Part shown: positions 1-64,000 of the stretch, one piece after another
Layout of the letters: every line of letters begins with the position of its first letter
Position numbering within the stretch: position 1 is the stretch's first letter
NCBI GenBank assembly: GCA_000437895.1
Contig: FR902155.1
Coordinates: 9,495 to 73,494 of the forward strand
DNA length: 64,000 nt
Direction of reading: 5' to 3'
DNA from: Clostridium sp. CAG:914
GTDB lineage: Bacteria; Bacillota_I; Bacilli_A; RF39; UBA660
Made by a program: the position numbers and the translations under genes
The notes under the pieces: model-generated
What the model was told of the DNA's origin: nothing
The model's database searches: none
Seen by the model: only the letters and a program-made list of their open reading frames with translations

Positions 1-1
1 A

Positions 2-535
2 ATAGGTATATCTAATAGACATATTCATTTAAGTCAAACAGATGCGAATATATTATTCAAAGAAAATTATCAATTCAAAAAAAGAAATGATTTATCACAA
101 AAAGGAGAATTTGCTACAGAAGATACTGTCATTGTTAAAACAGATAACTATACATTTGATCATGTTAGAGTAGTAGGACCAATAAGAGATTATACTCAAG
201 TAGAAATATCTGAAAGTGATGCTAAGTTATTAGGAATAAATCCACCAGTAAGAGATTCAGGAGATTTAGATAATTCTGAAGATGTTCTAATCATAGGACC
301 ATCTGGCAGTATTTTCAAAAAAAGTTGTTGTATTATTCCCAATAGACATATTCACTGTAATAAATTAGATAATTTTGGTTATACTAATGGTGATGTAATA
401 AGTGGCTCTATAAATGGAAAAATAATGAATGACATTCATATTAAAGAAAAAGATAGTTATGTCCTTGAACTACACATAACTAAAGATGACGCTACACTTT
501 ATGGAGTAGAAAACGGAGATTACATCGATATTTAA
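2..535 (+). CDS. pduL: Phosphate propanoyltransferase PduL-like, C-terminal part (5' end outside window)
   Basis: Frame 2 is open from position 2 to the TAA at 533-535. The translation contains two copies of the PduL-type repeat with an RHIH motif (ISNRHIHLS and IIPNRHIHCN). The gene starts upstream of the window. Confidence 0.55.
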   Translation: MGISNRHIHLSQTDANILFKENYQFKKRNDLSQKGEFATEDTVIVKTDNYTFDHVRVVGPIRDYTQVEISESDAKLLGINPPVRDSGDLDNSEDVLIIGPSGSIFKKSCCIIPNRHIHCNKLDNFGYTNGDVISGSINGKIMNDIHIKEKDSYVLELHITKDDATLYGVENGDYIDI

Positions 536-546
536 CGGGTGATAAT

Positions 547-1446
547 ATGTTCTTATTTGATGTACTAAAAAAGTGTAAGAAAGAATTAATATTTAAAATA
601 ATTACTTCCATTATAATACAGGGATTATTACTTATAATTCCTGTTTATTGGAGTAATACTATTAACCATGTAACTAATGAAATATATGATAAAGCAATTG
701 ATTTAACAATAATAACACTAACATTAACTTTACTATATTATTTTTGGGCTTATGCTAATCAAAAAACATGGTATACATTTTATAACAAACTTTATTTAGA
801 ATACACAAATAATATAATTAAATACAGTCCTAGCGATGTAACAATTGGACAATATACCAATGTAATAAATAATGATATAGATATAATAGGAACATTTTTA
901 GGTAATTTAGTAACAAGAATAATTCAAATAATAGAATTTCTAGTCATATACTTTTATTTTTTATCTATAGACAAATATATTTTCTTTGTTACCTTAATTA
1001 CATCTATAATAATGATCATATTAATATTCTACTTCGGTAATAAAATAGAAGTAGTAAATAAAACAAGAAAAGATAACCTAGATATAAAAACTATGAATAT
1101 TCATAACATATATGATATATTAAAAAAAAATAATAAATTAGAAGATGATGGTTTTATAAAAAGTACTATAAAATATTTAAAATCAAATGCTAAATTTAAT
1201 GTATTAGCTATGGGTATAATATATATAGTATTATCTTTTATAGAATTATGTAGATATGGTATAATAGTCTATAGTATATATCTAGTATCTATAGGTAATA
1301 TGGAAATAGGAACAATATTATTGATATATTCCTATTATGCTAAAATAATTACTAACTTTGAAGTATTAGGCACAATAAATGCCGAATATCAAAGTGTTAA
1401 AGTATCAGTAAATAGACTAAATAGTCTCCATACAGAAATTGAGTAA
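547..1446 (+). CDS. ABC exporter transmembrane-domain-only protein (ABC_membrane-like, no nucleotide-binding domain; possibly truncated remnant)
   Basis: 299-aa ORF with about six hydrophobic helices and the layout of a type I ABC exporter TMD. It stops where a nucleotide-binding domain would normally follow, and no ATPase gene is adjacent. Confidence 0.4.
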   Translation: MFLFDVLKKCKKELIFKIITSIIIQGLLLIIPVYWSNTINHVTNEIYDKAIDLTIITLTLTLLYYFWAYANQKTWYTFYNKLYLEYTNNIIKYSPSDVTIGQYTNVINNDIDIIGTFLGNLVTRIIQIIEFLVIYFYFLSIDKYIFFVTLITSIIMIILIFYFGNKIEVVNKTRKDNLDIKTMNIHNIYDILKKNNKLEDDGFIKSTIKYLKSNAKFNVLAMGIIYIVLSFIELCRYGIIVYSIYLVSIGNMEIGTILLIYSYYAKIITNFEVLGTINAEYQSVKVSVNRLNSLHTEIE

Positions 1447-1521
1447 ATGCACTAAAAGATATGTCCTAATGGGTATATCTTTTCTAATAATTATGTTATA
1501 ATAATTTCATGTGAGGATTAT

Positions 1522-2337
1522 ATGGGCAACATAGAAAAAGAAATAAAAATTTTAAATATAGACGTATTTAAGATATTAAATAAATTAGAAGAACTTGGTA
1601 TCAAAACAAAAGGTAAGTGCATTCAAGATATTTATACTTATGACTTACCTAAAGTGGAAGTATTGTATACTAAATATATTAATCTATTATTAAAAGATAA
1701 TGATTCAAGAGAAATAACAAAATTAATTACAGAAATAAAACCTTGTTTTTCATCTGAAGACTTAGAAATATTAAAGAGAATATTAGGAAACAAAGATATT
1801 ATAGAATTTATTCATAAAGGTAAAAATCTACATTTATTAAAATCAAAAGAATTAATAAAATTAATGAAAAAAGTAAATACCAAATTTAGTAAATGGATAA
1901 GATTAAGAAAGACAGGAGATAATACTACAATTACCATTAAAAGAATAGTTAATGGAAATGGAGAATATAAAATAGATGCTGTAAGTGAATTGGAAATTCC
2001 CATTCCTAGTCTTGAATATGGTAAAGAATTCTTAGAAGACCTAGGTTATTTCTATAAAAGACATCAATCAAAAATGCGTATTGCTTATGATTATAAAAAT
2101 ACAGAAATAGTCATAGATAAGTGGCCAAAAATATCCCCATATCTTGAAATAGAAGGACCAACTTTAGAAGAAATAATGGAAGTAGTATATCTTTTAGGTT
2201 ATAAAGATAGTGATGTAAAAATAGTCAATACAGACACTGTTTATCTGGAGCAAGGCATAGATATATATAAAGAAGAATATAATATTTTAGATTTTAGTAA
2301 AGAAGAAATAAATATTATTAAAAAATATATGGAATAA
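1522..2337 (+). CDS. CYTH-domain protein (triphosphate tunnel metalloenzyme / class IV adenylate cyclase-like)
   Basis: N-terminal ExExK signature (IEKEIK) and a C-terminal EIEGP segment typical of CYTH domains. RBS GTGAGGA lies upstream of the ATG. Confidence 0.4.
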   Translation: MGNIEKEIKILNIDVFKILNKLEELGIKTKGKCIQDIYTYDLPKVEVLYTKYINLLLKDNDSREITKLITEIKPCFSSEDLEILKRILGNKDIIEFIHKGKNLHLLKSKELIKLMKKVNTKFSKWIRLRKTGDNTTITIKRIVNGNGEYKIDAVSELEIPIPSLEYGKEFLEDLGYFYKRHQSKMRIAYDYKNTEIVIDKWPKISPYLEIEGPTLEEIMEVVYLLGYKDSDVKIVNTDTVYLEQGIDIYKEEYNILDFSKEEINIIKKYME

Positions 2338-2396
2338 TTTTAAAAAATATGTTAAAATATACTCAGATGTTGAGTTTATTGAAGGAAAGAGGAAAA

Positions 2397-2939
2397 ATGG
2401 AAAATATAATTAATAATACTGAAGAAAAGATGATGAATGCTATTACAACACTTGAAAATAGATTTACTAATGTAAGAGCAGGAAGAGCAAATCCCAATAT
2501 GTTAGATGGAATAATGGTTGAATATTATGGTGTCCCAACTCCATTAAAACAATTAGCAAATATAACAATACCGGAAGCAAGACAATTATCTATTAAACCA
2601 TTTGATAAAAGTGCTTTAAATGGTATTGAAAAAGCTATATTTGAAGCAAACCTAGGAATTACTCCAAATAATAATGGTGAATCAATATTTTTAGTAGTTC
2701 CTGCTTTAACCGAAGACAGAAGAAAAGAGTTAGTTAAACAAGTACATCAAATGGCAGAAGAAGGTAAAATTGCCCTAAGAAATATTAGACAAGATGCTAA
2801 TAACGCCATTAAAAATCTTAAACTGCCAGAAGATGAAGAAAAAAGAGGAAACGAAAGAGTACAAAACTTAATTAATGAATATAATAAAATTATTGAAGAA
2901 AAATTAAAAGAAAAAGAAAAAGAATTAATGACAATTTAA
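2397..2939 (+). CDS. frr: Ribosome recycling factor
   Basis: The translation from MENIINNTEEKMMNAI...VRAGRANPNMLD...LRNIRQDANN is typical RRF. The ATG at 2397 has an AGAGGA RBS, whereas the ORF-track start at 2349 lacks one. Confidence 0.9.
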   Translation: MENIINNTEEKMMNAITTLENRFTNVRAGRANPNMLDGIMVEYYGVPTPLKQLANITIPEARQLSIKPFDKSALNGIEKAIFEANLGITPNNNGESIFLVVPALTEDRRKELVKQVHQMAEEGKIALRNIRQDANNAIKNLKLPEDEEKRGNERVQNLINEYNKIIEEKLKEKEKELMTI

Positions 2940-2944
2940 TGCAA

Positions 2945-3140
2945 TGATAAGGATTTAGTAGTATACCAAAAGTATTATAGAGAGTAAGTGTTGGTGTAAA
3001 CTTATATATAAGTAAGTATATGAATTCGCCCTTTAGCATTATGGGTAAGCCCGTTATAGCTTTAAGTGTATAACATACGTTATAAAAGAAGGTGGTACCG
3101 CGGATTAATAATTCGTCCTTTTGTTACCATCTTTTTATTT
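2945..3140 (+). promoter_or_regulatory. T-box riboswitch leader (Phe specifier) controlling pheST
   Basis: Conserved T-box core AAGGTGGTACCGCGG at 3089-3103. The leader has an AGAGA/GA-motif stem region, and a UUC (Phe) codon in GAATTCGCC is the candidate specifier. A terminator helix (3089-3097 pairing with 3125-3133) is followed by a U-tract at 3134-3140, just upstream of the pheS RBS. Confidence 0.8.
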
Positions 3141-3158
3141 ATATAGAAAGGAAATAAT

Positions 3159-4208
3159 ATGAAAGAAAAAATTAATGCAATAAAGAAAGAATTAAGTATT
3201 ATATTTGAAAATATTAAAGATAATACTGAACTTAACAATTTAAAAGTAGAATATTTAGGTAAAAATGGTAAAATTACAGAATTATCTAAATCTATGAAAG
3301 ATATAGCAAATGAAGAAAAAAAAGAAATAGGTATTCTTATTAATGAAATAAGAGAAGAATTTAACAATAAATACAATGCTATGTTAGAACGTATTAATGA
3401 GTATAATTTAAATAAGAAATTAGAAAGTGAAAGTATAGATATTACCTTACCAGAAGAAAGAATAAAGTCAGGTAGTAAACATCCATTAATGAGAACTAAA
3501 GAAGAACTTGAAGATTTATTTATATCTATGGGATTTGATATTTATGATGGACCAGAGATAGAAAGTGATGAAGTATGCTTCCAAAAATTAAATATTCCTT
3601 TGGGTCATCCAGCAAGAGATAGTCAAGATACTTTCTATTTAGAAGGTGAAATAGATAAATATTTATTAAGAACACAAACTTCTACAGGCCAAGTAAGAAC
3701 GATGGAAGCCAACATAGATAAAGGCCCATTAAGAATAATTTGTCCAGGGAAGACATATCGACGTGATGATGATGCCACACATTCACATCAATTCATGCAA
3801 ATGGAAGGTTTAGTAATAGATGAAAATGTTTCTCTAGCTAACTTAAAATGGACTTTAGAACAATTTTCTAAAAAAATATTAGGAGAATCTACTAAAGTCA
3901 GATTTAGACCAAGTTATTTTCCATTTACAGAGCCTTCAGTTGAGGTTGATGTCACTTGTTTTAAATGTAAAGGTAAAGGATGTCCATTATGCAAACAAAC
4001 CGGTTGGATTGAAGTTTTAGGAGCAGGGATGGTTCATCCAAACGTATTAGAAATGTGTGGTTATGATTCTAAAAAGTATCAAGGATTTGCTTTCGGTCCT
4101 GGACTTGATAGATTTACAATGTTTAAGTATGCTATTCCTGATATTAGAACACTTTATCAAAATGATATAAGATTTTTAAGTGAATTTGATAGAAAGGATA
4201 GTGAATAA
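3159..4208 (+). CDS. pheS: Phenylalanine--tRNA ligase alpha subunit
   Basis: Class II aaRS motifs (e.g. FRPSYFPFTEPS, GAGMVHPNVL) in a 349-aa product, with an AGGAAA RBS. Confidence 0.95.
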   Translation: MKEKINAIKKELSIIFENIKDNTELNNLKVEYLGKNGKITELSKSMKDIANEEKKEIGILINEIREEFNNKYNAMLERINEYNLNKKLESESIDITLPEERIKSGSKHPLMRTKEELEDLFISMGFDIYDGPEIESDEVCFQKLNIPLGHPARDSQDTFYLEGEIDKYLLRTQTSTGQVRTMEANIDKGPLRIICPGKTYRRDDDATHSHQFMQMEGLVIDENVSLANLKWTLEQFSKKILGESTKVRFRPSYFPFTEPSVEVDVTCFKCKGKGCPLCKQTGWIEVLGAGMVHPNVLEMCGYDSKKYQGFAFGPGLDRFTMFKYAIPDIRTLYQNDIRFLSEFDRKDSE

Positions 4209-4209
4209 A

Positions 4210-6558
4210 ATGAAATTAAGTAGAAAATTTTTAGAAGAGTATGTAGATATAGAACCTAGTTTAACAATAACTGATATAGCTAATGATATGACTAATGTTG
4301 GTAATGAATATGATAGTGCCATGCCTTTAATTAATGCCACAAAATTAGTTATCGGAGAAGTTATCTCATGTCAAAATCATCCAGATAGTGATCACTTACA
4401 TTTATGTAAAGTAAATATAGGTAGTGAAATATTAGATATAATCTGTGGTGCACCAAACGTAAGAGAAGGCTTAAAAGTAATTACTGCTCTAGATGGTGCC
4501 ACATTACCAGGTGGTACAATAAAAAAATCTACAATAAGAGGTTATACTTCTAATGGTATGTTATGTTCACTTTCAGAATTAGGTTTAGACCATAAGTTTT
4601 TAAAAGAAGAAGATATAGAAGGAATTTGTGAATTAGATAATAATGCTCCTATCGGAGAAGATCCAATTAAGTATCTAGGTTTAGATGATGAAGTAATAGA
4701 TTTTGAATTAACTTCAAATAGGGGAGACTTATTAAGTGTTCTAGGTATGGCATATGAAGTTGGTGCCATATACAATAAAAAAGTAAAAGAAGTAGATTTA
4801 AGTTACAATAAAATAGATAAACCATTAGATTTTACTTTAGAAATAAAGACTGATAATTGTCCATTATTTTTAGTAAAAAAAGTAGAAAATGTTGTTATTG
4901 AAGAAAGTCCATCATTCATTAAGAATAGATTAATTGCATCAGGTATTAGACCAATTAATAATGTTGTAGATATTTCTAACTATGTTATGTTAGAACTTGG
5001 ACAACCTCTTCACTTTTATGATGCCGACAAATTAGGTAACAAAATAACCGTAAGAATGGCCACAGAAGGAGAACATTTAACTACATTAGATGGACAGGAT
5101 AGAATATTATCTAATAGTGACATAGTCATAACAGATGGAACTAAACCTGTAGGACTTGCTGGAGTTATGGGTGGATTCGATACAGAAGTTACAAAAGACA
5201 CTAAAAACATTATTATAGAAAGCGCTTTATTTAATAGTACATCAATAAGAAAAACAGCTAATAAAGTATTAAGAAGTGAAGCAAGTAATCGATTTGAAAA
5301 AGGAATAGATCCTAATAGAACATATATGGCTATGGATAGGGCATGCCATTTATTAGAAAAATATGCTAAAGGAAATATTTTATCAGAAATTGTTTCTTAT
5401 AAAAATATTGATGTTTATGACAAAGAAATAGAAATAAGTCTAGAAAAAATAAATAAAATTCTAGGTATAAATATATCATTAGAAGAAGTAAAAGATATAT
5501 TCACTAGACTAGGTTTTACTATTAACAAAGATAAAATATTAAAAGTAATTGTACCTTCAAGAAGAACTGATATAAACATTTCTGTAGATTTAATCGAAGA
5601 AGTAGGGAGAATATACGGAATGGACAAAATAGAAAGCATTCCATTAACCATGCCTCTAAAAGAAGCACATTATGACAAAACAGAAAGAATTATTCGTGAT
5701 AAAATGGTTTCACTTGGCTTAAATGAAACACTTAGCTACGCATTAATAAGAGAAGACGCTGTAACAAAATATACAAATGGCGACTTCCAACATATAAACG
5801 TTGATATGCCAATGAGTGAAGATAGAAAAACCCTTCGTTATACATTACTTTATTCATTAGAACAAATATATAGATATAATAAAGCTAGAAATAATAAAGA
5901 TATATCAATCTTTGAAATAGGTAAATGTTTCTATAAAGAAAATAATGAGTATAAAGAAGATAAAAAGCTAGCTTGTTTAATGACCGGAAAATATTATTTA
6001 GGATTAAATAATAAAGAAATAGATTTCTATACTATCAAAGGAATATTATTTACTTTATTAGATTACTTAGGTTATCAAGGAAGATATTCTATAGTAAAAG
6101 ATAATTTACCAAAAGAATTCCATCCAGGACAAAGTGCTAAAATAATACTTCAAGGAGAATGTATAGGTTATATTGGTAAAATACATCCTAATATTATAAA
6201 AGATGATATCTATGTATTTGAAATAAATTTAACCAAATTAAGCAAATACAAAGTATCTAGATTAACATATAAAGAATACAGTAAATATCCAAGTATTAAA
6301 AAAGATGTTGCTTTTATCGTAGATAAAAATATAACTAATGAAAGTATTATAAAAGTAATTAAAAATAAAGGCGGAAAACTACTAACTAATATTACTTTGT
6401 TTGATGTATATGATATGTCAGATAAAAAATCATTAGCATATACTTTAACATTCTCTTCATCAGAAAGAACACTTACCGTAGAAGAAGTAATGGAACTATT
6501 TGAAAAAATCATGAATGAAGTAAAAGAAAAATGTAAAGCCATTGTAAGGGATAACTAA
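4210..6558 (+). CDS. pheT: Phenylalanine--tRNA ligase beta subunit
   Basis: About 780 aa with tRNA-binding, B3/B4 and B5 domains in the expected order (MKLSRKFLEEYV...). The ATG at 4210 follows the pheS stop at 4206-4208 by one base. The ORF-track start at 4180 overlaps pheS. Confidence 0.95.
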   Translation: MKLSRKFLEEYVDIEPSLTITDIANDMTNVGNEYDSAMPLINATKLVIGEVISCQNHPDSDHLHLCKVNIGSEILDIICGAPNVREGLKVITALDGATLPGGTIKKSTIRGYTSNGMLCSLSELGLDHKFLKEEDIEGICELDNNAPIGEDPIKYLGLDDEVIDFELTSNRGDLLSVLGMAYEVGAIYNKKVKEVDLSYNKIDKPLDFTLEIKTDNCPLFLVKKVENVVIEESPSFIKNRLIASGIRPINNVVDISNYVMLELGQPLHFYDADKLGNKITVRMATEGEHLTTLDGQDRILSNSDIVITDGTKPVGLAGVMGGFDTEVTKDTKNIIIESALFNSTSIRKTANKVLRSEASNRFEKGIDPNRTYMAMDRACHLLEKYAKGNILSEIVSYKNIDVYDKEIEISLEKINKILGINISLEEVKDIFTRLGFTINKDKILKVIVPSRRTDINISVDLIEEVGRIYGMDKIESIPLTMPLKEAHYDKTERIIRDKMVSLGLNETLSYALIREDAVTKYTNGDFQHINVDMPMSEDRKTLRYTLLYSLEQIYRYNKARNNKDISIFEIGKCFYKENNEYKEDKKLACLMTGKYYLGLNNKEIDFYTIKGILFTLLDYLGYQGRYSIVKDNLPKEFHPGQSAKIILQGECIGYIGKIHPNIIKDDIYVFEINLTKLSKYKVSRLTYKEYSKYPSIKKDVAFIVDKNITNESIIKVIKNKGGKLLTNITLFDVYDMSDKKSLAYTLTFSSSERTLTVEEVMELFEKIMNEVKEKCKAIVRDN

Positions 6559-7454
6559 TGGGAATAAAAAATTTGTTAGAAATTAGTAATTATTATGAAT
6601 TGTTAGATAAATATAGTTTTAATTTTAAAAAACAATCTTTATTCTTATCTTTAGTTTTAAATTATATAATTATGACTAAAAACATCAATGACGAAATTTT
6701 TATGTTACTTGCTAGTTATGTAAATAATTTAGATGACAATTATCCCAACATAATGCACACAAAATTATACTTAGATGGTATAGACATAATATTAGATAAA
6801 CTATACAAAGGAAAAAATGAAGAAGAAATAACCAGAAACATCATTAAAAACTACTTTGAAGATGGATATGTTTTTCATACATTTAATATAGGAATATATG
6901 AAAATGTTTTAAGTAAAGGTTTATCTCTAACACCAGATATATTTCCAAATGATAAAATTATAGCCATTAAAGAAATATTTAAATCTAAAAATAAAGGAGT
7001 ATTTGGTTTATATAACCCTACAGATAATAAAGTATTTTTTGCAAGTAGTCCAATTTATATCTATCAATATGGAGCAGGTTCACCATCATTCTTTAGAAAA
7101 TTAATCTTTATGAATGATAAGGAAGATAGTTATATAAACAGAGATTATGAAAGATGTCTTATTTCAATAAAAAATACTATTAAAGAATATAATTTATCCA
7201 ACGTTGAAGGAGAGTTAGTATTATCCTTATTTAATGAATTATATTCACTGTTTTCTAGAAATGATTATATAATAGCATTAAAAAAGAAAAAAAAGAATAT
7301 TAAAATTGAAGATTACTCTCAAAATAATCTTAGGAATATTATAAAACAAGATATATCCGTAGATTATAGATTTTATGAAAATATAAACTCTAATGATTTA
7401 GAATTTATATTGGTAAGAAATCATAGTAACACAATTAAAAGAAGTAGAACATAA
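6558..7454 (+). CDS. Hypothetical protein
   Basis: 298-aa ORF whose ATG overlaps the pheT stop (TAATG). No recognisable domain. Confidence 0.5.
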   Translation: MGIKNLLEISNYYELLDKYSFNFKKQSLFLSLVLNYIIMTKNINDEIFMLLASYVNNLDDNYPNIMHTKLYLDGIDIILDKLYKGKNEEEITRNIIKNYFEDGYVFHTFNIGIYENVLSKGLSLTPDIFPNDKIIAIKEIFKSKNKGVFGLYNPTDNKVFFASSPIYIYQYGAGSPSFFRKLIFMNDKEDSYINRDYERCLISIKNTIKEYNLSNVEGELVLSLFNELYSLFSRNDYIIALKKKKKNIKIEDYSQNNLRNIIKQDISVDYRFYENINSNDLEFILVRNHSNTIKRSRT

Positions 7455-7475
7455 TTGAATCTACTTCTTTTGATT
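7439..7475. terminator. Bidirectional intrinsic terminator between convergent genes
   Basis: Perfect 10-bp stem AAGAAGTAGA (7439-7448) / TCTACTTCTT (7460-7469) with an 11-nt loop. It is flanked by T-rich sequence and spans the stop codons of both convergent ORFs. Confidence 0.6.
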
Positions 7476-9086
7476 ATATGTAATGATTATATCTTCATCA
7501 TTAATCTTTTCAAACAATGCAAAATTATCATCCTCATATAATAATTTATAATTATTATTATTTTTTAATATAATATAAAAAGTACTTAATTCTTTCTCTC
7601 CAGGATATTGTTTATATATAAGTAAATGACTAATATCATAAAATTTAAGTACTTTTTGATAATCTTTAGTTATACTTTTATAGTCATCAAATATATCATA
7701 ATCTAATCCACTAAATTCTTTAGTATATAAGTCTGCTCTAGAATCAATAAATACAGGAATATCGTTCAAAAGTAAATAACTACCAAAATTATATTCATTA
7801 AATAATCTAATATTTTTATAATCTAAATTATCTTTAATATATTCAGTAGCCAAAACAGGATATGTCTTCATATCTATATAATCTGGATTCTTAATACCTT
7901 GAATAAAATATATTCCACCAGCCATCATAATAGTTATCAACACCGTACAAATTACTGATTTTTTTCTAGACATAAAATTAATAATAGTATTATCAATAAC
8001 AAGATTATTATTAATAAAATATAAAGTAAATACTCTTGCAAAACAAAATATACCTACCAAAGCTAATAAAGATATATGTCTAATAGAAGTAACAGCCATA
8101 ATAGTAAGCCCTGTTATCATAAACAAATCTCTAATTTTAACACGCGTAAATAATGATAGAAAATAAACTTCAAAAATCATTATAATAACAAAAGGACTAG
8201 AACTCCAAGTAATCATTTGATGTTCAGCTATGTATTTTTGGCTATTTCCCAACATAGTCTTAATCATATAAGTATATGGTGTTCCTTTAAGTGGAGTAAT
8301 AAGACCAGTAAAAATACTAAGTAACATTATCAAAAATAAATATTTAATATTACTATTAACATCTAAATCAAATCTCTTCTTTAAAAATAAAGTAAACTTA
8401 TTATCTTTCTTTTTATTAACTATTAAAGATAAAATATATTCCGCAAAATAAGGAAGAAATATTATAAAATAAAATGGCCATACTGCTAAATGTATATTAC
8501 AAATAGCTAAAGAAATTAACAAAAGAAATAACAAATATTTTTTCTTACCATTTTTTAAAAACATTTCTATAAAATAAACTTCCAAAGCAAACAAAATAAA
8601 ACTAACTAATTGAGCTCTTGCTGTAACAAAACCTGATAATGATAAAGTAGCAATAAATGTTGAAAAAGCACTTATCGATAAATGATTAGTTATTTTATAT
8701 AAAGCAAAGAATAAGAAATATATAAGTATTAAAAATAATACAATTGAAGATATATATATACCAGTATATCCACCAATTAGGTATATCAAATATATAAATA
8801 CATCATATAACCAATGAGGATAAGTATATGGTAAACTACTATGAAATGAGAAATGATCTTTCATATCAATACCATTTTCAAGAATAAGTTTACCTATCTT
8901 AATCGTATAAAAAGTATCATTTTGTAATGTCTTTTTAACAAGAAATATAGCCAAAATACTTATACATATAACAAAAGCAATAACAAATATTTTTTTATTT
9001 TTCTTCATTGTCAATTGTTCTTTTTCTTGTTTTTCATCCATTTTATTTTTCTTAATCATATTTTTTTTACTTTTTGTCTTAGTCAT
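7461..9086 (-). CDS. Polytopic membrane protein with C-terminal extracytoplasmic domain (putative GT-C-type glycosyltransferase/membrane polymerase-like)
   Basis: 541 aa with a Lys-rich N-terminus, roughly 10-12 predicted TM helices and a soluble C-terminal domain of about 170 aa. The topology resembles GT-C/YfhO-like proteins. The family call is uncertain. Confidence 0.3.
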   Translation of the reverse strand: MTKTKSKKNMIKKNKMDEKQEKEQLTMKKNKKIFVIAFVICISILAIFLVKKTLQNDTFYTIKIGKLILENGIDMKDHFSFHSSLPYTYPHWLYDVFIYLIYLIGGYTGIYISSIVLFLILIYFLFFALYKITNHLSISAFSTFIATLSLSGFVTARAQLVSFILFALEVYFIEMFLKNGKKKYLLFLLLISLAICNIHLAVWPFYFIIFLPYFAEYILSLIVNKKKDNKFTLFLKKRFDLDVNSNIKYLFLIMLLSIFTGLITPLKGTPYTYMIKTMLGNSQKYIAEHQMITWSSSPFVIIMIFEVYFLSLFTRVKIRDLFMITGLTIMAVTSIRHISLLALVGIFCFARVFTLYFINNNLVIDNTIINFMSRKKSVICTVLITIMMAGGIYFIQGIKNPDYIDMKTYPVLATEYIKDNLDYKNIRLFNEYNFGSYLLLNDIPVFIDSRADLYTKEFSGLDYDIFDDYKSITKDYQKVLKFYDISHLLIYKQYPGEKELSTFYIILKNNNNYKLLYEDDNFALFEKINDEDIIITYNQKK

Positions 9087-9154
9087 TATATCACATCCTT
9101 ATCTAATATAACATAAAACGTAAGTATTATCAACGAAATTAAATGTAAACTGTC

Positions 9155-9183
9155 TTGAAGAAAATAAAATCTTATGCTAAAAT
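9155..9183 (+). promoter_or_regulatory. Sigma-A type promoter upstream of the topoisomerase gene
   Basis: -35 TTGAAG (9155-9160), 17-nt spacer, TGc-extended -10 TAAAAT (9178-9183). Confidence 0.5.
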
Positions 9184-9205
9184 TATCCTAGGAAGTGTGA
9201 TAAAT

Positions 9206-11104
9206 ATGACTTATAATGAAAAATCAATAAAAATTCTAGAAGGATTAGAAGCCGTAAGAAAAAGACCTGGTATGTATATAGGTAGCACTGATAAAAGAGG
9301 TCTACATCATTTAGTATGGGAAATCGTTGATAACTGCGTAGATGAAGCCCTAAATGGATTTGGTGATAACATTAAAATAGTTATGCATACTGATGGCTCT
9401 GTAAGTGTTACTGATAAAGGAAGAGGACTTCCTACAGGTATGCATGAATCAGGAAAGTCAACTCCAGAAGTAATATATACCGTACTTCACGCTGGTGGAA
9501 AATTCTCTGAAGGAGGATACAAAGTATCTGGAGGTCTTCATGGTGTTGGTGCTTCTGTCGTAAATGCTTTAAGTAGCTATTTAGAAGTAACAACAAGAAG
9601 AGATAAAGAAGAATATTATATTAGATTTGAAAATGGAGGAAAAGTTGCTATTCCTCTAAAAAAAATAGGTCCTACTACAAAAACTGGTACAACAGTTAGA
9701 TTTAAACCAGACAAAGAAATATTTCCAGACACAGAATTTAACTATAGTGTAATATGTGAAAGAATGCAAGAATGTGCATTTCTTATTAACGGATTAACTA
9801 TTGAAGTAGTTAATGAGATAGATGGAAGAAGTGAAAAATATTGTTACGAAAATGGATTATTATCTTTCTGTGAATATTTAAATGAAGGAAAAACAACATT
9901 ACATGATGTACTATGTTTTAATCAAACAAAAGATAGAATTAATGTAACCGTTTCCATGCAATATACTGATACATATTCTGAAAATATTATCTCCTTTGTA
10001 AATAACGTTAAAACATCTGATGGAGGAACACATGAAGTTGGTTTTAAAACAGCTATAACAAAAGTAATGAACGATTATGTAAAAGAACATAATTTAGTAA
10101 AAGGAAAAGACAAAACCTTTGAAGGGTCTGACGTTAGAGAAGGATTAACTGCAATAATATCTGTACAAATTCCTGAAGATTTACTTCAATTTGAAGGACA
10201 GACTAAATCTAAGTTAGGTACTCCAATAGCAAGAAGTATAACAGAAAGTATTACTACAGAAAAATTACATTATTTCCTAGAAGAAAATAAAGCTATTGCT
10301 ACAAAAATTGTTTCAAAAGCATTGAAAGGAAAAGAAGCTAGGGAAGCTGCCAGAAAAGCAAGAGAAGAATCCAGAAAAGGAAAAGATAGTAAAAAAACAG
10401 AAAAATTATTAAGTGGTAAATTAACACCAGCACAAAGTAGAAATAAATTAGAAAGAGAACTATTCATCGTAGAAGGAGATTCAGCAGGTGGCTCTGCAAA
10501 GCAAGGAAGAGATAGAAAAACACAGGCAATCCTTCCACTTAGAGGTAAAGTTTTAAATACTGAAAAAGCCAAATTAGAAGATTTATTTAAAAACGAAGAA
10601 ATAAACACTTTGATACACACCATTGGTGCAGGTTATGGCAATGACTTTGATATCAATGATTGTAATTATGGAAAAGTAATAATTATGACCGATGCTGACG
10701 ACGATGGAGCACATATTCAATGTCTACTATTAACATTCTTTTATAGATACATGAAGCCATTAATAGAAAATGGACGATTGTTTATTGCTATGCCACCATT
10801 ATATCGAGTTGTAGCTAATGGCAAAGAAAAATATTTATGGACAAACGAAGAACTAAAAGAATACACTAATGGTAAAAGTAATTATAAAATAAATAGATAT
10901 AAAGGATTAGGAGAAATGAATGCTGACCAATTATGTGATACCACAATGGATCCAAATAAAAGAAATCTAATAAAAGTTAATATAACAGACGCAGCATTAG
11001 CAGAAAAACGTGTAAGCATATTAATGGGTGATGCTGTAGAACCAAGAAAAAATTGGATAGAAGAAAACGTTATATTCTCTCTAGAAGATGCTTATAAAAT
11101 TTAA
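9206..11104 (+). CDS. Type IIA topoisomerase ATPase subunit B (GyrB/ParE family; no gyrA/parC adjacent, possibly parE)
   Basis: GHKL ATPase and TOPRIM motifs (LEGLEAVRKRPGMYIGST, GLHHLVWEIVDN, EGDSAGGSAKQGRDR, PLRGKVLN, IMTDADDDGAHI). The ATG at 9206 has a GGAAGTG RBS. The ORF-track start at 9155 lies in the promoter. Confidence 0.85.
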   Translation: MTYNEKSIKILEGLEAVRKRPGMYIGSTDKRGLHHLVWEIVDNCVDEALNGFGDNIKIVMHTDGSVSVTDKGRGLPTGMHESGKSTPEVIYTVLHAGGKFSEGGYKVSGGLHGVGASVVNALSSYLEVTTRRDKEEYYIRFENGGKVAIPLKKIGPTTKTGTTVRFKPDKEIFPDTEFNYSVICERMQECAFLINGLTIEVVNEIDGRSEKYCYENGLLSFCEYLNEGKTTLHDVLCFNQTKDRINVTVSMQYTDTYSENIISFVNNVKTSDGGTHEVGFKTAITKVMNDYVKEHNLVKGKDKTFEGSDVREGLTAIISVQIPEDLLQFEGQTKSKLGTPIARSITESITTEKLHYFLEENKAIATKIVSKALKGKEAREAARKAREESRKGKDSKKTEKLLSGKLTPAQSRNKLERELFIVEGDSAGGSAKQGRDRKTQAILPLRGKVLNTEKAKLEDLFKNEEINTLIHTIGAGYGNDFDINDCNYGKVIIMTDADDDGAHIQCLLLTFFYRYMKPLIENGRLFIAMPPLYRVVANGKEKYLWTNEELKEYTNGKSNYKINRYKGLGEMNADQLCDTTMDPNKRNLIKVNITDAALAEKRVSILMGDAVEPRKNWIEENVIFSLEDAYKI

Positions 11105-11139
11105 GGATAAATACTATAGTATTTTTAAATATAAATATA

Positions 11140-11180
11140 AAAGAAATATTTACATCAGACATGTATATATTTCTTTTTAC
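11140..11180 (+). terminator. Intrinsic terminator after topoisomerase gene
   Basis: 10-bp stem AAAGAAATAT (11140-11149) / ATATTTCTTT (11167-11176), 17-nt loop, followed by TT. Confidence 0.5.
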
Positions 11181-11239
11181 TATAAATATATTGATTAAAT
11201 AATAAAAATAATATACTTTAAATATAGAAAGGAGTAAAA

Positions 11240-12001
11240 ATGAAAAAGAAATCAGCAAATATAATTATAATTATATGTATAGTTATTATTGTAGTACTAA
11301 GTATATGTTTAGTAATGTCAAAACAAGAATCAAAAAATGAAATAAAGGAAATAGATAAAAAAACAGCTCAAGAATATATAGATAAATTAATTAATACTAA
11401 AACATATAATATATTAGATAATTTAAAAGAAGAAGGATTAACAGATGAAATCAAATTATCTTTAGCTATAAATTCTACTGATAATTATGAAGAAATCTAT
11501 ACATGTAACGAAGCATTTACAATATCTTCTGATTATAATGGCTATAGACCAGTAGAAAATGAAGGATTTTCATGTGAAGATAACGAAATTAAAATAAGAA
11601 GTTATAAGTATAATGACGTCTTAACTAGTTATAGAAAATTATTTGGTTCTATTGGTAATCCTAAAAAAGGTTATACTTGGGGATATGACTACTCACAAAA
11701 GCAAAATGCTTATTTCAAATTATCTACGAACTTTGGACCTGTTCAAGATATAAATTATAAATATGACATAAATTCTAAAGAAATAAATGATGATAGATTA
11801 ACAATAGATATAACATATTTATCTTATTATAATAAAACTATAAATGATGAAGAAACATATACTACAGATTTGCTTAAAATAGATAGTTTTAGCAAAGAAA
11901 AAGTAGAAGAAATATTTAATAATAACAAAGATAAATTACCACACCTAACTTTTACTTACATCAACGAATCCGATACTTATTATCTAATAGATGTTAAATA
12001 G
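11240..12001 (+). CDS. Hypothetical membrane-anchored protein (N-terminal signal-anchor)
   Basis: AAAGGAG RBS, then an N-terminal hydrophobic segment IIIIICIVIIVVLSICLV followed by a hydrophilic domain of about 220 aa. Confidence 0.5.
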   Translation: MKKKSANIIIIICIVIIVVLSICLVMSKQESKNEIKEIDKKTAQEYIDKLINTKTYNILDNLKEEGLTDEIKLSLAINSTDNYEEIYTCNEAFTISSDYNGYRPVENEGFSCEDNEIKIRSYKYNDVLTSYRKLFGSIGNPKKGYTWGYDYSQKQNAYFKLSTNFGPVQDINYKYDINSKEINDDRLTIDITYLSYYNKTINDEETYTTDLLKIDSFSKEKVEEIFNNNKDKLPHLTFTYINESDTYYLIDVK

Positions 12002-12040
12002 AAAAATCCTAATAACATAACTCATTTTAGTCTAAAAGGG

Positions 12041-12069
12041 TTGACAAGATAACCTTTATTTACTATAAT
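12041..12069 (+). promoter_or_regulatory. Consensus sigma-A promoter for ileS leader
   Basis: -35 TTGACA (12041-12046), 17-nt spacer, -10 TATAAT (12064-12069). Confidence 0.7.
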
Positions 12070-12075
12070 TTAAAT

Positions 12076-12311
12076 AGTTTTTTAAAAACAAATGAAAGAG
12101 ACGATACTATAGAGAATTAATAGAGAGTGACTAGTTGGTGGAAAGTCATATGAATTTATAGTATAGATCACTCTGGATGTATCTGTTTGATATTTAGAAT
12201 AGATCGGGTAATACCGTTAAATATAAATTAAGTGCACTATAGTTAGTGAATTAAGGTGGTACCACGGTTATAATCGTCCTTATATATAATAAAATATATA
12301 AGGATTTTTTT
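12076..12311 (+). promoter_or_regulatory. T-box riboswitch leader (Ile specifier) controlling ileS
   Basis: AGAGA stem-I region, with AUC in GATCAC as the candidate specifier codon. The T-box core AAGGTGGTACCACGG lies at about 12253-12267. The terminator stem TCCTTATATAT (12277-12287) / ATATATAAGGA (12294-12304) is followed by T7 (12305-12311) and then a GGAGG RBS. Confidence 0.8.
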
Positions 12312-12325
12312 ATGGAGGAAAAAAT

Positions 12326-15300
12326 ATGTTTAAAGAATTAAGAAAAGAAGAAGTAGAAAAAAATGAAGAGTATTTTGCAAACTATTGGAAAGAACATGAT
12401 ATTTTAAATAAATCTATTCAAAATAGAAGTGACTATTGGGTGTTTTATGATGGACCAGCAACTGCAAATGGATTTCCTGGATTACATCACATGGTTGCTA
12501 AGTTCTTGAAAGACTCTTTTTGCAAATACAAAACAATGCAAGGTTATAAAGTACTAAGAAAAGTAGGATGGGATACCCATGGCTTACCAGTAGAACTTGA
12601 AGCTGAAAAATCATTAGGATTTACTAATAAGAATGATATTGAAAAATATGGAATTAAAGAATTTAATGAAAAGTGTCGTGAATTAGTTTGGAAAAACGAA
12701 AAAGCCTTTTCTGATTTAACTACCAAAATGGGTCAATTTATTGATCTAGAACATCCATATGTTACTTATGATAATAATTACATCGAAACAGAATGGTGGA
12801 TACTTAAAAAATTCTTTCAAGAAGGACTATTTTACAAAGGACACAAAATACTACCATATTGTCCTAGATGTGGTACTGGTCTTGCTAGCCACGAAGTAGC
12901 ACAAGGATATAAAGAAATTACCGTAGAAACAGTAATTGTTCCATTTAAAAGAAAAGATTCAGATGAATACTTTCTAGTTTGGACAACAACTCCTTGGACT
13001 TTAATTTCAAATGTTGCTTTGTGTGTTAATCCAAAAGAAAAATATGTAAGAGTAGAATCAAAAGGATATAAATTCATATTAGCTAAATCCCTATGCAAAA
13101 GTGTTCTAGGAGATGAATATACAATTATCGATGAATTTTTAGGTAAAGATCTAGAATATATTGAATATGAACAATTAATACCAGAATTAAAAGTAGATAA
13201 AAAAGCCTTTTATGTAACCTGTGATAACTATGTTACCATGTCTGATGGAACTGGTATTGTCCATATCGCTCCAGCATTTGGCCAAGATGATGCTAATGTT
13301 GGTAAAAAATACGACTTACCATTCCTAAATCCTGTTGCAGAAGACGCAACATATATAGAAGGACCATGGAAAGGAATGAAAGTTTTTGATGCTGACGTTG
13401 AAGTAATAAAATATTTAAAAACTAATGATAAATTATTTAAGAAGCAAAAAATGGTTCACAATTATCCTCACTGTTGGCGTTGTGATAGTCCATTATTATA
13501 TTATTCAAAACCAAGTTATTATCTTGAAATAACTAAAATAAAAGATAAAATAATTGAAGCCAACAAAAAAGTACAATGGTATCCAGAATTTGTTGGAGAA
13601 AAAAGATTTGCTAATTGGTTAGAAAACTTAAATGATTGGGCTATATCAAGAAATAGATATTGGGGAACACCACTTCCACTTTGGACTTGTTCTTGTGGAC
13701 ATAGCGAAATGATAGGAAGTAGACAAGAATTAAAAGATAAAGCTATAGAAAACATTGATTTAGATATTGATCTACATAGACCTTATGTGGATGATATCCA
13801 TATAAAATGTCCAAAATGTGGAAAAACAATGACAAGAGTAAAAGATGTAATAGATTGCTGGTTTGATTCAGGATCCATGCCATTCAGTCAATATCACTAT
13901 CCATTTGAAAACAAAGAATTATTTGAAACACAATTTCCAGCTGACTTTATATCAGAAGGAATTGATCAAACAAGAGGATGGTTTTATACATTACTTGTAA
14001 TATCTACATTTGTTATGGGAACATCACCTTATAAAAGAGTATTAGTTAACGACTTATTACTAGATAAAAATGGTAAAAAAATGAGTAAATCTAAAGGAAA
14101 TATTGTAGAACCATTTAGTACTATGAAAAAATATGGTGCTGATACAGTAAGATTTTATTTACCATATGTAAGTCCCGTATGGACTCCACTAAAATTTGAT
14201 GAAGAAGGATTAAAAGAAGTTCACTCCAAATTTATGAATCCACTTAAAAATTCTTATACTTTCTTTCAAATGTATGCAAATATTGATAATATTGATCCAA
14301 GAACTTTTAACGTCGACTATAATGACTTAGAAGAGATTGATAAATGGATGTTAAGCAAATATAATAAACTTGTTAAAAATGTAACAGCTGGATATGAAGA
14401 ATTTGATTTAAATAAAGTAGTTAGATTAGTTACAGACTTTACTTCTGAAGACTTGTCTAATTGGTATATAAGAAGAAATAGAAAAAGATTTTGGTCTAGT
14501 GATTTAGATAATTCCAAAAAAGGTGTATATCAAACAACATATCAAGTACTTGTTGGTTTATCACAACTAGTAGCCCCAATAATTCCATTTATTTCTGAAG
14601 AAATATATCAAAATTTAACTGATGAAGAATCAGTTCATCTAAGTGATTTTCCTAAATATGAAGAAGATAAAATAGATGATTATTTAGAAGTCAAAATGGA
14701 CTTAGTAAGAGATTTAATTAGTCTTGGTAGAAATGTTAGAGAAGTATCAAAAATAAAAGTAAGACAACCTATATCAGACGTTATACTAGATGGTAAAAAT
14801 AAAGAACTATTAAATGATGTTATAGATCTTATTAAAGAAGAACTTAATGTTAAAAACATTATATTTACTAATGATTTATCTAACTATATGAATTTTACAA
14901 TTAAACCTAACTTTAAAAATGCCGGTAGTGTCATCGGATCAAAAATGAAAGATTTTGTTAATTTCTTAGCTAACTTATCTAGTGAAGATATTACCAAACT
15001 TAAAAATAATGAAGAAATGTATTTTGAAGATATACTTATAACTAATGATTTAATTGATATAAAAATTAATGCTAAAGAAGGCTTTGATGTTGCTATGGAA
15101 AATAATAATTTTATTATATTAAATACAACGTTAACAGACGATTTAATCAATGAAGGTCTAGCACGTGAAACAATATCTAAAATACAACAAATAAGAAAGA
15201 GTAATAATTTTGACATTGTAGATAGAATAAAAGTATATTATGAAGCTAATGATGAATATACTAATAGAATTAATGACTTTCTAGATATGATTAAAGATGA

Positions 15301-15394
15301 AACTTTAGCTATTGAATTTAATAAAGAAAATAATTTAAAAGATGAATATGATATTAATGATTATAAAGTAAAATTTAAACTTGAAAGGTTATAA
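12326..15394 (+). CDS. ileS: Isoleucine--tRNA ligase (long, 1022 aa form)
   Basis: Class I aaRS with a HIGH-region (PGLHHMVAKF), KMSKS, editing domain and the zinc-binding CPRCG/CPKCG motifs. Confidence 0.95.
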   Translation: MFKELRKEEVEKNEEYFANYWKEHDILNKSIQNRSDYWVFYDGPATANGFPGLHHMVAKFLKDSFCKYKTMQGYKVLRKVGWDTHGLPVELEAEKSLGFTNKNDIEKYGIKEFNEKCRELVWKNEKAFSDLTTKMGQFIDLEHPYVTYDNNYIETEWWILKKFFQEGLFYKGHKILPYCPRCGTGLASHEVAQGYKEITVETVIVPFKRKDSDEYFLVWTTTPWTLISNVALCVNPKEKYVRVESKGYKFILAKSLCKSVLGDEYTIIDEFLGKDLEYIEYEQLIPELKVDKKAFYVTCDNYVTMSDGTGIVHIAPAFGQDDANVGKKYDLPFLNPVAEDATYIEGPWKGMKVFDADVEVIKYLKTNDKLFKKQKMVHNYPHCWRCDSPLLYYSKPSYYLEITKIKDKIIEANKKVQWYPEFVGEKRFANWLENLNDWAISRNRYWGTPLPLWTCSCGHSEMIGSRQELKDKAIENIDLDIDLHRPYVDDIHIKCPKCGKTMTRVKDVIDCWFDSGSMPFSQYHYPFENKELFETQFPADFISEGIDQTRGWFYTLLVISTFVMGTSPYKRVLVNDLLLDKNGKKMSKSKGNIVEPFSTMKKYGADTVRFYLPYVSPVWTPLKFDEEGLKEVHSKFMNPLKNSYTFFQMYANIDNIDPRTFNVDYNDLEEIDKWMLSKYNKLVKNVTAGYEEFDLNKVVRLVTDFTSEDLSNWYIRRNRKRFWSSDLDNSKKGVYQTTYQVLVGLSQLVAPIIPFISEEIYQNLTDEESVHLSDFPKYEEDKIDDYLEVKMDLVRDLISLGRNVREVSKIKVRQPISDVILDGKNKELLNDVIDLIKEELNVKNIIFTNDLSNYMNFTIKPNFKNAGSVIGSKMKDFVNFLANLSSEDITKLKNNEEMYFEDILITNDLIDIKINAKEGFDVAMENNNFIILNTTLTDDLINEGLARETISKIQQIRKSNNFDIVDRIKVYYEANDEYTNRINDFLDMIKDETLAIEFNKENNLKDEYDINDYKVKFKLERL

Positions 15395-15503
15395 AAATTA
15401 ACAAATACATTATTATATTGCTTTTAATAAGTAGTGTAGAATAAGTGTGGAGATTTTTAACCTAAAAAATAAGATTTATAATTTAAACTAATTTTAAGAT
15501 AGA

Positions 15504-15535
15504 AGGAGTAGATAGTCAATATCTATTCCTTTTTA
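15504..15535 (+). terminator. Intrinsic terminator downstream of ileS
   Basis: 11-bp stem AGGAGTAGATA (15504-15514) / TATCTATTCCT (15520-15530) with one G-U pair, loop GTCAA, then TTTTT. Confidence 0.55.
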
Positions 15536-15774
15536 AATTACATAAATTTCTTGTCTAATAGAAGTTAATTCTTTTAGTTTATTATTTTCAGATGGAGAGT
15601 CAAATATAGGGATAGAAATATTAACTTTATATTCTAATGAATGATTAGATGTTAATTTTTGCTCATATTTTATATTACATAATTTTTTTATTTTAATATT
15701 TATTTCTTCATAATTGTTATTTCCATATTTTAAATTATAATAATCTTCTATTGTTATATAATTTTTTTAAACAT
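15533..15774 (-). pseudogene. Frameshift-interrupted ORF of about 80 codons (no known domain)
   Basis: ATG at 15774-15772 gives MFKKII then a stop. A +1 shift at the T7/A7 homopolymer (15762-15768) would open 76 further stop-free codons down to the TAA at 15535-15533. There is no Shine-Dalgarno. Confidence 0.3.
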
Positions 15775-15813
15775 TTGTAATACAGGAAACGCTATCCTAT
15801 TAATAAGGTACTA

Positions 15814-15842
15814 TTGACAAAAGCGAACAATTATGCTATAGT
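15814..15842 (+). promoter_or_regulatory. Sigma-A promoter for L,D-transpeptidase gene
   Basis: -35 TTGACA (15814-15819), 17-nt spacer, TGc-extended -10 TATAGT (15837-15842). AGGAGA RBS precedes the ATG at 15866. Confidence 0.65.
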
Positions 15843-15865
15843 ATTAATTCGAAAAGGAGAAAAAG

Positions 15866-16828
15866 ATGAAAAATAAAATAAGTAAAATATTTTTAGCATT
15901 TCTTGTAACAATATCATTTATAATGCCTGTAAACGCTACAATAATAGATGAAAAAGTAGAAAAAGAAACAGAAGAAAAAGGAAGCAATAGTCCATCGCCT
16001 TCACCATATTCTAGATATGTTAAATATATATCTGGACAAGTAGCAGATGGTACTGATGGTGCTAGATTAATGCAAAAAGCATTAAATGCTACGATGAATT
16101 GTGAACTAGATGTTACTGGTAGACTTGATTCGAAAACAAGAGCATGTATTAGAAATTTCCAAAAAAAATATGGAATTATTGATCCAACTCTTGTCGGAGA
16201 AAAAACTATTGGTAATTTAAACTATGTTTATAAATTTAAAAAAGTAATCGTAGATTGTAGTAGTTTAAATATAAGACAATATCCTAATACTAGTTCTAGT
16301 ATATTAGCTAAAGCAAAGAAAGGAACTATTCTTACATATATTAGTGAAACAACTGTAAATGGTGCCAAATGGTACAAAATAACATATAATAATGTTATTG
16401 GTTATGTTCATTCTAATTATGTTGCTGATGATTTTATTGAAGTAGATATAACTTCTCAAGTACTAAGATTATATAAAGATAAAAATTTATTCTTAGATTC
16501 ATTAATAGTAACTGGAAAATATGGAACACATGACACCAATAAAGGTTATTATAAAATTTTCTATACTCAAAGAGATAGATTATTAAATGGAGAAACATTT
16601 GTTAATTACTGGATGAGATTTATCAGCAGTCCTGCTATCGGATTACATGATTCATCTTGGAGAGGAACTAGAGAAACCTTCCAAAAATATGGTGGTATAA
16701 AATATAAAGGTCCTGGTGCTGCTGGTTCATCAAGTTCAGGAAGTCACGGTTGTGTAAATATACCATTAGAAAAAATGGAAATTATTTGGAACAATGCTGG
16801 TATGAATACTATTGTATATGTACATTAA
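15866..16828 (+). CDS. Secreted L,D-transpeptidase with peptidoglycan-binding and SH3b domains (YkuD family)
   Basis: Signal peptide, then a PG_binding_1-like segment (LMQKALNATMNCELDVTGRLDSKTRACIRNFQKKYG), an SH3b-like segment and a YkuD catalytic core with SHGCVN. Confidence 0.85.
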   Translation: MKNKISKIFLAFLVTISFIMPVNATIIDEKVEKETEEKGSNSPSPSPYSRYVKYISGQVADGTDGARLMQKALNATMNCELDVTGRLDSKTRACIRNFQKKYGIIDPTLVGEKTIGNLNYVYKFKKVIVDCSSLNIRQYPNTSSSILAKAKKGTILTYISETTVNGAKWYKITYNNVIGYVHSNYVADDFIEVDITSQVLRLYKDKNLFLDSLIVTGKYGTHDTNKGYYKIFYTQRDRLLNGETFVNYWMRFISSPAIGLHDSSWRGTRETFQKYGGIKYKGPGAAGSSSSGSHGCVNIPLEKMEIIWNNAGMNTIVYVH

Positions 16829-16852
16829 GACTAATTATTTAGTCTTTTTTTA
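16827..16852 (+). terminator. Intrinsic terminator after L,D-transpeptidase gene
   Basis: Stem AGACTA / TAGTCT (16828-16845) followed by T6 (16846-16851). It overlaps the stop codon. Confidence 0.55.
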
Positions 16853-16939
16853 TTAAGAAAAAGCTATAACTGTAAACATATAGTTATAATATTTGACCTT
16901 TATTCCTAGTTATGATAAACTTAAAATGAAGGTGGTAAA

Positions 16940-18094
16940 ATGAAATTGAAAATAGGTGTAATTTTTGGAGGAAATAGTTTAGAACATGAAATATCCATAT
17001 TAACAGCAATACAAGCCATGGATAATTTAGACGAAGAAAAATACGAAATTATTCCAATATATATAGCAAAAGATTACACATGGTATGCTGGAGGACTATT
17101 AAGACATATAGATAGCTTTAATAATTTTAACTTAATAGAAAAGTATGCCAAAAAAGTAAATCTAATAAATAAAAAGGGAAGATTTGTACTACAAACAACA
17201 GGTATAATAAAAAAAGAATATAATGAAATACACTTAGTTATACCAATGGTACATGGTGCAGGAATGGAAGATGGAACTATCCAAGGATATTTACAAACAT
17301 TAGGTATACCTTATGTATCAAATAATATATATTCCTCTGTAATATGTCAAGATAAAATATTTACTAAAGAAATATTAGACTATAATGAAATACCAGTAAT
17401 TAAATATGTATGGTGTTTTGACAATGATTACTATAAAGATAAAAAAGCTATTTTTAATAAAATAGATAAATTAAAATACCCATTAATAATTAAACCAGCT
17501 ACATTAGGTTCTAGTATAGGTATTCAAGTCGTTAATAATCTAGAAGAATTAGATACAATAATCACAGAAGTTTTTAAATATGATAGAAAAATATTAATTG
17601 AAGAAAAAATAGAAGATTTAAAAGAATTAAATATATCTGTCTTAAAAACAAATGATAAAATATTTACTTCTTCAATAGAACAAATAGAAACTAATCTAAC
17701 ATACAGAGAATATAATGATAAATATAAATTAGATAATTATATAAATGGTAATATAATTAGAACTAATCCTGCTAACATAAGTGAAAAATTAGAAAACGAA
17801 ATAATAGATCTAGCTAAAAAAGCAACTAATTTACTTAATAATACCGGTCTATGTACCATAGATTTTCTATATGACAATAATAACAAAAAACTATATATAG
17901 ATGAGATTAATAATATACCAACTTGTTATTCACATCACTTGTGGGAAACTGCCAACATATCATATCGAGAATTGTTAACTATATTAATAAATGATACTTT
18001 AAAAAATATAAATAAAGATACACATATTATTAAGACCATGGATATGGATATACTTAAAGGATTAAAAACAAAAGACATAAAGGAAATGAAATAA
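16940..18094 (+). CDS. ddl: D-alanine--D-alanine ligase (ATP-grasp)
   Basis: N-terminal IGVIFGGNSLEHEISILTA and an ATP-grasp C-terminal region. GAAGGTGG RBS. A possible TTGACC ... 17 nt ... TAAACT promoter lies at about 16893-16921. Confidence 0.8.
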   Translation: MKLKIGVIFGGNSLEHEISILTAIQAMDNLDEEKYEIIPIYIAKDYTWYAGGLLRHIDSFNNFNLIEKYAKKVNLINKKGRFVLQTTGIIKKEYNEIHLVIPMVHGAGMEDGTIQGYLQTLGIPYVSNNIYSSVICQDKIFTKEILDYNEIPVIKYVWCFDNDYYKDKKAIFNKIDKLKYPLIIKPATLGSSIGIQVVNNLEELDTIITEVFKYDRKILIEEKIEDLKELNISVLKTNDKIFTSSIEQIETNLTYREYNDKYKLDNYINGNIIRTNPANISEKLENEIIDLAKKATNLLNNTGLCTIDFLYDNNNKKLYIDEINNIPTCYSHHLWETANISYRELLTILINDTLKNINKDTHIIKTMDMDILKGLKTKDIKEMK

Positions 18095-18642
18095 TGTATG
18101 CATATTTAAATGGAATAATAAAAGATATAGAAAGTAATTATATAGTTCTTGATATAAATGGAATAGGGTATTTAATATATGTAGCTAATCCATATTATTA
18201 TCAAATAGAAAATTCTTACAAAGTATATACTTATACGCATATTAGAGAAGATGAATTCTCTTTATATGGATTTAAAAGTAAAGAAGAACTAGATCTATTC
18301 TTAAAGTTAATTTCTGTAAAAGGATTAGGTCCTAAAATGGCGTTACCTATATTAGCAACAGGTTCTATAGAAGGAATCATGGATGCAATAGATAGAGAAA
18401 ACATATTATATTTAAAAAAGTTCCCTAAAATAGGAGACAAAGTAGCAAGACAAATAATTTTAGATTTAAAAGGAAAATTAGCTAAAACAGTTACAAACAA
18501 CAATGTAAATGAAGAATTAACAGAAGCACTACTTGCCTTAGGATATAAAAATAATGATATCAAGAAAGTTGTAGCAAGTATTGATAGTAATTTAACAATA
18601 GAAAATCAAATAAAAGAAGCATTAAAATTGCTTCTTAAGTAA
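18094..18642 (+). CDS. ruvA: Holliday junction branch migration complex subunit RuvA
   Basis: MYAYLNGIIKDIE..., an HhH segment LISVKGLGPKMAL and a C-terminal RuvB-interaction domain. Its ATG overlaps the ddl stop. Confidence 0.9.
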   Translation: MYAYLNGIIKDIESNYIVLDINGIGYLIYVANPYYYQIENSYKVYTYTHIREDEFSLYGFKSKEELDLFLKLISVKGLGPKMALPILATGSIEGIMDAIDRENILYLKKFPKIGDKVARQIILDLKGKLAKTVTNNNVNEELTEALLALGYKNNDIKKVVASIDSNLTIENQIKEALKLLLK

Positions 18643-18651
18643 GGAGGTTTT

Positions 18652-19236
18652 ATGAGAATAGGTATTGACATGGATGATACTATTACAGATACATGGAATT
18701 ATATGTTAGAAGATGTTTCAAAAGAATTTAATATAGAATTATCCATGTTAAAAGAGAAAAAAAATGCTTATGCCAAATTACTTACAGATGACTTTGGCAT
18801 ATCTTTAGATGAATATTGTCAAAAAATGCGACCAGTATATCAAAGACATGTATTAAATTTGCCATTGCAAAAAGAAGCTGATAAATATATTAATAAATTA
18901 CATGATGAAGGTAATGAAATATATTTCATAACAGCAAGAGAAACATTATTTTATAATGATCCATATGGTTTATCGAAAGAATACCTTACTAAGAATAATA
19001 TATATTTTGATAAACTAATTACAGATGCCAAAAATAAAGAAAAAATATGTGAAGAATATAATGTTGATATCTTAATTGATGATAGATATACCACAATTGA
19101 AAAAGTTATTAATAATGGTAAAAAAGCTATAATTTTTGATACTAATTGGAACAGAGATTATAATAAAAGCCCAAGAGCACATAATTGGCAAGAAGTATAT
19201 AACTATATTAAAAGTTTGGAGGATAATAATGAATAA
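18652..19236 (+). CDS. HAD-superfamily hydrolase, 5'(3')-deoxyribonucleotidase-like
   Basis: HAD motif I in [11 protein letters not shown]. 194 aa, GGAGG RBS. Located between ruvA and ruvB and overlapping the ruvB start by 8 nt. Confidence 0.5.
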
Positions 19237-20218
19237 AATGTTTGTCCAAGACGAATTAGAAGAAGATAAAGTAGAAAATATTAGACCCGAAACATTAGAC
19301 GAATATATAGGACAAACAGAAGTAAAAGAAAATCTTCGAGTATTTATAAAGTCAGCACTAATAAGAGAAGAAAGCCTTGATCATGTCCTATTATATGGTC
19401 CACCAGGATTAGGTAAAACTACATTGGCCTATATAATAGCTAATGAATTGGGAACTAACATTAAAACTGCAAGTGGGCCATCACTTGAAAAAAGTGGAGA
19501 TTTAGCAGCCATATTATCTACTCTTGAACCTAATGATGTCTTATTCATAGACGAAATTCACAGAATGCCAAGATTTATTGAAGAAATATTATATCCTGCT
19601 ATGGAAGACAATTATATAGATATAGTGATTGGGGGTGACGGAGCTAGTAGAAGTATAAAAATAGATTTACCACCCTTTACATTAGTCGGAGCAACAACTA
19701 GAGTAGGGGACTTATCTAGTCCACTAAGAGACAGATTTGGCATAATATCTAAACTAAATTATTATACCGAAGAAGAATTATTTCAAATAATAAAAAGAAC
19801 GTCTAGAGTATTAAATATGGAAATATTGGATAATTCTGCTAAAGAACTTGCAAAAAGAAGTAGAGGAACTCCTAGAATTGCCAATAGATTATTCAAAAGA
19901 GTAAGAGATTTCGCACTAGTTGATGGAAAAAGTGTAATAGACAAAGAAGTATTAGATAAAGCACTAGATAGGCTAAAAGTAGATAAATTAGGGCTTGATG
20001 AAACAGACTATAATTTATTAATATCTATCATTGAAAAATTCAATGGTGGGCCAGTTGGAATAGATGCCTTAGCAGCATCAATCGGCGAAGAAGCAAACAC
20101 AATTGAAGATGTGTATGAACCATATTTATTACAAAATGGATATTTAAAAAGAACTTCTAGAGGAAGAATGGTAACAGATAAAACTTATAAATATTTAGGA
20201 TACGAAAAAGATAATTAA
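19229..20218 (+). CDS. ruvB: Holliday junction branch migration DNA helicase RuvB
   Basis: Walker [15 protein letters not shown], sensor motifs and a winged-helix C-terminus. The ATG at 19229 has a GGAGGA RBS (19218-19223). The ORF-track start at 19136 lies inside the upstream gene. Confidence 0.95.
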
Positions 20219-20223
20219 TAATC

Positions 20224-20255
20224 TAAGCAATCTACAATGAGATTGCTTATTTTTA
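20224..20255 (+). terminator. Intrinsic terminator after ruvB
   Basis: 10-bp stem TAAGCAATCT (20224-20233) / AGATTGCTTA (20240-20249), loop ACAATG, then TTTTT. Confidence 0.65.
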
Positions 20256-20281
20256 ATATATTTTATCATGTAAATAAATGC

Positions 20282-20310
20282 TTTACATTTCAGCATTAAA
20301 ATGATATAAT
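20282..20310 (+). promoter_or_regulatory. Sigma-A promoter for acyl-AMP ligase gene
   Basis: -35 TTTACA (20282-20287), 17-nt spacer, TGa-extended -10 TATAAT (20305-20310). AAGGAG RBS precedes the ATG at 20360. Confidence 0.6.
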
Positions 20311-20359
20311 AAGTGCAAATTTTCGGGATTACATTAATTTCGATTGAGTAAGGAGAAAA

Positions 20360-22216
20360 ATGAATAGATTAGAAAATATTGAAAAAATGAAAGAAATAAT
20401 AAAACGTATGAGTAAAGAGGAAAGTTTTTATTATATTAGAGACAATATACCAGAGTACACAATGTATGGTTATATGCTAGAATGCAATAAAAATAACATG
20501 TCAAGTAAAGCACTTAGATTTGGTAATAGAAGATTATCTTATCAAGAATTTGACGATGCTATAGGTAGATATGCCAAAGGTTTTTTGGCTATGGGTATTA
20601 CCAAGGGAAGTAGGGTAGCATTATTATTACCTAATTTACCTGAATCAACTATCATAATATATGCTTTAAATAAAATAGGTGCTATATCTGATAATATTGA
20701 TCCTACTAGTAAGCCCGATAGAATTAGACACTTTTTAGAAACAGAAGGTATTAATGCAATTGTATGCTTTGATGCAGTGTTTGAAAATACAATAAAACCT
20801 AATCTTAATTATATACGTGGAGAATTACATATTGATAAAATTTTAGTTCCTACGATAAAAGATTCTTTAGGGTTAGTTACTGGAGCATTATATAGTTTAA
20901 CAAATAAAGCAAACCAAATTGAAAAAGAATATTTAACAGAATCGGGTAAAATAGAACTCATAAGTATTAGAGATTTTTTGAGCAATTGTAGATACACATT
21001 AAGTTATACCACTCCATATATTAAAGGTGAAATAGCATCCATATGTCATTCATCAGGAACAACAGGTATTCCAAAAATAATACCATCCACAAATGAAAAT
21101 ATTAATTTTATAACTTTTCAACATCAATTATTAGATGATGATTTTAGTAATGTCAAAACTATGCTTCATTTTTTACCAGGATTTGCTAAATTTGGTTTTT
21201 CTGATGTCATGCATATGGGGCATTGTTTAGGCCTTGAATTAATAGAACAACCTATATTTACATTAGAATTGGCTATAAATATGATTCTTAAGTATAAGAT
21301 TAATGCAGTCTTTAGTTTGCCTGCGTTATGGGTAAAATTGGTTGAAGATACTAAGTATTCTAATATTGATTTATCTTTTCTATATGAAGCTGTTTATGGT
21401 GGTGGAGAATTAAGACCATCTATAGTTGCTAAAATTAATAAATTTTTTGTAACGCATGGGGCAAGATGCCTTTTAAGAGTCGGTTATGGTCTTAGTGAAT
21501 TAGATGGTACATGCATTTTAGAAGATCCATTTAGATCATCAAAAGGAAGCTGCGGAACGGATTTAATTGGTGGAATGGGGAAAATTATTAACCCAGAAAC
21601 AGGAAAAGAAGTACCAAATGGAGAACCTGGTGAATTATGGTTTACTAAAGGAAGTTTCCCAGTTACAGAATTTGATGGTAAAACAATACTAAAAACAGGA
21701 AAAATTGATGAAGAAACATATTTACGAACTGGTGACTATATGATTAAGAATAATGATGGGGAATATTTCTTTTATGGAAGAATGAGTAATGATATAAGTC
21801 GCTATGATGGTTATAAAGTAAAGCCAGCAGCCGTAGAACCAATTATTGCATCATCACCTTATGTTAAAGATGTTATGTTAACTGAATACCACGATAATGA
21901 TAGATATGGCGAAATGCCTCTTGCTTTTATTGTTTTAGAAGATAATATAGATGAATCATATGAAAAAATAATTGATGATATTATAAATAGAATTGTTAAT
22001 GCACCAAGAATATCATTCCGTGATATACCTGGCAAACTTAAACTTGTTGACTCCATTCCTATGACACCTGCGATGAAAAAAGACTATAGAAAAGCTAAAG
22101 AAATAGGAGTTACAGGTGAAGAAATAACTATATTGACTAAGGAAACTAATATGGGGCTTGAAGGATATGACATTATATACCCAGAAAAAGTAAAAATAAA
22201 AACTATAAAGAAATAA
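20360..22216 (+). CDS. Adenylate-forming enzyme (acyl-CoA synthetase / fatty-acyl-AMP ligase family), 618 aa
   Basis: AMP-binding core motifs SSGTTGIPK, GYGLSE, LRTGD...YGR and a C-terminal Lys (PAMKKDYRK). Confidence 0.8.
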   Translation: MNRLENIEKMKEIIKRMSKEESFYYIRDNIPEYTMYGYMLECNKNNMSSKALRFGNRRLSYQEFDDAIGRYAKGFLAMGITKGSRVALLLPNLPESTIIIYALNKIGAISDNIDPTSKPDRIRHFLETEGINAIVCFDAVFENTIKPNLNYIRGELHIDKILVPTIKDSLGLVTGALYSLTNKANQIEKEYLTESGKIELISIRDFLSNCRYTLSYTTPYIKGEIASICHSSGTTGIPKIIPSTNENINFITFQHQLLDDDFSNVKTMLHFLPGFAKFGFSDVMHMGHCLGLELIEQPIFTLELAINMILKYKINAVFSLPALWVKLVEDTKYSNIDLSFLYEAVYGGGELRPSIVAKINKFFVTHGARCLLRVGYGLSELDGTCILEDPFRSSKGSCGTDLIGGMGKIINPETGKEVPNGEPGELWFTKGSFPVTEFDGKTILKTGKIDEETYLRTGDYMIKNNDGEYFFYGRMSNDISRYDGYKVKPAAVEPIIASSPYVKDVMLTEYHDNDRYGEMPLAFIVLEDNIDESYEKIIDDIINRIVNAPRISFRDIPGKLKLVDSIPMTPAMKKDYRKAKEIGVTGEEITILTKETNMGLEGYDIIYPEKVKIKTIKK

Positions 22217-22235
22217 TCTACATTTGTAGTGTACA

Positions 22236-22306
22236 TAAGTATGTTTTATTATGTAAATAAATGCTTTGCATTTCAACATTAAAATGATATAATAAGTGCA
22301 AAATTG
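22236..22306 (+). repeat. Duplicated copy of the 20255-20325 promoter/leader segment
   Basis: About 62 of 68 nt identical to the sequence upstream of the full-length ligase gene, including the -35 (here TTTGCA) and the TGaTATAAT -10 (22288-22293). Confidence 0.7.
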
Positions 22307-22314
22307 AAAAAATC

Positions 22315-22545
22315 ATAAACAATAGTAAATTATCATTTCGCGATATTCCAAGAAAAATAAAAATTGTAAACGAAATACCTTTAACAAAAGCTTATAAAAA
22401 AGATTATATAACTGCTAAAAATAATGGGCTATCAGGCGATGAAATAACAATAATTACCAATGAAACTAATATCGGATTAGAAAGTTATAAAATAATTTAT
22501 CCAAATAACTTACAAAAAATAAAAAGAAATAGTTTACATTTGTAG
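22315..22545 (+). pseudogene. 3'-terminal remnant (last 77 codons) of a second, paralogous acyl-AMP ligase gene
   Basis: Open frame with no start codon, translating to ...SFRDIPRKIKIVNEIPLTKAYKKDY...IGLESYKIIYP..., homologous to the C-terminus of the 20360-22216 product (ISFRDIPGKLKLVDSIPMTPAMKKDY...MGLEGYDIIYP). It ends in the same 3'-flank motif ACATTTGTAG. Confidence 0.65.
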
Positions 22546-22584
22546 ACTATTTCTTTATTTTATGTTAGAATTATCATAGAGGTC

Positions 22585-24375
22585 GTGATATGTATGGGAT
22601 TTAATTTAGGAATGGCTTGCTCGGGATGTATATATATTGTTCTTGTTACAATGATGTATTTTAATAAAAAAAGAATAAGTACATATGAAAATAAGATATA
22701 TGGACATCTATTATTAGTATCTGTATTACAGATTATAATGGGATTGTTAGGATTTATTACTATATATTATTATCCAAATGCCTTATTAATCAAAAGAATA
22801 ATTAATGTTGCATATTTATTTAGTTTAATATGTTGGGCATTAATATTTACACTTTATGTTATATCTATTTCTTTTAATAATAAACAAAATAAAAAAATAG
22901 ATTTCATAATCTTTGCACTATTTTTAATTGTATTTTTAATTATATCAGCATTACCATTGGGTTATTATAATATAAATAATTTTGTTTATACAAGTGGTTC
23001 TGCTGTTAGCTTTACGTATTTTATGTCTTTTCTATGTATTCTTACAATAATTTTTTGTGTTATTAAAAACAGAAAGAATCTATTATCAAAGAAATATATA
23101 CCAGTAGCATCATTCTTTTTAATAGGAATTGTAGCTTTAATTTTTCAAATAAATAATCCTAAATTATTTTTAATTAGTCCTATGGAAATGATTGTAACAA
23201 TAATTATGTATTTTACAATAGAAAATCCCGATGTAAAAATGTTAACAGAAGTATATCGTGCTAAAGAAATAAGTGATAATGCCAACGAAGAAAAAACAAT
23301 GTTTTTATTTAATGTAACTAAAGAAATTAAAACTGTTACCAATAGTATTAATAGTCATACTGATACAATTCTTGAAGAAACTTCCAATAAAAATATAAAC
23401 GTTGCTGTTGTTAATGATAATGCCATGGAAATAAAAAGTGATATAGCTCAATTTAACACTATGACTAATGAGCTTTTAGATATATCAAGCATTGATGCAG
23501 CAAATATTAAAGTATATAATACTAAATATAATATTAAACTTATTTTAAAACAAATTATAACTACATATAAAGATAAATGTAATAACATTGAATTTAGATC
23601 AAATATAGCAAGTGATCTACCAGAATATATGTATGGAGATAGTATCAATCTTAAAAAAATATTAATTTCTCTTCTAGATAATGCTATAAAATATACAAAT
23701 AATGGATATGTAGAACTTAATGTTTCATGTGTTAAGAAACAAGATATATGTAGATTAATCATTTCAATAGAAGATTCAGGTATTGGAATAAAATCAGAAG
23801 AATTAGACAAAGTATTCAATAAAAATAAAGAAGGATTAAATAGAGATAATCTAAAAAATAACTTATATACAATAAAGAAAATATTAACAATTATGGGGGG
23901 TGCCATCATAACTAATAGTACATATGGTAAGGGTACAACAATGAAGGTTATTTTAGATCAAAAGATAGTTCCAGATGAATTTTCCCCTGAACTAAAATTA
24001 TATAACAATAAAAAGATATTACTTATTGATTCAAACGAAAACACATATAAAATATTCAAAAAAATATTGCATAGTGATAATATTAATATTGATTATGTTG
24101 GAGTAGGGAAGTTAGGACTTGATAAAATTAGAGAAAAAGAAAAATATGATTTAGTATTTATAGAAGATGATTTAAAACCAATAGATGGATATGAAATTAT
24201 TAAAAAGCTAAATAATATTAAAACATTTAATTCTCCAGTTGTATTATTAACCAAAGATAGCAATATTCAATATAGTGATGATTATAAAAAATATGGTTTC
24301 AAAAATTATTTATTGAAACCAATAAAGAAAAAAGACCTATTTGAAATAATAGATACACTAACAAGTGATAAATAA
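22585..24375 (+). CDS. Membrane pseudo-histidine kinase fused to pseudo-receiver domain (degenerate hybrid sensor)
   Basis: An N-terminal domain of about 200 aa with six or more TM helices. A HisKA-like region follows in which the phospho-His position reads TKEIKT (Lys replaces His). The HATPase_c N-box LLDNAIKYT and G-boxes IEDSGIGI/YGKGTT are retained. The C-terminal REC-like domain (LLKPI retained) has Glu at the phospho-Asp position (DLVFIEDDLKPIDG). Paralogous to 50814-52499. Confidence 0.6.
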   Translation: MICMGFNLGMACSGCIYIVLVTMMYFNKKRISTYENKIYGHLLLVSVLQIIMGLLGFITIYYYPNALLIKRIINVAYLFSLICWALIFTLYVISISFNNKQNKKIDFIIFALFLIVFLIISALPLGYYNINNFVYTSGSAVSFTYFMSFLCILTIIFCVIKNRKNLLSKKYIPVASFFLIGIVALIFQINNPKLFLISPMEMIVTIIMYFTIENPDVKMLTEVYRAKEISDNANEEKTMFLFNVTKEIKTVTNSINSHTDTILEETSNKNINVAVVNDNAMEIKSDIAQFNTMTNELLDISSIDAANIKVYNTKYNIKLILKQIITTYKDKCNNIEFRSNIASDLPEYMYGDSINLKKILISLLDNAIKYTNNGYVELNVSCVKKQDICRLIISIEDSGIGIKSEELDKVFNKNKEGLNRDNLKNNLYTIKKILTIMGGAIITNSTYGKGTTMKVILDQKIVPDEFSPELKLYNNKKILLIDSNENTYKIFKKILHSDNINIDYVGVGKLGLDKIREKEKYDLVFIEDDLKPIDGYEIIKKLNNIKTFNSPVVLLTKDSNIQYSDDYKKYGFKNYLLKPIKKKDLFEIIDTLTSDK

Positions 24376-24379
24376 AAAG

Positions 24380-24407
24380 AAATGGCTTAGTTATACCTAA
24401 GCCATTT
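24380..24407. terminator. Bidirectional hairpin terminator between convergent genes
   Basis: 11-bp stem AAATGGCTTAG (24380-24390) / CTAAGCCATTT (24397-24407), loop TTATAC. The minus-strand reading is followed by CTTTTTATTT. Confidence 0.55.
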
Positions 24408-24436
24408 AACGTTTAATTACCTAAAAGTAGGGGATA

Positions 24437-24613
24437 TTAACGATTGCAATTGCATTGATGAGGATGATTGTTGCAGCAATTATTTCCATTATTAAAAAAT
24501 AATATAAAGAATATTATCAAAACTATAATTATAATCCAAAGGCCACCACCTGAACCATAGCCATCATAACCACCGTAACCATATCCGTATCCATATCCAG
24601 GATATCCATACAT
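24437..24613 (-). CDS. YjcZ-like small Gly/Tyr-rich sporulation-associated membrane peptide (58 aa)
   Basis: MYGYPGYGYGYGYGGYDGYGSGGGLW, then a hydrophobic helix IIIIVLIIFFILFF, then a Cys-rich tail NCCNNHPHQCNCNR. AGGAG RBS 10 nt upstream of the ATG at 24613. The ORF-track start at 24652 lacks an RBS. Confidence 0.5.
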   Translation of the reverse strand: MYGYPGYGYGYGYGGYDGYGSGGGLWIIIIVLIIFFILFFNNGNNCCNNHPHQCNCNR

Positions 24614-24834
24614 AATATCAATACTCCTTTCTTTAATATTATATTGTAACATGATAAAAGTATATACTAAGTATACCTATTTAGTAAAAAATAGAACTTA
24701 ACATAATATACATTATAGGAAATAAGAATGTTTAAAAATAAAACAAAATATCATTATAATTATTAATATATATTATATTCGTTAAACTTCATAGAAATTT
24801 AATTTAATAATATTAATACAATTATCCATCTTTT

Positions 24835-24950
24835 AATACTTCGGCGCAAAATATCAGATGCAAAATATCATATGTATCAAATAATACAATTGATGCAATT
24901 TTTGGAATAATTAATACATTTATATTATTTAAAATACTTCGATGCAAATT
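24835..24950. repeat. Cluster of GATGCAAA(A/T)T-type motifs and a 17-nt direct repeat in an intergenic region
   Basis: Tandem GCAAAATATCA at 24846-24856 and 24860-24870 (14-nt period). GATGCAA at 24892-24898 and 24941-24947. AATACTTCG(G/A)(C/T)GCAAA at 24835-24851 and 24933-24949. Confidence 0.4.
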
Positions 24951-25015
24951 TAAAGATCTTTTTTTTGGAAAATCATATAATAAAGTATAACAATTATATG
25001 AATAGGGGGAATGCA

Positions 25016-25039
25016 ATAAAAAATAGGGGACACTCCCCT
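25016..25039 (-). terminator. Intrinsic terminator of the XRE regulator gene
   Basis: Minus strand: stem AGGGGA / TCCCCT (25025-25039) with loop GTG, followed by ATTTTTT. It lies 6 nt after the TAA at 25046-25048. Confidence 0.6.
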
Positions 25040-25045
25040 ACTTCA

Positions 25046-25825
25046 TTAATATATTCCCCTAGATTGTATTTCTGCAATTTTATCAAAAACTTCAGAAGCA
25101 TTTTGTTCAGTAATTTCCGTATATCCAAGTTCTTTAAGTGCTAACACCTTAGCAGTATTTAATTCTTGAGTTCTAGATAACTTTTCTTCATTTTTTCTTG
25201 ATAATTCATTTTCCCATTTTTTGTGTGATTCTGCTAATTTTGTCTTTGAAGCCCCACCATTAGAATACAATGTCATTGCAGAATACATAATACTTTCGAA
25301 AATAAATTGTTGTTCTTCTTCAAAAGAGTAAGTTGTAGGACTAGTAAAGCCAGAAGCCTTAGAAATATAAGCTAATATATATCTAGTTTCTTTAGTTTTA
25401 ACTGCTGATTGAATAAAATGATAAAAATAAGTAAGCATAGTTAAACTATTTTTGGTTTTATCTTCATTTAAAATTTCTTTCATTAAAAAGACAATATCTG
25501 CTATAACCTGTTGTTCCTCAGCTCTCAATCCCGTTAAAGAAATTACCTCATTTTTCTTTGGGTTCTCTTTTTTAGCATTAAAAATCTTACTCCCTACTCC
25601 TTGGATATATTCCTTTGTCAATTCAACATTTGCTAATTCTTCTTCGTTTTTAACATCTAAAAGAGAAAATAACATTTGACATTTATCATTAGAAATTTTA
25701 GACAAATCTTTACTATCTAAATAATTATATACCATTTGTCTTGAAACTCCTAAATATTTAGCTAAGTTAACTTTAGAAATATTAGCTTCCTTTAATATTA
25801 AATTAATTTTATCTACAGTATTCAT
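25046..25825 (-). CDS. XRE-family helix-turn-helix transcriptional regulator with C-terminal domain of unknown function
   Basis: HTH in LILKEANISKVNLAKYLGVSRQMVYNYL. The start at MNTVDK (25825) has a GGAG RBS, whereas the ORF-track start at 25855 has none. Confidence 0.6.
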   Translation of the reverse strand: MNTVDKINLILKEANISKVNLAKYLGVSRQMVYNYLDSKDLSKISNDKCQMLFSLLDVKNEEELANVELTKEYIQGVGSKIFNAKKENPKKNEVISLTGLRAEEQQVIADIVFLMKEILNEDKTKNSLTMLTYFYHFIQSAVKTKETRYILAYISKASGFTSPTTYSFEEEQQFIFESIMYSAMTLYSNGGASKTKLAESHKKWENELSRKNEEKLSRTQELNTAKVLALKELGYTEITEQNASEVFDKIAEIQSRGIY

Positions 25826-25884
25826 CTTCCCATCTCCATAATATAATTTTATCATTTTACACTTTTTGTGTCAAGCCTATCATT

Positions 25885-26964
25885 TTATTTATATACTTCT
25901 TTAATAATTCCCCCACCAATACATTGTTCACCATCATATAGTACACAAAATTGTCCTGGTGTAACAGCTTTAGCTTTATCGTAAATTACTTTTAATGTAT
26001 TGTCATCTATATATTCAACTTTACATTCAATATCTTTTTGTCTATATCTAAATTTACAACTACATTTGTTAGTTCTTTTATCAGTCAAAAAATTAAACTC
26101 TTCAATTATAGCTTCCGTAGAATATAAATATTTATTTTCATTACCTTTAGCAACATACAAAATATTATTTTCAATATCTTTTTTTACAACAAAAATTTTA
26201 TTATCTCCACCACCTAAGTTAAGACCTTTTCTTTGACCTATTGTATAGTACATAAGACCAATATGTTCACCTAAGATTTCATTAGTTTCAACATCAACAA
26301 TTTTCCCAGGAATATTTGGTAAATAATTCTTTAAAAAGTTAGTAAAATTTCTTTCTCCAATAAAACAAATCCCAGTAGAATCTTTCTTTTTAGCTGTTAT
26401 TAAATCATTTTCCAAAGCAATCTTTCTAACTTCTGGCTTTTCAATATCTTGCAAGGGAAATATTACATCTTTAAATATATCTTTATTAACATAAGCTAAG
26501 AAATAACTTTGATCTTTATTTTTATCACTAGCTTTATACAAGTTTCCATCAATTATTTTAGCATAGTGACCCGTAGCAATATAATCTGCTCCCAATTCTT
26601 TTGCCTTTTTATAGAACAAATCAAACTTTATATATTTATTACACATTACATCTGGATTAGGTGTTCTACCCTTTTTTAATTCATCTAAAAAATAAGTAAA
26701 TACATTATCCCAATATTCTTTTACATAATCAACTCTATAAAGTGGAATATTTAATTTATCACATATATTTTTAGCATCATTATAATCTCTCTCTTGAGGA
26801 CAAATATCATTATTCAAATCAGGATTTCCCAAAAAATCATTATTTATTGTGCTATCCCAATTTCTCATAAATAAACCTATAACATTATAACCTTTTTCTT
26901 TTAAAAGAAGAGCTGCCACTGAACTATCTACTCCCCCACTCATACCAATTACTACTGTTTTCAT
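25885..26964 (-). CDS. mnmA: tRNA-specific 2-thiouridylase MnmA
   Basis: PP-loop SGGVDSSV, conserved Cys residues, 359 aa, with matching N- and C-terminal architecture. Confidence 0.9.
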   Translation of the reverse strand: MKTVVIGMSGGVDSSVAALLLKEKGYNVIGLFMRNWDSTINNDFLGNPDLNNDICPQERDYNDAKNICDKLNIPLYRVDYVKEYWDNVFTYFLDELKKGRTPNPDVMCNKYIKFDLFYKKAKELGADYIATGHYAKIIDGNLYKASDKNKDQSYFLAYVNKDIFKDVIFPLQDIEKPEVRKIALENDLITAKKKDSTGICFIGERNFTNFLKNYLPNIPGKIVDVETNEILGEHIGLMYYTIGQRKGLNLGGGDNKIFVVKKDIENNILYVAKGNENKYLYSTEAIIEEFNFLTDKRTNKCSCKFRYRQKDIECKVEYIDDNTLKVIYDKAKAVTPGQFCVLYDGEQCIGGGIIKEVYK

Positions 26965-27017
26965 ATTAGTTACTCCTTTTCAAATATATCTGTTAAAATT
27001 ATATCATATTTAAAAGT

Positions 27018-27043
27018 AAAAAAAAACAACTTCAAAAGAAGTT
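27018..27043 (-). terminator. Intrinsic terminator after spoIIM-like gene
   Basis: Minus strand: AACTTC-TTTT-GAAGTT hairpin (27028-27043) followed by T9 (27018-27026). Confidence 0.55.
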
Positions 27044-27048
27044 ATGCC

Positions 27049-27678
27049 CTAAATAAAAATTTTAACAACAAGTTTTAATAATGATGGAAAAACAAATGTT
27101 TCCAATATTGATGATATCAAAGACATAACTGAAGCTATTAATAATACAAAAGAATATTTCTTAATAAAATTAGATAATGTATTAGTTTTATCTTTAAATA
27201 TTTGTTTTAACAATTTTGTACTAAAAAGAATAGAATAAATCATAAGAAGTAATACTGCAAAAATATTTAACAATTGACCAAATATTAAATATAAAAAAGA
27301 TAATATAACACCCTTAGTTTTGTACATTACTATAAAAGAAGTAAGAGAGAATCCCACAACAAAGCCTTTTATATAAGTCATAAATATATTAAAAATAACC
27401 CCTATAATAGTCATACCTAAAATCCAAATAATTATTACATAAGTAAAATTAGTAATAATACTATTTTTAAAAGAAACAGTATTATCTAAATTATAGTTAT
27501 TTATATTTTGAATAAAAACACTAATTTTATTTATTATTACTTGTTTATCATTATTATTTATAATAGTCATAAATATACTACCAGTTATTACTCCTAAAAT
27601 AAGAATACTAATTACAAAGATATTAATTTTTTTATTTGGTACTATTAATCTACTTACATTACTAATTTTTTTTCTCAT
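27049..27678 (-). CDS. spoIIM: Stage II sporulation protein M-like membrane protein (SpoIIM/DUF95)
   Basis: 209 aa with five TM helices. Segment-by-segment similarity to B. subtilis SpoIIM (MRKKISNVSRLI; WILGMTIIGVIFNIFMTYIKGFVVGF). Confidence 0.65.
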   Translation of the reverse strand: MRKKISNVSRLIVPNKKINIFVISILILGVITGSIFMTIINNNDKQVIINKISVFIQNINNYNLDNTVSFKNSIITNFTYVIIIWILGMTIIGVIFNIFMTYIKGFVVGFSLTSFIVMYKTKGVILSFLYLIFGQLLNIFAVLLLMIYSILFSTKLLKQIFKDKTNTLSNFIKKYSFVLLIASVMSLISSILETFVFPSLLKLVVKIFI

Positions 27679-27711
27679 TTGTATTCACCCAATAAATTAT
27701 ATTCTTTATAG

Positions 27712-27740
27712 TTGTAAATATTCACTTTTTCTTGTATAAT
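27712..27740 (+). promoter_or_regulatory. Sigma-A promoter for small ORF
   Basis: -35 TTGTAA (27712-27717), 17-nt spacer, -10 TATAAT (27735-27740). Confidence 0.5.
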
Positions 27741-27759
27741 TAAATAGAGGTGTAGAAAA

Positions 27760-27885
27760 ATGAGTACAAAAAAGAAAAAAAAGAAATCTAACGTTAATAC
27801 CTTTAATAGAATAATGGGTATATTTATGTTAGCTCTAATGGTAGGATCAAGTCTAATTGGTATTATTGCTTATTTTTTAAATTAA
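27760..27885 (+). CDS. Small lysine-rich single-TM peptide (41 aa); not in the >=60-aa ORF track
   Basis: GAGGTG RBS, then ATG at 27760. Product MSTKKKKKKSNVNTFNRIMGIFMLALMVGSSLIGIIAYFLN. A promoter lies upstream and a hairpin terminator region downstream. Confidence 0.45.
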   Translation: MSTKKKKKKSNVNTFNRIMGIFMLALMVGSSLIGIIAYFLN

Positions 27886-27908
27886 TTATTATCAAGAAAT
27901 TGATAATT

Positions 27909-27937
27909 TTTTTTATTAAAAAAAGCCTTTAAAAGGC
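27909..27937 (-). terminator. Intrinsic terminator overlapping stop of 27929-28636 gene (also hairpin on + strand)
   Basis: Minus strand: GCCTTTTAAAGGC with the stop codon in the loop, followed by TTTTTTTAATAAAAAAAA. Confidence 0.5.
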
Positions 27938-28636
27938 CAATATAATTACAACAATACCCACTATTATAGCTAATATAGCAATAGCATAATAAGAAACAAA
28001 TCCACCACTATAAGCAGGTTTAGTTTTCTTAATTGTTTTAATTTCTGGTTCAATATCTTTAGGAGGAGCATCTACCTCCGTAGCATAACTTCCTACAACA
28101 AAATTCATAAGAGGAGTCTCAACTTTTTTATAACTCGTAGCTTCTACATTAAAAATATGAATAACTTCCAACATATTTTTAACTTCTACCCTACCATTAT
28201 ATTTAGAAGAAAACCACATTATAAATGTTTTATATCTATCATTATTAATCATAATAACATTATTATCTACCTTTATATTATGTTGCGTAAGTAAATTAAA
28301 TGAACTATTAATAATATAAGCAAGAACTTGGTCAACTAAAACAAATTTTTTTTCATCCATTTTTTCCAAAATACTTTGCATACTTTCATTCATAATAGGT
28401 AGTACTAATGTGATATTATAGTCATCAACATAATTATAAGTATTCTTTACATTTTCTAAAACCCAAGTTTCATCATTTTCATCCATATTATAATTACCCA
28501 TTTTTGTTTTTATTTCAATTGAAATATTTGTTTTTTGATAACTATTTTCAGGTATACATATATAATAATTAATAACTTCTGTCCTAACTAGATAAACTGA
28601 ATGTTTCTGTAATTTAAAAAGTTCTGTAACTTGCAT
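27929..28636 (-). CDS. Hypothetical C-terminally membrane-anchored protein
   Basis: Soluble domain of about 200 aa followed by a single C-terminal TM (YAIAILAIIVGIVVIILAF). The second ATG (MQVTELF) has a GGAGGA RBS. Confidence 0.45.
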   Translation of the reverse strand: MQVTELFKLQKHSVYLVRTEVINYYICIPENSYQKTNISIEIKTKMGNYNMDENDETWVLENVKNTYNYVDDYNITLVLPIMNESMQSILEKMDEKKFVLVDQVLAYIINSSFNLLTQHNIKVDNNVIMINNDRYKTFIMWFSSKYNGRVEVKNMLEVIHIFNVEATSYKKVETPLMNFVVGSYATEVDAPPKDIEPEIKTIKKTKPAYSGGFVSYYAIAILAIIVGIVVIILAF

Positions 28637-28651
28637 AAAATCCTCCATGTC

Positions 28652-28975
28652 TTATTTTTCTTCTTTTATAGCATCAAGACCATTTTTTAATAATTCGTCA
28701 ATAGTAACTTTATTATTCTGCAAAGCTTCAGTAATAAGCATTTTATTTCCATTTTCAAATTTTACATATATAGATTTACTCTTAACACATGGAAAATAAT
28801 ATACATAATTGTCATCTTCATAAAATTTTTCTTTTACACTTTGACAAGAATAAGTAGCATCTATAATTTGTAAACTATTTTTCTTATTTTGTAAGTTTTC
28901 TTTTCTTATTAATATTATTAATCCACAAATAAAAATTAATACTCCAAGAATAATGATAATATATTTCTTCTTCAT
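28652..28975 (-). CDS. Hypothetical small N-terminally anchored protein
   Basis: MKKKYIIIILGVLIFICGLIILI, then a domain of about 85 aa. AGGAGAGAG RBS. Confidence 0.45.
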   Translation of the reverse strand: MKKKYIIIILGVLIFICGLIILIRKENLQNKKNSLQIIDATYSCQSVKEKFYEDDNYVYYFPCVKSKSIYVKFENGNKMLITEALQNNKVTIDELLKNGLDAIKEEK

Positions 28976-29041
28976 ATACTCTCTCCTATAATAAAAGTAT
29001 AGCATAAAACATCTAAAAAAAAAAGAGTAAAATTTATATTT

Positions 29042-30049
29042 TTACTCACTTATATAATTATACCCAGATGCTCTTATCAATCTATTAAAAATAGCTAATC
29101 CCAAACCTTCTTGTTTTACACTTTCTATAATTATTAAATTAGCATTATATTTATCAACTTTTCTCAATAATGTAAATATATTATGAGATATTTCTTCATA
29201 AGTATTTCCATAGTTTAAGAATTTAAAGCAAGGAACATCTTTCAACTTTTCTGATCCTATAATAATAGTTCTATCAATAACATTTTTCCTTACCAAATCA
29301 ACAATATTTTCCTCAGAGTAAAGAAGTAACACCTTAGTCTTCGGAGCATAGTGCCTATATTTCATACCAGGACTTTCTACCTTCCCTTTAACCACTCCAA
29401 AAACACCACTAGATATTTTAACGTCCCCTATCACTTCTCTAATATCTTCTTCACATATAAAACCAGGTCTTAATATTACCGGTACACCATCAACTACTTT
29501 TACTACTGTAGATTCAAGCCCAATCAAAGAATTATCTCCATCAATTATATAGGAGACTGATTCACTAAATTCATCTTTTATATCATCTATATTAGTCCCA
29601 CTTGGTCTCCCAGAAACATTAGCACTAGGAGCCGCAATAGGTTGATCTAGTTTTTCTAATATAGTATGTATAATCTTATTTGAAGGAATTCTAATACCTA
29701 CCGTATCTAAATTACAACTTACAACATCAGGAATATTTTCTTTCTTTTTAAGTATTAAAGTAAATGGTCCAGGCATAAAAGCATCTATTAATTTTTGTTC
29801 AACATCATTACTAATAATTGCATATTTAGAAATATCTTCCATATTTGCCAAATGTACTATTAACGGATTATCCATTGCTCTTTTTTTTGCAATAAATATT
29901 TTTTTAACTGCCTCCTCATCAGTAGCAATAGCCCCTATTCCATATACTGTCTCCGTAGGAAAAATAACCAAATTACCACAAGATAAAGATTTACACACTT
30001 CATCTAATTCATTCTTATCAATAACATTTTTCCAATTAACAACTTTCAT
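29042..30049 (-). CDS. tsaC: L-threonylcarbamoyladenylate synthase (Sua5/YwlC type, TsaC + Sua5 C-terminal domain)
   Basis: YrdC-domain motifs (VIFPTETVYGIGA, KKRAMDNPLIVHLA, GPFTLIL) plus a Sua5 C-terminal domain. Start taken at MKVVNWKN (30049). Confidence 0.85.
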   Translation of the reverse strand: MKVVNWKNVIDKNELDEVCKSLSCGNLVIFPTETVYGIGAIATDEEAVKKIFIAKKRAMDNPLIVHLANMEDISKYAIISNDVEQKLIDAFMPGPFTLILKKKENIPDVVSCNLDTVGIRIPSNKIIHTILEKLDQPIAAPSANVSGRPSGTNIDDIKDEFSESVSYIIDGDNSLIGLESTVVKVVDGVPVILRPGFICEEDIREVIGDVKISSGVFGVVKGKVESPGMKYRHYAPKTKVLLLYSEENIVDLVRKNVIDRTIIIGSEKLKDVPCFKFLNYGNTYEEISHNIFTLLRKVDKYNANLIIIESVKQEGLGLAIFNRLIRASGYNYISE

Positions 30050-30863
30050 TTCTATCACCCAAAAAACTACAATGACGACATAATTCCTCACACTTTTTAT
30101 TATTTCTAAAATTATTTATCATATCATTAACCCTTTTACTATTATAAATATCATCAATATTATCTTTATATATATTACCCAAATTAATTACCCCCCTACT
30201 ATCAAGACAACAAGGAATAATAGTACCATCAGATAAAATACCAATATGATCCCTTAATCCTAGACACTTTCCAAATTCATTATAATAATTATTATCTAAA
30301 TCAGGCCATATAAATTCATGAAATGTATCTATAAATATATTATTACAAACATTAATCTTAGAATTATCTTTAATATTTTCAATACATACATTATATCTTT
30401 TATTAATAAATTCAATAATATCCTTAGTATTATCATCTTTTAACCAAAATCTTAAATTTATATAAGTATTATCTGAAATACTATCTATATAATCAAAAAT
30501 ATTAATTAAATAATCATTAAGACTTATTTTATACTTAGTATTATAACTATGTAAAGAAATATTAAGTCTTTTAATTCTAATATCTTTATTAAGTCTATTT
30601 ATTAAATACCCATTAGTAGTTAACATAACATTAAACCCTTTTTCATTAGCTATTCTTATAAATTCAATAATATCCGAATGCATTAAAGGTTCACCCAAAA
30701 CATGTAAATATATATTATTACAAATAGGTTTAATCTTATCTAATATAAAAATAAATTCATTAACTGTCATATATTTAATAGTTCTCTTATTTTTAATACA
30801 AAAACTACAATTTAAATTACAAGCATTAGTTATTTCTATATATATTTTATTTAATTTTTTCAT
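30036..30863 (-). CDS. Radical SAM protein with Cys-rich C-terminal (SPASM/twitch-like) region
   Basis: CxxxCxxC motif in ITNACNLNCSFCIKN, GEPL motif, and C-terminal cysteines (PCCLD...KKCEELCRHCSF...ESC). 275 aa. Confidence 0.6.
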   Translation of the reverse strand: MKKLNKIYIEITNACNLNCSFCIKNKRTIKYMTVNEFIFILDKIKPICNNIYLHVLGEPLMHSDIIEFIRIANEKGFNVMLTTNGYLINRLNKDIRIKRLNISLHSYNTKYKISLNDYLINIFDYIDSISDNTYINLRFWLKDDNTKDIIEFINKRYNVCIENIKDNSKINVCNNIFIDTFHEFIWPDLDNNYYNEFGKCLGLRDHIGILSDGTIIPCCLDSRGVINLGNIYKDNIDDIYNSKRVNDMINNFRNNKKCEELCRHCSFLGDRNESC

Positions 30864-30928
30864 AATATCACAAAAAATATATTAACATATTTTAAAAGAA
30901 AAAGAAATGTTTTATTACATTTCCAATT

Positions 30929-31696
30929 TTACTTTTGAATCAATATCTCTTCATTCTTTGAATTAATTCCATATAAATTCATATTATAATAACTATATTC
31001 ATCTGTAGGTACTAATTTAAAAGATACAATATCTGAGACATCTAATTTTTTAAAAGGAAAATCAAAACTAAAAGAATAATTACAATCTTTTTCAGATATA
31101 TATACATTACCATCATCAGTTAAAATAAGTAAATTACCATCTCCAGCACAACATATAGGCATAATAGCTATATTCTTAACATTTTCCTTATCAAATATTA
31201 CTCTCTTTTCATTATTATCTTCATTTACAGCATAAAGAACATTCTCATCTATAAAAACATGGTAAGTAATAAAATCTTCTTCATTTAAAATAGTTTTCCC
31301 TTCATCTGTCTTAAATGTAGCCTCTTCAAGTAAAGTCAATACCTTTTCTTCTACTTTCTCTTCTTCATAAATAGTAAAATCTTTCTTATATAACATATCT
31401 CCCTTTTTATATATATCTTTTTCTAATTTATAATAAGTATGCTCTACATCACTAATTAGTTCACTTTTATTAATAACTACACCTTGAGGTAATTCCTTTC
31501 TAGTAGTACAAATATCCAAATATGATTCAAAAACAACCTCATCTTTTTGCATATCTCTATTAAAACAAACATACTCATATTTTAAATTAAATCTCATAAT
31601 AACAAAAGCTATAACCATAACAATAAAAACAATTATCATAACTACTTTAGTTAATATATTCATTTTCTTCTCTTCTTTCTTATTTATAAGTTTCAT
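30929..31696 (-). CDS. Hypothetical N-terminally anchored membrane protein
   Basis: AGGAGGT RBS. TM helix VVMIIVFIVMVIAFVIM followed by a soluble domain of about 215 aa. A probable promoter (TTGAAC ... 17 nt ... TATATT) lies on the minus strand at 31714-31742. Confidence 0.45.
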   Translation of the reverse strand: MKLINKKEEKKMNILTKVVMIIVFIVMVIAFVIMRFNLKYEYVCFNRDMQKDEVVFESYLDICTTRKELPQGVVINKSELISDVEHTYYKLEKDIYKKGDMLYKKDFTIYEEEKVEEKVLTLLEEATFKTDEGKTILNEEDFITYHVFIDENVLYAVNEDNNEKRVIFDKENVKNIAIMPICCAGDGNLLILTDDGNVYISEKDCNYSFSFDFPFKKLDVSDIVSFKLVPTDEYSYYNMNLYGINSKNEEILIQK

Positions 31697-32471
31697 AACT
31701 ACCTCCTAGAATAAATATAACATAACTAAGTATTTAGTTCAACTATTTTCAAAATATATCTTTCATTATTTGTATAAGATATATCAAAAACATAAGTGCT
31801 AGTTCTGTTAATATATTCATGCTTTATAGATTTTTTATTAAAATTATTTGAGCCATTTAAACATTTATATTCTAAATATGAAAATATATTATCATTATAT
31901 ATATATCATTATTTAGTAATAATATTAATTTTTTTTATCTGAATAATAATATCAAATCCATTTTTGATACATTTTTGTCTAGTACAAAAAGTTTGAATAT
32001 TAATAATCAATTAATAAAGAATCAAAATGCACTTTTAAATCAATATAACCATTATGTTTGACACAACAATCAAAATACTACAGTTAATTATTAATAAGTT
32101 TGTTTTATTAATAGGATTATTATATTCATTTCAAATATAAGTTTCTTTTTATAGATACATTCATCACTATATTTAATATACAATTGTTTGCTTATGTTAA
32201 AGTATTTATTTTTAGTAATAGTCTAGATGCATCACTAGTCATTTTTGATATGTCATACAGATCACATCAAAAATAGCAGTATTAAGATTTATATTTATAC
32301 TACTATCTACTATTTTTATTTAATTAATATATAATTAATTATTTCTTTCAACATAAAATACCTGTTCAGATAAATATAGTTTATACAAAAATGTCAATTT
32401 ATCAATAGTAATAGATATTCTATAATATTCATTAACCGCCAATTTCTTCCATTATTCACTATAATAAATAA

Positions 32472-32505
32472 AAGAGTAGTGTAAAATTATATACTACTCT
32501 TTTTT
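32472..32505. terminator. Hairpin terminator within ORF-free tract (possible end of a short transcript or of the 32666-33067 gene)
   Basis: Stem AGAGTAGT / ACTACTCT with a 12-nt loop, followed by T6 on the + strand. The minus-strand reading is followed by TTTTATTTATT. Confidence 0.45.
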
Positions 32506-32665
32506 AAAAATATAACGTAAAATATAGTTGAAATAAAAAATTTCAATGTTATTAATACTTAAATAATTAAATATTACACGGCAATAATATTTAACAAATA
32601 ATTGATTACTATAAAATTACTATAAATAATATTTCAATAGATAAATATCATTTATATTGCATATT

Positions 32666-33067
32666 TTAATATAAATCAAAATACGCAGATATTGATGTTC
32701 CAGAAGTTATATTTGTCCAAGTTGCTCTAGTATTATAAGTTCCATTTGCATCCCAAGAAGTAACATTAGCTTGACCAGCAGCAGTAAATCTTATATTTGC
32801 TTTACCAGAATCATACCAAATTAAATTAAACATTTGTCTTCCAGCTTGTGTTTCTACAGTAGGCGTTCCGGAAACACTAGTTGATGAAATAGATGTATAG
32901 AATTTAGTGCCTAATGAACTTTTTGTTATTCTATGGCTTGAATTATAACTTAATACAGAATACTCACTTGCGCTAACCAAGACAATAAAAGTAAAACAAG
33001 CACATAAAATTATGCCAAAAGATGCAATGTTTTTAATTGTTTTCTTCACTACAAATCCTCCTTTCAT
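32666..33067 (-). CDS. Small secreted protein (signal peptide + ~100-aa Ser/Thr/Asn/Trp-rich domain), unknown function
   Basis: Signal peptide IASFGIILCACFTFIVLVSASEY. Mature part rich in S/T/N/G with several Trp (FNLIWYDSGKANIRFTAAGQANVTSWDANGTYNTRATW). Confidence 0.5.
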   Translation of the reverse strand: MKGGFVVKKTIKNIASFGIILCACFTFIVLVSASEYSVLSYNSSHRITKSSLGTKFYTSISSTSVSGTPTVETQAGRQMFNLIWYDSGKANIRFTAAGQANVTSWDANGTYNTRATWTNITSGTSISAYFDLY

Positions 33068-33295
33068 AATTACCGAATTATTCCATCAATACTGCAATAG
33101 ATAATTCTACATTTATCATACTATTTTTTTAAGAAAAAATCAAGAAAGTATATAATTATTAATAAATTTATTTATATAATTATTATTGTAATAAATTTTA
33201 TATTTCTAATTATAATCATTTGTGCAAAAAGTAAGAACACTAAAAAAGTTATTCTCTAAAAGAGATAACTATAATAATTGATTAATATATAAATA

Positions 33296-34444
33296 TTATT
33301 TACATATTATTTTTTTCGTTGTAATTCCACATATAAAATTAATGAAAATACCAATTATAAATAATAATATTAATTTCATTACATCTAATGAATTTATTTT
33401 AAATGAAAAAAAGTATTTAACAAAAATATTAAAGAAAATATTTATTAGAACAGACAATAAAAAGGTTACAAAAAACAATAATATTAATAATATAATGACA
33501 CGTTTCCTAATTTGAATCATATTATACCCAACTAATCTTGATATTTTTACATTTCTTTTCAAGTCAGAAATTGTATTCTTAATAATAATTATATATATTA
33601 TCAAAAATATTAATGATACAAGGCAAATAGCCATTTTTAACACACTTAATATATCACTTATATTTGATAATTTCATTCCTTCTCCATGATGATAAAAAGT
33701 ATCAATAATAAATTTAGAATTGGAATTATTGTCTATATTTGAAAGTTTATTTTTAATAGAAACAGCTTCATCATATGAATCGAAATTAATTGAATACGTA
33801 TATAATTTACTTTTTTGATACAACTGTTCAAATTTATCATTAGATATTACTAATTCAGGCCACTCAGTCCACTTTGAAGGATAAAAATCCGATATAGAAA
33901 ATTCTATTGTTTCATCTAAAAATTTAAATCCAATCTTTTGATTTCTATACTGTTGAAAATTATAAGATTCTTTACCATCTTCATAAAAAGGAACTCTTAA
34001 AACAATAGAAATTTCATCACTTTTCAAATTCATATTTCTTTGTTCCTGATTTCTAACTAATATATAGTCATCAAAATCACTAGTAAGTAATTCATTCCAT
34101 GTTATTTTATACTCACCATCATACTTTGATATATATGAATTAATTATATTACCATTTGAATCTTGAATAGTGTAACTACCATCAACAATAATATCATATG
34201 ACTTGTCAGGAGTAAAAATAATTGCTTTTTCAATTTTTGTAACGTTTTTTATTTTCTGAAGATAATCATAATAATCATTATTACTAGACACTATTAATAT
34301 GGAATGTTCAGCAATAATGTTTTCCTCAACTTCTCGAAAATAGTTAACAAAATTATATAAAATAAATATTGATGATAATAATATAGAAAGAATAATAATA
34401 TAAATTTTTGTTGTTTTTTTTCTAAAAAAACTTCTTATTAACAT
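33296..34444 (-). CDS. ABC transporter permease, FtsX/MacB-type (second permease)
   Basis: N-terminal TM, a large extracytoplasmic domain of about 220 aa, then three C-terminal TM helices. Confidence 0.6.
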   Translation of the reverse strand: MLIRSFFRKKTTKIYIIILSILLSSIFILYNFVNYFREVEENIIAEHSILIVSSNNDYYDYLQKIKNVTKIEKAIIFTPDKSYDIIVDGSYTIQDSNGNIINSYISKYDGEYKITWNELLTSDFDDYILVRNQEQRNMNLKSDEISIVLRVPFYEDGKESYNFQQYRNQKIGFKFLDETIEFSISDFYPSKWTEWPELVISNDKFEQLYQKSKLYTYSINFDSYDEAVSIKNKLSNIDNNSNSKFIIDTFYHHGEGMKLSNISDILSVLKMAICLVSLIFLIIYIIIIKNTISDLKRNVKISRLVGYNMIQIRKRVIILLILLFFVTFLLSVLINIFFNIFVKYFFSFKINSLDVMKLILLFIIGIFINFICGITTKKIICK

Positions 34445-35670
34445 TAATCATCACCTTCTATCATTAAATTTATATTTTTTCTTTTGTTTTTTAAAAAATA
34501 CAATAATGCAACTATTATACTAGTAAAAATAACAACAAACACAGATATCAAAAATGTATTTAAGTGTAATAATATTTCAAATCCAGAATAAATTAAACCC
34601 TTTAAAAAATAAAATTTAATTAAATTATAAATTATTAAAAATAAAAACAACCCAATTAGATATGAAAATATACTGGAATAAACAATTTCTAATAAATATA
34701 TAAAAACAATTATATTGTTCGAATATCCCATTGTCATTAACAAGCCGATGCTTTTTATATCATTAAAATACTTCTTTTTAGTATAATTAATAATTATAAT
34801 AACAATTGAAGCCATTATAACAGAAACCACAATATTGCAAGCAAATAATATTTTATTGATAATATCATAATCAATTTGACTACGAATATTAACTCTTGAA
34901 AATCCTTTTTTCTCAAGATCATTTAAAACCAACTCAACATTTTTTATATTATCAACTACTACCATAAATCCATAAATCGTATTTTCGTTATTAACTGTAG
35001 TAATACTTTTTATTTCTTCCATATCCTTTTTAGAAATATAGCATGTATTACTTGGATTCATAACTTTCTTTGCATCATATATGCCAACTATTTTAAATTC
35101 TTTTATATATTTATCATTCTCAATCAGTCTCTTTCCATCGAAAAGATAAGAATAATAGTTTATTTGAAAAGAAGTATTTAATAGTTCATATCCAGATAAA
35201 AATTTTTTTTCATCTACCAATAAATTAAATGCTTCACTTGATGGTAAAAAATCTATTGGGCAAATTGCAAAACCAGTATCATCAGCGTCAAATTTTTCAC
35301 CTACGACATTAGTTGGTAAAATACTATAATTAGCATAAACTAAATCAATATAACCATCTAATTCATCAGATTTAAATGTGCTCTCAACAGAAGCCGTATC
35401 ATAATTTGCACTATGAACATCCTGGACATGATTAATACTGATTAAATCACTATAGCCAAAATCTTCAACATCATCTCTTGGAGAAACACTTATTGTTCTA
35501 AAACCAATATTTTTAATGATAAAATTGTCTATATAATTAATTAAAGAGTTTTTAAATGTTAATAAGGATAACAAAACAACAGTAAATAGCGATAAAACAA
35601 TTACATAAAAAGCATTTTTTTTATTTCGAAAAAGTCTAATAAAAGACAGTTTTAAAAAATCAATTATCAT
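34444..35670 (-). CDS. ABC transporter permease, FtsX/MacB-type
   Basis: Same FtsX topology (TM1, large loop, TM2-4). Start and stop overlap the neighbouring genes. Confidence 0.65.
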   Translation of the reverse strand: MIIDFLKLSFIRLFRNKKNAFYVIVLSLFTVVLLSLLTFKNSLINYIDNFIIKNIGFRTISVSPRDDVEDFGYSDLISINHVQDVHSANYDTASVESTFKSDELDGYIDLVYANYSILPTNVVGEKFDADDTGFAICPIDFLPSSEAFNLLVDEKKFLSGYELLNTSFQINYYSYLFDGKRLIENDKYIKEFKIVGIYDAKKVMNPSNTCYISKKDMEEIKSITTVNNENTIYGFMVVVDNIKNVELVLNDLEKKGFSRVNIRSQIDYDIINKILFACNIVVSVIMASIVIIIINYTKKKYFNDIKSIGLLMTMGYSNNIIVFIYLLEIVYSSIFSYLIGLFLFLIIYNLIKFYFLKGLIYSGFEILLHLNTFLISVFVVIFTSIIVALLYFLKNKRKNINLMIEGDD

Positions 35671-36371
35671 TTTTTTGCATCGTCTCCTATCAATTTTCCA
35701 TCTTCTAACGTATATATTTTACCAGCATATTTTTTCACATCGTCACTATGACTAACAACAATTACACACTTTCCATTATTTGCCATTTCCTTCAGATATA
35801 AAAATATTTCATTTTCTTTTGATTTATCCAAATTGCCTGTTGGTTCATCAGCTAAAATTATTGCTGGATTATTTGCTAAAGCTCTAGCCAATGCCACACG
35901 TTGTTGCTCACCACCAGATAATTCATTTGGATAATGATTTATCCTATTTTCTAGTCCCATTTTTTTTAGTAAAGATACAGAAATATCATATCTATCACTT
36001 TTAGCAATATCTTTATTAATAAGCATTGGAAGCATAACATTTTCATACGCTTTCAAATAAGGATCTAATTGAAAATTTTGAAAAACAAAACCTATATTTT
36101 TCATTCTTAAATGTGATAATTCGTTATCATTTAAATTTTTGACACTCTTATCATATAATTTATAATTTCCTTTATCAAAAGAATCAATTAATCCTAATAT
36201 ATTAATCAGTGTTGTTTTACCACTACCACTATGACCCATTATTGCATAAAAAACACCAGATTCAAATTTAACACTTAAATTTGATAATATTTTTATTTGC
36301 TCACCTTTTTTTTGATAATTCTTACAAATATCTTCTAAAACTATAAGAACTTTTTTTTCTTTTTTTGACAT
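35667..36371 (-). CDS. ABC transporter ATP-binding protein (MacB/LolD-like)
   Basis: Walker [10 protein letters not shown], signature [14 protein letters not shown], Walker [12 protein letters not shown]. 234 aa. Confidence 0.9.
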
Positions 36372-36437
36372 TAATGAACCTCTTTCTAAATAACAAATAT
36401 AATTAAATAAATTTCAGATAATCAATTATATATAACT

Positions 36438-36475
36438 ATTATATCAAAAAAAATATAAAAAATCATTAAATTCTC
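36438..36475 (-). promoter_or_regulatory. Candidate extended -10 promoter for the MacB-type ABC operon
   Basis: Minus strand: TTTTTTTTGATATAATAG, with the TGnTATAAT at + 36440-36448. The -35 region is AT-rich and non-consensus. Confidence 0.3.
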
Positions 36476-36842
36476 AACTATATAATTTTTAAATTTGATA
36501 ATTGTTACTGGATCTAAATCATTAATTAATTCTTTTTATTTATAATTAAAAAATTATTTATAATAAATTTAGTAGCAATAATATTACAAGCTCGTTTAAA
36601 TAATTAATTATTTGAAATTCCTATATTTTTAGTACTATAAAATATTCATCATCAAAACTCATAAATCATCAACTTTCTAAAGGACTAATTCTTTTCACAA
36701 AAGCAATTATCATTATAAATAACCACTTTACTTGTATCTTAAGTAAAGTTAGATATTATTATTATTTCTATTTTTTGTAAATCCTTCTAAATCAAAGCAG
36801 TTTTTTAAATAATATTAAACGTTATCAATATTTTTAAATTTA

Positions 36843-36873
36843 TATAAAAAAGCACTTGATTAAACAAGTACTT
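36843..36873 (-). terminator. Intrinsic terminator after fused ABC exporter gene
   Basis: Minus strand: AAGTACTTG-TTTAAT-CAAGTGCTT hairpin (one mismatch) followed by TTTTTTATAT. Confidence 0.5.
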
Positions 36874-36874
36874 A

Positions 36875-38605
36875 TTATGAATTTAAAGATTCTGTCTCAT
36901 ATAATTCTCTATATATATTAGAACTATTTAATAATTCATTATGTCTACCAGACGCTACTATTTTACCATTAGATACAACATGAATAATATCAGCATCCAT
37001 AATCGTAGATAGTCTATGAGCCACAATGACAACAGTATGATTCTTAACCAAATTATCAATAGTTTTCTTTATATACTCTTGAGAAGTATTATCCAAAGCC
37101 GAAGTAGCTTCATCAAACAATATTATTTCACTTCCTTTTGATAAAGTTCTAGCAATCGATAGTCTTTGTTTTTGACCACCAGATAGATTAACACCACCTT
37201 CACCCAAAACAGTATCATACTTCTTAGGTAAAGACATTATATAATCATCTAAATAAGCCATCTTAGTATATTTTCTAATTTCAGAAATAGTAATTTTATT
37301 ATTTATTATTTTAAAATTATCTTTAATACTTCTATTAAAAACAAATGGTTCTTGTCTAATAATTGATATATGCTTTCTAAGGCTCTCCTCTGTTAAATCA
37401 TGAATATTTACTCCATCTATAGTTATTTCTCCTTCTAATGGATCAAATATCCTAGTAAGTAAATTAAATAAAGTTGACTTACCACTACCAGAAGAACCTA
37501 CAATAGCAACCTTCTTATTTGGAAAAATAGATAGATTAAAATTATCTAATAATTTTTCTTCATCAGGATAAGCAAAAGTAACATCCTTAAATTGTATTAT
37601 ACCATTAACTTTATTTAATTCCTTAATACCAAACTTTTCATCATCATAAATTCTATTCTCTAATATATCATTAACTCTAGATATAGAAACAATAACTTTT
37701 TGATAAGTTTGTGTCAAATCATTAATATTTTCTATAAGCCAAGTATAACGATATACATAATAAGTCATAGCCACAAAAAATGTTAATGAAATATTTTTAT
37801 AATATAATAATATAACACAAGTAGCAAATACCCCTACTTCTAATGTTGATTTAAGAAATCTAGTTTTAATATTAAAACTTTTTTGTATATCAATTTCTTC
37901 TTTAGATTTATTAAATATATCTTTAATAATATCTATAATATCATTAATTAAATTATTTTTAATTCCCAATGTTTTAATTTCTCTTACACCCCTAATTGAT
38001 TCTGTAGCTAAAGAAGTAAACTTATCTTGCTCTTTTTTTCTCTCTTTATGAATTTTTCTAAGTAAAGGATTATATTTTTTAAGTATCAAAAATAATATTG
38101 ATACAAAAAACAATATTTCTAACCCTACTATCCATGAATTAATAAAAACATATACTATAACTATTAATGAAGCAACCAAAGAGGATATAACATTAAGAAT
38201 TCTACCAAAAGCAAAGCTTAATGTATCAGCATCATTAGTTATTCTATTAATTATCTCTCCAGATGAAGTTTTTTCATAGGCAACAGCAGGTAAATTAAGT
38301 GTTTTCTTATAAGTATAAAAACCTAATTTTCTAGTTAAAGCACTTTCTATAGTATATAACATAGAATTTGCCTTATGTAATAACACACCATCCATAGTTA
38401 CTTCAAGTATAAAATATATACCCAAATAAACCAAAGAACTAATTACATTAAGATTTGTAATTTCTTCAACTGCTCTACCATTTAAATATCCTGTAAAAAT
38501 TTCACAAATTCCAGAAGCAAATATTATTATACTTGCAATAATAAGTTTTTTCTTATCTTCTTTAATTAATTTAATTATAGGTCTAAATTCTTTCAAACTT
38601 TTCAT
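36875..38605 (-). CDS. ABC transporter, fused permease/ATP-binding (type I exporter, MsbA/LmrA-like)
   Basis: A six-TM domain, then Walker A GSSGSGKSTLFNLL, signature LSGGQKQRLSIARTL and Walker B ILFDEATSALD. AGGAGG RBS 6 nt upstream of the ATG. Confidence 0.9.
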   Translation of the reverse strand: MKSLKEFRPIIKLIKEDKKKLIIASIIIFASGICEIFTGYLNGRAVEEITNLNVISSLVYLGIYFILEVTMDGVLLHKANSMLYTIESALTRKLGFYTYKKTLNLPAVAYEKTSSGEIINRITNDADTLSFAFGRILNVISSLVASLIVIVYVFINSWIVGLEILFFVSILFLILKKYNPLLRKIHKERKKEQDKFTSLATESIRGVREIKTLGIKNNLINDIIDIIKDIFNKSKEEIDIQKSFNIKTRFLKSTLEVGVFATCVILLYYKNISLTFFVAMTYYVYRYTWLIENINDLTQTYQKVIVSISRVNDILENRIYDDEKFGIKELNKVNGIIQFKDVTFAYPDEEKLLDNFNLSIFPNKKVAIVGSSGSGKSTLFNLLTRIFDPLEGEITIDGVNIHDLTEESLRKHISIIRQEPFVFNRSIKDNFKIINNKITISEIRKYTKMAYLDDYIMSLPKKYDTVLGEGGVNLSGGQKQRLSIARTLSKGSEIILFDEATSALDNTSQEYIKKTIDNLVKNHTVVIVAHRLSTIMDADIIHVVSNGKIVASGRHNELLNSSNIYRELYETESLNS

Positions 38606-38617
38606 ATCTAACCTCCT

Positions 38618-38648
38618 AAAAAAAGACCACTTATAATTAAGTAGTCTT
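38618..38648 (-). terminator. Intrinsic terminator (attenuator) between leader ORF and ABC exporter RBS
   Basis: Minus strand: 8-bp stem AAGACTAC / GTGGTCTT (one G-U pair) with a 10-nt loop, followed by T7. The T-tract ends directly at the AGGAGG RBS (38612-38617) of the exporter. Confidence 0.6.
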
Positions 38649-38660
38649 GATAATTAAAAT

Positions 38661-38747
38661 TTACATTGTACGTGGAAAACACCAAAGCTCTCCACTTCTA
38701 TCAAAAACTACCTTATCAAAAATATTTAAATTAATCATTATCTTCAT
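38661..38747 (-). CDS. Candidate 28-aa leader peptide MKIMINLNIFDKVVFDRSGELWCFPRTM
   Basis: AAAGGAG RBS 9 nt upstream of the ATG (38747-38745) and TAA at 38663-38661. A near-consensus promoter lies about 40 nt upstream. Confidence 0.45.
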   Translation of the reverse strand: MKIMINLNIFDKVVFDRSGELWCFPRTM

Positions 38748-38781
38748 TGTTTTCCACTCCTTTCTCTTTAAATTCAACTTA

Positions 38782-38810
38782 ACTATATCATACTAGTATA
38801 CGCATGTCAA
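38782..38810 (-). promoter_or_regulatory. Near-consensus sigma-A promoter driving leader ORF + ABC exporter
   Basis: Minus strand: -35 TTGACA (+ 38805-38810), 17-nt spacer, -10 TATAGT (+ 38782-38787). Confidence 0.65.
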
Positions 38811-38837
38811 CGCTTTTTTGTTACAATATATTTAAAT

Positions 38838-39490
38838 TTACTTAATTTCACCATCATGAAATACATAGTATTCTCCAATATAATTAATGCTATTATTGTC
38901 ATCAATAATAATAGCAGATTCATTAGGAAGACCAACAATTTAATGAATATATGAATACTTTTTATTTTCATTAACCCATTCTAAATTATTAATATCAAAA
39001 TGAGGATCAATAGTTATATCAACTAATCCTATTCCATTATAAAACCACGTTTTAGGATAATCTTTATCATTAGAATAGTACCCCTTTATAGCCATATTCA
39101 TAGATCCAGCACTTACACCAATTAATATCTTATTTTTAAATAACTTTTTACAATCAATTTTTCTTAAAACTTCTAATTGTTTAAAAGGATCACCACCCAT
39201 CAAATGAATAATATCACTTTTATTAATTATATCAATCATTTCATCTAAAGAATTTCTATAATCAAGTAAATAGTACTCTTTAATATTAACATCTAATTGA
39301 TTAAACATTCCCTTAACACCAAGTGCCATATCAGTGCCATTAAAATAGTCATCATTTTTTTAGCACAATCCGAAGCAGCAATAGCTACCAAAGAATTACA
39401 ATTCTTTAATTCTTTATTAAGAAATTTCTTTACATCTTTACTAAACCCAATCCTTTTATCTGGTCCACTTAACATTATAATCATATACAC
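38838..39490 (-). pseudogene. Peptidase S51 (dipeptidase E/PepE-like) pseudogene
   Basis: Conserved S51 motifs (HLMGG; catalytic Ser in GVSAGSM) are split across two frames by an 11-bp tandem duplication (+ AGTGCCAT-ATC-AGTGCCAT, 39322-39340). An in-frame TAA at 38942-38940 is followed by 33 more in-frame codons (GLPNESAIIIDDNNSINYIGEYYVFHDGEIK) ending at 38840-38838. Confidence 0.7.
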
Positions 39491-39576
39491 CCTTCCTTCC
39501 CATTTATGAAAATCATTTTATCATATATTTTATAACAACAAAAAGAATCTCCTTATTTAAAGTATTCAATACGTAA

Positions 39577-40356
39577 TTATGAACCAGTACTTGTATAATG
39601 TTTAACACCATAATTAAATGAATATATACACGGAATTAAATATATAAAACATAGTATTGGTGATAACAAATGCCAAACACTATTAGATTTACCTACAAAG
39701 TATAGAAGTGGATAATAATTAACTGAAGCATAAGGAATAATAAAACTAAATATAAATATAACTCCTTTTTTAAATATACCAATAGGATATTGAGCCATAT
39801 GTTTACCACCATCAGTAAGTAAATTCTTCACTTCAAGACCATGAACAGTAACAAAACAATATGATGCCATTAGAACAAATATAGCAAAAAATAACACTAT
39901 TGAAGATAAAATCATTACCAATAACAAAATTATTTTCCCTATAGTTAATTCAATATCTAATTTATATAAAGAAATAATTAAAATAATTATTCCCTGAAAA
40001 GTTCTAGCTAACTTAGAAAAATCCATTTTACTACACATTACTTGAAATAAAATACCATATGGTCTTAATAAAAGTCTATCTAATGAGCCATCTATAATAA
40101 AATCTTCAAATTTATCTATTCCTTTAAAAAATATCTCATTAAAAGAAAAGCCAATATTAATAATAGAAAAACAAAGTAATACTTCATATAAAGAAAAACC
40201 TTTAATATTATTAAATTTAGTAAATAAAGAAATAATTAAAAAATAATATGTAAAAAAAACAAATATCTGACTAATTAAACTCATAATAAATGACCATTTA
40301 TATTCTAATTGACTCTTTAAATTTTGTTTTAAATGAGAAAAATATAACTTAACCAC
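39577..40356 (-). CDS. ABC-2 family transporter permease
   Basis: 259 aa with six TM helices. Typical of the uncharacterised ABC-2 permease pairs found with COG4586-type ATPases. Confidence 0.6.
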   Translation of the reverse strand: MVKLYFSHLKQNLKSQLEYKWSFIMSLISQIFVFFTYYFLIISLFTKFNNIKGFSLYEVLLCFSIINIGFSFNEIFFKGIDKFEDFIIDGSLDRLLLRPYGILFQVMCSKMDFSKLARTFQGIIILIISLYKLDIELTIGKIILLLVMILSSIVLFFAIFVLMASYCFVTVHGLEVKNLLTDGGKHMAQYPIGIFKKGVIFIFSFIIPYASVNYYPLLYFVGKSNSVWHLLSPILCFIYLIPCIYSFNYGVKHYTSTGS

Positions 40357-41155
40357 CCTGTATTACCGCCTTTCTTAATGTAATTTTAGATATAAAATAC
40401 CCTAAAGCAATAATAATAATTATCCATATAAAAGAACCAATTAACAAATGAGTTCCTTCGTATAATGATATACTTCCTGAATATATTCTAAAAGAAAAAT
40501 CTCCAATATATCTAAATGGCAATAAATTAGCTATCTTAAGTAACCAATCAGGAAAAAATGGTAATGGTATAGTACCACCCATAAACACTTCAGCAATAGC
40601 AGCATATATAGTTATAAATCCTTTATCATCAATCGTATACATAGTTAATATATGTATAAGTAAATTTATTGAAGAAATAAGTAATACAGATAATATTAAA
40701 GAAATAATAAATATAACTAAATTCATAAAACTAATAGGTAATGATAAATGATAAGGATATGGTAAAATATACCCAAGTAAAAGTATAGGCCACATTCTTA
40801 GTAATGTAGAAACTATCTTTTTAGATAAAAACTTAATATACCATTTAAAATAAAAGTCTTGTGGTCTAATAAGTTCATAAGCCAAATTACCATTCTTAAT
40901 CATATCAAGAAGTTCTTTATCTTTTTCATATGGATAAATTAAAGCAAAGAAAGCTTGTTGCAACCAAATATATGTAACTAATTCCTGATAATTCATAGGC
41001 AATGCACTATCCGTACCCGATTCATAAAAAGCCAAATATACCATAATAAACATAAAACCAAAAAATATTTGTGTAGACACTCCAGCCCAAGCATCTGCCC
41101 TATATTGTAAATTAGTAATAATTCTTAACTTAAAATAGCTTAAATAACTTTTCAT
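40349..41155 (-). CDS. ABC-2 family transporter permease
   Basis: 268 aa with six TM helices. Overlaps its neighbours by 8 nt and 4 nt, indicating an operon. Confidence 0.6.
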   Translation of the reverse strand: MKSYLSYFKLRIITNLQYRADAWAGVSTQIFFGFMFIMVYLAFYESGTDSALPMNYQELVTYIWLQQAFFALIYPYEKDKELLDMIKNGNLAYELIRPQDFYFKWYIKFLSKKIVSTLLRMWPILLLGYILPYPYHLSLPISFMNLVIFIISLILSVLLISSINLLIHILTMYTIDDKGFITIYAAIAEVFMGGTIPLPFFPDWLLKIANLLPFRYIGDFSFRIYSGSISLYEGTHLLIGSFIWIIIIIALGYFISKITLRKAVIQGG

Positions 41156-42135
41156 AGATTATATTCCCCATATAATTTAATTATTATATTATCAATACTC
41201 TCATTATCAATCTCTATATCTTCAATATCGTAATTCTTAGATAAATAATTTAAAAAATAAGATACAGAAATAACATTAGAATCAATCGTATACATATAAC
41301 CATTATCTACCTTATTTGCTTCCATTACACCCTTATTTTTAATATTACCAATCTTATCAGAAGTAACTACCAATATTTTCTTATAACTACCAAATTTATG
41401 CTTTAATTCTTCTAAATTACCATCATAAAGTATACTACCATTACCTATTAAAATAATTCTCTTAGCAAGAGCTTCAATATCCGCCATATCATGAGTAGTT
41501 AATATAACTGTTATCTTATTTTTTTTATTTATTTTTTTAATAAAATCACGAACTATATTTTTACTAATAGCATCTAACCCTATCGTTGGTTCATCTAAAA
41601 ATAATATTTTAGGCTTATGCAATAATGCTGAAGCTATTTCACAACGCATTCTCTCACCAAGACTAAGTGTTCTAACAGGTTTCTTAATAATTTCTGAAAT
41701 TCCCAACAACTTAACTAATTCTTCTTTTGTTTGATAATATTCGTTATCTGGTATTTTATAAATATCATGGAGCAAATCAAACGTATCTTCTGCTGGTATA
41801 TCCCAAGATAATTGACTACGATTACCAAATACTACTCCAATAGAAGAAACATATTTCTTCCTATCTTTAACAGGGTTAAGTCCATCTACTAAAATACTAC
41901 CAGAACTAGGAGTAAGTATACCAGATAACATCTTAATCGTCGTACTCTTTCCAGCTCCATTAGGACCTATATATCCCACAATTTCCCCTTCTTCAATAGA
42001 AAAGTTTATATCTTTAACTGCATCAATATAAACATATTCTCTTTTAAAGAAAGACTTTAAGGCAGACCTAAGACCACTATTTCGCTTAGCCACCTTAAAA
42101 GTTTTAGTCACATTACTGACTATAATTTTTGCCAT
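41152..42135 (-). CDS. ABC transporter ATP-binding protein with C-terminal extension
   Basis: Walker A GPNGAGKSTT, signature LSLGERMR and Walker B ILFLDEPTIGLD. 327 aa. Confidence 0.85.
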   Translation of the reverse strand: MAKIIVSNVTKTFKVAKRNSGLRSALKSFFKREYVYIDAVKDINFSIEEGEIVGYIGPNGAGKSTTIKMLSGILTPSSGSILVDGLNPVKDRKKYVSSIGVVFGNRSQLSWDIPAEDTFDLLHDIYKIPDNEYYQTKEELVKLLGISEIIKKPVRTLSLGERMRCEIASALLHKPKILFLDEPTIGLDAISKNIVRDFIKKINKKNKITVILTTHDMADIEALAKRIILIGNGSILYDGNLEELKHKFGSYKKILVVTSDKIGNIKNKGVMEANKVDNGYMYTIDSNVISVSYFLNYLSKNYDIEDIEIDNESIDNIIIKLYGEYNL

Positions 42136-42236
42136 TCCTCACATCCTTTCTAACAACGCAAAAAATCCACATAACTATATATGCAGAATATCATCAAGTT
42201 AAAAATTAAATTGTACTCTTTGCAAACGTCATATTA

Positions 42237-42265
42237 AATATATAATAATTAATTATTACTGTCAA
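42237..42265 (-). promoter_or_regulatory. Sigma-A promoter for ABC-2 operon
   Basis: Minus strand: -35 TTGACA (+ 42260-42265), 17-nt spacer, -10 TATATT (+ 42237-42242). Confidence 0.55.
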
Positions 42266-42427
42266 TAGTTATTAATTATAATTTTTTAGAATATTTCATA
42301 ACATACTTTTTTGCTTCTTCTTCCAAACTTTGTATAGCCAATTTATATCTAGTAATATCTTCATCGCTTAATTTCTTTAAATAATATATTACTTCTCCCA
42401 AAGATAAACTCTTAGCAATAAAATTAC

Positions 42428-42697
42428 CTATCCATTACTCCTATACCAAATACTAGAATCCATATTAAAGTCAAACACACTACATAATAAATATTCATGA
42501 TTTAAATAATGATTTTCTATTCTATCACATTTCATTATTATCTTCTTACCAGTAATTAAATCATACAGACAATTATCTACTACTTGAACAATTATATTAT
42601 ATTCATAACATTTATTATCATTATTATATCTTAATTTATATATTATTCCATTAAAAGTAACCAACGATATTTTAAAATACACAAAACTACACCTCAT
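42428..42697 (-). CDS. Hypothetical Cys-containing small protein (possibly 5' part of a frameshifted longer gene)
   Basis: 89-aa ORF. After its TAG, a further 52 stop-free codons continue in the +2 frame (WIGNFIAKSLSLGEVIYYLKKLSDEDITRYKLAIQSLEEEAKKYVMKYSKKL) with no start codon. Confidence 0.3.
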   Translation of the reverse strand: MRCSFVYFKISLVTFNGIIYKLRYNNDNKCYEYNIIVQVVDNCLYDLITGKKIIMKCDRIENHYLNHEYLLCSVFDFNMDSSIWYRSNG

Positions 42698-42709
42698 TTA
42701 TTACTACTA

Positions 42710-43075
42710 TTAATTAAAAGCCAATTCTATATTTACATCCTTATCTTCATATATAACATATAAATAAATAATACCACTAATAAGAACAAAAAAACTAGCT
42801 AAAAAAGTAAGTCCATTAAGTCTCTTAGAATTAGGATTATTATCTTCTATATAGTCATCATAATTACTTATCGTATAATATAAATATACCAAAAAAGCCA
42901 TTCCAAATATAACAAACAATAATTTCCTATATTTTTCTCTTATTTCTTTATCATCTGTAATTAAATATTCTGTTTCTACTTTATTAGCATATAAAGAAAT
43001 AGTAATAATAATATAATAAATTATAAATATATAATTTTCTATCTTAATATCATTTAATCTATCAATATCTATCAT
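42710..43075 (-). CDS. Hypothetical small membrane protein (3 TM)
   Basis: 121 aa with three hydrophobic helices. Confidence 0.4.
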   Translation of the reverse strand: MIDIDRLNDIKIENYIFIIYYIIITISLYANKVETEYLITDDKEIREKYRKLLFVIFGMAFLVYLYYTISNYDDYIEDNNPNSKRLNGLTFLASFFVLISGIIYLYVIYEDKDVNIELAFN

Positions 43076-43122
43076 ATATAATTATATGCTATATAATTTT
43101 TTAATATCATAACGACCTAAAA

Positions 43123-43647
43123 CTATTCAATGTACCCAATATAAGTTAAATTCCTATACCCCTCATCATAATCCAAACCATATCCCAAAACAAACTTATC
43201 ATCCACAGAAAACCCTACATAAGAAACATTAACTTCCTTCTCTCTTCTCTCTTTTTTATCTAATAAAACACATATTTTTAATGACTTAGGACACTTTTCT
43301 AATAAATAGTCATATAAATAACTTAAAGTATTACCAGAATCAATAATATCTTCAATAATTATAACATTTTTATCCTTAATATCTGTTCTAATATCCAATT
43401 TAAAATCTATATTACCAGAAGATTTTCTAGCATTAACACCATAACTACTTATCTTAACAAAATCCATAATAACATTACAGTCCGTTAATTCCTTAGATAA
43501 ATCAACAGCAAAATAAACAGCCCCATTCAAAACACATACCAGTACAACATCTTCTCCATAGTAATCTCTATTTATATCACAAGCTATTTCTTTAATCCTA
43601 TTATTAATTTCTTCTTTAGTAATTAATACTTTTATTTTATCTTTCAT
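43123..43647 (-). CDS. hpt: Hypoxanthine-guanine phosphoribosyltransferase
   Basis: PRPP-binding motif VIIIEDIIDSGNTL in a 174-aa product. GGAGGAA RBS. Confidence 0.9.
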   Translation of the reverse strand: MKDKIKVLITKEEINNRIKEIACDINRDYYGEDVVLVCVLNGAVYFAVDLSKELTDCNVIMDFVKISSYGVNARKSSGNIDFKLDIRTDIKDKNVIIIEDIIDSGNTLSYLYDYLLEKCPKSLKICVLLDKKERREKEVNVSYVGFSVDDKFVLGYGLDYDEGYRNLTYIGYIE

Positions 43648-43659
43648 AAATTCCTCCTA

Positions 43660-44601
43660 TTATTTCATTATATGTATCAATATTGGAATATCTATTAAAA
43701 TAAGAACCAAAAATATACTAAGTAAAATATTATAAAATTTCTTATTATATCGCAATTTAAAACTATATATATCAATTATATTAGTAAATAATGTTGCTAT
43801 AATTATACTTATTACCATAGATAACTCAACATTAAATATACTAATTATAGATGTCAATAAACCTAAAAGTATCCCATAAATAATTTCACCTTCCTTACTA
43901 ATAGGAGTATTTACAAAATCACTAGCCACAAACACACTTAGAAACACTATATTAGATCTAATAACAAGAAAAAATATATCATATAAATTATTACCACTAA
44001 ATAACGTTACTAAAAGCATAATTATAAAGTAAATACCTATTGAAGTTAATGGAATTAAATACTTTATAGACTTATTATAAAATAAATATATATATGAAAT
44101 AATAGACAATATAATACTCATATATATCTTATAATTACCCATAAGTAATAAAATACTATTATAACTATCTAAACTAATATTCCCAAATAATATAACTATA
44201 ATAATACCTAACAACGATGATTTAATATCTAAGTATTTTATTAAATTTTTTGATATTGAAGTAATCAAAGAAGCAATAATAATTATCAAAAAAGAAGAAT
44301 TACAAGTAAATAAACTAAGTATTAAACCTACTAATAATATATTATTATCACATATTCTCTTTATATTATATTCCTTTCTCATTAACATAAAAATATATTC
44401 AACAATATAACATATACCCAAAGTTAAAATAATACCTAAAATGGGATAAATTTTATCTATAAAACTATTATTAGTAATAAAAGAAGTAATAATTGATAAA
44501 AGAAGAAATACTAACAAAGAAAATACATACCTATTCATTATCTTATTTTTAGTATTATCACTTTTAATAGCTAAGCCATTACATACAACAAACTCTCTCA
44601 T
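43660..44601 (-). CDS. Polytopic membrane protein (8-9 TM), possibly RnfD/NqrB-like partner of the upstream FeS protein
   Basis: 313 aa, highly hydrophobic. Overlaps the RnfC-like gene by 4 nt. Family assignment is uncertain. Confidence 0.3.
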   Translation of the reverse strand: MREFVVCNGLAIKSDNTKNKIMNRYVFSLLVFLLLSIITSFITNNSFIDKIYPILGIILTLGICYIVEYIFMLMRKEYNIKRICDNNILLVGLILSLFTCNSSFLIIIIASLITSISKNLIKYLDIKSSLLGIIIVILFGNISLDSYNSILLLMGNYKIYMSIILSIISYIYLFYNKSIKYLIPLTSIGIYFIIMLLVTLFSGNNLYDIFFLVIRSNIVFLSVFVASDFVNTPISKEGEIIYGILLGLLTSIISIFNVELSMVISIIIATLFTNIIDIYSFKLRYNKKFYNILLSIFLVLILIDIPILIHIMK

Positions 44602-45833
44602 TTCTCCTCCTTAATACTTTTCATTATATTAGATAATTCTATCTTAGAAGGACACACATAAGAACATAGACCACAATTATTACACTTATCTATTCTTAAC
44701 TTCTTAGCTCTCTTTTTATTTTTAATTATCATAATAGGCATTAAACCAGAAGGACACACATAAGAACATTTACCACACTTTATACAAGGAATAGTTTCTT
44801 CCACCTTAACAGGTAAACATACAATAGTATGTAAATCTTTAGTTACAATAACATCATCATTTTTAAGAGAATTTCCTCTCATCACATCATTTGCTATCAT
44901 ATATAGTTTTTTATCTTTATATCCACCTAAACACTCCATAACATAAGATATTTCACTACCTATCTTTACTTTAACATTAGCATTATCCTTACATCCAGAA
45001 CCAGAAACAGTAATAAATATTTCCGTCAAAGGCCTATTATATAAAAGCATTTCATATATAGCATACATAAGAGATACATTTCCAAATATAACATTTAAAT
45101 CATCAGGAATACTATCATAATTCTTATCCAGAATAGAATTTAAAATATTTAATTCACTTCCAGAAGGATAACCATCCATAATACCATATATCTTAATACT
45201 AGGATAAGTATTCTTATATTTAAGTAATTTATTTATAACCAACTCATTACTATAATTAACAGCAATATAACACGTTTCTATATTCATAATTTCCAAAACA
45301 GCATCTATTCCTGCCAATAATTCTTCAGTATAATTATACATAATCATACTATTAGTACTAGAAAAAATATCATCATCTATTCCATTAATAATTAAATACT
45401 TAATATTTTCCTTATCATAATAATTCATAAAAGAAGGATAATCACTACCATATAAATTTACTATACCATTATCCCTTAACATATTAATAAATTCTAATTT
45501 AGAATAACTATTAATATATTTTTTCTTACCTCTCTTATTTCTATATCTTTCCTTAAAATCATTTTCTATTACAACGGTATCCACCAAAGAACCATTTAAA
45601 GTATATTTTTTTACAACATCAATAACAAAACCACTAACACTAGCATGAATAGGAAAATTACTAAGTTTATTAATACCTACTATATCCCCTTTACAAATAT
45701 AATCACCAACTTTAACAACCATATCATATTTATAACCCAACGTACTTATAAGAGGAATAAAAACCAATCTAGGCTTTAAAACATCAATAATCTTTTTACT
45801 AGGCAGAATCTTTTCATTATAAATATTAACCAT
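44598..45833 (-). CDS. RnfC/NqrA-like iron-sulfur protein with C-terminal 2x[4Fe-4S] ferredoxin motifs
   Basis: N-terminal RnfC-type barrel-sandwich segment (LVFIPLISTLGYKYDMVVKVGDYICKGDIVG) and C-terminal CIKCGKCSYVCP ... CNNCGLCSYVCP. Confidence 0.5.
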   Translation of the reverse strand: MVNIYNEKILPSKKIIDVLKPRLVFIPLISTLGYKYDMVVKVGDYICKGDIVGINKLSNFPIHASVSGFVIDVVKKYTLNGSLVDTVVIENDFKERYRNKRGKKKYINSYSKLEFINMLRDNGIVNLYGSDYPSFMNYYDKENIKYLIINGIDDDIFSSTNSMIMYNYTEELLAGIDAVLEIMNIETCYIAVNYSNELVINKLLKYKNTYPSIKIYGIMDGYPSGSELNILNSILDKNYDSIPDDLNVIFGNVSLMYAIYEMLLYNRPLTEIFITVSGSGCKDNANVKVKIGSEISYVMECLGGYKDKKLYMIANDVMRGNSLKNDDVIVTKDLHTIVCLPVKVEETIPCIKCGKCSYVCPSGLMPIMIIKNKKRAKKLRIDKCNNCGLCSYVCPSKIELSNIMKSIKEEK

Positions 45834-45962
45834 ATATCTATCTCCTAATATAATTTTACCAAATTATCAAATTATTGTCTATATTTATTTATTAATGTAG
45901 AATTATGTATTTACTATTATAATAGAATATGTTAATATATTAACCATTAAAGAGGTGTAACT

Positions 45963-47138
45963 ATGAAAAAATATAATTGGAGTCAAAGCATTTTAGAAAA
46001 TAAATTAAATATGCTAATTGATGAAATTATAAAACGTGGAGGTTCTTTTAATAGAAAAACAAATGAAATAATACTTGAAAATACTAATAAGGAATCAATT
46101 CTTTTAGGATTTGATATATCACTACTAATGAATATGATTGCAACCGTTGATAAATCATTTGAATATCCTATTTTAGCAAGAGACAATTTAAGCTTATTAG
46201 AAATATATAGAGAAAGCCAAGAAGAATTAGAAAATATATCTTTTGCCAAAGAAGATATATTAAATTTTTATAAAGAAAGCACACTATTCTCTAGCGATAT
46301 AACTTATGAAGAACAAAAAACAATGAACTTAAAAACCGATGATATATTAACAATAGTACATGATTTTTATAAAAGTCTAAATCCCTATTTCTTTAAAATA
46401 TTTATGAAAGTATTTAAACAAAGAAAAAATAACCTTAAAACCTTTAATAAAGAAGATACTACTCCATTCATGGGTTGTTCATATATGCTTTCATACCTAA
46501 ACGAAACATATATAGCAATAGCAAGAACACATGACATTGAAGATATTATAACATTTGCTCATGAATATATGCATACAATAAATTATAGTATTAATCCAAG
46601 TGGTGCATATGAAAAAAATAAAAGATATTTTTTTGAAATAGACACCCTTTTTATTGAATTAATAATAACAGATTATTTAAGAAATTTATTTAAAAATAAC
46701 GAAGCCGATAAAGCTAATCTAATAACACATTTAGAGTATTGTAATCAAGTTATATATAGTTCCATAATATATACACTAACAGATTATGAAAAGACCAACA
46801 ATACACAGTTAAACTCTAACAAACAAATGAAAGAATTAATTAAAAATACATTTAGAATAAAAGAAAATATTTTTGAAGAAATTTTTCAAACAAGCGATAT
46901 AGAAATCATTATAAAATATATAATATCTTATATGTTTGCTATAGAACTATACTTGTTATATTTGAATGATAAAGATAAATCTTTATACATTTTAAAAAAA
47001 ATAATCCAAGCAAAAGGATTAAGTAAAGAAGAATATTATAAGTATATTAAAAGTCTAGGATTATATCCTAGTAGTTCAATACATGAATATGAAGAAATAA
47101 TTAAAAGTAGAACACTAAAAAGAACTATTGCTAGATAA
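45963..47138 (+). CDS. Putative zinc metallopeptidase (HExxH motif), family uncertain
   Basis: HEYMH in FAHEYMHTINY. 391 aa. AGAGGTG RBS. Confidence 0.35.
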   Translation: MKKYNWSQSILENKLNMLIDEIIKRGGSFNRKTNEIILENTNKESILLGFDISLLMNMIATVDKSFEYPILARDNLSLLEIYRESQEELENISFAKEDILNFYKESTLFSSDITYEEQKTMNLKTDDILTIVHDFYKSLNPYFFKIFMKVFKQRKNNLKTFNKEDTTPFMGCSYMLSYLNETYIAIARTHDIEDIITFAHEYMHTINYSINPSGAYEKNKRYFFEIDTLFIELIITDYLRNLFKNNEADKANLITHLEYCNQVIYSSIIYTLTDYEKTNNTQLNSNKQMKELIKNTFRIKENIFEEIFQTSDIEIIIKYIISYMFAIELYLLYLNDKDKSLYILKKIIQAKGLSKEEYYKYIKSLGLYPSSSIHEYEEIIKSRTLKRTIAR

Positions 47139-47163
47139 AGCATTAGTTCTTTTTATAATATTT

Positions 47164-48351
47164 TTAACTTGCATAGTTATCGAAATATCCTTGAATAAAT
47201 ACAACAGGCGTTCCTTTATCACCACTACCACTAGTTAAATCACATAAAGATCCTATCAAATCAGTAAATCTTCTAGGAGTAGTTCCTTGACTAGCCATAT
47301 TACCAACTAAGTTATCGTCTTTGCTCTTTATTTCATTTCTTATTGCCTCTGCCAATTCTTCACCTCTTAAATCAGGAAATTTATTATCAGAAACATATTT
47401 AAGTTTTATCTCATTAGGTGTTCCTTCCAATCCACTCGTATAAGCTGGACTAACAACAGGATCAGCTAACTCCCAAATACCTCCAACAGGGTCTTTAAAA
47501 GCACCATCACCATATACCATAACTTCTATTTTCTTTCCAGTTAATTCATACATTCTATTTTGAATATCTATAACTAATTTATCTCCTGTTTTAGGAAATA
47601 ACTTTAATTTTTCTTCTGTTGACTTGTTAGAACCAAGTAAACCATACTTAGGATTATAACCACTACCATTAATTGGTTTAGTCATAATCTCATATAAACC
47701 ATATACATTAGTACCACCAGAAGATATAATATTTTCTTTTGTTTTAACCCTATTATGAATATCACAAGTTAAAACATTAGAAGTATATTTTAAAATATCC
47801 TTAGCTTGATTAGAAAAAATAAACTCAACTTCACATCCTTCATTATGTATAACTTCTCTATAAAACTCTACCATATTAATACCCGTAAAAGGATGTTTAA
47901 ATGAAGAAAATACCCTATCATATTCACTTTCACTAATTATACTACCCAAGTCAAATTCACTATTTTCTAACGTATCTAAATCAAGAATACTATTACCAAC
48001 CTCATCTTTAGGAAAAGATAATAACATATATATCTTTTTACATCCTCTAGCAATACCCTTAAGTATCAAAGAAAATCTATTCCTACTAAGTATAGGATAA
48101 ACTATTCCAACTTCTCCATCTGGATATTTATTTTTAATATCATAAGCAATATCATCTACCTTAATAAAATTACCTTCTGATATACCAACTACAGCCTCTG
48201 TAATTGCTATAATATCTCTATCATGAAAAGTAAATCCCTCTTCTTTTTGAGCCTCCATTATAGAATTAACAACCACATCTGCAAGATTAGTATCTTCTTT
48301 TATTATTGGTGTTCTTATACCACGTACAACAGTACCTACTGTTCTTGTCAC
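47164..48351 (-). CDS. CofE-like (COG1478, F420-0:gamma-glutamyl ligase family) protein
   Basis: N-terminal [17 protein letters not shown] and [20 protein letters not shown] resemble the CofE fold. 395 aa. The call is tentative. Confidence 0.3.
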
Positions 48352-48414
48352 CTTATCCTCCTATCTACATAAATCAATTTTATCATATAACAATAAATTA
48401 AACAAGAAAAAGAA

Positions 48415-49692
48415 CTATTTTTTTAAGTATTCCAATAGTTCTTCTAAATTAAATTCATATTGTTCTTGCTTTTCCATATCTTTAATCGTATATACACCCG
48501 TTTCTAATTCTCTACTACCAAGAACTATAACATATTTAATATTATTCTTATCAGCAAATTCAAAACACTTCTTAAGTTTTCTCTTAGAATATTCTACTAT
48601 AGTACTTATATTATTATTTCTAAGTATAGTAGCTAATTCTAATACTTTATAATCTTCTTCCATAGGTATAATATATACATCATATAGACTATTTTCTTCC
48701 AAATTACTTTTTAATATTGTATATATAGGTTCAAGTCCAAAAGATAACCCAATAGCCGGATACTCATTACCATCATTAATAAAATCAGTAATAATCTTAT
48801 TATATCTACCACCACCACCTAGTGAACAAGTTAATCTTTCCATCTTATCATAAAATTCAAAAACAATACCAGTATATATACTAAGACCACGAGCAAGAGT
48901 TGGCGTAAATGCAGTATTATCTGTTAACCCTAATAATATAATTTTATTATTAACATCATTAATTTCAATCAATGCTTCCCTAAATAATTCATCATCATAA
49001 TCAAGATTATTATATTCAGAAATATCCATAGAAAATAAATTCATTAATTTACTAGCCATATCATTACTTATACCAATACTTTCAAATTCTTTATATAAGT
49101 TATCCAACGACATCTTTTCTTTCTTATCAATAACACCAATAACCATATCCGTATCAATATTTATCCCTGCATATTTAATTAAACTAGTCATTAATTTCCT
49201 ATTATTCCATTTAACAATAATATCAATACCAAGACGTCTAAAAGCCTCAATAACCATAATCATTTGTTCAACTTCAATATCAGTCCCATCAATACCCACA
49301 ATATCACAATCACATTGATAAAACTCTCTACATCTTCCTAATTTAACTGGTCCATTTCTAAATACTTTACCTATTTCATATCTCCTAAGAGGCAATCTAA
49401 GCTCCTTCTGATTAGCAATAAACTTACAAAAAGGTATAGTTAAATCATATCTTAAAGCCAATTCCCTATTACCTTGATCAGTTAATTTATATATTTCTTT
49501 TAATATTTCAGCCCCATCATTATATTTATAAGCTAATAAATCATAATTATTTAATATAGAAGTATCTAATGGTAAATACCCATAATTATTAAATATATTC
49601 TTTAGTGTATCTATAATATAATTTCTAATTATTTGTTCCTTACCAAAAAAATCTTCTGTTCCCTTCAAATTGGAAGTATCAATACTCTTCAT
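48415..49692 (-). CDS. hisS: Histidine--tRNA ligase
   Basis: Class II HisRS core motifs (LRYDLTIPFCKF, RRYEIGKVFRNG, GGGRYNKI) plus a C-terminal anticodon-binding domain. The start at MKSIDTS (49692) has an AGGAGG RBS. Confidence 0.8.
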   Translation of the reverse strand: MKSIDTSNLKGTEDFFGKEQIIRNYIIDTLKNIFNNYGYLPLDTSILNNYDLLAYKYNDGAEILKEIYKLTDQGNRELALRYDLTIPFCKFIANQKELRLPLRRYEIGKVFRNGPVKLGRCREFYQCDCDIVGIDGTDIEVEQMIMVIEAFRRLGIDIIVKWNNRKLMTSLIKYAGINIDTDMVIGVIDKKEKMSLDNLYKEFESIGISNDMASKLMNLFSMDISEYNNLDYDDELFREALIEINDVNNKIILLGLTDNTAFTPTLARGLSIYTGIVFEFYDKMERLTCSLGGGGRYNKIITDFINDGNEYPAIGLSFGLEPIYTILKSNLEENSLYDVYIIPMEEDYKVLELATILRNNNISTIVEYSKRKLKKCFEFADKNNIKYVIVLGSRELETGVYTIKDMEKQEQYEFNLEELLEYLKK

Positions 49693-49768
49693 AACTTCCC
49701 TCCTCATCGATTAAATTATACTATAAAATAAATAGTTTAGCAAGATTAGAGTATCTTACCAAATATAT

Positions 49769-50755
49769 TTATTTATCACATTCTCTATTAACAATAAGCC
49801 AATATTTAGAATGATACTCATAGATCATTAAAGATAATTTTCCTACCAATTCAGTATAATCATCATTAGCACTTTTAGTAAAAATAGATATAGTATATGG
49901 ATTCTCATCAAAAACAATACCAACATCATGATAATATTTTCCCCATTTACCATATTTATGAGCAACATTTACGTCTAATTTTTTATTTATACTAGAATAA
50001 AAATTATTAGTCATCGTATCAATTAAAAATTTTCCATACTTAGTATCTTTTATCTCATATAATCTTTTTAAATATATATTCGTATTAGTAACAGTCTGAT
50101 TACCAAATTTCTCACTTGACGTTAATATATTTTTAATTCCTAAAGAATTACCATATCTAACCAAATTATCTCTACCAATATAATTATATAACATAAAATG
50201 AGCATCATTATCACTAACAGATAAAGTACAATATACCAAATCTTTTAACGTTATCTCATTATCTACCTGTTTATTACTAGAACACTTATCTCCCCTGTCA
50301 CTAATATAACTAACCTTAGTCATCAAGTTAACTTTATTATCATACAAATATAAAGCATCTAATAACTTAATCAAACTAGCTCCATAATAAGTTCTATTAT
50401 CATTATACTTAATCACATAAGAAGTATTAATATCTTCATAATATAACGCCATATCATGTTCTTTAATATATTCCTCTATCTCTTTCCTTTCATTATCCAA
50501 TTCATATAAAGGTAAACTATTCAAACAAGCACTATAATCATTATTATTTATATCACTAACTATCCTAGAATTATCTTTATAATCATATTTTATAACAAAA
50601 TCATCATTATTTTTTTTATTGACAAATTTATTATAATATTTCCCCACCTGTATTGATAATAAAAAAAGTACTATTACATATAATACCATAATTATTCTAT
50701 TACTAGTTTTTATATTCATAATTAGTACCTCCATAATTATTTTAAAACACAACAT
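49769..50755 (-). CDS. Membrane-anchored class A beta-lactamase-related serine hydrolase (SxxK, SDN motifs)
   Basis: N-terminal TM, then GASLIK (SxxK) and SVSDND (SDN). The KTG box is atypical (KYG). Confidence 0.4.
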   Translation of the reverse strand: MLCFKIIMEVLIMNIKTSNRIIMVLYVIVLFLLSIQVGKYYNKFVNKKNNDDFVIKYDYKDNSRIVSDINNNDYSACLNSLPLYELDNERKEIEEYIKEHDMALYYEDINTSYVIKYNDNRTYYGASLIKLLDALYLYDNKVNLMTKVSYISDRGDKCSSNKQVDNEITLKDLVYCTLSVSDNDAHFMLYNYIGRDNLVRYGNSLGIKNILTSSEKFGNQTVTNTNIYLKRLYEIKDTKYGKFLIDTMTNNFYSSINKKLDVNVAHKYGKWGKYYHDVGIVFDENPYTISIFTKSANDDYTELVGKLSLMIYEYHSKYWLIVNRECDK

Positions 50756-50813
50756 AAAAAAAAGTAAACTTTATTTATAACTATACATAAAATTTACTTA
50801 ATAATATGTCATA

Positions 50814-52499
50814 TTATTTAAAATATTTTTCTAACAAAGTAATTAACTTATTTCTACTAATAGGTTTTAATATATAATCATCAAAACCATATTTCTTATA
50901 ACTACCCGTATATTCCACATTATTATCTCTAGTCATCAAAATAAGTATAGAATTAAAACCACTAATTAATTTTAATTTTTTAACAGTCTCTATATAAGAC
51001 ATATAATTAAGTTCATCACTCATTAATATCAAATCATATTTCTCATTATTTCTTATCCTATTTAAACATTCTTTCCCATAACTAACAAAAGTCAAATCAA
51101 CATTATCATCATCTAGACACTTAGATATTAATTTTTGATTAGAAATATTTTCATCTACCACTAAAATACTTATTTTCTTCAAATAATTAGTATATTTTTC
51201 TAAACTATCATCTTTATCAATAACCATCTTTTGATCTAATATAATATTTATTTTATTATTCTCTAATATTATAAATCCACCCATTAAAATTATTCTATTA
51301 TATATATTCTTATATAAATCATTATTTTCTATATCTATAGCACCATTTCCTTCAATAGATATAATCAATCTACATATATCATTTTTATTTACTGAATTAA
51401 TATTTAAAATAATATTATCACTATTAACAAACAATTCTAATCCATCAATCAAACATTCCTTTAAAGTAATTGCATCCCCATACAAATTATCAGGAATATT
51501 ACTATCAATAGATAAATTCAAATTATCCCTATTATAAGATTTTACTAAAGTTTTAATCAATAATTTAACATCATACTTTTTATTATATATTTTTATCTTC
51601 GAGGCCTCTATCTCATTAATATTAAACATTTTATTACACATAGTATTTAACATAGATACTTCATTAATAATCTCACGCATACTATTATCTTTATCTATAT
51701 TTCTATCATCCAATACATCATAAGCTATTTTATTAATATTTTCAGTTGACCTCTTCACCATTTTAGACATATCAAACAAAAACATAGACTTATCATAATT
51801 AGATTTATCTAATTTATCTTTTGACTTTTTCATTTCTAATAACATTTTTACATCAGGATTTTCTATTGTAAAATACATCAAATAATTAACTAAAGTAATC
51901 GTAATAGAAATAACAATTAAATAAGGATTATATTTATATACAAAAAATAAAAATATACAAGACACCACTACAAAAAGCATAGGTATATGTCTCTTATCTA
52001 AATGTTTAATGTTTAAAAGAGGTACAATAACTGATGATAATAAATATAACAAGCAAAGAAAAGCTGTCACCCCACTTGCTGATCCACCTATAGTTAAAGC
52101 ATTATTACCATTAGAAATAATATTCACTTTCAAAATAGCCACTAATAATATTGATATACTATCTATAATAGCTAATATATAAACTATTTTTACATATATC
52201 TTTTTAAGATTTGGAAAAGTAACCAATAACATATATAAAAATAAACAAGTTGCTATTATTATTAATTGAATAAAATCTATCTTATTTAATAAAGAAATTA
52301 TTTTAATAGCAATAGGAGTTAAAGGAAACATAGCCATAATTCTCAAAACAACAACTAAAACACAATCAATAGTACTACATATTAGCATTATAGAATATAT
52401 TCTATTTTCAATTAAATTAATTCTTTTTCTTAAGAAATATGCAAAACACAATAATAAAGAAAAAAGCATTGCATAAAAAGGTAATTGTAATTCACTCAT
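50814..52499 (-). CDS. Membrane pseudo-histidine kinase fused to pseudo-receiver domain (paralog of 22585-24375, more degenerate)
   Basis: Same architecture as the first paralog, with shared segments YFTIENPDVKML, KSMFLF, CRLIISIE and KKYGF...ILKPI. Lys at the phospho-His position (MSKMVKRS), degenerate G-boxes, and Ser at the phospho-Asp position (DLILMSDEL). AAGGTGGA RBS. Confidence 0.6.
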   Translation of the reverse strand: MSELQLPFYAMLFSLLLCFAYFLRKRINLIENRIYSIMLICSTIDCVLVVVLRIMAMFPLTPIAIKIISLLNKIDFIQLIIIATCLFLYMLLVTFPNLKKIYVKIVYILAIIDSISILLVAILKVNIISNGNNALTIGGSASGVTAFLCLLYLLSSVIVPLLNIKHLDKRHIPMLFVVVSCIFLFFVYKYNPYLIVISITITLVNYLMYFTIENPDVKMLLEMKKSKDKLDKSNYDKSMFLFDMSKMVKRSTENINKIAYDVLDDRNIDKDNSMREIINEVSMLNTMCNKMFNINEIEASKIKIYNKKYDVKLLIKTLVKSYNRDNLNLSIDSNIPDNLYGDAITLKECLIDGLELFVNSDNIILNINSVNKNDICRLIISIEGNGAIDIENNDLYKNIYNRIILMGGFIILENNKINIILDQKMVIDKDDSLEKYTNYLKKISILVVDENISNQKLISKCLDDDNVDLTFVSYGKECLNRIRNNEKYDLILMSDELNYMSYIETVKKLKLISGFNSILILMTRDNNVEYTGSYKKYGFDDYILKPISRNKLITLLEKYFK

Positions 52500-52572
52500 A
52501 TCATATCCACCTTACTAATTATACAATACTTTATATAAAAGTAATACGTTTTTTTATAAAAAATAAATATTT

Positions 52573-53502
52573 TTACTTATGTAAATCATTTCTAGTTCTA
52601 ACTAGAACATAAGCATTATTAGAAGTTAATTCTACATTATCCAAACACTCAAATACTTCTTCTTCACTAACCTTAGTAGGATCTATATATTCTGCTCTAG
52701 CTTCTGTTTCAAAATTATAATTCTTTCTAACCGGATCAATTAACTTATTTACATAGTCCTCCCAATAACCAGGATAGAAATCGCTCCTTTTAGCTAAACC
52801 CTTATTACTAGCAATATATTCTAAGACTTCCCATTTAGCAGTAGCCAAACTATCTCTTATTAATTGTTTTCCTTCATTTAAATCTAAAGAACATACATCA
52901 ATAGGCTTATTTTGAATAGCATAACATACACCATCTTCTTCCATAACAGATATTGGTACTATTAAAGCATTATGGTCTAAAGCAACTCTATACATACCGT
53001 TCCATAAATCTAATATCAATAAATTAGGACTTTTATTCCAAACACCTTCAGGAAACCATAAAAGATTTTCTACTCCTAATTCAAAACCTCTCCTAATTTT
53101 ATCATATGATGCTTTACGACTATTTCTATCATCTCTATCAACCAAATAAACACCATTAGCCCATGCACTAAATCCATCAAAAGTATTAAAAAATTGTGGT
53201 AAACTTCCAAATAAAATATATGCATGATTCTTAGCCGTATACAACGAATATAACAAATCATCCTTAAAACCATGAGTTGGTGCGTATATAATTGGCCTTT
53301 TATTATATTCTATTTCTTCTATAGTTTTTGGATTTTTAATTCTTTCTGGTTCCCTTTTTATTAGCACATATTTATCTGGACCAAGCAATTTTCCAACTCT
53401 AATAACAACCGGATGAATAAATTTTCTAAATTCTATACCACCTTTTGACATAACATCATCAGAATCATTACTAAGCAAATATTCCAAACATTTATTATAC
53501 AT
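52573..53502 (-). CDS. PlsC-like acyltransferase (lysophospholipid acyltransferase family), paralog 1
   Basis: HxxxxD motif in PTHGFKDD and motif III FPEGVW. 309 aa. Confidence 0.55.
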   Translation of the reverse strand: MYNKCLEYLLSNDSDDVMSKGGIEFRKFIHPVVIRVGKLLGPDKYVLIKREPERIKNPKTIEEIEYNKRPIIYAPTHGFKDDLLYSLYTAKNHAYILFGSLPQFFNTFDGFSAWANGVYLVDRDDRNSRKASYDKIRRGFELGVENLLWFPEGVWNKSPNLLILDLWNGMYRVALDHNALIVPISVMEEDGVCYAIQNKPIDVCSLDLNEGKQLIRDSLATAKWEVLEYIASNKGLAKRSDFYPGYWEDYVNKLIDPVRKNYNFETEARAEYIDPTKVSEEEVFECLDNVELTSNNAYVLVRTRNDLHK

Positions 53503-53506
53503 ATCA

Positions 53507-54436
53507 TTAACCCTTCCTATTATTTCTAGTTCTAACTAGAACATAAGCATTATTAGAAGTTAATTTTACATTATCCAAACATCCAAACACTTCTTCTTCA
53601 CTAGTCTTAGTAGGATCTATATATTCACTATTATTTTCTATCTCATAGTCATAAAAATTTTTCACAGGTTCTATTAATTTCTTAACATAATCATCCCAAT
53701 AACCATCTTCAAAATCCTCTCTTTTAGATATACCATTGACACTAGCAATATGTTCCATAATTTCCCATTTTATTGAAGCTAAAGTATCTCCCAAAAATAT
53801 TTTAGCCTCTTTTGAATCCATATCGCATACATCTATAGGACTATCTTGAATACTATAACATATTTTATCATCAACAGTCATCGTAGCAATTGGTACCAAT
53901 AAAGCATTGTTTTCTTTGGCTGCTTTAATAATACCATTCCACAAATCTAAAACTAATAAATTAGGACTTTTATTCCAGGTTCCTTCTGGAAAATACGTAA
54001 CATTAGCTCCTAGTTTAATTACATTACTAACCTTAGGAAGTGCTGATTTTTTACTTTCCTTATCTCTTCGATTTATTATTAATACTCCATTTAACCATAA
54101 AAGTATTCCATCAAAAGAATTATAAAAATAAGGTATACTAGCATGAAGGGCATAAGCATGAGCTCGCATTGTTATTATAGAATATAAAAAATCATCTTTA
54201 AAACCATGAGTAGGAACAAATATAATAGGTCGCTTATTATATTCTTTTTCTTCCAAAGTAATTGGTTTCTTTATTCTAACTGGTTCTTTTCTTAATATTT
54301 CAAGATGATATGGACCTATTAATTTACCTGTCCCCCTAATTATAGGATTTAACATTTTTCTAAAAACAACACCACTTTTTGACATAACATTATCAGGATT
54401 ATTGCTAAGCAAATATTCCAAACATTTATTATACAT
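53507..54436 (-). CDS. PlsC-like acyltransferase, paralog 2 (tandem duplicate)
   Basis: PTHGFKDD and FPEGTW. About 55% identical to paralog 1, with identical N- and C-termini (MYNKCLEYLLSN; NAYVLVRTRN). Confidence 0.55.
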   Translation of the reverse strand: MYNKCLEYLLSNNPDNVMSKSGVVFRKMLNPIIRGTGKLIGPYHLEILRKEPVRIKKPITLEEKEYNKRPIIFVPTHGFKDDFLYSIITMRAHAYALHASIPYFYNSFDGILLWLNGVLIINRRDKESKKSALPKVSNVIKLGANVTYFPEGTWNKSPNLLVLDLWNGIIKAAKENNALLVPIATMTVDDKICYSIQDSPIDVCDMDSKEAKIFLGDTLASIKWEIMEHIASVNGISKREDFEDGYWDDYVKKLIEPVKNFYDYEIENNSEYIDPTKTSEEEVFGCLDNVKLTSNNAYVLVRTRNNRKG

Positions 54437-54498
54437 AATACTTCCTTTCGTAAAACGCCTTTATAATAACACAAAAGATAAGAAAAAACAATACTTTC

Positions 54499-55770
54499 TT
54501 ATCTCTCTACAATTCCATAAACATCATCATCAATAACCCTATCTATTTTAACAGATAATATTTCATTATTATCATAATTATCATTTAATAAAACACTAAT
54601 ATAATTTGAAGTCAAAACATAACATTCATTATCATTTCTCTTCTCAAGAACACCATCAAAAACCATACCTATATTTCTCTTATAATATTCATTTTCATAT
54701 ATATTAGATAATCTAAGTATTTGATTTACTCTTCTTTTCTTAATAACACCATCTACCTGATTAGACATAATACTTGCTCTAGTACCATCTCTTTTTGAAT
54801 ATGGAAAAGTATGTATTTTTGTAAATCTAATCTTGTCTAAAGTATCTATTGTTTCATTAAATAACTCTTCTGTTTCACCAGGAAAACCAACGATTAAATC
54901 AGTCGTTATACTTATATTAGGAATCTCTCTTCTTATATATTCTATTCTATTAATAAAATATTCTTTATCATAAAGTCTTCCCATACTCTTCAAAATACTA
55001 TTACTACCAGATTGAAGTGGTATATGTAAATGTTTAGCCATTATATTATTATTTTTTATCAAATCAATAATTCCATCAGTTATTTCATTTATTTCAATAC
55101 TTGACAATCTAATTCTATAAATATTTGGAATATTCACTAAAAACTTAAGTAATTCTTCCAAAGAATGACCATTATCAATACCATATCTACCCGTATGAAT
55201 ACCCGTTAACACTATTTCTTTATATCCATTATTTACTAAATTAGTTACTTCATCAATAACCGTATTTAACTCCTTACTTCTTATTCCACCTCTAGCATAT
55301 GGAATAGCACAATAAGCACAAAATGCATTACAACCATCTTGAATTTTTACAAAAGCCCTTGTATGTATATTAAATTTATCTATATACATATTCTCAAAAT
55401 TAGTCTTAGAAATATCCTCTACCTTAACTATTTTTTCTTTATTTTTTAGGTATTCTTCTATCAAAGATACAATATCACTTTTATATTTATTTCCTATAAC
55501 TATATCAGCATCTATTTTATCAGGATTTAATTGTGAATAACATCCCATTACTACCAATATAGCATTTTGATGTTTTTTTCTTGTTCTAGTAATTAATTGC
55601 CTATCCTTTTTATCCGCTTCATTAGTTACTGAACATGTATTAATAATATATATATCTGCCTCTTCCTTAAAATCTACTATAGAATAGTTTTTATTTTTAA
55701 GTAAATTAATTATATATTCTGATTCATATAAATTAACTTTACAACCAAAAGTATGAACTGCTACTTTCAT
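54499..55770 (-). CDS. mtaB: tRNA methylthiotransferase, MtaB/YqeV-like (radical SAM MTTase)
   Basis: N-terminal MTTase domain (MKVAVHTFGCKVNLYESE), a radical SAM CAYCAIP motif, about 423 aa with no long TRAM domain. Confidence 0.6.
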   Translation of the reverse strand: MKVAVHTFGCKVNLYESEYIINLLKNKNYSIVDFKEEADIYIINTCSVTNEADKKDRQLITRTRKKHQNAILVVMGCYSQLNPDKIDADIVIGNKYKSDIVSLIEEYLKNKEKIVKVEDISKTNFENMYIDKFNIHTRAFVKIQDGCNAFCAYCAIPYARGGIRSKELNTVIDEVTNLVNNGYKEIVLTGIHTGRYGIDNGHSLEELLKFLVNIPNIYRIRLSSIEINEITDGIIDLIKNNNIMAKHLHIPLQSGSNSILKSMGRLYDKEYFINRIEYIRREIPNISITTDLIVGFPGETEELFNETIDTLDKIRFTKIHTFPYSKRDGTRASIMSNQVDGVIKKRRVNQILRLSNIYENEYYKRNIGMVFDGVLEKRNDNECYVLTSNYISVLLNDNYDNNEILSVKIDRVIDDDVYGIVER

Positions 55771-55777
55771 AATACCC

Positions 55778-57046
55778 CTAATCTATAACCTCATATACTA
55801 TTCTTGGATTATATACTTTATTTGGGCCTATCTTAAAAATAGTATTATCTATATGATTAATTTCTTTATTAGAGTGTACCTGCATAAGTATATCTCCTTT
55901 TTCAATATAATCATTTAAATCTTTCTTTAAAACTATTCCAGCACTATAATCAATAGTGTCATCTTTATTTTTTCTACCTGAACCAAGTGACATTGACAAT
56001 AAACCAATCTTATATGCATCTATACTATTTAAATATCCAGACATATTTGCTTTTATATTATATACATATCTAGAATGTGGTAACTTAGTAATATCACCAT
56101 TCTGATATTTAATTAATTCTAAAAATTTCTTATAAGCAAGACCATTAGTAAGATTAGATAAAACCTTTTCTTTAGCTTCATCATAAGTTATATTAAGACC
56201 TAAACTAACCATATATGAAGACAATATAATACACAAATCTCTCAATGAACCCTGTTTATTGTCTTTTAACACCTCAATACATTCTTCAATTTCAAGAGCA
56301 TTACCTATATTAGTTCCCAAAGGTTTATCCATATTAGTTAAAATACATATAACAGTCATTCCAAATTTCTTACCCAAATCAATCATTATTCTAGATAATT
56401 TTCTAGCACTTTGTAAATCTTTTACCAAAGCCCCAGAACCAACTTTAACATCTAATACTAGTTTTTTAGCACCAAGTGCAATTTTCTTACTCATAATAGA
56501 AGAAGCAATTAAGGGAAGAGATTCTACCGTAGCAGTCACATCTCTCAATGCATATATCTTCTTATCGGCTACAGCAATATCTTCAGTTTGACTAGTTATA
56601 GCAACACCAATATCATTAACTTCTTTTAAAAAGTCTTGAATAGATAAATCTACTTTAAAACCTGGAATTGATTCTAATTTATCAATTGTTCCACCAGTAT
56701 ATCCCAAAGCTCTACCACTCATTTTAGCCACTTTAACGCCACAAGAAGCCACTATAGGAGCAATTATCAACGTTGTTTTATCCCCTACACCTCCTGTTGA
56801 ATGTTTATCTACTAAGGCACTTCCTAAACTAGATAAATCTAGTGTTTTACCACTTTCAATCATATACTTAGTCAAATAAGTAATTTCTTCATCACTCATA
56901 CCATTTAAAACAATAGCCATAAGAAGCGCACTAACTTGATAATCTTTAACTTCACCTTCTAAAAATCCATTTATAACATACTTTATTTCTTCTTCACTTA
57001 ATTCTATCTTTCTTCTTTTCTTATCAATAATATCTACTATATTCAT
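55778..57046 (-). CDS. pdp: Pyrimidine-nucleoside (thymidine) phosphorylase
   Basis: KHSTGGVGDKTTL and TGGTIDKLESIPG motifs in a 422-aa product. Confidence 0.9.
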   Translation of the reverse strand: MNIVDIIDKKRRKIELSEEEIKYVINGFLEGEVKDYQVSALLMAIVLNGMSDEEITYLTKYMIESGKTLDLSSLGSALVDKHSTGGVGDKTTLIIAPIVASCGVKVAKMSGRALGYTGGTIDKLESIPGFKVDLSIQDFLKEVNDIGVAITSQTEDIAVADKKIYALRDVTATVESLPLIASSIMSKKIALGAKKLVLDVKVGSGALVKDLQSARKLSRIMIDLGKKFGMTVICILTNMDKPLGTNIGNALEIEECIEVLKDNKQGSLRDLCIILSSYMVSLGLNITYDEAKEKVLSNLTNGLAYKKFLELIKYQNGDITKLPHSRYVYNIKANMSGYLNSIDAYKIGLLSMSLGSGRKNKDDTIDYSAGIVLKKDLNDYIEKGDILMQVHSNKEINHIDNTIFKIGPNKVYNPRIVYEVID

Positions 57047-57054
57047 ATTAACCT

Positions 57055-57603
57055 CTATTCCTTATAATTTGATGTATATAAATCTTTTTCCTCATCATTT
57101 TCTTCTAATAATTCAATTTTAGGTAAATCATCCTTACTAGATAAATTAAAATAATCTAAAAATTCATCAGTCGTTTTATATAAAATAGGTCTACCCGGTA
57201 AATCGCTCCGACCACACTCCTTAACAAGCCCCTTTGCTAATAATCTTCTCAATACATAAATAGAATCTACACCACGATATTCATCAATTTGCATTCTTGT
57301 TATAGGCTCATTATAAGCAATTATAGCTAATGTCTCAAGAGCTTGAGGTGATAAAACATTATTCTTAGGACTTTCTAACAATTTCTGAAAATATTCTTTA
57401 TGTTCCTCTTTAGTAGTCAATTTAATTGAATTACCTAAAAAATTAATTCTAAGTCCTCTATCTTCTTTTATATATTCTTCCTTCAAAGATAATACCAAAT
57501 CCTTTGCATTATCTAAAGAAATATTTAATATTTCTGATACTTGTTCTAAAGTAATACCCAAATCTCCCTCTACATACAAAAGGCCTTCCAATACTCCTTT
57601 CAT
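57055..57603 (-). CDS. scpB: Segregation and condensation protein B
   Basis: ScpB winged-helix repeats (LEGLLYVEGDLGITLEQ; AIIAYNEPITRMQIDEYRG) in a 182-aa product. Confidence 0.85.
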   Translation of the reverse strand: MKGVLEGLLYVEGDLGITLEQVSEILNISLDNAKDLVLSLKEEYIKEDRGLRINFLGNSIKLTTKEEHKEYFQKLLESPKNNVLSPQALETLAIIAYNEPITRMQIDEYRGVDSIYVLRRLLAKGLVKECGRSDLPGRPILYKTTDEFLDYFNLSSKDDLPKIELLEENDEEKDLYTSNYKE

Positions 57604-58325
57604 TATACCACTTCCTCTATTAATATGTCATCAAAATTACGCTCTTGTCTAATTATTATTTCCTTATCCTTAGTCATCTCTAAAACAGATAAAAACGTTA
57701 CAATAAGATAAGGACGATTATATTCATTAAATAATTCTTGAAACTTAACTTTATGTTTCTGATGTAATATACTTCTAATATTCTGCTTTCTTTCTTTAAC
57801 ACTATATTCTTTATCTACAATCTTTGTATTAATAGGTTTATCTTGTTCTTTTCTTTTTAGAAAATTAAGAAAAGCACCCGTTAAATCATCTACTGTATAA
57901 CCTTCATTATTTAAAACAGGTCCCGTTATATAATTAGATATCTTCTCAGGCCCTTTAATATATATATCTTTTCTCTTACTTTCTAATATTTTAAAAACTT
58001 CTGTTATTTCCTTATACTTTTTATATTCAATTAATTTATTTATTAAAGCTTCTCTAGATACTTCTTCCTCTTCTAAATCATTATCCTCTTTTTCTTGTTT
58101 AGGCAATAATGACTTTGATTTTATTTCCATTAATTCTGAAGCCATTACTAAATATGAAGAAGCCACATTAATATTTAATTCTTCCATCTTATTTATATAA
58201 TCTAAATATTGATTAGTTATCTCATTAATAGATATATCTTGAATATCAATATTTGCTTCCTTTATAAGATGTAATAATAAGTCCAAAGGCCCTTCAAATT
58301 CATTTATTTTAATACTATAATCCAT
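57603..58325 (-). CDS. scpA: Segregation and condensation protein A
   Basis: FEGPLDLLLHLIKE N-terminus and ScpA kleisin architecture. The start at MDYSIKI (58325) has an AGGAG RBS. Overlaps scpB by 1 nt. Confidence 0.85.
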   Translation of the reverse strand: MDYSIKINEFEGPLDLLLHLIKEANIDIQDISINEITNQYLDYINKMEELNINVASSYLVMASELMEIKSKSLLPKQEKEDNDLEEEEVSREALINKLIEYKKYKEITEVFKILESKRKDIYIKGPEKISNYITGPVLNNEGYTVDDLTGAFLNFLKRKEQDKPINTKIVDKEYSVKERKQNIRSILHQKHKVKFQELFNEYNRPYLIVTFLSVLEMTKDKEIIIRQERNFDDILIEEVV

Positions 58326-58437
58326 ATATATACTCCTAGATAAATTATAACAAAAAATTAACAATTGAGCAATAAAATAATTATTATCATTAATATATTT
58401 AATCATTAAAAATTAGTGAAAAACACTATTTCTTATC

Positions 58438-59364
58438 TCATACAACATATCTTTTAATAGTCATATTTGGATTTTCACTTTCTAATATTTTCCACTCCAT
58501 TTTTGACCTATCATATTCTACAAGTACTTCTTCAATATCAAACCCATTTTCTTTTTCATGTAAAACAATATATGAAGCATAATTTATAGGATCTTTATCA
58601 TATGCCATTCCTAATGCTCTAATAGAATAAAATGGAATATTACCATCCATATTATCATACTTTTTAAAATGAAAATGTCCCTGTATTATAGCATCATACA
58701 TTATAGGACTAAGTCCATTAAATAACGGATCATTATATGAATCCTCACATCCTTTTAACTCAGGATTCTTATTTAATAAATATAATCCACTATAATATTC
58801 AACTTCTCTTTTTTGTATAGAACTATTAGCATATAAAAACTGATCCCTCGGATCTAAACCATTATTAGATAACAATTGATAAGTAAATACATTTCTATCT
58901 CTAAAATCAAACCTAACATCATTAGCATAATGACATAACCCTATTTTTTTTCCTCCTAAAACTAAATCTACAGAATAAGGCCAACTTTCCATATCTTGAA
59001 TTAAAAAAGTACCTAATTGTTCTTTTATCCACAATATATCTTTTATCTTAGATAAATTTATACAATCTGAAAAAGGTTCAATACCTAACCAAATATATTC
59101 CTCAGCATTTCCCAAAACTGATATAACTCCATATTCTTTCAATAATAACATAACCTCTTTAGGATTAGGTCCCTCCCCTATATTATCACCAAGAGAATAT
59201 ATTTCTGTTATTCCTCTTTTTTTCATACTATCTAAAGTTGCTATAAGTGGTTCATATAATCCATGTAAATCAGTAATAATTCCTATTTTTCTACCCGTAT
59301 ACAAACCATATTCTCTAATCAATTCTCCATTATTAAATATTTTTGTATTATTAATTCTATCCAT
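58438..59364 (-). CDS. Metallophosphoesterase (calcineurin-like phosphoesterase)
   Basis: Motifs ITDLHG, SLGDNIGEG and GNAEEY. The start at MDRINN has a GGGGAG RBS. Confidence 0.6.
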   Translation of the reverse strand: MDRINNTKIFNNGELIREYGLYTGRKIGIITDLHGLYEPLIATLDSMKKRGITEIYSLGDNIGEGPNPKEVMLLLKEYGVISVLGNAEEYIWLGIEPFSDCINLSKIKDILWIKEQLGTFLIQDMESWPYSVDLVLGGKKIGLCHYANDVRFDFRDRNVFTYQLLSNNGLDPRDQFLYANSSIQKREVEYYSGLYLLNKNPELKGCEDSYNDPLFNGLSPIMYDAIIQGHFHFKKYDNMDGNIPFYSIRALGMAYDKDPINYASYIVLHEKENGFDIEEVLVEYDRSKMEWKILESENPNMTIKRYVV

Positions 59365-59463
59365 AAACTGCACTCCCCACAAGCATTGTACCAAATTGTT
59401 TTCTCAAAGTACACTAATCATAAGAAAATTTAGAAAAAAATCCATATAAATATATAATCAACT

Positions 59464-59547
59464 AAAAAATAGTATCTTTTATAAATATTTAACTATTTAT
59501 TGACACTATTTATAATAATCATATTCTATCCATAATACCTTTTCATA
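59464..59547. repeat. 84-bp direct repeat, copy 1 (pairs with 61289-61372)
   Basis: About 81 of 84 nt identical to the second copy. Includes the TTGACA-containing segment TATTTATTGACACTATTT. This copy overlaps the last 7 codons of the 59526-59810 ORF. Confidence 0.7.
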
Positions 59548-59810
59548 TAATATTTATTATCTTTTTGCTTAAATACTACTACTTCTTTATCATTATTATT
59601 ATCTATTTTTCTTCCATATTCTGAATCTAACTTACCAAAGGTAAATACTCTTTCATCTCTAATCATACCACCATCTATATATAAAGTATCTCCCACCATT
59701 ATTTCATAATCAATATCCATAATATGAATATTTAAATCATACTTATTATTATATTCATCAATAAGTATATATCTATCATCATTCTTTTCAATTACTAATA
59801 ATTCTTTCAT
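59526..59810 (-). CDS. Hypothetical small protein (94 aa)
   Basis: Open reading frame with a GGAGAAG RBS whose start codon overlaps the upstream gene stop. No recognisable domain. Confidence 0.4.
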   Translation of the reverse strand: MKELLVIEKNDDRYILIDEYNNKYDLNIHIMDIDYEIMVGDTLYIDGGMIRDERVFTFGKLDSEYGRKIDNNNDKEVVVFKQKDNKYYMKRYYG

Positions 59811-61258
59811 TATCTTCTCCCTCTTCTGTTTCTTTTTTCTATTTCAGATAATATTTTATTTCTTAATTTATGATTATTATTCAAGAACCAATCGCCTACC
59901 TTTATTAAATTTTCAGCAGTAAATTTTTGAAGAGTTTTATTCCTACGCAAGAAATCATGGCCTACTATTTTTAAGTTTGGAAGATATAGTTCTTGAAGAG
60001 TATTATTACAACTCAAGAACCAATCGCCTACCTCCGTTAAGTTTTCGGCAGTAAATTTTTGAAGGGAGGTATTAAAACACAAGAAACCATTGCCTACCTT
60101 TGTTAAGTTTGGAAGATATAGTTCTTGAAGAGTATTATTACAACTCAAGAACCAATCGCCTACCTCCGTTAAGTTTTCGGCAGTAAATTTTTGAAGGGAG
60201 GTATTATAAGACAAGAATTTATCACCTATATCATAAATTTTATTCATCTTAAGTGATATTATTTTTCCATCTTTATCAGTTATAATTTCTAAACTTTTAT
60301 TATTGTCACCTAATATTGTTATCTTTTTGCCACTATCAATATTATCTATTTCTATCTTATTTATATCTTTTATTACATCACAAAAACTATCACTTAGTTT
60401 TTTGTCATATAACCTAATACTTTTATTAGACAAATCTATTATAAAATAATCAATTATTAAATATCTACTTTTATCATACCTTTTTACATTAAAATTATCA
60501 ATAATTATATTATCAGGGCAATAATATACATTATTTATTTCATAATTATATTTATAATATTTTCCATCATTAGCTCTAACATAACCTTTTATTTCAAAGT
60601 TTTCACTTTTATACCTTTGAATTATACCTTTATATCTTTCAAATGATTCTGTTAATCCAGGAATTATATTATCTAAATTATTTGAAAAAGTAGCATCTGG
60701 ATTGTTAACTGTATGATTATATCTATTTTTTATTGATAAAGTATTTGTCCCATCTTTTGTAAACTGAATACTTATTACAGATGTTCCATACTCGTCTTCT
60801 CTTTTTGGTTTCTTAAAGTCTTCTCTTTTTATATCTGATACATTTTTCTTAACAGCAAAAAATACTCTACACCTATTCAATCTTCCACCTTTAAAAGTAC
60901 AAAGTTCTTCTCTTCGAGCATAATATTTTCTAAATGCTTGAATATCTCCTTCATTATAACATTCTACTAAAACATAACCTGCTTCAGACATAAGTTCTTC
61001 AGGCGTTTTAATCATGCCTAATTCATTATTATTCTCTACATCAACCAAACTATATATAAAATTTTTAAATTCACTTTCTTTTCCATTGGCTACAATGTCA
61101 TCAAATAGAGAATGACTTTCGTGAAAATTATCACTTAAAAGTTTTAATAGTTTTCCAGGTTCCTCTAATAAAGTTGGAAATGATTCTCTACAAAAATGAT
61201 ACATCTTTTCACCATATTTTTTTCTAATTACTTTTAAATCGTCTATCATAATACTCAC
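59810..61258 (-). CDS. BspA-type leucine-rich repeat (LRR_5-like) protein with unknown N-terminal domain, no signal peptide
   Basis: C-terminal repeats of about 44 aa, FTAENLxxVGDWFLxxNxTLQELYLPNLxxVGxxFL, matching the F..C..L..L.LP..L..IG..AF pattern. The N-terminal 330 aa is unassigned. Confidence 0.55.
   Translation of the reverse strand: MSIMIDDLKVIRKKYGEKMYHFCRESFPTLLEEPGKLLKLLSDNFHESHSLFDDIVANGKESEFKNFIYSLVDVENNNELGMIKTPEELMSEAGYVLVECYNEGDIQAFRKYYARREELCTFKGGRLNRCRVFFAVKKNVSDIKREDFKKPKREDEYGTSVISIQFTKDGTNTLSIKNRYNHTVNNPDATFSNNLDNIIPGLTESFERYKGIIQRYKSENFEIKGYVRANDGKYYKYNYEINNVYYCPDNIIIDNFNVKRYDKSRYLIIDYFIIDLSNKSIRLYDKKLSDSFCDVIKDINKIEIDNIDSGKKITILGDNNKSLEIITDKDGKIISLKMNKIYDIGDKFLSYNTSLQKFTAENLTEVGDWFLSCNNTLQELYLPNLTKVGNGFLCFNTSLQKFTAENLTEVGDWFLSCNNTLQELYLPNLKIVGHDFLRRNKTLQKFTAENLIKVGDWFLNNNHKLRNKILSEIEKRNRRGRR
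59850..60245. repeat. 132-bp tandem DNA repeats (about 3 copies) within the LRR gene
   Basis: Unit beginning GTTTGGAAGATATAG at 59975 and again at 60107. The two central copies are nearly identical over more than 110 nt and encode the 44-aa LRR units. Confidence 0.7.
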
Positions 61259-61288
61259 CTACTATATCTACATTTTAACACATATATT

Positions 61289-61372
61289 AAAAAATAGTAT
61301 CTTTTATAAATATTTAACTATTTATTGACACTATTTCTAATAATTATATTCTATCCATAATACCTTTTCATA
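61289..61372. repeat. 84-bp direct repeat, copy 2 (pairs with 59464-59547)
   Basis: Located between the LRR gene start and the transporter gene end. See copy 1. Confidence 0.7.
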
Positions 61373-61420
61373 AATTTCTATCATATAAATTTAAAAAAGC
61401 TACAATATATGTAGCTTTTA

Positions 61421-62863
61421 TTAGAATATTATCATAGCTAAAGTTAATATTACCATAGAAGCAAGTCCTATAGTTAATACTACTTTAAATGCCCATTTAA
61501 ACCAAGTTGAATATTCTACTTTTGCAAGTGCAAGACCTCCCATAATAGCACCACAAGTTGGAGTAATTAAATTAACTAATCCATTAGCTGCTACAAAAAT
61601 CATAATTGTAACAGATGGATTTAATCCAATACCTGCAGCAACTGGAGCTACTATTGGTGTAGATAATGTAGCAAGACCACTACTAGATGGTATTAATACA
61701 GATAATCCTATATGAAGTAAATAATCAAGTGGTGCAAATACATAACCAGGAGTTCCAGCTAAAGCATTTACAGACTTAGTAATAATATAATCTCCAAGAC
61801 CTGTCGTATCCATTAACACTTTAACACCACGAGCAACTGCAACGATTAATACTACTGAAACGATGTCACCAACACCTTTAACAAATGTATCAACCCATTC
61901 TTTTTCGCTCATACCATATACAACACCTATCACAACAGCCATTAATAAAAACCATGTAGCAGCATCTAAGAAATAGAACCATCCAAAACATGTTCCTGTT
62001 AATAGTGCTGTCCAGTGTGTTCCAGCATCAGCTACTTCCTCAGAAATAATTCCAAAATCAACCCAAGGAATGAATCCAAGAATCATAACAACAAATGTTA
62101 ATCCAAATAACCAAAGAACAACTTTTTGTTTTGTACTTAATTTAACATCTTTCTTATCTTCTTGCTTGTCAATGAATTCTGTCTTCATATCTTTTCTTTC
62201 TTGAAGTGATAAGAATGTAGAACCTTTGTCCTCCTTTACTTTCTTAGCATATTTCATAACAAAATATACAGAAATACCATAAGCTGTTAACCATAATATT
62301 ACACCAAGTAACAAGATAATAGTTTGATTAGCTTGAATTCCTTCTGGTAGAGCATTTATAGCTACTCCAACAGCAAATGGATTTACCGTAGAACCAAGTA
62401 CTCCACTACCTGCTCCAAGTAAAACAATTGCAGACCCAACAATTGTATCATAACCAGCAGCTACCATCGTAGCAGCAAGTAAGATATAAAATCCTACAGT
62501 TTCTTCTAACATTCCATATGTTGTTCCACCAATTGAGAATATAAACATAAGAATAGGAATTAACCATAGTTCCTTACCTTTCATCTTTTTTACCAAAACA
62601 GCAATACCATTTTCAAGAGCACCTGTTTTAGTAACAACAGCTAAAAAGCCACCTAAGATTAGAATGAAGATACATACTTCCATACTATCAGAAAAACCAT
62701 TTACTGGTGCCATAAGAATATCTGATAATTTAGCATTAGATACCTCTGGTATAAACCAAGTCACAGCAGCCACAATAAATAAAAGTATAATAATTATAGA
62801 GAATGAACTTAATCTTTTCTTTTCTTTAGGTTCTTGTTTAGCTTTTGCTTCTTTTTCTTTCAT
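61421..62863 (-). CDS. YfcC-family membrane transporter (putative basic amino acid antiporter)
   Basis: 480 aa with roughly 12 TM helices. N-terminal LSSFSIIIILLFIVAAVTWFIPE resembles the YfcC family. Adjacent to arcC and arcB. Confidence 0.5.
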   Translation of the reverse strand: MKEKEAKAKQEPKEKKRLSSFSIIIILLFIVAAVTWFIPEVSNAKLSDILMAPVNGFSDSMEVCIFILILGGFLAVVTKTGALENGIAVLVKKMKGKELWLIPILMFIFSIGGTTYGMLEETVGFYILLAATMVAAGYDTIVGSAIVLLGAGSGVLGSTVNPFAVGVAINALPEGIQANQTIILLLGVILWLTAYGISVYFVMKYAKKVKEDKGSTFLSLQERKDMKTEFIDKQEDKKDVKLSTKQKVVLWLFGLTFVVMILGFIPWVDFGIISEEVADAGTHWTALLTGTCFGWFYFLDAATWFLLMAVVIGVVYGMSEKEWVDTFVKGVGDIVSVVLIVAVARGVKVLMDTTGLGDYIITKSVNALAGTPGYVFAPLDYLLHIGLSVLIPSSSGLATLSTPIVAPVAAGIGLNPSVTIMIFVAANGLVNLITPTCGAIMGGLALAKVEYSTWFKWAFKVVLTIGLASMVILTLAMIIF

Positions 62864-62877
62864 TTTTCCTCCTTATA

Positions 62878-63813
62878 TTATTTTTGAATAATTGTTCCTG
62901 TCAAACCATTAATAGCATCAATAGCTTTATCTAATGAAGTAATAATAGCTATTCCCTTATTGCTATTATTAACAAAGTCCATACATGCCTCTATCTTAGG
63001 CAACATACTTCCCTTAGCAAACTCATTTAAACTAATATATTTCTCACATTCCTCTATAGTTAATTTGTCTAATTTTACTTCATTACTTTGATTATAATTT
63101 AAACAAACTTTTTCTACAGCTGTTAATATAAGCAATATATCTGCATCCATTAAGCTTGCTAATTTAGCAGATGAACGGTCTTTGTCTATTACGGCATCTA
63201 CACCAATATAATCAGGGCCTTCTTTGACTACTGGTATACCGCCACCTCCTATTGTAATGACTACATATCCTTTTGACACTAAATCATTTACAACGTCCAA
63301 CTCGACAATGCTTTTTGGTATAGGAGAAGGAACAACTCTCCTATAACCACGACCAGCATCCTCAAGAAATTGGTAATTTTTTTCTGTAGCTATCTTTTCA
63401 CTTTCTTCTTTAGTATAAAACATACCTACAGGCTTAGTAGGGTTTTTAAAAGCAGCATCATCTTTTGAAACCTCAACTTGTGTAATTAATGTTACGCACT
63501 TTTTATCTATATTATTTTTCTTAAGTTCACTATTAATTGCTTGTGACAAATGATAACCTATATATCCTTGACTCATAGCTCCACATTCAGCGAAAGGCAT
63601 AGCTGCTTTTATTTGATTCTTAGAAGCAGCATAGTCCATAGCCAAATTAATCATACCAACTTGTGGTCCATTTCCATGACCAATTATTACATCGTTACCC
63701 TCTTTAATTAAAGACACAATACTTTTAGCAGTATTTTTAACAAGTTCTTTCTGTTCAGCACAAGTACTACCTAAAGCATTTCCTCCAAGAGCAACCACTA
63801 TTTTTTTACCCAT
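62878..63813 (-). CDS. arcC: Carbamate kinase
   Basis: Motifs KIVVALGGNAL, GHGNGPQVG and GGGGIPV. The start at MGKK has an AAAGGAA RBS. The ORF-track start at 63822 uses TTG. Confidence 0.9.
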   Translation of the reverse strand: MGKKIVVALGGNALGSTCAEQKELVKNTAKSIVSLIKEGNDVIIGHGNGPQVGMINLAMDYAASKNQIKAAMPFAECGAMSQGYIGYHLSQAINSELKKNNIDKKCVTLITQVEVSKDDAAFKNPTKPVGMFYTKEESEKIATEKNYQFLEDAGRGYRRVVPSPIPKSIVELDVVNDLVSKGYVVITIGGGGIPVVKEGPDYIGVDAVIDKDRSSAKLASLMDADILLILTAVEKVCLNYNQSNEVKLDKLTIEECEKYISLNEFAKGSMLPKIEACMDFVNNSNKGIAIITSLDKAIDAINGLTGTIIQK

Positions 63814-63840
63814 TTTTAACAAGTTCCTTTCAACATATAA

Positions 63841-64000
63841 TTAATCTCTTAAAGTAGCATAAATAACAGCCTTTATAGTGTGCATTCTATTTTCTGCTTC
63901 TTCAAATACCTTTGATTGTTCAGATTCAAACACTTCATTTGTAACTTCCATTTCTTCTAACCCATAAGTATCATAAATCTCTTTACCAATCGTTGTATTA
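63841..64000 (-). CDS. arcB: Ornithine carbamoyltransferase, C-terminal end (partial; 5' end outside window)
   Basis: The minus-strand translation ...[40 protein letters not shown] matches the conserved OTC C-terminus. Stop at 63843-63841. Confidence 0.8.

Follow-up and report, generated by a model that had tools for sequence, protein, structure and literature searches.

Two proteins in this DNA have the outline of a hybrid histidine kinase, from a multispan membrane domain to a C-terminal receiver, and public databases annotate both as sensor kinase or response regulator. The question is what such proteins can do if the residues that carry phosphate have been replaced in both. The original prediction took the pair for non-phosphotransfer signaling scaffolds, duplicated and diverged, rather than canonical hybrid kinases. 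Here we follow that reading through the two proteins, P1 and P2, their family, and their gene neighborhoods, within the window (the whole 64-kb stretch of DNA that was analyzed) and beyond it.

Domain Architecture of P1 and P2

The two proteins and their domains are as follows.

22594..24375, + strand: P1, pseudo-hybrid histidine kinase, 593 aa
22594-23229, + strand: P1 membrane domain, seven membrane helices
23230-23493, + strand: P1 DHp, with Lys243 (23320-23322) at the phospho-His position
23521-23967, + strand: P1 CA, N-box and G1 present, G2 gone
24013-24363, + strand: P1 pseudo-receiver, with Glu524 (24163-24165) at the phospho-Asp position
50814-52499, - strand: P2, a paralogue more degenerate than P1, 561 aa
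51858-52499, - strand: P2 membrane domain
51615-51857, - strand: P2 DHp, with Lys246 (51762-51764)
51225-51578, - strand: P2 minimal CA remnant, without N-box or G1 Asp and with the ATP lid deleted
50820-51173, - strand: P2 pseudo-receiver, with Ser494 (51018-51020)

P1 likely starts at the ATG at 22594, as in the database entries, the GTG at 22585 marking only the maximal open reading frame. P1 and P2 align from end to end with 35% identity (E 2e-86), and both carry YFTIENPDVKML where the last membrane helix ends. The shared layout that had been proposed for them, multiple membrane helices followed by a kinase-like core and a receiver, agrees with both the open reading frames and this full-length alignment. 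They are indeed duplicated and diverged, but as old, distant paralogues. A recent tandem duplication was considered and rejected: the two fall in different sub-branches, and P2 is just 33-37% identical to every relative tested.

Pfam recognizes HATPase_c and Response_reg in P1, Response_reg alone in P2, and HisKA in neither; Response_reg (PF00072) scores 54.5 bits in P1 and 49.4 bits in P2 against a gathering score of 30.2. Residues 226-455 of P1 match PDB kinases (phmmer, E 3e-19), and the NCBIfam models for TorS, ArcB, and BarA match residues 225-591. The AlphaFold2 models of P1 (pLDDT 88.4) and P2 (pLDDT 84.7) are confident, and Foldseek matches include HK853, WalK, RetS, and DivL, with ShkA at the top. 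Both proteins have DHp and CA domains homologous to those of histidine kinases, which is the fold of a pseudo-histidine kinase. With the full-length model, Foldseek returned generic kinase cores only and nothing for the membrane domain; the Pfam match to 7TMR-DISM_7TM is weak in P1 (22.8 bits against a gathering score of 29) and absent from P2, and neither Pfam nor Foldseek detected similarity to a transporter family. 7TMR-DISM receptors, the class of RetS, join that membrane domain to an extracytoplasmic DISMED domain; the P1 model has seven helices and a short β-hairpin on the outside, without an extracytoplasmic domain. Strains carry divergent alleles of P2 in TM2-TM5.

Loss of the Phospho-Acceptors

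In the phmmer alignment with PDB kinases, P1 FLFNVTKEIKT lies against FLANMSHEIRTP, which places K243 on the phospho-His, and in the family alignment P2 K246 shares the column of P1 K243. The predicted substitution of Lys for the phosphorylatable His is borne out for both proteins by these alignments. Receiver alignments set P1 E524 opposite the Asp of ArlR YDLIILD and P2 S494 opposite the Asp of SLN1 FDLIFMD, confirming the predicted exchange of the phospho-Asp for Glu in P1 and Ser in P2. Across the receiver active site (DD, D, T, K), P1 reads D-S / E / T / K and P2 reads D-E / S / T / K; both match PF00072 without the phospho-Asp and so are aspartate-less receivers.

Sequencing error is ruled out as the source of these substitutions: K and E are present in 120/120 P1 variants, and K and S in 16/16 P2 cluster members read. 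A phospho-His elsewhere in the DHp was also rejected; there is no alternative conserved His in this domain, the P2 DHp has no His at all, and 58/110 of the family members that lack the phospho-His (His-less members, below) have zero His within the DHp. Profile and structural evidence gives no alternative acceptor. Neither P1 nor P2 has a phospho-acceptor.

The CA domain of P1 keeps the N-box Asn, the G1 motif DxGxG, and the F-box Phe. It had been predicted to retain N-box, G1, and G2; the first two stand, but the canonical G2 box GTGLGLAI reads RDNLKNNLYT. The ATP site of P2, expected to be degenerate, has neither N-box nor G1 Asp, and F, G2, and the entire ATP-lid segment are missing as well. 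Judged by the His, the CA boxes, and the receiver, P1 and P2 would not be functional HisKA-type hybrid kinases.

One activity could in principle outlast the acceptor. The His is nonessential for the phosphatase activity of HisKA proteins (PMC12632262), and the E-x-x-T motif beside the former His persists in P1 (K-E-I-K-T), so that some residual, His-independent activity, as a phosphatase or phosphate sink acting on a response regulator, might be envisaged. We regard this as very unlikely, however, since position H+4 is Thr or Asn in just 26/110 His-less members by H-box column counts, P2 (K-M-V-K-R) is entirely without the motif, and a regulator substrate is absent nearby.

A His-less Branch of a Canonical Family

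The first homologue search gave just variants of at least 98% identity; the diversity of the family comes from a search of 50%-identity representatives combined with genome loci, the latter covering 80 of 263 matches. The His is missing from 85/150 family representatives (50%-identity clusters), with mostly Q, N, or K in its place, and a single split of a neighbor-joining tree separates His-bearing from His-less proteins, with 230/233 sequences correctly placed. Whether the His and Asp substitutions define a family, a question raised with the original prediction, can be answered in the affirmative: about half of the 50%-identity clusters are His-less, and these form essentially one branch.

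The canonical relatives (e.g., those at loci L050, L045, and L023), whose hosts are uncultured low-GC gut Bacilli, share with P1 and P2 the seven-helix domain, the MYFTIENPD junction, the order of domains, and an AMP-binding or acyltransferase gene on the upstream side. Unlike P1 and P2, they carry SHEIRTPLN, GTGLGL, and a receiver Asp followed by MMPKM, and the gene directly 3′ of them encodes Hpt-REC, Hpt, or REC. A partner-like ORF is present at 41/52 canonical loci vs. 1/28 His-less loci, and within the 64-kb window there is neither a partner-like Hpt-REC ORF nor any other two-component protein. Literature searches found no description of the family, canonical members included, and the canonical family itself appears uncharacterized.

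G2 is missing in essentially all His-less members and the receiver is degenerate in 80% of them, the five receiver active-site residues being intact in 22/110 His-less vs. 121/122 canonical proteins. The receiver Asp itself is retained in 76/110 His-less members, and G1 and the N-box Asn in 85-96%. Collectively, these sequence comparisons suggest that the His disappeared about once, in what is now a large and diversified branch, and that G2, mostly (80%) the receiver site, and the relay partners disappeared afterwards.

Selection and Conservation

Among orthologue pairs, dN/dS is 0.087-0.16 for His-less and 0.073-0.14 for canonical members; the two ranges are similar, so the His-less members are functional. 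P1 gives 0.26-0.28 when compared, within the species, with 98%-identical strains, and the DHp and REC domains of P2 give 0.06-0.08 when compared with an 88%-identical allele. The His-less family is maintained by purifying selection, and P1 and P2 display the combination that marks a pseudo-histidine kinase, namely catalytic residues that are missing in a gene that is nevertheless under selection.

The progressive loss of catalytic motifs, the internal deletion in the P2 CA, and the raised dN/dS of recent paralogue pairs inside one genome (0.38-0.42) could be taken to mean that these proteins are decaying, nonfunctional relics, or pseudogenes in the making. This is extremely improbable: the 85 His-less clusters at 50% identity represent dozens of diverged lineages in which full-length ORFs persist, between-species dN/dS is ~0.09-0.16, the substituted residues are fixed over the 120 and 16 variants, and the AlphaFold2 models are confidently folded. 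The selection data for P1, P2, and the His-less orthologues effectively refute the pseudogene reading.

The acceptors are replaced without substitute, the substitutions mark a family branch, that branch is under selection, and the Hpt-REC partner has been lost; the non-phosphotransfer reading, as opposed to that of a canonical hybrid kinase, is therefore well supported. The word "scaffold" in the original prediction goes further, to a role that can only be inferred.

Conservation differs little between the two groups in the membrane domain (0.26 His-less vs. 0.25 canonical) and in the linker between TM7 and ENPD (0.44 vs. 0.48). In helix 1 of the DHp, the regulator docking surface, it drops from 0.77 to 0.34.

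Neighboring Acyl Enzymes

The original prediction overlooked the strongest functional clue, the AMP-binding or acyltransferase gene upstream. The relevant features in the window are listed below.

20360..22216, + strand: AMP-binding enzyme (ANL-superfamily, acyl-CoA-ligase-like), 618 aa, upstream of P1, from Pfam and PDB matches
22299..22545, + strand: 3′ remnant of a second, tandem AMP-binding gene, intact in 98%-identical strains
22523..22556, + strand: terminator-like hairpin, 15-pair stem with T-rich tail, from a consensus scan only
52573..53502, - strand: PlsC-type acyltransferase of 309 aa, next to P2 on its upstream side, 73-nt gap
53507..54436, - strand: another PlsC-type acyltransferase of 309 aa, upstream of the first with a 4-nt gap

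An AMP-binding or PlsC-type acyltransferase gene lies immediately upstream, on the same strand, of 85/87 non-edge family genes, and the median gap between enzyme gene and family gene is 46-66 nt. Homologues of the 618-aa enzyme stand before most family members, and homologues of the PlsC-type acyltransferase stand before members in other genomes. The order AMP-binding, kinase, acyltransferase, kinase occurs at four canonical loci (L023, L026, L045, and L078) and at a pseudo locus (L008). No account of a kinase that pairs with an acyl enzyme turned up in the literature searched.

The adenylation P-loop SSGTTGIPK of the 618-aa enzyme is intact; its best NCBIfam matches are long-chain-fatty-acid--CoA ligase models, all below cut-off, and among its nearest relatives in the PDB are 4-coumarate ligases and luciferases. 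Both PlsC-type acyltransferases have an intact HX4D motif. A PDB search with the acyltransferase gave no match, and NCBIfam gave no above-cut-off name for the AMP-binding enzyme or the acyltransferase. A hydrophobic segment is predicted in neither the 618-aa enzyme nor the acyltransferase at 52573..53502.

Strains of 98% identity carry the second AMP-binding gene whole, as a 628-aa reading frame with its end 48 nt from P1; 1.68 kb of this gene is missing from the window. Since the usual AMP-binding neighbor of P1 is deleted here, its product is dispensable in this strain, a point against enzyme coupling. The terminator-like hairpin overlaps the stop codon of the remnant, between the AMP-binding gene and P1. 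Promoter scans of this 25% GC DNA gave the same match counts as shuffled sequence and are uninformative, and operon structure is therefore read from gene spacing only. Rfam and tRNA scans found nothing near P1 or P2.

A Proposed Role at the Membrane

The presence of a dead kinase pair beside lipid enzymes suggests that signaling hardware has been reused without phosphate transfer. We put at about even the chance that P1 and P2 are phosphorelay-derived, dead pseudo-sensors that act by protein contacts, probably with the adjacent soluble acyl enzymes. The ancestor, of a kind that related gut Bacilli still have, would have sensed through seven intramembrane helices and signaled through an active core of HisKA, ATPase, and receiver; it would have fed an Hpt-REC partner, and its gene would have been accompanied by one for an acyl-adenylating enzyme, a PlsC-type acyltransferase, or both. 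In the lineage of this organism, the phospho-His and the G2 ATP-lid box would then have disappeared together with the Hpt-REC partner and, usually, the active site of the receiver, with purifying selection presumably preserving the linkage to enzyme genes, the fold as a whole, and the membrane domain. From this we infer that P1 and P2 may be membrane-embedded sensor or anchor subunits for the neighboring soluble acyl-activating and acyl-transfer enzymes, and that, through them, the acylation of membrane lipids may follow membrane or fatty-acid status. P1 might retain nucleotide binding, with the nucleotide as a conformational ligand, whereas P2 would be unable to bind it. The terminator-like hairpin, which separates the enzyme gene from P1, argues against enzyme coupling, and the adjacency may merely reflect co-transcription inherited from the ancestor.

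RF39 gut Bacilli have been reported to be without fatty-acid synthesis and to need exogenous fatty acids (Nayfach et al. 2019, PMC6784871). MAG labels suggest that the window belongs to RF39 or a related order. Only tentatively do we extend the proposal to a model in which, in fatty-acid-auxotrophic gut Bacilli, a phosphorelay stripped of its phosphochemistry became a dedicated membrane regulatory or anchoring subunit for acyl-adenylating and PlsC-type enzymes, the seven-helix domain reading membrane lipid or free fatty-acid status and relaying it directly, through conformational changes of the dead DHp, CA, and REC domains, to the enzymes that make membrane out of scavenged fatty acids. Were this so, the relay of the canonical relatives, which terminates in an Hpt-REC protein lacking an output domain, would likewise control these enzymes post-translationally and not transcription.

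The membrane domain might instead be the working part, for instance as a fatty-acid or lysolipid transporter, flippase, or receptor, with the cytoplasmic domains serving as a structural or dimerizing appendage. The equal conservation of this domain and of the invariant MYFTIENPD junction in both groups while the cytoplasmic motifs decay would be in keeping with such an arrangement, as would the solubility of the partner enzymes and the allelic divergence of P2 TM2-TM5. Yet the cytoplasmic domains are under strong purifying selection, most clearly in the DHp and REC of P2, the His-less members largely retain G1 and the N-box Asn, and the searches described above detected no transporter family; we consider this reading quite unlikely.

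Comparison with Known Systems

RetS of Pseudomonas aeruginosa is among the best PDB matches of P1. It is a membrane hybrid kinase with a 7TM-type domain that signals without need of its own phosphotransfer; its His is intact, it possesses two receivers as well as a periplasmic sensor domain, and its target is the kinase GacS. For P1 and P2, in contrast, there is no canonical partner kinase within 64 kb. The plant subfamily-2 ethylene receptors ETR2 and EIN4 combine a degenerate histidine-kinase domain with a receiver and signal by protein contacts. They are eukaryotic proteins, and their copper- and ethylene-binding membrane domain differs from that of P1 and P2, to which they have no specific relationship.

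In the definition of Collins & Childers, as cited in PMC12632262, a pseudo-histidine kinase has the kinase fold without one or more kinase functions. PsmA, a hybrid histidine pseudokinase of Streptomyces (PMC12963549), resembles P1 and P2 in that its H-box His is variable and its ATP-binding motifs are degenerate; it is inactive as an autokinase and needs neither the phosphorelay nor the phosphatase motif for its function (PMC12963549). Unlike P1 and P2, however, PsmA is cytoplasmic, with PAS domains, a long disordered region, and a receiver that keeps its Asp, and it works with DivIVA at hyphal tips, without a membrane domain or enzyme-gene pairing and in an unrelated lineage. In DivL of Caulobacter (PMC4211667; PDB 4q20) the His is replaced by Tyr and the kinase fold is reused to sense a partner protein, but this alphaproteobacterial protein has PAS domains, lacks a receiver, binds DivK~P, and controls CckA. 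ShkA and CikA (reviewed in PMC12632262) contain, as do P1 and P2, a receiver fold without active-site residues, and such receivers serve intramolecular or ligand-dependent regulation in hybrid kinases of this type (PMC12632262). ShkA and CikA are still active kinases, whereas in P1 and P2 kinase and receiver are both predicted to be dead.

These likenesses raise the prospect that P1 and P2 are RetS- or DivL-like modulators, which would tune a real phosphorelay by attaching themselves, through DHp heterodimerization or receiver docking, to a canonical kinase, Hpt, or response regulator whose gene lies in another part of the genome. RetS and DivL are among the closest sequence and structural matches of P1, and its weak 7TMR-DISM_7TM match is reminiscent of RetS; the DHp fold persists, with helices modeled confidently; the receiver Asp that most His-less members keep could in principle accept phosphate, although P1 and P2 themselves are without it; and a canonical kinase or relay partner may lie beyond the 64 kb examined. 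However, the docking surface on DHp helix 1 is the region whose conservation falls by more than half, and the Hpt-REC partner is missing both from the window and, with one partner-like ORF among 28, from the His-less loci. No assembly among the 80 of 263 loci has both canonical and His-less copies, which is weak evidence in the same direction. On balance, a modulator of this kind seems unlikely.

The family of P1 and P2 is a new family of a known kind, the pseudo-histidine kinases, with a proposed mechanism of protein contacts. Few such proteins have been studied (DivL, PsmA, and RetS-like proteins), and in one survey the His was missing in only ~0.9% of HisKA domains (PMC12632262). Here, a His-less branch as tightly constrained as its active relatives provides a natural before-and-after series for the role of the kinase fold once phosphotransfer is gone, and the near-invariant pairing with acyl-activating and acyl-transfer genes supplies a concrete hypothesis as to partners. 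The hosts are uncultured organisms common in the human gut, and Bacilli of the RF39 type are reported to rely on exogenous fatty acids. Because P1 and P2 are annotated as sensor kinase or response regulator, the two-component signaling capacity of these genomes is overstated.

Both phospho-acceptors are replaced in P1 and P2

Two paralogous pseudo-hybrid histidine kinases, P1 and P2, are encoded in the window (25% GC), and a check of both coordinates confirmed them as genuine ORFs; each gene follows genes for acyl enzymes on the same strand.

20360-22216 (+), AMP-binding gene, then P1
22585-24375 (+), P1, maximal ORF; 593 aa from ATG 22594, the start used by database entries
53507-54436 and 52573-53502 (-), acyltransferases, then P2
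50814-52499 (-), P2, 561 aa

An AGAGG lies 13 nt 5' of the P1 ATG. The two proteins align end to end (35% identity, E 2e-86), have YFTIENPDVKML in common, and carry generic kinase/regulator annotation in NCBI records CDE95744.1 (P1) and CDE95774.1 (P2). Pfam detects HATPase_c and Response_reg, with a weak 7TMR-DISM_7TM match, in P1, Response_reg alone in P2, and HisKA in neither; residues 225-591 of P1 are matched by the NCBIfam hybrid-kinase models TorS, ArcB, BarA, and LuxQ. In high-confidence AlphaFold2 models (pLDDT 88.4 for P1 and 84.7 for P2), both folds have seven membrane helices and a short external β-hairpin, and DHp helix 1 continues from TM7 past a break at the ENPD motif, followed by a CA domain (minimal in P2) and a receiver fold.

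The original prediction that both acceptors are replaced is borne out by phmmer and receiver alignments. Lys243 of P1 occupies the phospho-His position (FLFNVTKEIKT vs. FLANMSHEIRTP in solved kinases), and Glu524 of P1 and Ser494 of P2 align with the phospho-Asp of ArlR and SLN1, respectively, P2 likewise having Lys at the His position. Sequencing error is ruled out because the substitutions are fixed, K and E in 120/120 near-identical P1 variants and K and S in all 16 P2 cluster members read. Thus, neither protein has a phospho-acceptor. The ATP-binding motifs were also predicted to be retained in P1 and degenerate in P2. In P1 the N-box Asn is indeed kept, as are DxGxG in G1 and the Phe of the F-box, but its G2 box is lost (GTGLGLAI to RDNLKNNLYT). 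P2 is degenerate as expected, having lost its N-box, its G1 Asp, and the entire lid.

The family comprises an active and a His-less branch

Scanning species-representative genomes turned up 263 relatives. The 80 sampled loci, with 88 family ORFs, come only from uncultured low-GC gut MAGs labeled Bacilli, Tenericutes, Mollicutes, Erysipelotrichaceae, "Clostridium sp.," or "Mycoplasma sp. CAG:877," and an exhaustive profile search yielded 150 full-length sequences, each representing one 50%-identity cluster and each at E <= 1e-85. Whether the substitutions define a family had been raised at the outset, and the H-box column does divide it in two: His, Gln, Asn, Lys, and Ser occur in 58, 18, 10, 1, and 1 of the locus ORFs, and H (65), Q (57), N (12), K (4), and other residues in the representatives. 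His-bearing members have textbook motifs (SHEIRTPLN, GTGLGLAITK, and a receiver Asp then MMPKM). All five receiver active-site residues are kept in 121/122 canonical members vs. 22/110 His-less ones, and no conserved alternative His was found in the DHp domain of the latter. G2 is absent from all His-less members except two, which sit among the His-bearing sequences and apparently changed only recently. A neighbor-joining tree computed after removal of the two diagnostic columns placed 230 of 233 sequences correctly by a single split, so the His was lost essentially once and the branch diversified afterwards. P1 and P2 lie in separate sub-branches, and P2 is only 33-37% identical to each relative tested.

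His-less members are under selection and have lost their relay partners

Between-species orthologue pairs gave dN/dS values of 0.087-0.16 for His-less and 0.073-0.14 for canonical proteins; P2 against an 88%-identical allele gave 0.06-0.08 in DHp and REC, and P1 against 98%-identical strains gave 0.26-0.28, from few substitutions. These data rule out decay into nonfunctional relics: the His-less proteins are functional and held by selection. In recently duplicated tandem His-less pairs within one genome (loci L010, L035, and L055), dN/dS is raised to 0.38-0.42.

Downstream of canonical kinases, within a few nt, Pfam identified three partner arrangements: a 259-aa Hpt+REC protein; an Hpt fused at the kinase C terminus, then a separate 123-aa stand-alone receiver gene; and a 119-aa Hpt protein (examples at L050:7826-8605, L045:10952-11734, L027:6935-7306, and L016:7766-8125). 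No DNA-binding or enzymatic output domain was seen by Pfam in these partners. A small partner-like ORF is present at 41/52 canonical vs. 1/28 His-less loci, and the 64-kb window has neither such an ORF nor any two-component protein besides P1 and P2. The relay partners are therefore gone from His-less loci. P1 and P2 might instead modulate a relay encoded elsewhere in the genome, as RetS or DivL do, but this is fairly unlikely: no assembly among 80 of the 263 loci mixes canonical and His-less members, and conservation of DHp helix 1 has collapsed, its mean pairwise identity falling from 0.77 in active relatives to 0.34.

The receiver likewise falls from 0.53 to 0.32, but the TM7 linker (0.44 in His-less vs. 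0.48 in active proteins) and the membrane domain (0.26 vs. 0.25) have stayed as conserved as in the active group. A function of the membrane domain alone, such as transport, is a quite improbable alternative. The N-box Asn is retained in 85% of His-less members and the G1 residues in 90-96%, so many, P1 included, may still bind nucleotide. Residual phosphatase activity would fit the E-x-x-T kept in P1, but that motif is missing from P2 and most of the His-less branch, making this very improbable.

The membrane domain of P2 is dimorphic between strains (window 52031-52340, residues ~54-157, TM2-TM5, vs. L086:3001-4683). Its dS of 0.33 and dN of 0.19, against dS of 0.005-0.08 in the rest of the gene and flanking genes, points to a divergent sensor allele acquired by recombination.

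Acyl-enzyme genes accompany the family

An AMP-binding enzyme or PlsC-type acyltransferase gene lies immediately 5', on the same strand, of 85/87 non-edge family genes (median gap 46-66 nt), in canonical and His-less groups alike. AMP-binding–kinase–acyltransferase–kinase clusters occur at canonical loci L023, L026, L045, and L078 and at the pseudo-kinase locus L008; the window has the same pairing, but at two separate places. Catalytic motifs are intact in its AMP-binding enzyme (SSGTTGIPK) and both acyltransferases (HX4D), none of which has a predicted hydrophobic segment. The best NCBIfam models for the AMP-binding enzyme are long-chain fatty-acid--CoA ligases, every match below cut-off, and the closest solved structures are generic ANL-superfamily enzymes. 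RF39 gut Bacilli are reported to lack fatty-acid synthesis entirely and probably to incorporate exogenous fatty acids (Nayfach et al., PMC6784871); in Chlamydia, a known scavenging route uses a pair of split enzymes, an acyl-ACP synthetase and a lysophospholipid acyltransferase (PMC5693948).

We infer that P1 and P2 act through protein contacts, most likely, judging by the gene neighborhood, with the soluble acyl enzymes encoded next to them, and that the seven-helix domain would read or supply membrane context. Against such coupling, a terminator-like hairpin precedes P1, and the AMP-binding gene normally abutting P1 is deleted in this strain. In 98%-identical strains (compare L081:1025-2706) this second tandem gene, whose 628-aa product shares 63% identity with that of the first, stops 48 nt short of P1; here 1.68 kb is absent, with a 4 bp overlap at the junction, leaving only the 3' part of ~245 nt (window 22299-22545).

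Some canonical loci carry, between the AMP-binding and kinase genes, an NT5C-like (HAD phosphatase-like)/PlsC-type acyltransferase fusion (L014:4611-5963, by Pfam; L018:4560-5912 and L059:4559-5893, by BLAST similarity and size). In the pairs compared, at L010 and L055, the AMP-binding genes are more diverged than the adjacent pseudo-kinases (39% vs. 68% identity at L010) and thus were not simply duplicated with them as one unit.

Pseudo-histidine kinases and pseudo-receivers are already established (DivL, PsmA, the Collins & Childers framework, the Bourret review), so the family is not a new kind of thing; as far as the literature searched shows, it is undescribed and unusually large. It stands out in that both kinase and receiver are dead, the ancestral active state is still alive in sister lineages, and acyl-enzyme genes are almost always paired with it.

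Other features of the window

Pfam searches at an E cut-off of 1e-5 (1e-3 for 45963-47138) gave no match for several sizeable ORFs, 271-541 aa long.

547-2337 (+), no Pfam match
7461-9086 (-), no Pfam match
33296-34444 (-), no Pfam match
45963-47138 (+), no Pfam match
59810-61258 (-), no Pfam match

T-box leaders at 2935-3123 and 12083-12284, one 5' of pheS/pheT and the other 5' of ileS, both exceed the Rfam gathering score. The gene directly 3' of P2 (49769-50755, -), part of the same run, encodes a Beta-lactamase2 (class A-like) protein that has a single hydrophobic segment at its N terminus; strain L086 shares this arrangement, but other genera do not. The regions 15866-18094 and 27049-27678 encode a D-Ala-D-Ala ligase, a SpoIIM homologue, and a YkuD-type L,D-transpeptidase that also has an SH3 domain, so the low-GC host makes peptidoglycan, despite the "Tenericutes" and "Mycoplasma" labels on related MAGs.

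Follow-up and report, generated by a model that had tools for sequence, protein, structure and literature searches.

A near-perfect 39-nt inverted repeat in two diverged hybrid-kinase-like genes of Clostridium sp. CAG:914 very likely reflects an invariant peptide at the sensor-transmitter junction

RetS-like 7TMR-DISM hybrid sensor kinases signal without phosphorylation of their own. In polymorphic toxins, short junction motifs delimit exchangeable modules, namely VENN in CdiA and PxxxxDPxGL in Rhs. Staphylococcal AgrC and ComP from B. subtilis are polymorphic receptor kinases of the pherotype type. The comC/comD locus of S. pneumoniae likewise encodes such a kinase, with divergent alleles confined to the membrane sensor domain (PMC5629823). 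Here, we describe two paralogous genes from a 64,000-nt stretch of DNA (the window) that resemble each of these systems in some respects and share an almost identical segment of 39 nt in inverted orientation.

Gene A (22594..24375, plus strand; CDE95744.1) encodes a protein of 593 aa, counted from the ATG at which the database proteins start. It is composed of a 7-TM sensor, a hinge motif, His-less DHp-like helices, a HATPase_c domain and a receiver domain (REC) with Glu at the Asp position. Gene B (50814..52499, minus strand; CDE95774.1; 561 aa) has an A-like architecture and is His-less, too. Its ATPase domain is degenerate, and Ser replaces the Asp of its REC domain. Protein identity between A and B is 38%, and nucleotide identity over aligned codons is 56%. 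The initial annotation had labelled them pseudo-kinases, which is a fair description. Pfam HisKA is absent from both, and the column of the H-box His in the family alignment is occupied by Lys in A and B. The H-box of A reads FLFNVTKE as compared to FLSSMSHE in canonical family members. As judged from the alignment, the phospho-acceptor Asp at the end of receiver strand beta3, which is present in 57/81 full-length representatives, is replaced by Glu (A) or Ser (B). The receiver fold itself (Response_reg, PF00072) was recognized in both proteins with 54.5 bits for A and 49.4 bits for B (cut-off 30.2). The HATPase_c domain (PF02518) of A scored 53 bits (cut-off 26.4) and retains the N-box Asn and a DSGIG motif. 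There was no Pfam HATPase_c match in B, the N-box and G1 positions of which are gapped or degenerate. The sensor of A reached 22.8 bits against the Pfam family 7TMR-DISM_7TM (PF07695), below the cut-off of 29. The closest partial NCBIfam matches to A and B, all far under their cut-offs, were the hybrid kinases TorS, ArcB, LuxQ and BarA. In a PDB search, the RetS kinase core matched gene A (E = 2e-15), with 6dk7 and 6dk8 among the best matches. As A and B lack both the His and the Asp, they probably act via protein-protein interaction or ATP binding, by analogy to RetS-like sensors.

When 1.84 billion representative proteins were scanned in full with residues 1-300 of A as query, 1468 relatives were obtained, 762 of them at E < 1e-10 and most of them about 600 aa in length. 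They apparently constitute a previously undescribed family of hybrid histidine-kinase-like proteins of roughly 600 aa in low-GC gut Bacillota. The 7-TM domain of the family matched no Pfam family above threshold (7TMR-DISM_7TM matches 1/40 members at all), and 'TIENPD' occurred in no paper of the library searched. A HisKA match was obtained for 14/40 family members, and the phospho-acceptor His is retained in 17/81 full-length representatives. The sequence M-Y-[FH]-T-I-E-N-P-D is nearly invariant among 150 family representatives. N, P and D of this motif occur without exception (150/150) in the best 150 relatives, T and E in 149/150, and M and I in 144/150. Position 2 is either Y or F and position 3 either F or H.

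The repeat shared by A and B coincides with the codons of this motif. A near-perfect inverted match of 38 nt had been claimed in the initial annotation, and a pattern search located exactly two occurrences in the window, at 23206-23243 (plus strand) and 51841-51878 (minus strand), differing solely by C/T. None of 100 dinucleotide shuffles contained the 38-nt pattern. In frame, the match extends to 39 nt, that is 13 whole codons read in frame in both genes with one mismatch. Copy 1 (23206..23244, plus strand) comprises codons 205-217 of gene A (MYFTIENPDVKML) with CCC as the Pro codon. Copy 2 (51840..51878, minus strand) comprises codons 208-220 of gene B (MYFTIENPDVKML) with CCT instead. Copy 1 was unchanged in six further strains and three contigs with the second allele of gene A (allele 2, see below), and copy 2 was unchanged in five further strains and in L094. 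The metagenome contigs, including those with allele 2, had been fetched by an exact match to the 39-mer. Because of this selection, we rejected the complete lack of motif differences in the allele-2 contigs as a sign of extra constraint.

The segment indeed stands out between the inverted paralogs, as had been proposed. It tops the nucleotide identity of the gene pair with 38/39 identical positions as compared to 31/39 in the runner-up window of 13 codons, and uniformly high identity across the pair does not apply at an overall value of 56%. Directly beyond the invariant peptide, only 4/12 and 6/12 nt are identical. Compared with random sequence, the repeat is far above chance, but given the identical peptide and the codon usage of the window, it is no more than mildly unusual. 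The GC content of the window is 25% and codon bias is strong. Under a codon-usage null model, 8.9 identical codons are expected for the 13 shared residues and 12 were observed (P(≥12) = 0.032). Over all identical residues of the A/B pair, 124 codons are identical as compared to 128.9 expected, indicating that synonymous sites are saturated and that there is no general homogenization of the two genes. Other conserved peptide runs were stated to differ at synonymous positions, and they do so about as codon usage predicts. For instance, 5/10 codons are identical in DICRLIISIE as compared to 5.6 expected.

How freely the motif codons vary is apparent from 80 homologous loci (of at least 592), which were collected from species-representative genomes (GTDB) via the degenerate peptide Y[FH]TIENPD. 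All degenerate codon positions of the motif vary among them. The Thr is encoded by ACA (39), ACT (22), ACC (12) or ACG (7), the Ile by ATT (41), ATA (35) or ATC (4), and the Pro by CCT (41), CCA (28), CCG (6) or CCC (5). This freedom at synonymous positions refutes the conserved nucleic-acid signal suggested earlier. We therefore give almost no credence to the idea that the 39-mer is maintained for its own sake, be it as a binding site for a protein, as a regulatory RNA or as some other functional element of DNA or RNA, for instance a programmed translational signal. Both genes do conserve the 39-mer perfectly within the species, as such an element would demand. However, intraspecific invariance is expected at a genome identity of 98-99%, the metagenome matches were picked by the exact 39-mer, and Rfam had no match at the 39-mer at gathering thresholds.

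The homologous loci also provided an empirical null distribution. Of 32 homolog pairs that share the 13-aa peptide and are less than 50% identical in both modules, 2/32 (0.06) reached at least 38/39 nt and 5/32 at least 37/39. In the nine-codon core, 11.5% of comparably diverged pairs attained the A/B level of at least 26/27. Gene A and its homolog from a water-deer MAG, with an amino acid identity of 33%, still agree at 37/39 positions of the motif. Thus, given an identical peptide, 12/13 identical codons remain in the upper tail (P about 0.03-0.06), and the A/B match is in the expected upper range for peptide invariance combined with AT codon bias. An invariant peptide in a strongly codon-biased background of 25% GC very likely led to the nearly identical DNA in these two ancient paralogs.

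Gene conversion between A and B, one of the explanations offered for the repeat, would predict a short tract that homogenized only these 39 nt. The synonymous divergence along the gene pair, which had been recommended as a check, goes some way in this direction, as pS is 0.16 in the motif and 0.58 gene-wide, and 12/13 identical codons exceed the expected 8.9. The excess is not significant, however, once the post-hoc selection of the segment is allowed for. Moreover, identity collapses precisely where the invariant peptide starts and ends, all other synonymous sites are saturated, and there is no flanking homology from which a tract could start. Every strain read has CCC in A and CCT in B, a fixed and copy-specific difference seen in six contigs with A, five with B and four from metagenomes. 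In five other genomes, we looked for concerted evolution at the motif and did not see it; paralog pairs inside these genomes agree at 22-25 of 27 motif positions, which is no extra likeness. Taken together, a conversion tract is a very improbable source of the match, although an old tract might have made a small contribution.

The second proposal was that the copies serve as the arms of an invertible segment of 28.6 kb, so that recombinase- or RecA-driven inversion would exchange sensors and transmitters between A and B. The geometry is suitable, as the arms are inverted and in frame. Furthermore, they straddle a dif-like site at the replication terminus, so that inversion would leave the genes co-oriented with replication. 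The products of such an event were sought with a chimera of the A N-terminus and the B C-terminus as query against 5.8 billion proteins, and there was no full-length match near 100%. The query returned parental types only, with 72% identity for the B type and 60% for the A type over 99% of its length. Parental proteins are plentiful, with at least 120 A clusters, a B cluster of 382 members and a cluster of 409 members for allele 2 of A. Gene order flanking A and flanking B was unchanged in all strain contigs, and flank typing of 15 contigs (11/11 from strains and 4/4 from metagenomes) revealed the parental arrangement only. A metagenome scan with the left flank of A, the motif and either right flank gave zero matches, the left flank being allele-specific; repeated with the bare 39-mer, it yielded four contigs, all of them parental. 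In the strain contigs, no gene up to 10 kb away from A or B belonged to a Pfam family of recombinases or invertases, except for an IS1595 transposase upstream of B in one strain. No A/B inversion is detectable in assemblies, in which rare events of a subpopulation might be missed, and we regard an invertible segment as scarcely credible. Peptide invariance and AT codon bias suffice to account for the repeat, so that neither gene conversion nor a DNA or RNA signal nor inversion is needed.

An AlphaFold (AF2) model of gene A, calculated from a 40-sequence alignment, has a pLDDT of 82.6 and contains seven TM helices. TM7 extends from residue 194 to 208 and is followed by a break at 209-211 and a long helix (212-264) that leads into a DHp-like hairpin. 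The shared segment, M205-L217, lies across this transition. In the model, MYFT ends TM7, IEN forms the three-residue break and PD starts the long cytoplasmic helix. Model confidence drops right after the motif to a mean pLDDT of 64 for residues 211-220. The predicted fold suggests that the motif acts as a mechanical hinge coupling the sensor to the transmitter.

The same position marks a sharp boundary within the species. Gene A occurs in two alleles with different sensor modules. The sensor-module cassette (22553..23200, plus strand) of allele 1, the one in the window, is 60-78% identical to that of allele 2 (L092 and L095), and its surroundings are 98-100% identical. In comparison with strain L081, the divergent block starts approximately 40 nt upstream of the ATG and stops 6 nt before the motif, with 98-100% identity on both sides. 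Beginning with the motif, L092 and L095 agree with the window at 98-100% of positions, as compared to 60-78% over the preceding 610 nt. Accordingly steep is the change in substitution rates, with dS of 1.21 and dN of 0.27 in the sensor and dS of 0.046 in the remainder of the gene. Upstream of gene A, an AMP-binding gene is 98-100% identical between the alleles, and so are the genes downstream. At the protein level, the two sensors are 62% identical and are mutual closest relatives, with at most 40% identity to any other family member. Allele 2 is common, as reflected by its 409-member cluster, many members of which reside on contigs of more than 100 kb. A further homolog search with the allele-2 sensor as query recovered fragments only and no donor lineage. 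Gene B also has two alleles. Its variable sensor block (gene nt 121-480; 52020..52379, minus strand) is 46-80% identical between strain alleles, with 98-100% identity in the rest of the gene, and ends about 140 nt before the motif.

Comparison across the family revealed the same junction. When the 80 loci were split at the motif, the identities of sensor and transmitter were nearly uncorrelated (r = 0.10), in a data set of MAG assemblies, in which near-identical transmitter repeats may collapse or mis-join. True orthologs are similarly conserved in both halves, for instance 93/88, 92/94 and 79/78. In 28 cross-locus pairs, however, transmitters are 75-99% identical and sensors only 24-45%. One of these discordant pairs, L016 and L041, consists of paralogs on the same contig, which are separated by about 10 kb and have approximately 900 nt of identical transmitter DNA. 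The maximum-likelihood changepoint in identity falls between -15 and +12 nt of the first base of the motif in 28/28 discordant pairs, with a median of -2. Sensor and transmitter histories are thus decoupled, and the junction is at the hinge. The presumed relevance of the site to recombination is confirmed in one respect, as it forms a sharp boundary of sensor-module exchange in gene A and in the family, and has to be dismissed in the other, namely for the A/B pair. A single candidate for a real paralog chimera, P0371 (L096), in which the L002 sensor is joined at the motif to the L025 transmitter of the same species, was discounted as a probable assembly or PCR chimera. The 2.3-kb contig on which it lies has 1.26x coverage and includes a second unrelated join, and just 5-10 nt overlap at the crossover.

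Clustering of breakpoints at the hinge may have two causes that act together. The hinge would be the first homologous stretch after otherwise unalignable sensor modules, and it might join any sensor to any transmitter such that the recombinant is still functional. With homology beginning there and a joint that tolerates new partners, recombination or conversion tracts among family alleles and paralogs would begin or end at this point. We infer that functional recombinants and first homologous DNA account for the clustering. A different possibility, which we consider unlikely, is that the motif DNA itself is a preferred crossover site at which 27-39 nt of microhomology, preserved by the invariant peptide and codon bias, drive cassette exchange among paralogs and strains, the A/B identity being part of this process. 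In its favour, the breaks in 28/28 discordant pairs and at the A1/A2 boundary lie no more than about 20 nt from the motif, which is the only near-identical DNA common to all family members. But an equal pattern is expected if conversion tracts merely end together with the homology, or if a recombinant stays functional only when it is joined at the domain boundary. In addition, the distance of about 140 nt between the variable block of gene B and the motif does not fit a crossover site at the motif, nor does the lack of exchange between A and B themselves. In a still broader interpretation, the hinge could be a plug-and-play joint whose DNA, held almost constant across paralogs by the invariant peptide and AT codon bias, serves as the crossover point for reassorting 7-TM sensors with largely His-less transmitters among paralogs, strains and related species. 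We offer this as a speculation that is unlikely to be correct. If it were true, balanced sensor polymorphisms such as A1/A2 would result in uncultured gut Bacillota.

Returning to the repeat, our data are best explained by the assumption that the shared 39 nt are the codons of an invariant hinge, that their identity stems from peptide constraint and codon bias, and that the sensor/transmitter junction is located at this hinge. We consider this explanation very likely. The repeat is ordinary in its cause, and it is the location of the junction that is informative. For genome scanning, the case calls for caution. A GC content of 25% and an invariant peptide of 13 residues alone yield a near-perfect 39-nt repeat in paralogs of 56% identity. 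As an invariant peptide alone can create such repeats, they should be tested first against a codon-bias null model. At the same time, the site pinpoints an apparently undescribed and mostly His-less 7-TM sensor family, in which a single invariant hinge is the place where sensor and transmitter halves are swapped. In this family, gene A of the window included, sensor modules are exchanged and remain polymorphic. This suggests strong diversifying or balancing selection on the signals perceived by these abundant gut bacteria. From a practical point of view, the hinge is a naturally validated splice point for the construction of chimeric sensors.

How does the A/B family compare with the systems introduced above and with invertible DNA? 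As in invertible segments and shufflons, the repeats are short, inverted, nearly identical and located in frame in coding sequence, and inversion would swap gene halves. Unlike in shufflons, a second orientation was not encountered in hundreds of assemblies, a dedicated recombinase is lacking nearby, and the repeat sequence is accounted for by peptide constraint.

The resemblance to RetS is closer. In RetS as in A and B, DHp/HATPase and receiver domain(s) accompany a 7-TM sensor, and the canonical phosphorelay apparently either has been lost or can be dispensed with. In contrast to RetS, the family is devoid of a periplasmic DISMED2 domain, its 7TMR-DISM_7TM match is sub-threshold, its hosts are low-GC gut Bacillota, and its function is putative.

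With pherotype kinases, gene A shares a sharply bounded intraspecific divergence of the sensor (dS of 1.2 as compared to 0.05) and the fact that both alleles are common. Pherotype loci differ in that gene A has no adjacent co-varying gene for a peptide signal or its processing, the flanks being 98-100% identical. Moreover, the product of gene A is a hybrid in which REC is fused to a 7-TM receptor, and neither the phospho-acceptor His nor the receiver Asp is present. The junction of its family also divides modules between paralogs and between species, another feature that sets it apart from pherotype kinases.

Finally, the polymorphic toxins CdiA and Rhs carry their variable module at the C-terminus as a toxin, whereas the variable module of the A/B family is the N-terminal membrane sensor and comes without an immunity gene and without orphan cassettes. 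The common principle is that, like the junction motifs of CdiA and Rhs, the short invariant peptide of the A/B family separates a conserved module from a highly variable one that is exchanged by recombination.

Gene B (50814-52499, minus strand), one of the two paralogous hybrid histidine-kinase-like genes, occurs as two strain alleles that are sharply different only in sensor codons 41-160 (52020-52379, minus strand). Within these codons dS between the alleles reaches 0.62 and dN 0.35, whereas elsewhere in the gene the values are 0.02 and 0.003, respectively. Immediately upstream lie tandem acyltransferase (PF01553) paralogs of 309 aa each (52573-53502 and 53507-54436, minus strand), which are about 73-77% identical at the DNA level across aligned blocks and are also conserved in other strains.

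In another genome (CAKOPG010000001.1), the paralogous loci L016 and L041 of the same family, located about 10 kb apart on the same strand, share 100% identical transmitter DNA across about 900 nt, whereas protein identity between their sensors is only 42%. Either recent gene conversion or a repeat collapsed during assembly would account for the identical DNA. The database entry P0370 (217 aa), from a related species, comprises 34 member sequences of one sensor, all of which end directly after the motif at the sensor/transmitter border, consistent with contigs broken at a repeated transmitter module. Another entry, P0368 (303 aa), represents the sensor-diverged allele 2 of gene A and lacks an internal segment; the deletion is in frame and fuses residue 110 of the sensor to the ATPase region.

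The region upstream of gene A (22594-24375, plus strand) differs between strains. Four contigs of other strains of the species (L081-L084) carry a tandem pair of AMP-binding (acyl-adenylate ligase-like) genes at this position, and the window lacks approximately 1.68 kb of this pair, corresponding to L081 8026-9705. What is left (22217-22593) consists of one copy of a promoter-like 66-nt repeat (22240-22305; the other copy at 20257-20322) and the final approx. 247 nt of the second AMP-binding gene (22299-22545). The pair has been resolved differently in L092, a further strain contig, namely into one hybrid gene. Another promoter-like duplication, an 85-nt direct repeat with 98% identity that includes TTGACA along with further promoter-like sequence, is found at 59463-59547 and 61288-61372. 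Its copies adjoin two neighbouring minus-strand ORFs of about 480 aa each, the first of which contains five overlapping copies of a 132-nt repeat at 66-nt spacing (59869-60264). Two plus-strand T-box leaders scored above the Rfam gathering threshold, one at 2935-3123 (110 bits) and one at 12083-12284 (113.5 bits), the latter upstream of an isoleucyl-tRNA synthetase-like gene (12326-15394, 1022 aa).

Downstream of gene A, at approximately 24.4-25 kb, the GC skew changes sign, from around +0.2 to values of −0.3 to −0.5 (region 24000-25100), and gene orientation switches from plus to minus. The same interval contains a dif-like site, ATTTCCTATAATGTATATTATGTTAAGT (24696-24723, minus strand), which matches the B. 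subtilis dif sequence at 23 of 28 positions. No other site in the window matches as well; the maximum in 30 shuffles was 22. Judged from these three sequence features together, the replication terminus appears to lie within the window. The end of gene A is approximately 320 nt to the left of the dif-like site, and gene B lies 26-28 kb from it on the opposite replichore.

The interval separating gene A from the dif-like site holds a small minus-strand ORF (24437-24613), for which other strains have a called gene of 58 aa. Its product, a Gly/Tyr-rich small membrane protein, consists of MYGYPGYGYGYGYGGYDGYGSGGGLW followed by a hydrophobic helix and a Cys/Asn-rich tail, and may resemble the YjcZ-type small sporulation proteins.

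Follow-up and report, generated by a model that had tools for sequence, protein, structure and literature searches.

A conserved leader in front of an ABC exporter gene of uncultured gut Bacilli is probably a ribosome-mediated transcription attenuator

Introduction

Short open reading frames (ORFs) in leader RNAs are known from several regulatory systems. In the trp-type attenuators of Escherichia coli, the leader RNA consists of multiple segments and the leader ORF lies over the upstream ones. The best-studied leaders of the erm and cat genes, those of ermC and cat86, act on translation by exposing a Shine-Dalgarno (SD) sequence, and they need a defined arrest peptide.

Two systems of Bacillus subtilis are the closest to the locus described here. 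Expression of the bmrCD genes depends on the leader ORF bmrB, whose translation is required for the response to antibiotics that target the 50S subunit; lincomycin, erythromycin and chloramphenicol are inducers, a start-codon mutant is low and non-inducible, and the promoter itself does not respond to the drugs (PMC4191407). In the vmlR leader, the upstream ORF (uORF) lies inside an anti-antiterminator hairpin. A ribosome stalled where the uORF begins opens this hairpin at its base and frees the antiterminator, which then forms, and the intrinsic terminator is overridden (PMC9226507).

Here we describe a leader on the minus strand of the window (the whole stretch of DNA that was analysed, 64,000 nucleotides), where it precedes the gene of an ABC exporter. 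We consider it likely that the locus is a ribosome-mediated (leader-peptide) transcription attenuator that gates this monocistronic gene. Its layout is like that of bmrB, with a leader ORF and terminator, antiterminator and anti-antiterminator elements 5' of a type I ABC exporter (PMC4191407). There are also clear differences. The bmrB ORF has 53 codons and contains the terminator, whereas the ORFs of the present leader and its relatives have 25-36 codons, and the distance from their end to the terminator stem is -2 to 30 nt. Two genes encode BmrCD, a heterodimer, whereas here a single half-transporter gene is followed by its own terminator, and the bmrB promoter is controlled by AbrB (PMC4191407). 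No sequence relationship between bmrB and this leader was apparent; the two are set apart by their layout, not by a leader alignment.

Results

The elements of the locus are collected in Table 1. In a consensus scan of positions 38590-38830, the sigma-A-type promoter was the sole strong promoter-like site. The one other promoter-like match within the leader (9/12, 38694-38665) would be unable to bypass the terminator, because it lies upstream of it. Among 28 representative leaders, chosen to share less than 80% nucleotide identity, the promoter was kept in all 28, most of them with the TG of the extended -10, and the -10 element ended 5-7 nt (6 nt in 24 of the 28) before the first G of the leader. 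Because this distance is fixed across the representatives, the G at 38775 is very probably the transcription start site (+1). The sequence immediately upstream of the promoter varies between loci. Further from the leader, a match to CRISPR-DR45 at 38990-39013 was rejected as a chance hit (21 bits in the Rfam scan, where the threshold is 37, with E = 2.6).

Table 1. Elements of the leader and of the exporter gene, with their positions in the window, and patterns of the leader-peptide groups
Element	Position	Strand	Details
Sigma-A-type promoter	38782..38810	-	TTGACA, 17-nt spacer, TGnTATAGT; 11/12 plus extended -10
Promoter parts	-35 TTGACA 38810-38805; TG 38790-38789; TATAGT 38787-38782	-	consensus scan
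Near-invariant 5' block, GAAUUUAAAGAGAAAGGAGUG	38755..38775	-	P0 5' strand at about 38774-38767; also includes the extended SD
Extended Shine-Dalgarno sequence, AGAAAGGAG	38765-38757	-	9 nt before the leader ATG at 38747
A, 5' strand of P1	38742..38757	-	3' flank of the SD, GUGGAAAACA, plus AUGAAG of the leader
Leader ORF, MKIMINLNIFDKVVFDRSGELWCFPRTM	38661..38747	-	28 codons + TAA; ATG at 38747, TAA 38663-38661
P0 3' strand, UUUAAAU	38724..38731	-	leader codons 6-8 (P0 hairpin as a whole: codons 4-8); pairs with transcript nt 1-9
D, 5' strand of the antiterminator, GGUAGUUUUUGAUAG	38698..38713	-	leader codons 12-17; from the truncated fold
E, copy-like mimic of A, GUGGAGAGC	38687..38695	-	local pairing with F in the ON fold
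P1 3' strand	38672..38687	-	contains F, UGUUUUCCAC, 38681-38672; the preceding CUUUG pairs with UGAAG
Intrinsic terminator hairpin	38623..38648	-	5' arm 38648-38638, loop 38637-38634 (4 nt), 3' arm 38633-38623
Exporter RBS, AGGAGG	38612..38617	-	adjoins the last U of the tract; same layout in related loci
Regulated gene, ABCB-type half-transporter (TMD-NBD fusion), 576 aa	36875..38605	-	ATG 38605; PF00664 + PF00005
Peptide group 1			MK.LNLNVFNN..VV...G.LLCF..
Peptide group 2			M...ANSRQFIF..VQM..G.VL..F
Peptide group 3			M...FKF..LFLVSKK.KS..VFAPVFAC

The 5' block GAAUUUAAAGAGAAAGGAGUG occurs once in the window, where no copy is expected by chance, and it is identical in 27 genome loci and in the 110 metagenome stretches that were retrieved with it. 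At the other end of the leader, the terminator stem has a 9-bp core that includes one G.U pair, and it grows to 11 bp when pairing of AA with two U of the tract is counted. Seven U separate this core from the RBS of the exporter, the tract ending at 38618, and shuffles of the region gave 0.0 terminators of this type. A first-pass annotation of the stretch had listed a TTGACA-17-TATAGT promoter on the minus strand, a 28-codon leader ORF with a good SD, and a T tract whose last U abuts the AGGAGG of a fused permease/ATPase exporter. All of these proved to be in place. It had also drawn an 8-bp hairpin followed by T7; the hairpin and the seven U stood up to closer analysis, and the stem was found to be 9-11 bp, not 8. 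The arrangement agrees with the exporter being expressed solely by read-through.

To judge from its sequence, the exporter is a generic ABCB-type half-transporter. Its gene has a terminator of its own (36873-36850) directly after the stop at 36875, so that the unit is monocistronic. The exact protein record is CDE95759.1, 'putative lipid A export protein MsbA', from Clostridium sp. CAG:914, a genome assembled from a human-gut metagenome. Searching NCBIfam with the exporter returned no family at its curated cut-off; below threshold, it showed similarity to bacteriocin and NHLP exporters, and its top matches in the PDB were halves of P-glycoprotein and bacteriocin exporters.

We then asked how widely the leader occurs. 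A scan with the exporter protein against one genome per species gave about 37 orthologous loci, most of them with 61-83% identity and a second group with ~45%. The hosts are uncultured and mostly gut-derived, and they are mostly labelled Bacilli, Tenericutes or Mycoplasmatota, with few labelled otherwise. In 32 of the 37 genome loci, the leader module was found in the 160-200 nt 5' of the exporter gene. Metagenome contigs were also searched with the 21-mer GAAUUUAAAGAGAAAGGAGUG. An exporter orthologue (45-99% identity) lies downstream in 95 of the resulting 110 stretches, and 9 are too short to judge. Five others (L093, L096, L129, L163 and L168) are chance matches to the 21-mer with no leader, and in L091 the 5' block is present and the ORF continues into an Era-like frame. 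Wherever there was enough sequence to judge, the complete leader (5' block, ORF and terminator) was followed by this exporter only. Of 132 related leaders, at least 127 have a hairpin and U-run before the exporter RBS, a count made with a terminator scan that wrongly placed the hairpins of L081, L083 and L110 inside the exporter gene; in the alignment, L081 and L110 both carry ACUACU/AGUAGU terminators.

Over its first 21 nt the presumed transcript hardly varies, even where the exporter subfamilies compared share just 45% identity. Since more than 100 independent loci share the arrangement, it is not a product of chance. No covariance model of Rfam 15 matched the leader (38603-38775) even at E <= 10, and in a scan of the whole window at gathering thresholds the same release found two T-boxes only, both outside the leader. 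The window holds one copy of the leader. Its peptide was absent from the sequence collections searched, and leader peptides of other species are recorded only as 'hypothetical protein' or without a name.

The leader ORF itself is consistently kept open. In all 28 representatives, an ATG follows GGAG at a distance of 7-10 nt and opens a frame of 25-36 codons, which always traverses segment F (Table 1). Having no stops in frame 0 is true by construction, and the evidence lies in the length of the ORF, in the probability of about 0.055 per representative that a shuffled ORF interior stays open, and in the 104 and 124 stops found in the other two frames across the same 831 codons. These observations are evidence from sequence that the ORF is maintained by selection, which points to its translation. 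The peptide, in contrast to the frame, appears free to drift. Along a minimum spanning tree of related ORFs, substitutions were spread over the three codon positions as 105/115/117, and the synonymous fraction was 0.163 vs 0.198 expected at random, so that neither analysis found amino-acid constraint on the leader peptide. (An indel-length analysis of the ORFs was discarded, gap placement being arbitrary at 75% identity.) The peptides fall into at least three dissimilar groups, and residues that seem conserved coincide with RNA helices; L-N-(S/L/F), for instance, corresponds to UUAAAUUY in the 3' strand of P0. Inspection of the peptides by eye revealed no known arrest motif. Because changes are even over codon positions and the synonymous fraction is not above expectation, it is apparently the passage of the ribosome that is selected and not the peptide product. 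This drift argues against a secreted peptide and against an arrest peptide that is strictly sequence-specific.

Folding of the leader RNA revealed two mutually exclusive structures. The minimum free energy (MFE) structure of the window's full-length leader, the OFF fold (-33.1 kcal/mol), comprises helix P1 and the terminator. When the terminator 3' arm is omitted, the ON fold appears (-24.8 kcal/mol), comprising P0, E:F and D:T5'. The UGAAG that is paired by CUUUG in P1 consists of positions 2-3 of the AUG and codon 2. Segment F has A as its partner in the OFF fold and E in the ON fold; as it stands in the ON-fold hairpin, E (GUGGAGAG) resembles A. D pairs in the ON fold with UUAUCAAGACUACU, which is the terminator 5' arm with its flank (T5'). 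The P1 loop encloses D but not T5', so P1 and D:T5' together would form a pseudoknot, and P0 and P1 together would likewise form one. P0 can form only if the start region is free of ribosomes. The loop of the E:F hairpin is complementary to AUGAAG, which would give a free start region a toehold to displace E and form P1.

We examined both folds across the family with an alignment-free test, in which the duplex energy of cognate partners is compared with that of partners swapped in from other representatives. For A:F, cognate partners gave -16.4 vs -10.2 kcal/mol for non-cognate ones (z = -10.8), and for D:T5' the values were -12.6 vs -7.9 kcal/mol (z = -9.8); none of 20000 permutations was as low in either case. 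The terminator, as positive control, gave -11.2 vs -5.9 kcal/mol (z = -11.3, 0/20000). As negative controls, A:T5' gave -5.05 vs -4.73 kcal/mol (z = -1.1, with 2732 of 20000 permutations as low) and D:F gave -12.63 vs -10.86 kcal/mol (z = -3.6, with 4 of 20000 as low).

Covariance models of the two structures were then used to realign the leaders. Such alignments are biased towards their own structure, and the leader sequences are related to one another, so the scores below are read together with the alignment-free test and with slide controls, which address the bias, and with the recurrence of double-sided changes across subfamilies. With the OFF model (70 leaders), 83.9% of cells were paired vs 69.3% after shuffling, and the covariation score was 0.424 vs 0.195 (0/500 shuffles as high), slid partners reaching at most 0.129. 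The counts for two P1 pairs were AU29/GC26 and AU25/GC22/GU13; in codon 2, the third base (G of AAG) varied together with the C of CUU (GC20/AU8/UA8), and the terminator (helix 5) was 94% paired with covariation at 9/9 pairs. With the ON model (71 leaders), the paired fraction was 78.7% vs 68.8% shuffled and the score 0.314 vs 0.181 (again 0/500 as high), with slid partners at or below 0.132. Here D:T5' showed two-sided changes at 11/11 pairs; E:F (helix 3) was 78.6% paired, with double changes at 7 of its 8 pairs; and P0 (helix 1) had 85.8% of cells paired, its pair 7:49 being AU in 52 sequences and GC in 9. RNAalifold on a plain MAFFT alignment recovered the local E:F hairpin alone, because regions of variable length were misaligned, and the alignment-free test and the covariance-model realignment were used in its place. 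Both the OFF and the ON folds are conserved and covary.

Next, the effect of a ribosome was simulated as a footprint of 28 nt forced to be single-stranded, a model that ignores the bulk of the ribosome. With the transcript extended to the end of the ORF and no ribosome on it, the median probability of P1 was 0.98. Placing the footprint on the AUG or on codon 5 took P1 to 0 and raised D:T5' up to about 0.7, and a footprint on codon 14 took D:T5' to 0. At full length without a ribosome, the terminator probability was at least 0.8 in 23 of the 28 leaders. It fell below 0.5 in 19 of them when the P-site was on codons 1-7, and in just 3 when the footprint was in the middle of the ORF. For the window's own leader, the equilibrium probability of the terminator was at least 0.6 at all ribosome positions. 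As its terminator persists whatever is masked, the decision between folds would have to be kinetic in this leader.

From these results the following mechanism can be proposed. The strong promoter, next to which no regulator gene is evident, would start transcripts at the G of GAAUUUAAAG. In the OFF state, P1 would sequester the SD flank, the AUG and codon 2 (all in A) with the 3' end of the ORF (F); D would be cut off from the terminator 5' arm, because it sits inside the P1 loop, and the terminator would form. In the ON state, P0 and E:F would form and D would take the terminator 5' arm, letting the polymerase enter the exporter gene. Our model is that occupancy of the start region by a ribosome selects the fold. 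If the leader is not translated, A would displace E from F via the loop complementary to AUGAAG, and the resulting P1 would lead to termination. If translation is unimpeded, the ribosome would mask D, E and F while the terminator is being synthesized, and transcription would again terminate. If, for example, translation inhibitors hold a ribosome at the start or on the first codons, it would block A and free D, resulting in read-through and induction of the exporter. Both bmrB-bmrCD (PMC4191407) and vmlR (PMC9226507) have been demonstrated to follow this logic. The trigger is probably ribosome-stalling drugs; both the direction of the switch and the identity of the inducer are what we infer.

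Discussion

The locus combines the features of a leader-peptide attenuator. An ORF with its own SD lies near the promoter, 5' of the structural gene, and a terminator stands between the two. An antiterminator (D:T5') shares a strand with this terminator and has its other strand in the ORF, and P1 would be an anti-antiterminator governed by the position of the ribosome, since masking either the AUG or codon 5 eliminates it in silico. The first-pass annotation had read the layout as such an attenuator and had suggested folding the region for alternative antiterminator pairings. The open ORF, the conserved terminator and the covarying antiterminator and anti-antiterminator support that reading, and the folding yielded P1 and D:T5', which the annotation had not identified.

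The same switch, with a translated leader, might operate by reversed or non-antibiotic logic, which we regard as unlikely. Read-through would then accompany a ribosome at the end or stop of the ORF (pyrBI-like) or slow early codons in starvation (trp-like), and the exporter would report translation capacity or amino-acid supply. A footprint on the last 9 P-site positions did lower the terminator probability below 0.5 in 20/28 leaders; if this late-position read-through is sterically real, normal translation could read through and the logic would be reversed. In one subfamily of about 14 leaders, moreover, the stop codon overlaps the terminator 5' arm (stop-to-stem distance -2). However, this distance ranges from -2 to 30 nt over the family, so a terminating ribosome does not mask the terminator as a rule. 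As for starvation, Asn makes up about 20% of the first 12 leader residues by hand count, but the P0 strand UUAAAUU largely imposes its codons. There would be no need for a covarying antiterminator if growing cells had the exporter switched on by default, and the characterised analogues bmrB (PMC4191407), vmlR (PMC9226507) and msrD turn on at stalling.

It is improbable that the leader is a start-codon occupancy device and not a drug sensor. On this reading, a trans-acting factor, or the initiation machinery itself, would recognise GAAUUUAAAGAGAAAGGAGUG; exporter transcription would reflect initiation capacity or the signal of an unknown binder, and the ORF would only license one pioneer ribosome per transcript. 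Less probable still is a ligand- or protein-binding RNA switch, riboswitch-like, that stabilises P0/E:F/D:T5' or P1, with an auxiliary ORF that, for example, resets the fold or limits initiation to one round. Both folds are complete without a ribosome, P0 even needs a ribosome-free start, and the first 21 nt are near-invariant across the subfamilies that share only 45% identity. The invariance of the first 12 nt, which known elements account for only partly, would be compatible with a trans-acting binder. Against a riboswitch-like element, the Rfam search was negative even at its permissive cut-off (E <= 10), the ORF stays open in every lineage, and the SD, the start codon and the helices account for most conserved nucleotides. 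No conserved unpaired core of the aptamer type was apparent in the alignments by eye, and the sequence just upstream of the promoter varies between loci.

Very improbable is a secreted peptide, a bacteriocin or pheromone, as the product of the small ORF, with the ABC transporter exporting it and the hairpin merely setting the ratio of peptide to transporter transcripts. Many bacteriocin loci do look similar, with an ABC exporter behind a small ORF and a leaky terminator, and the sub-threshold NCBIfam similarity is to bacteriocin and NHLP exporters, but purifying selection is absent by synonymous fraction and codon position alike, the peptides have no double-glycine leader, the exporter (576 aa, PF00664 + PF00005 only) has no C39 peptidase domain, and the apparent residue conservation maps to RNA helices (L-N-S/L/F being UUAAAUUY).

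The leader-peptide attenuator that we favour can be set beside the other known systems. As with uORF(MIN) of vmlR in B. subtilis (PMC9226507), and also MsrDL of msrD, the ORF starts within the anti-antiterminator hairpin. The vmlR uORF, however, has 3 codons and regulates an ABC-F ribosome-protection factor, whereas here the regulated product is a membrane exporter and the ORF extends across the entire hairpin and also holds the antiterminator strand. The vmlR leader also relies on pauses that depend on NusG, and it has a second hairpin in which the structural gene's SD is sequestered (PMC9226507); when the present leaders were inspected by eye, a NusG-type TTNTTT pause motif was not consistently present. 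Like the trp-type attenuators of E. coli, the proposed switch would terminate transcription both without translation and with unimpeded translation. Unlike them, it has no run of regulatory codons, the regulated gene is that of an exporter, and the anti-antiterminator joins the start region to the end of the ORF instead of pairing two adjacent segments. In common with the erm and cat leaders (ermC, ermK and cat86), a short ORF would serve as an antibiotic sensor via stalling and refolding; in contrast to ermC and cat86, the target here is an intrinsic terminator and the sequence of the leader peptide drifts. In function, the leader would group with the transcription attenuators of antibiotic-response genes that work through a leader peptide. 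Judged by sequence and layout, this is an undescribed family of a well-known type of translation-sensing switch, and no homology to bmrB or vmlR was detected.

Collectively, our analysis describes a widespread, previously uncurated cis-regulatory element of poorly studied, uncultured gut Bacilli, with a covariation-supported two-state structure that is open to direct testing. Its anti-antiterminator design is compact, in that a single ORF spans the start-sequestering helix, the mimic of the start region and the antiterminator strand, and this design could help in engineering translation-sensing switches. If the inducers are ribosome-targeting antibiotics, human and livestock commensals would have in the 'MsbA-like' exporter an inducible efflux determinant, one that belongs in resistome surveys.

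Leader peptide and promoter flank

Asparagine accounts for about 20% of the first 12 leader-peptide residues, as counted by hand in the 28 representatives, which share less than 80% nucleotide identity (38712-38747 in the window and the equivalent positions in the other leaders). This richness arises largely because UUAAAUU, the 3' strand of P0 (the 5' hairpin of the proposed ON fold), encodes Asn codons. Outside the transcribed leader, we found that the A-tract CAAAAAAAGG is conserved immediately 5' of the TTGACA -35 box in many loci; it may be an UP-element-like feature. The same flank holds the remnant of an S51 peptidase gene, in which the Pfam match is confined to positions 52-164 of the 206 in the profile. 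An in-frame TAA interrupts the remnant at 38942-38940, where the 99%-identical strain L139 has GAA at the same codon. The remnant is probably a strain-specific pseudogene.

Neighbouring genes and leaders

Upstream of the leader-exporter unit lies an operon consisting of an ATPase gene (42135-41152) and two PF06182 permeases, and therefore three different ABC export systems adjoin in this region. The exporter's own terminator is separated from the MacB/FtsX-type operon by 480 nt of very AT-rich sequence (36372-36850), in which no Rfam match was obtained at E ≤ 10. Elsewhere in the window, two T-box leaders both exceeded the Rfam gathering threshold.

Features surrounding the leader-exporter unit and elsewhere in the window
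Feature	Position	Strand	Remarks
T-box leader	2935-3123	+	Rfam, 109.9 bits
T-box leader	12083-12284	+	Rfam, 113.5 bits
MacB/FtsX-type ABC operon	36371-33296	minus	Beyond AT-rich gap from exporter terminator
A-tract	38811-38820; also, for example, L001, L012, L095 (related loci)		Directly upstream of -35 box
S51 (dipeptidase E-like) peptidase gene remnant	38838-39329	minus	Pfam match; immediately 5' of leader promoter
ABC-2-type exporter operon, three genes	39577-42135	minus	Upstream of leader-exporter unit

Loci with a missing or atypical leader

In one related locus (L091:220-400) the leader ORF continues into the reading frame of an Era-like GTPase, with neither terminator nor exporter there; this locus is either an assembly chimera or a rearrangement. 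The leader is absent from two orthologous exporter genes of about 70% identity (L034:1-300 and L013:3740-4003). In L034 the promoter is still present, as are the initial bases GAATTT, and the RBS follows directly; this looks like a natural deletion of the leader. Such a deletion should make expression of the L034 exporter constitutive.
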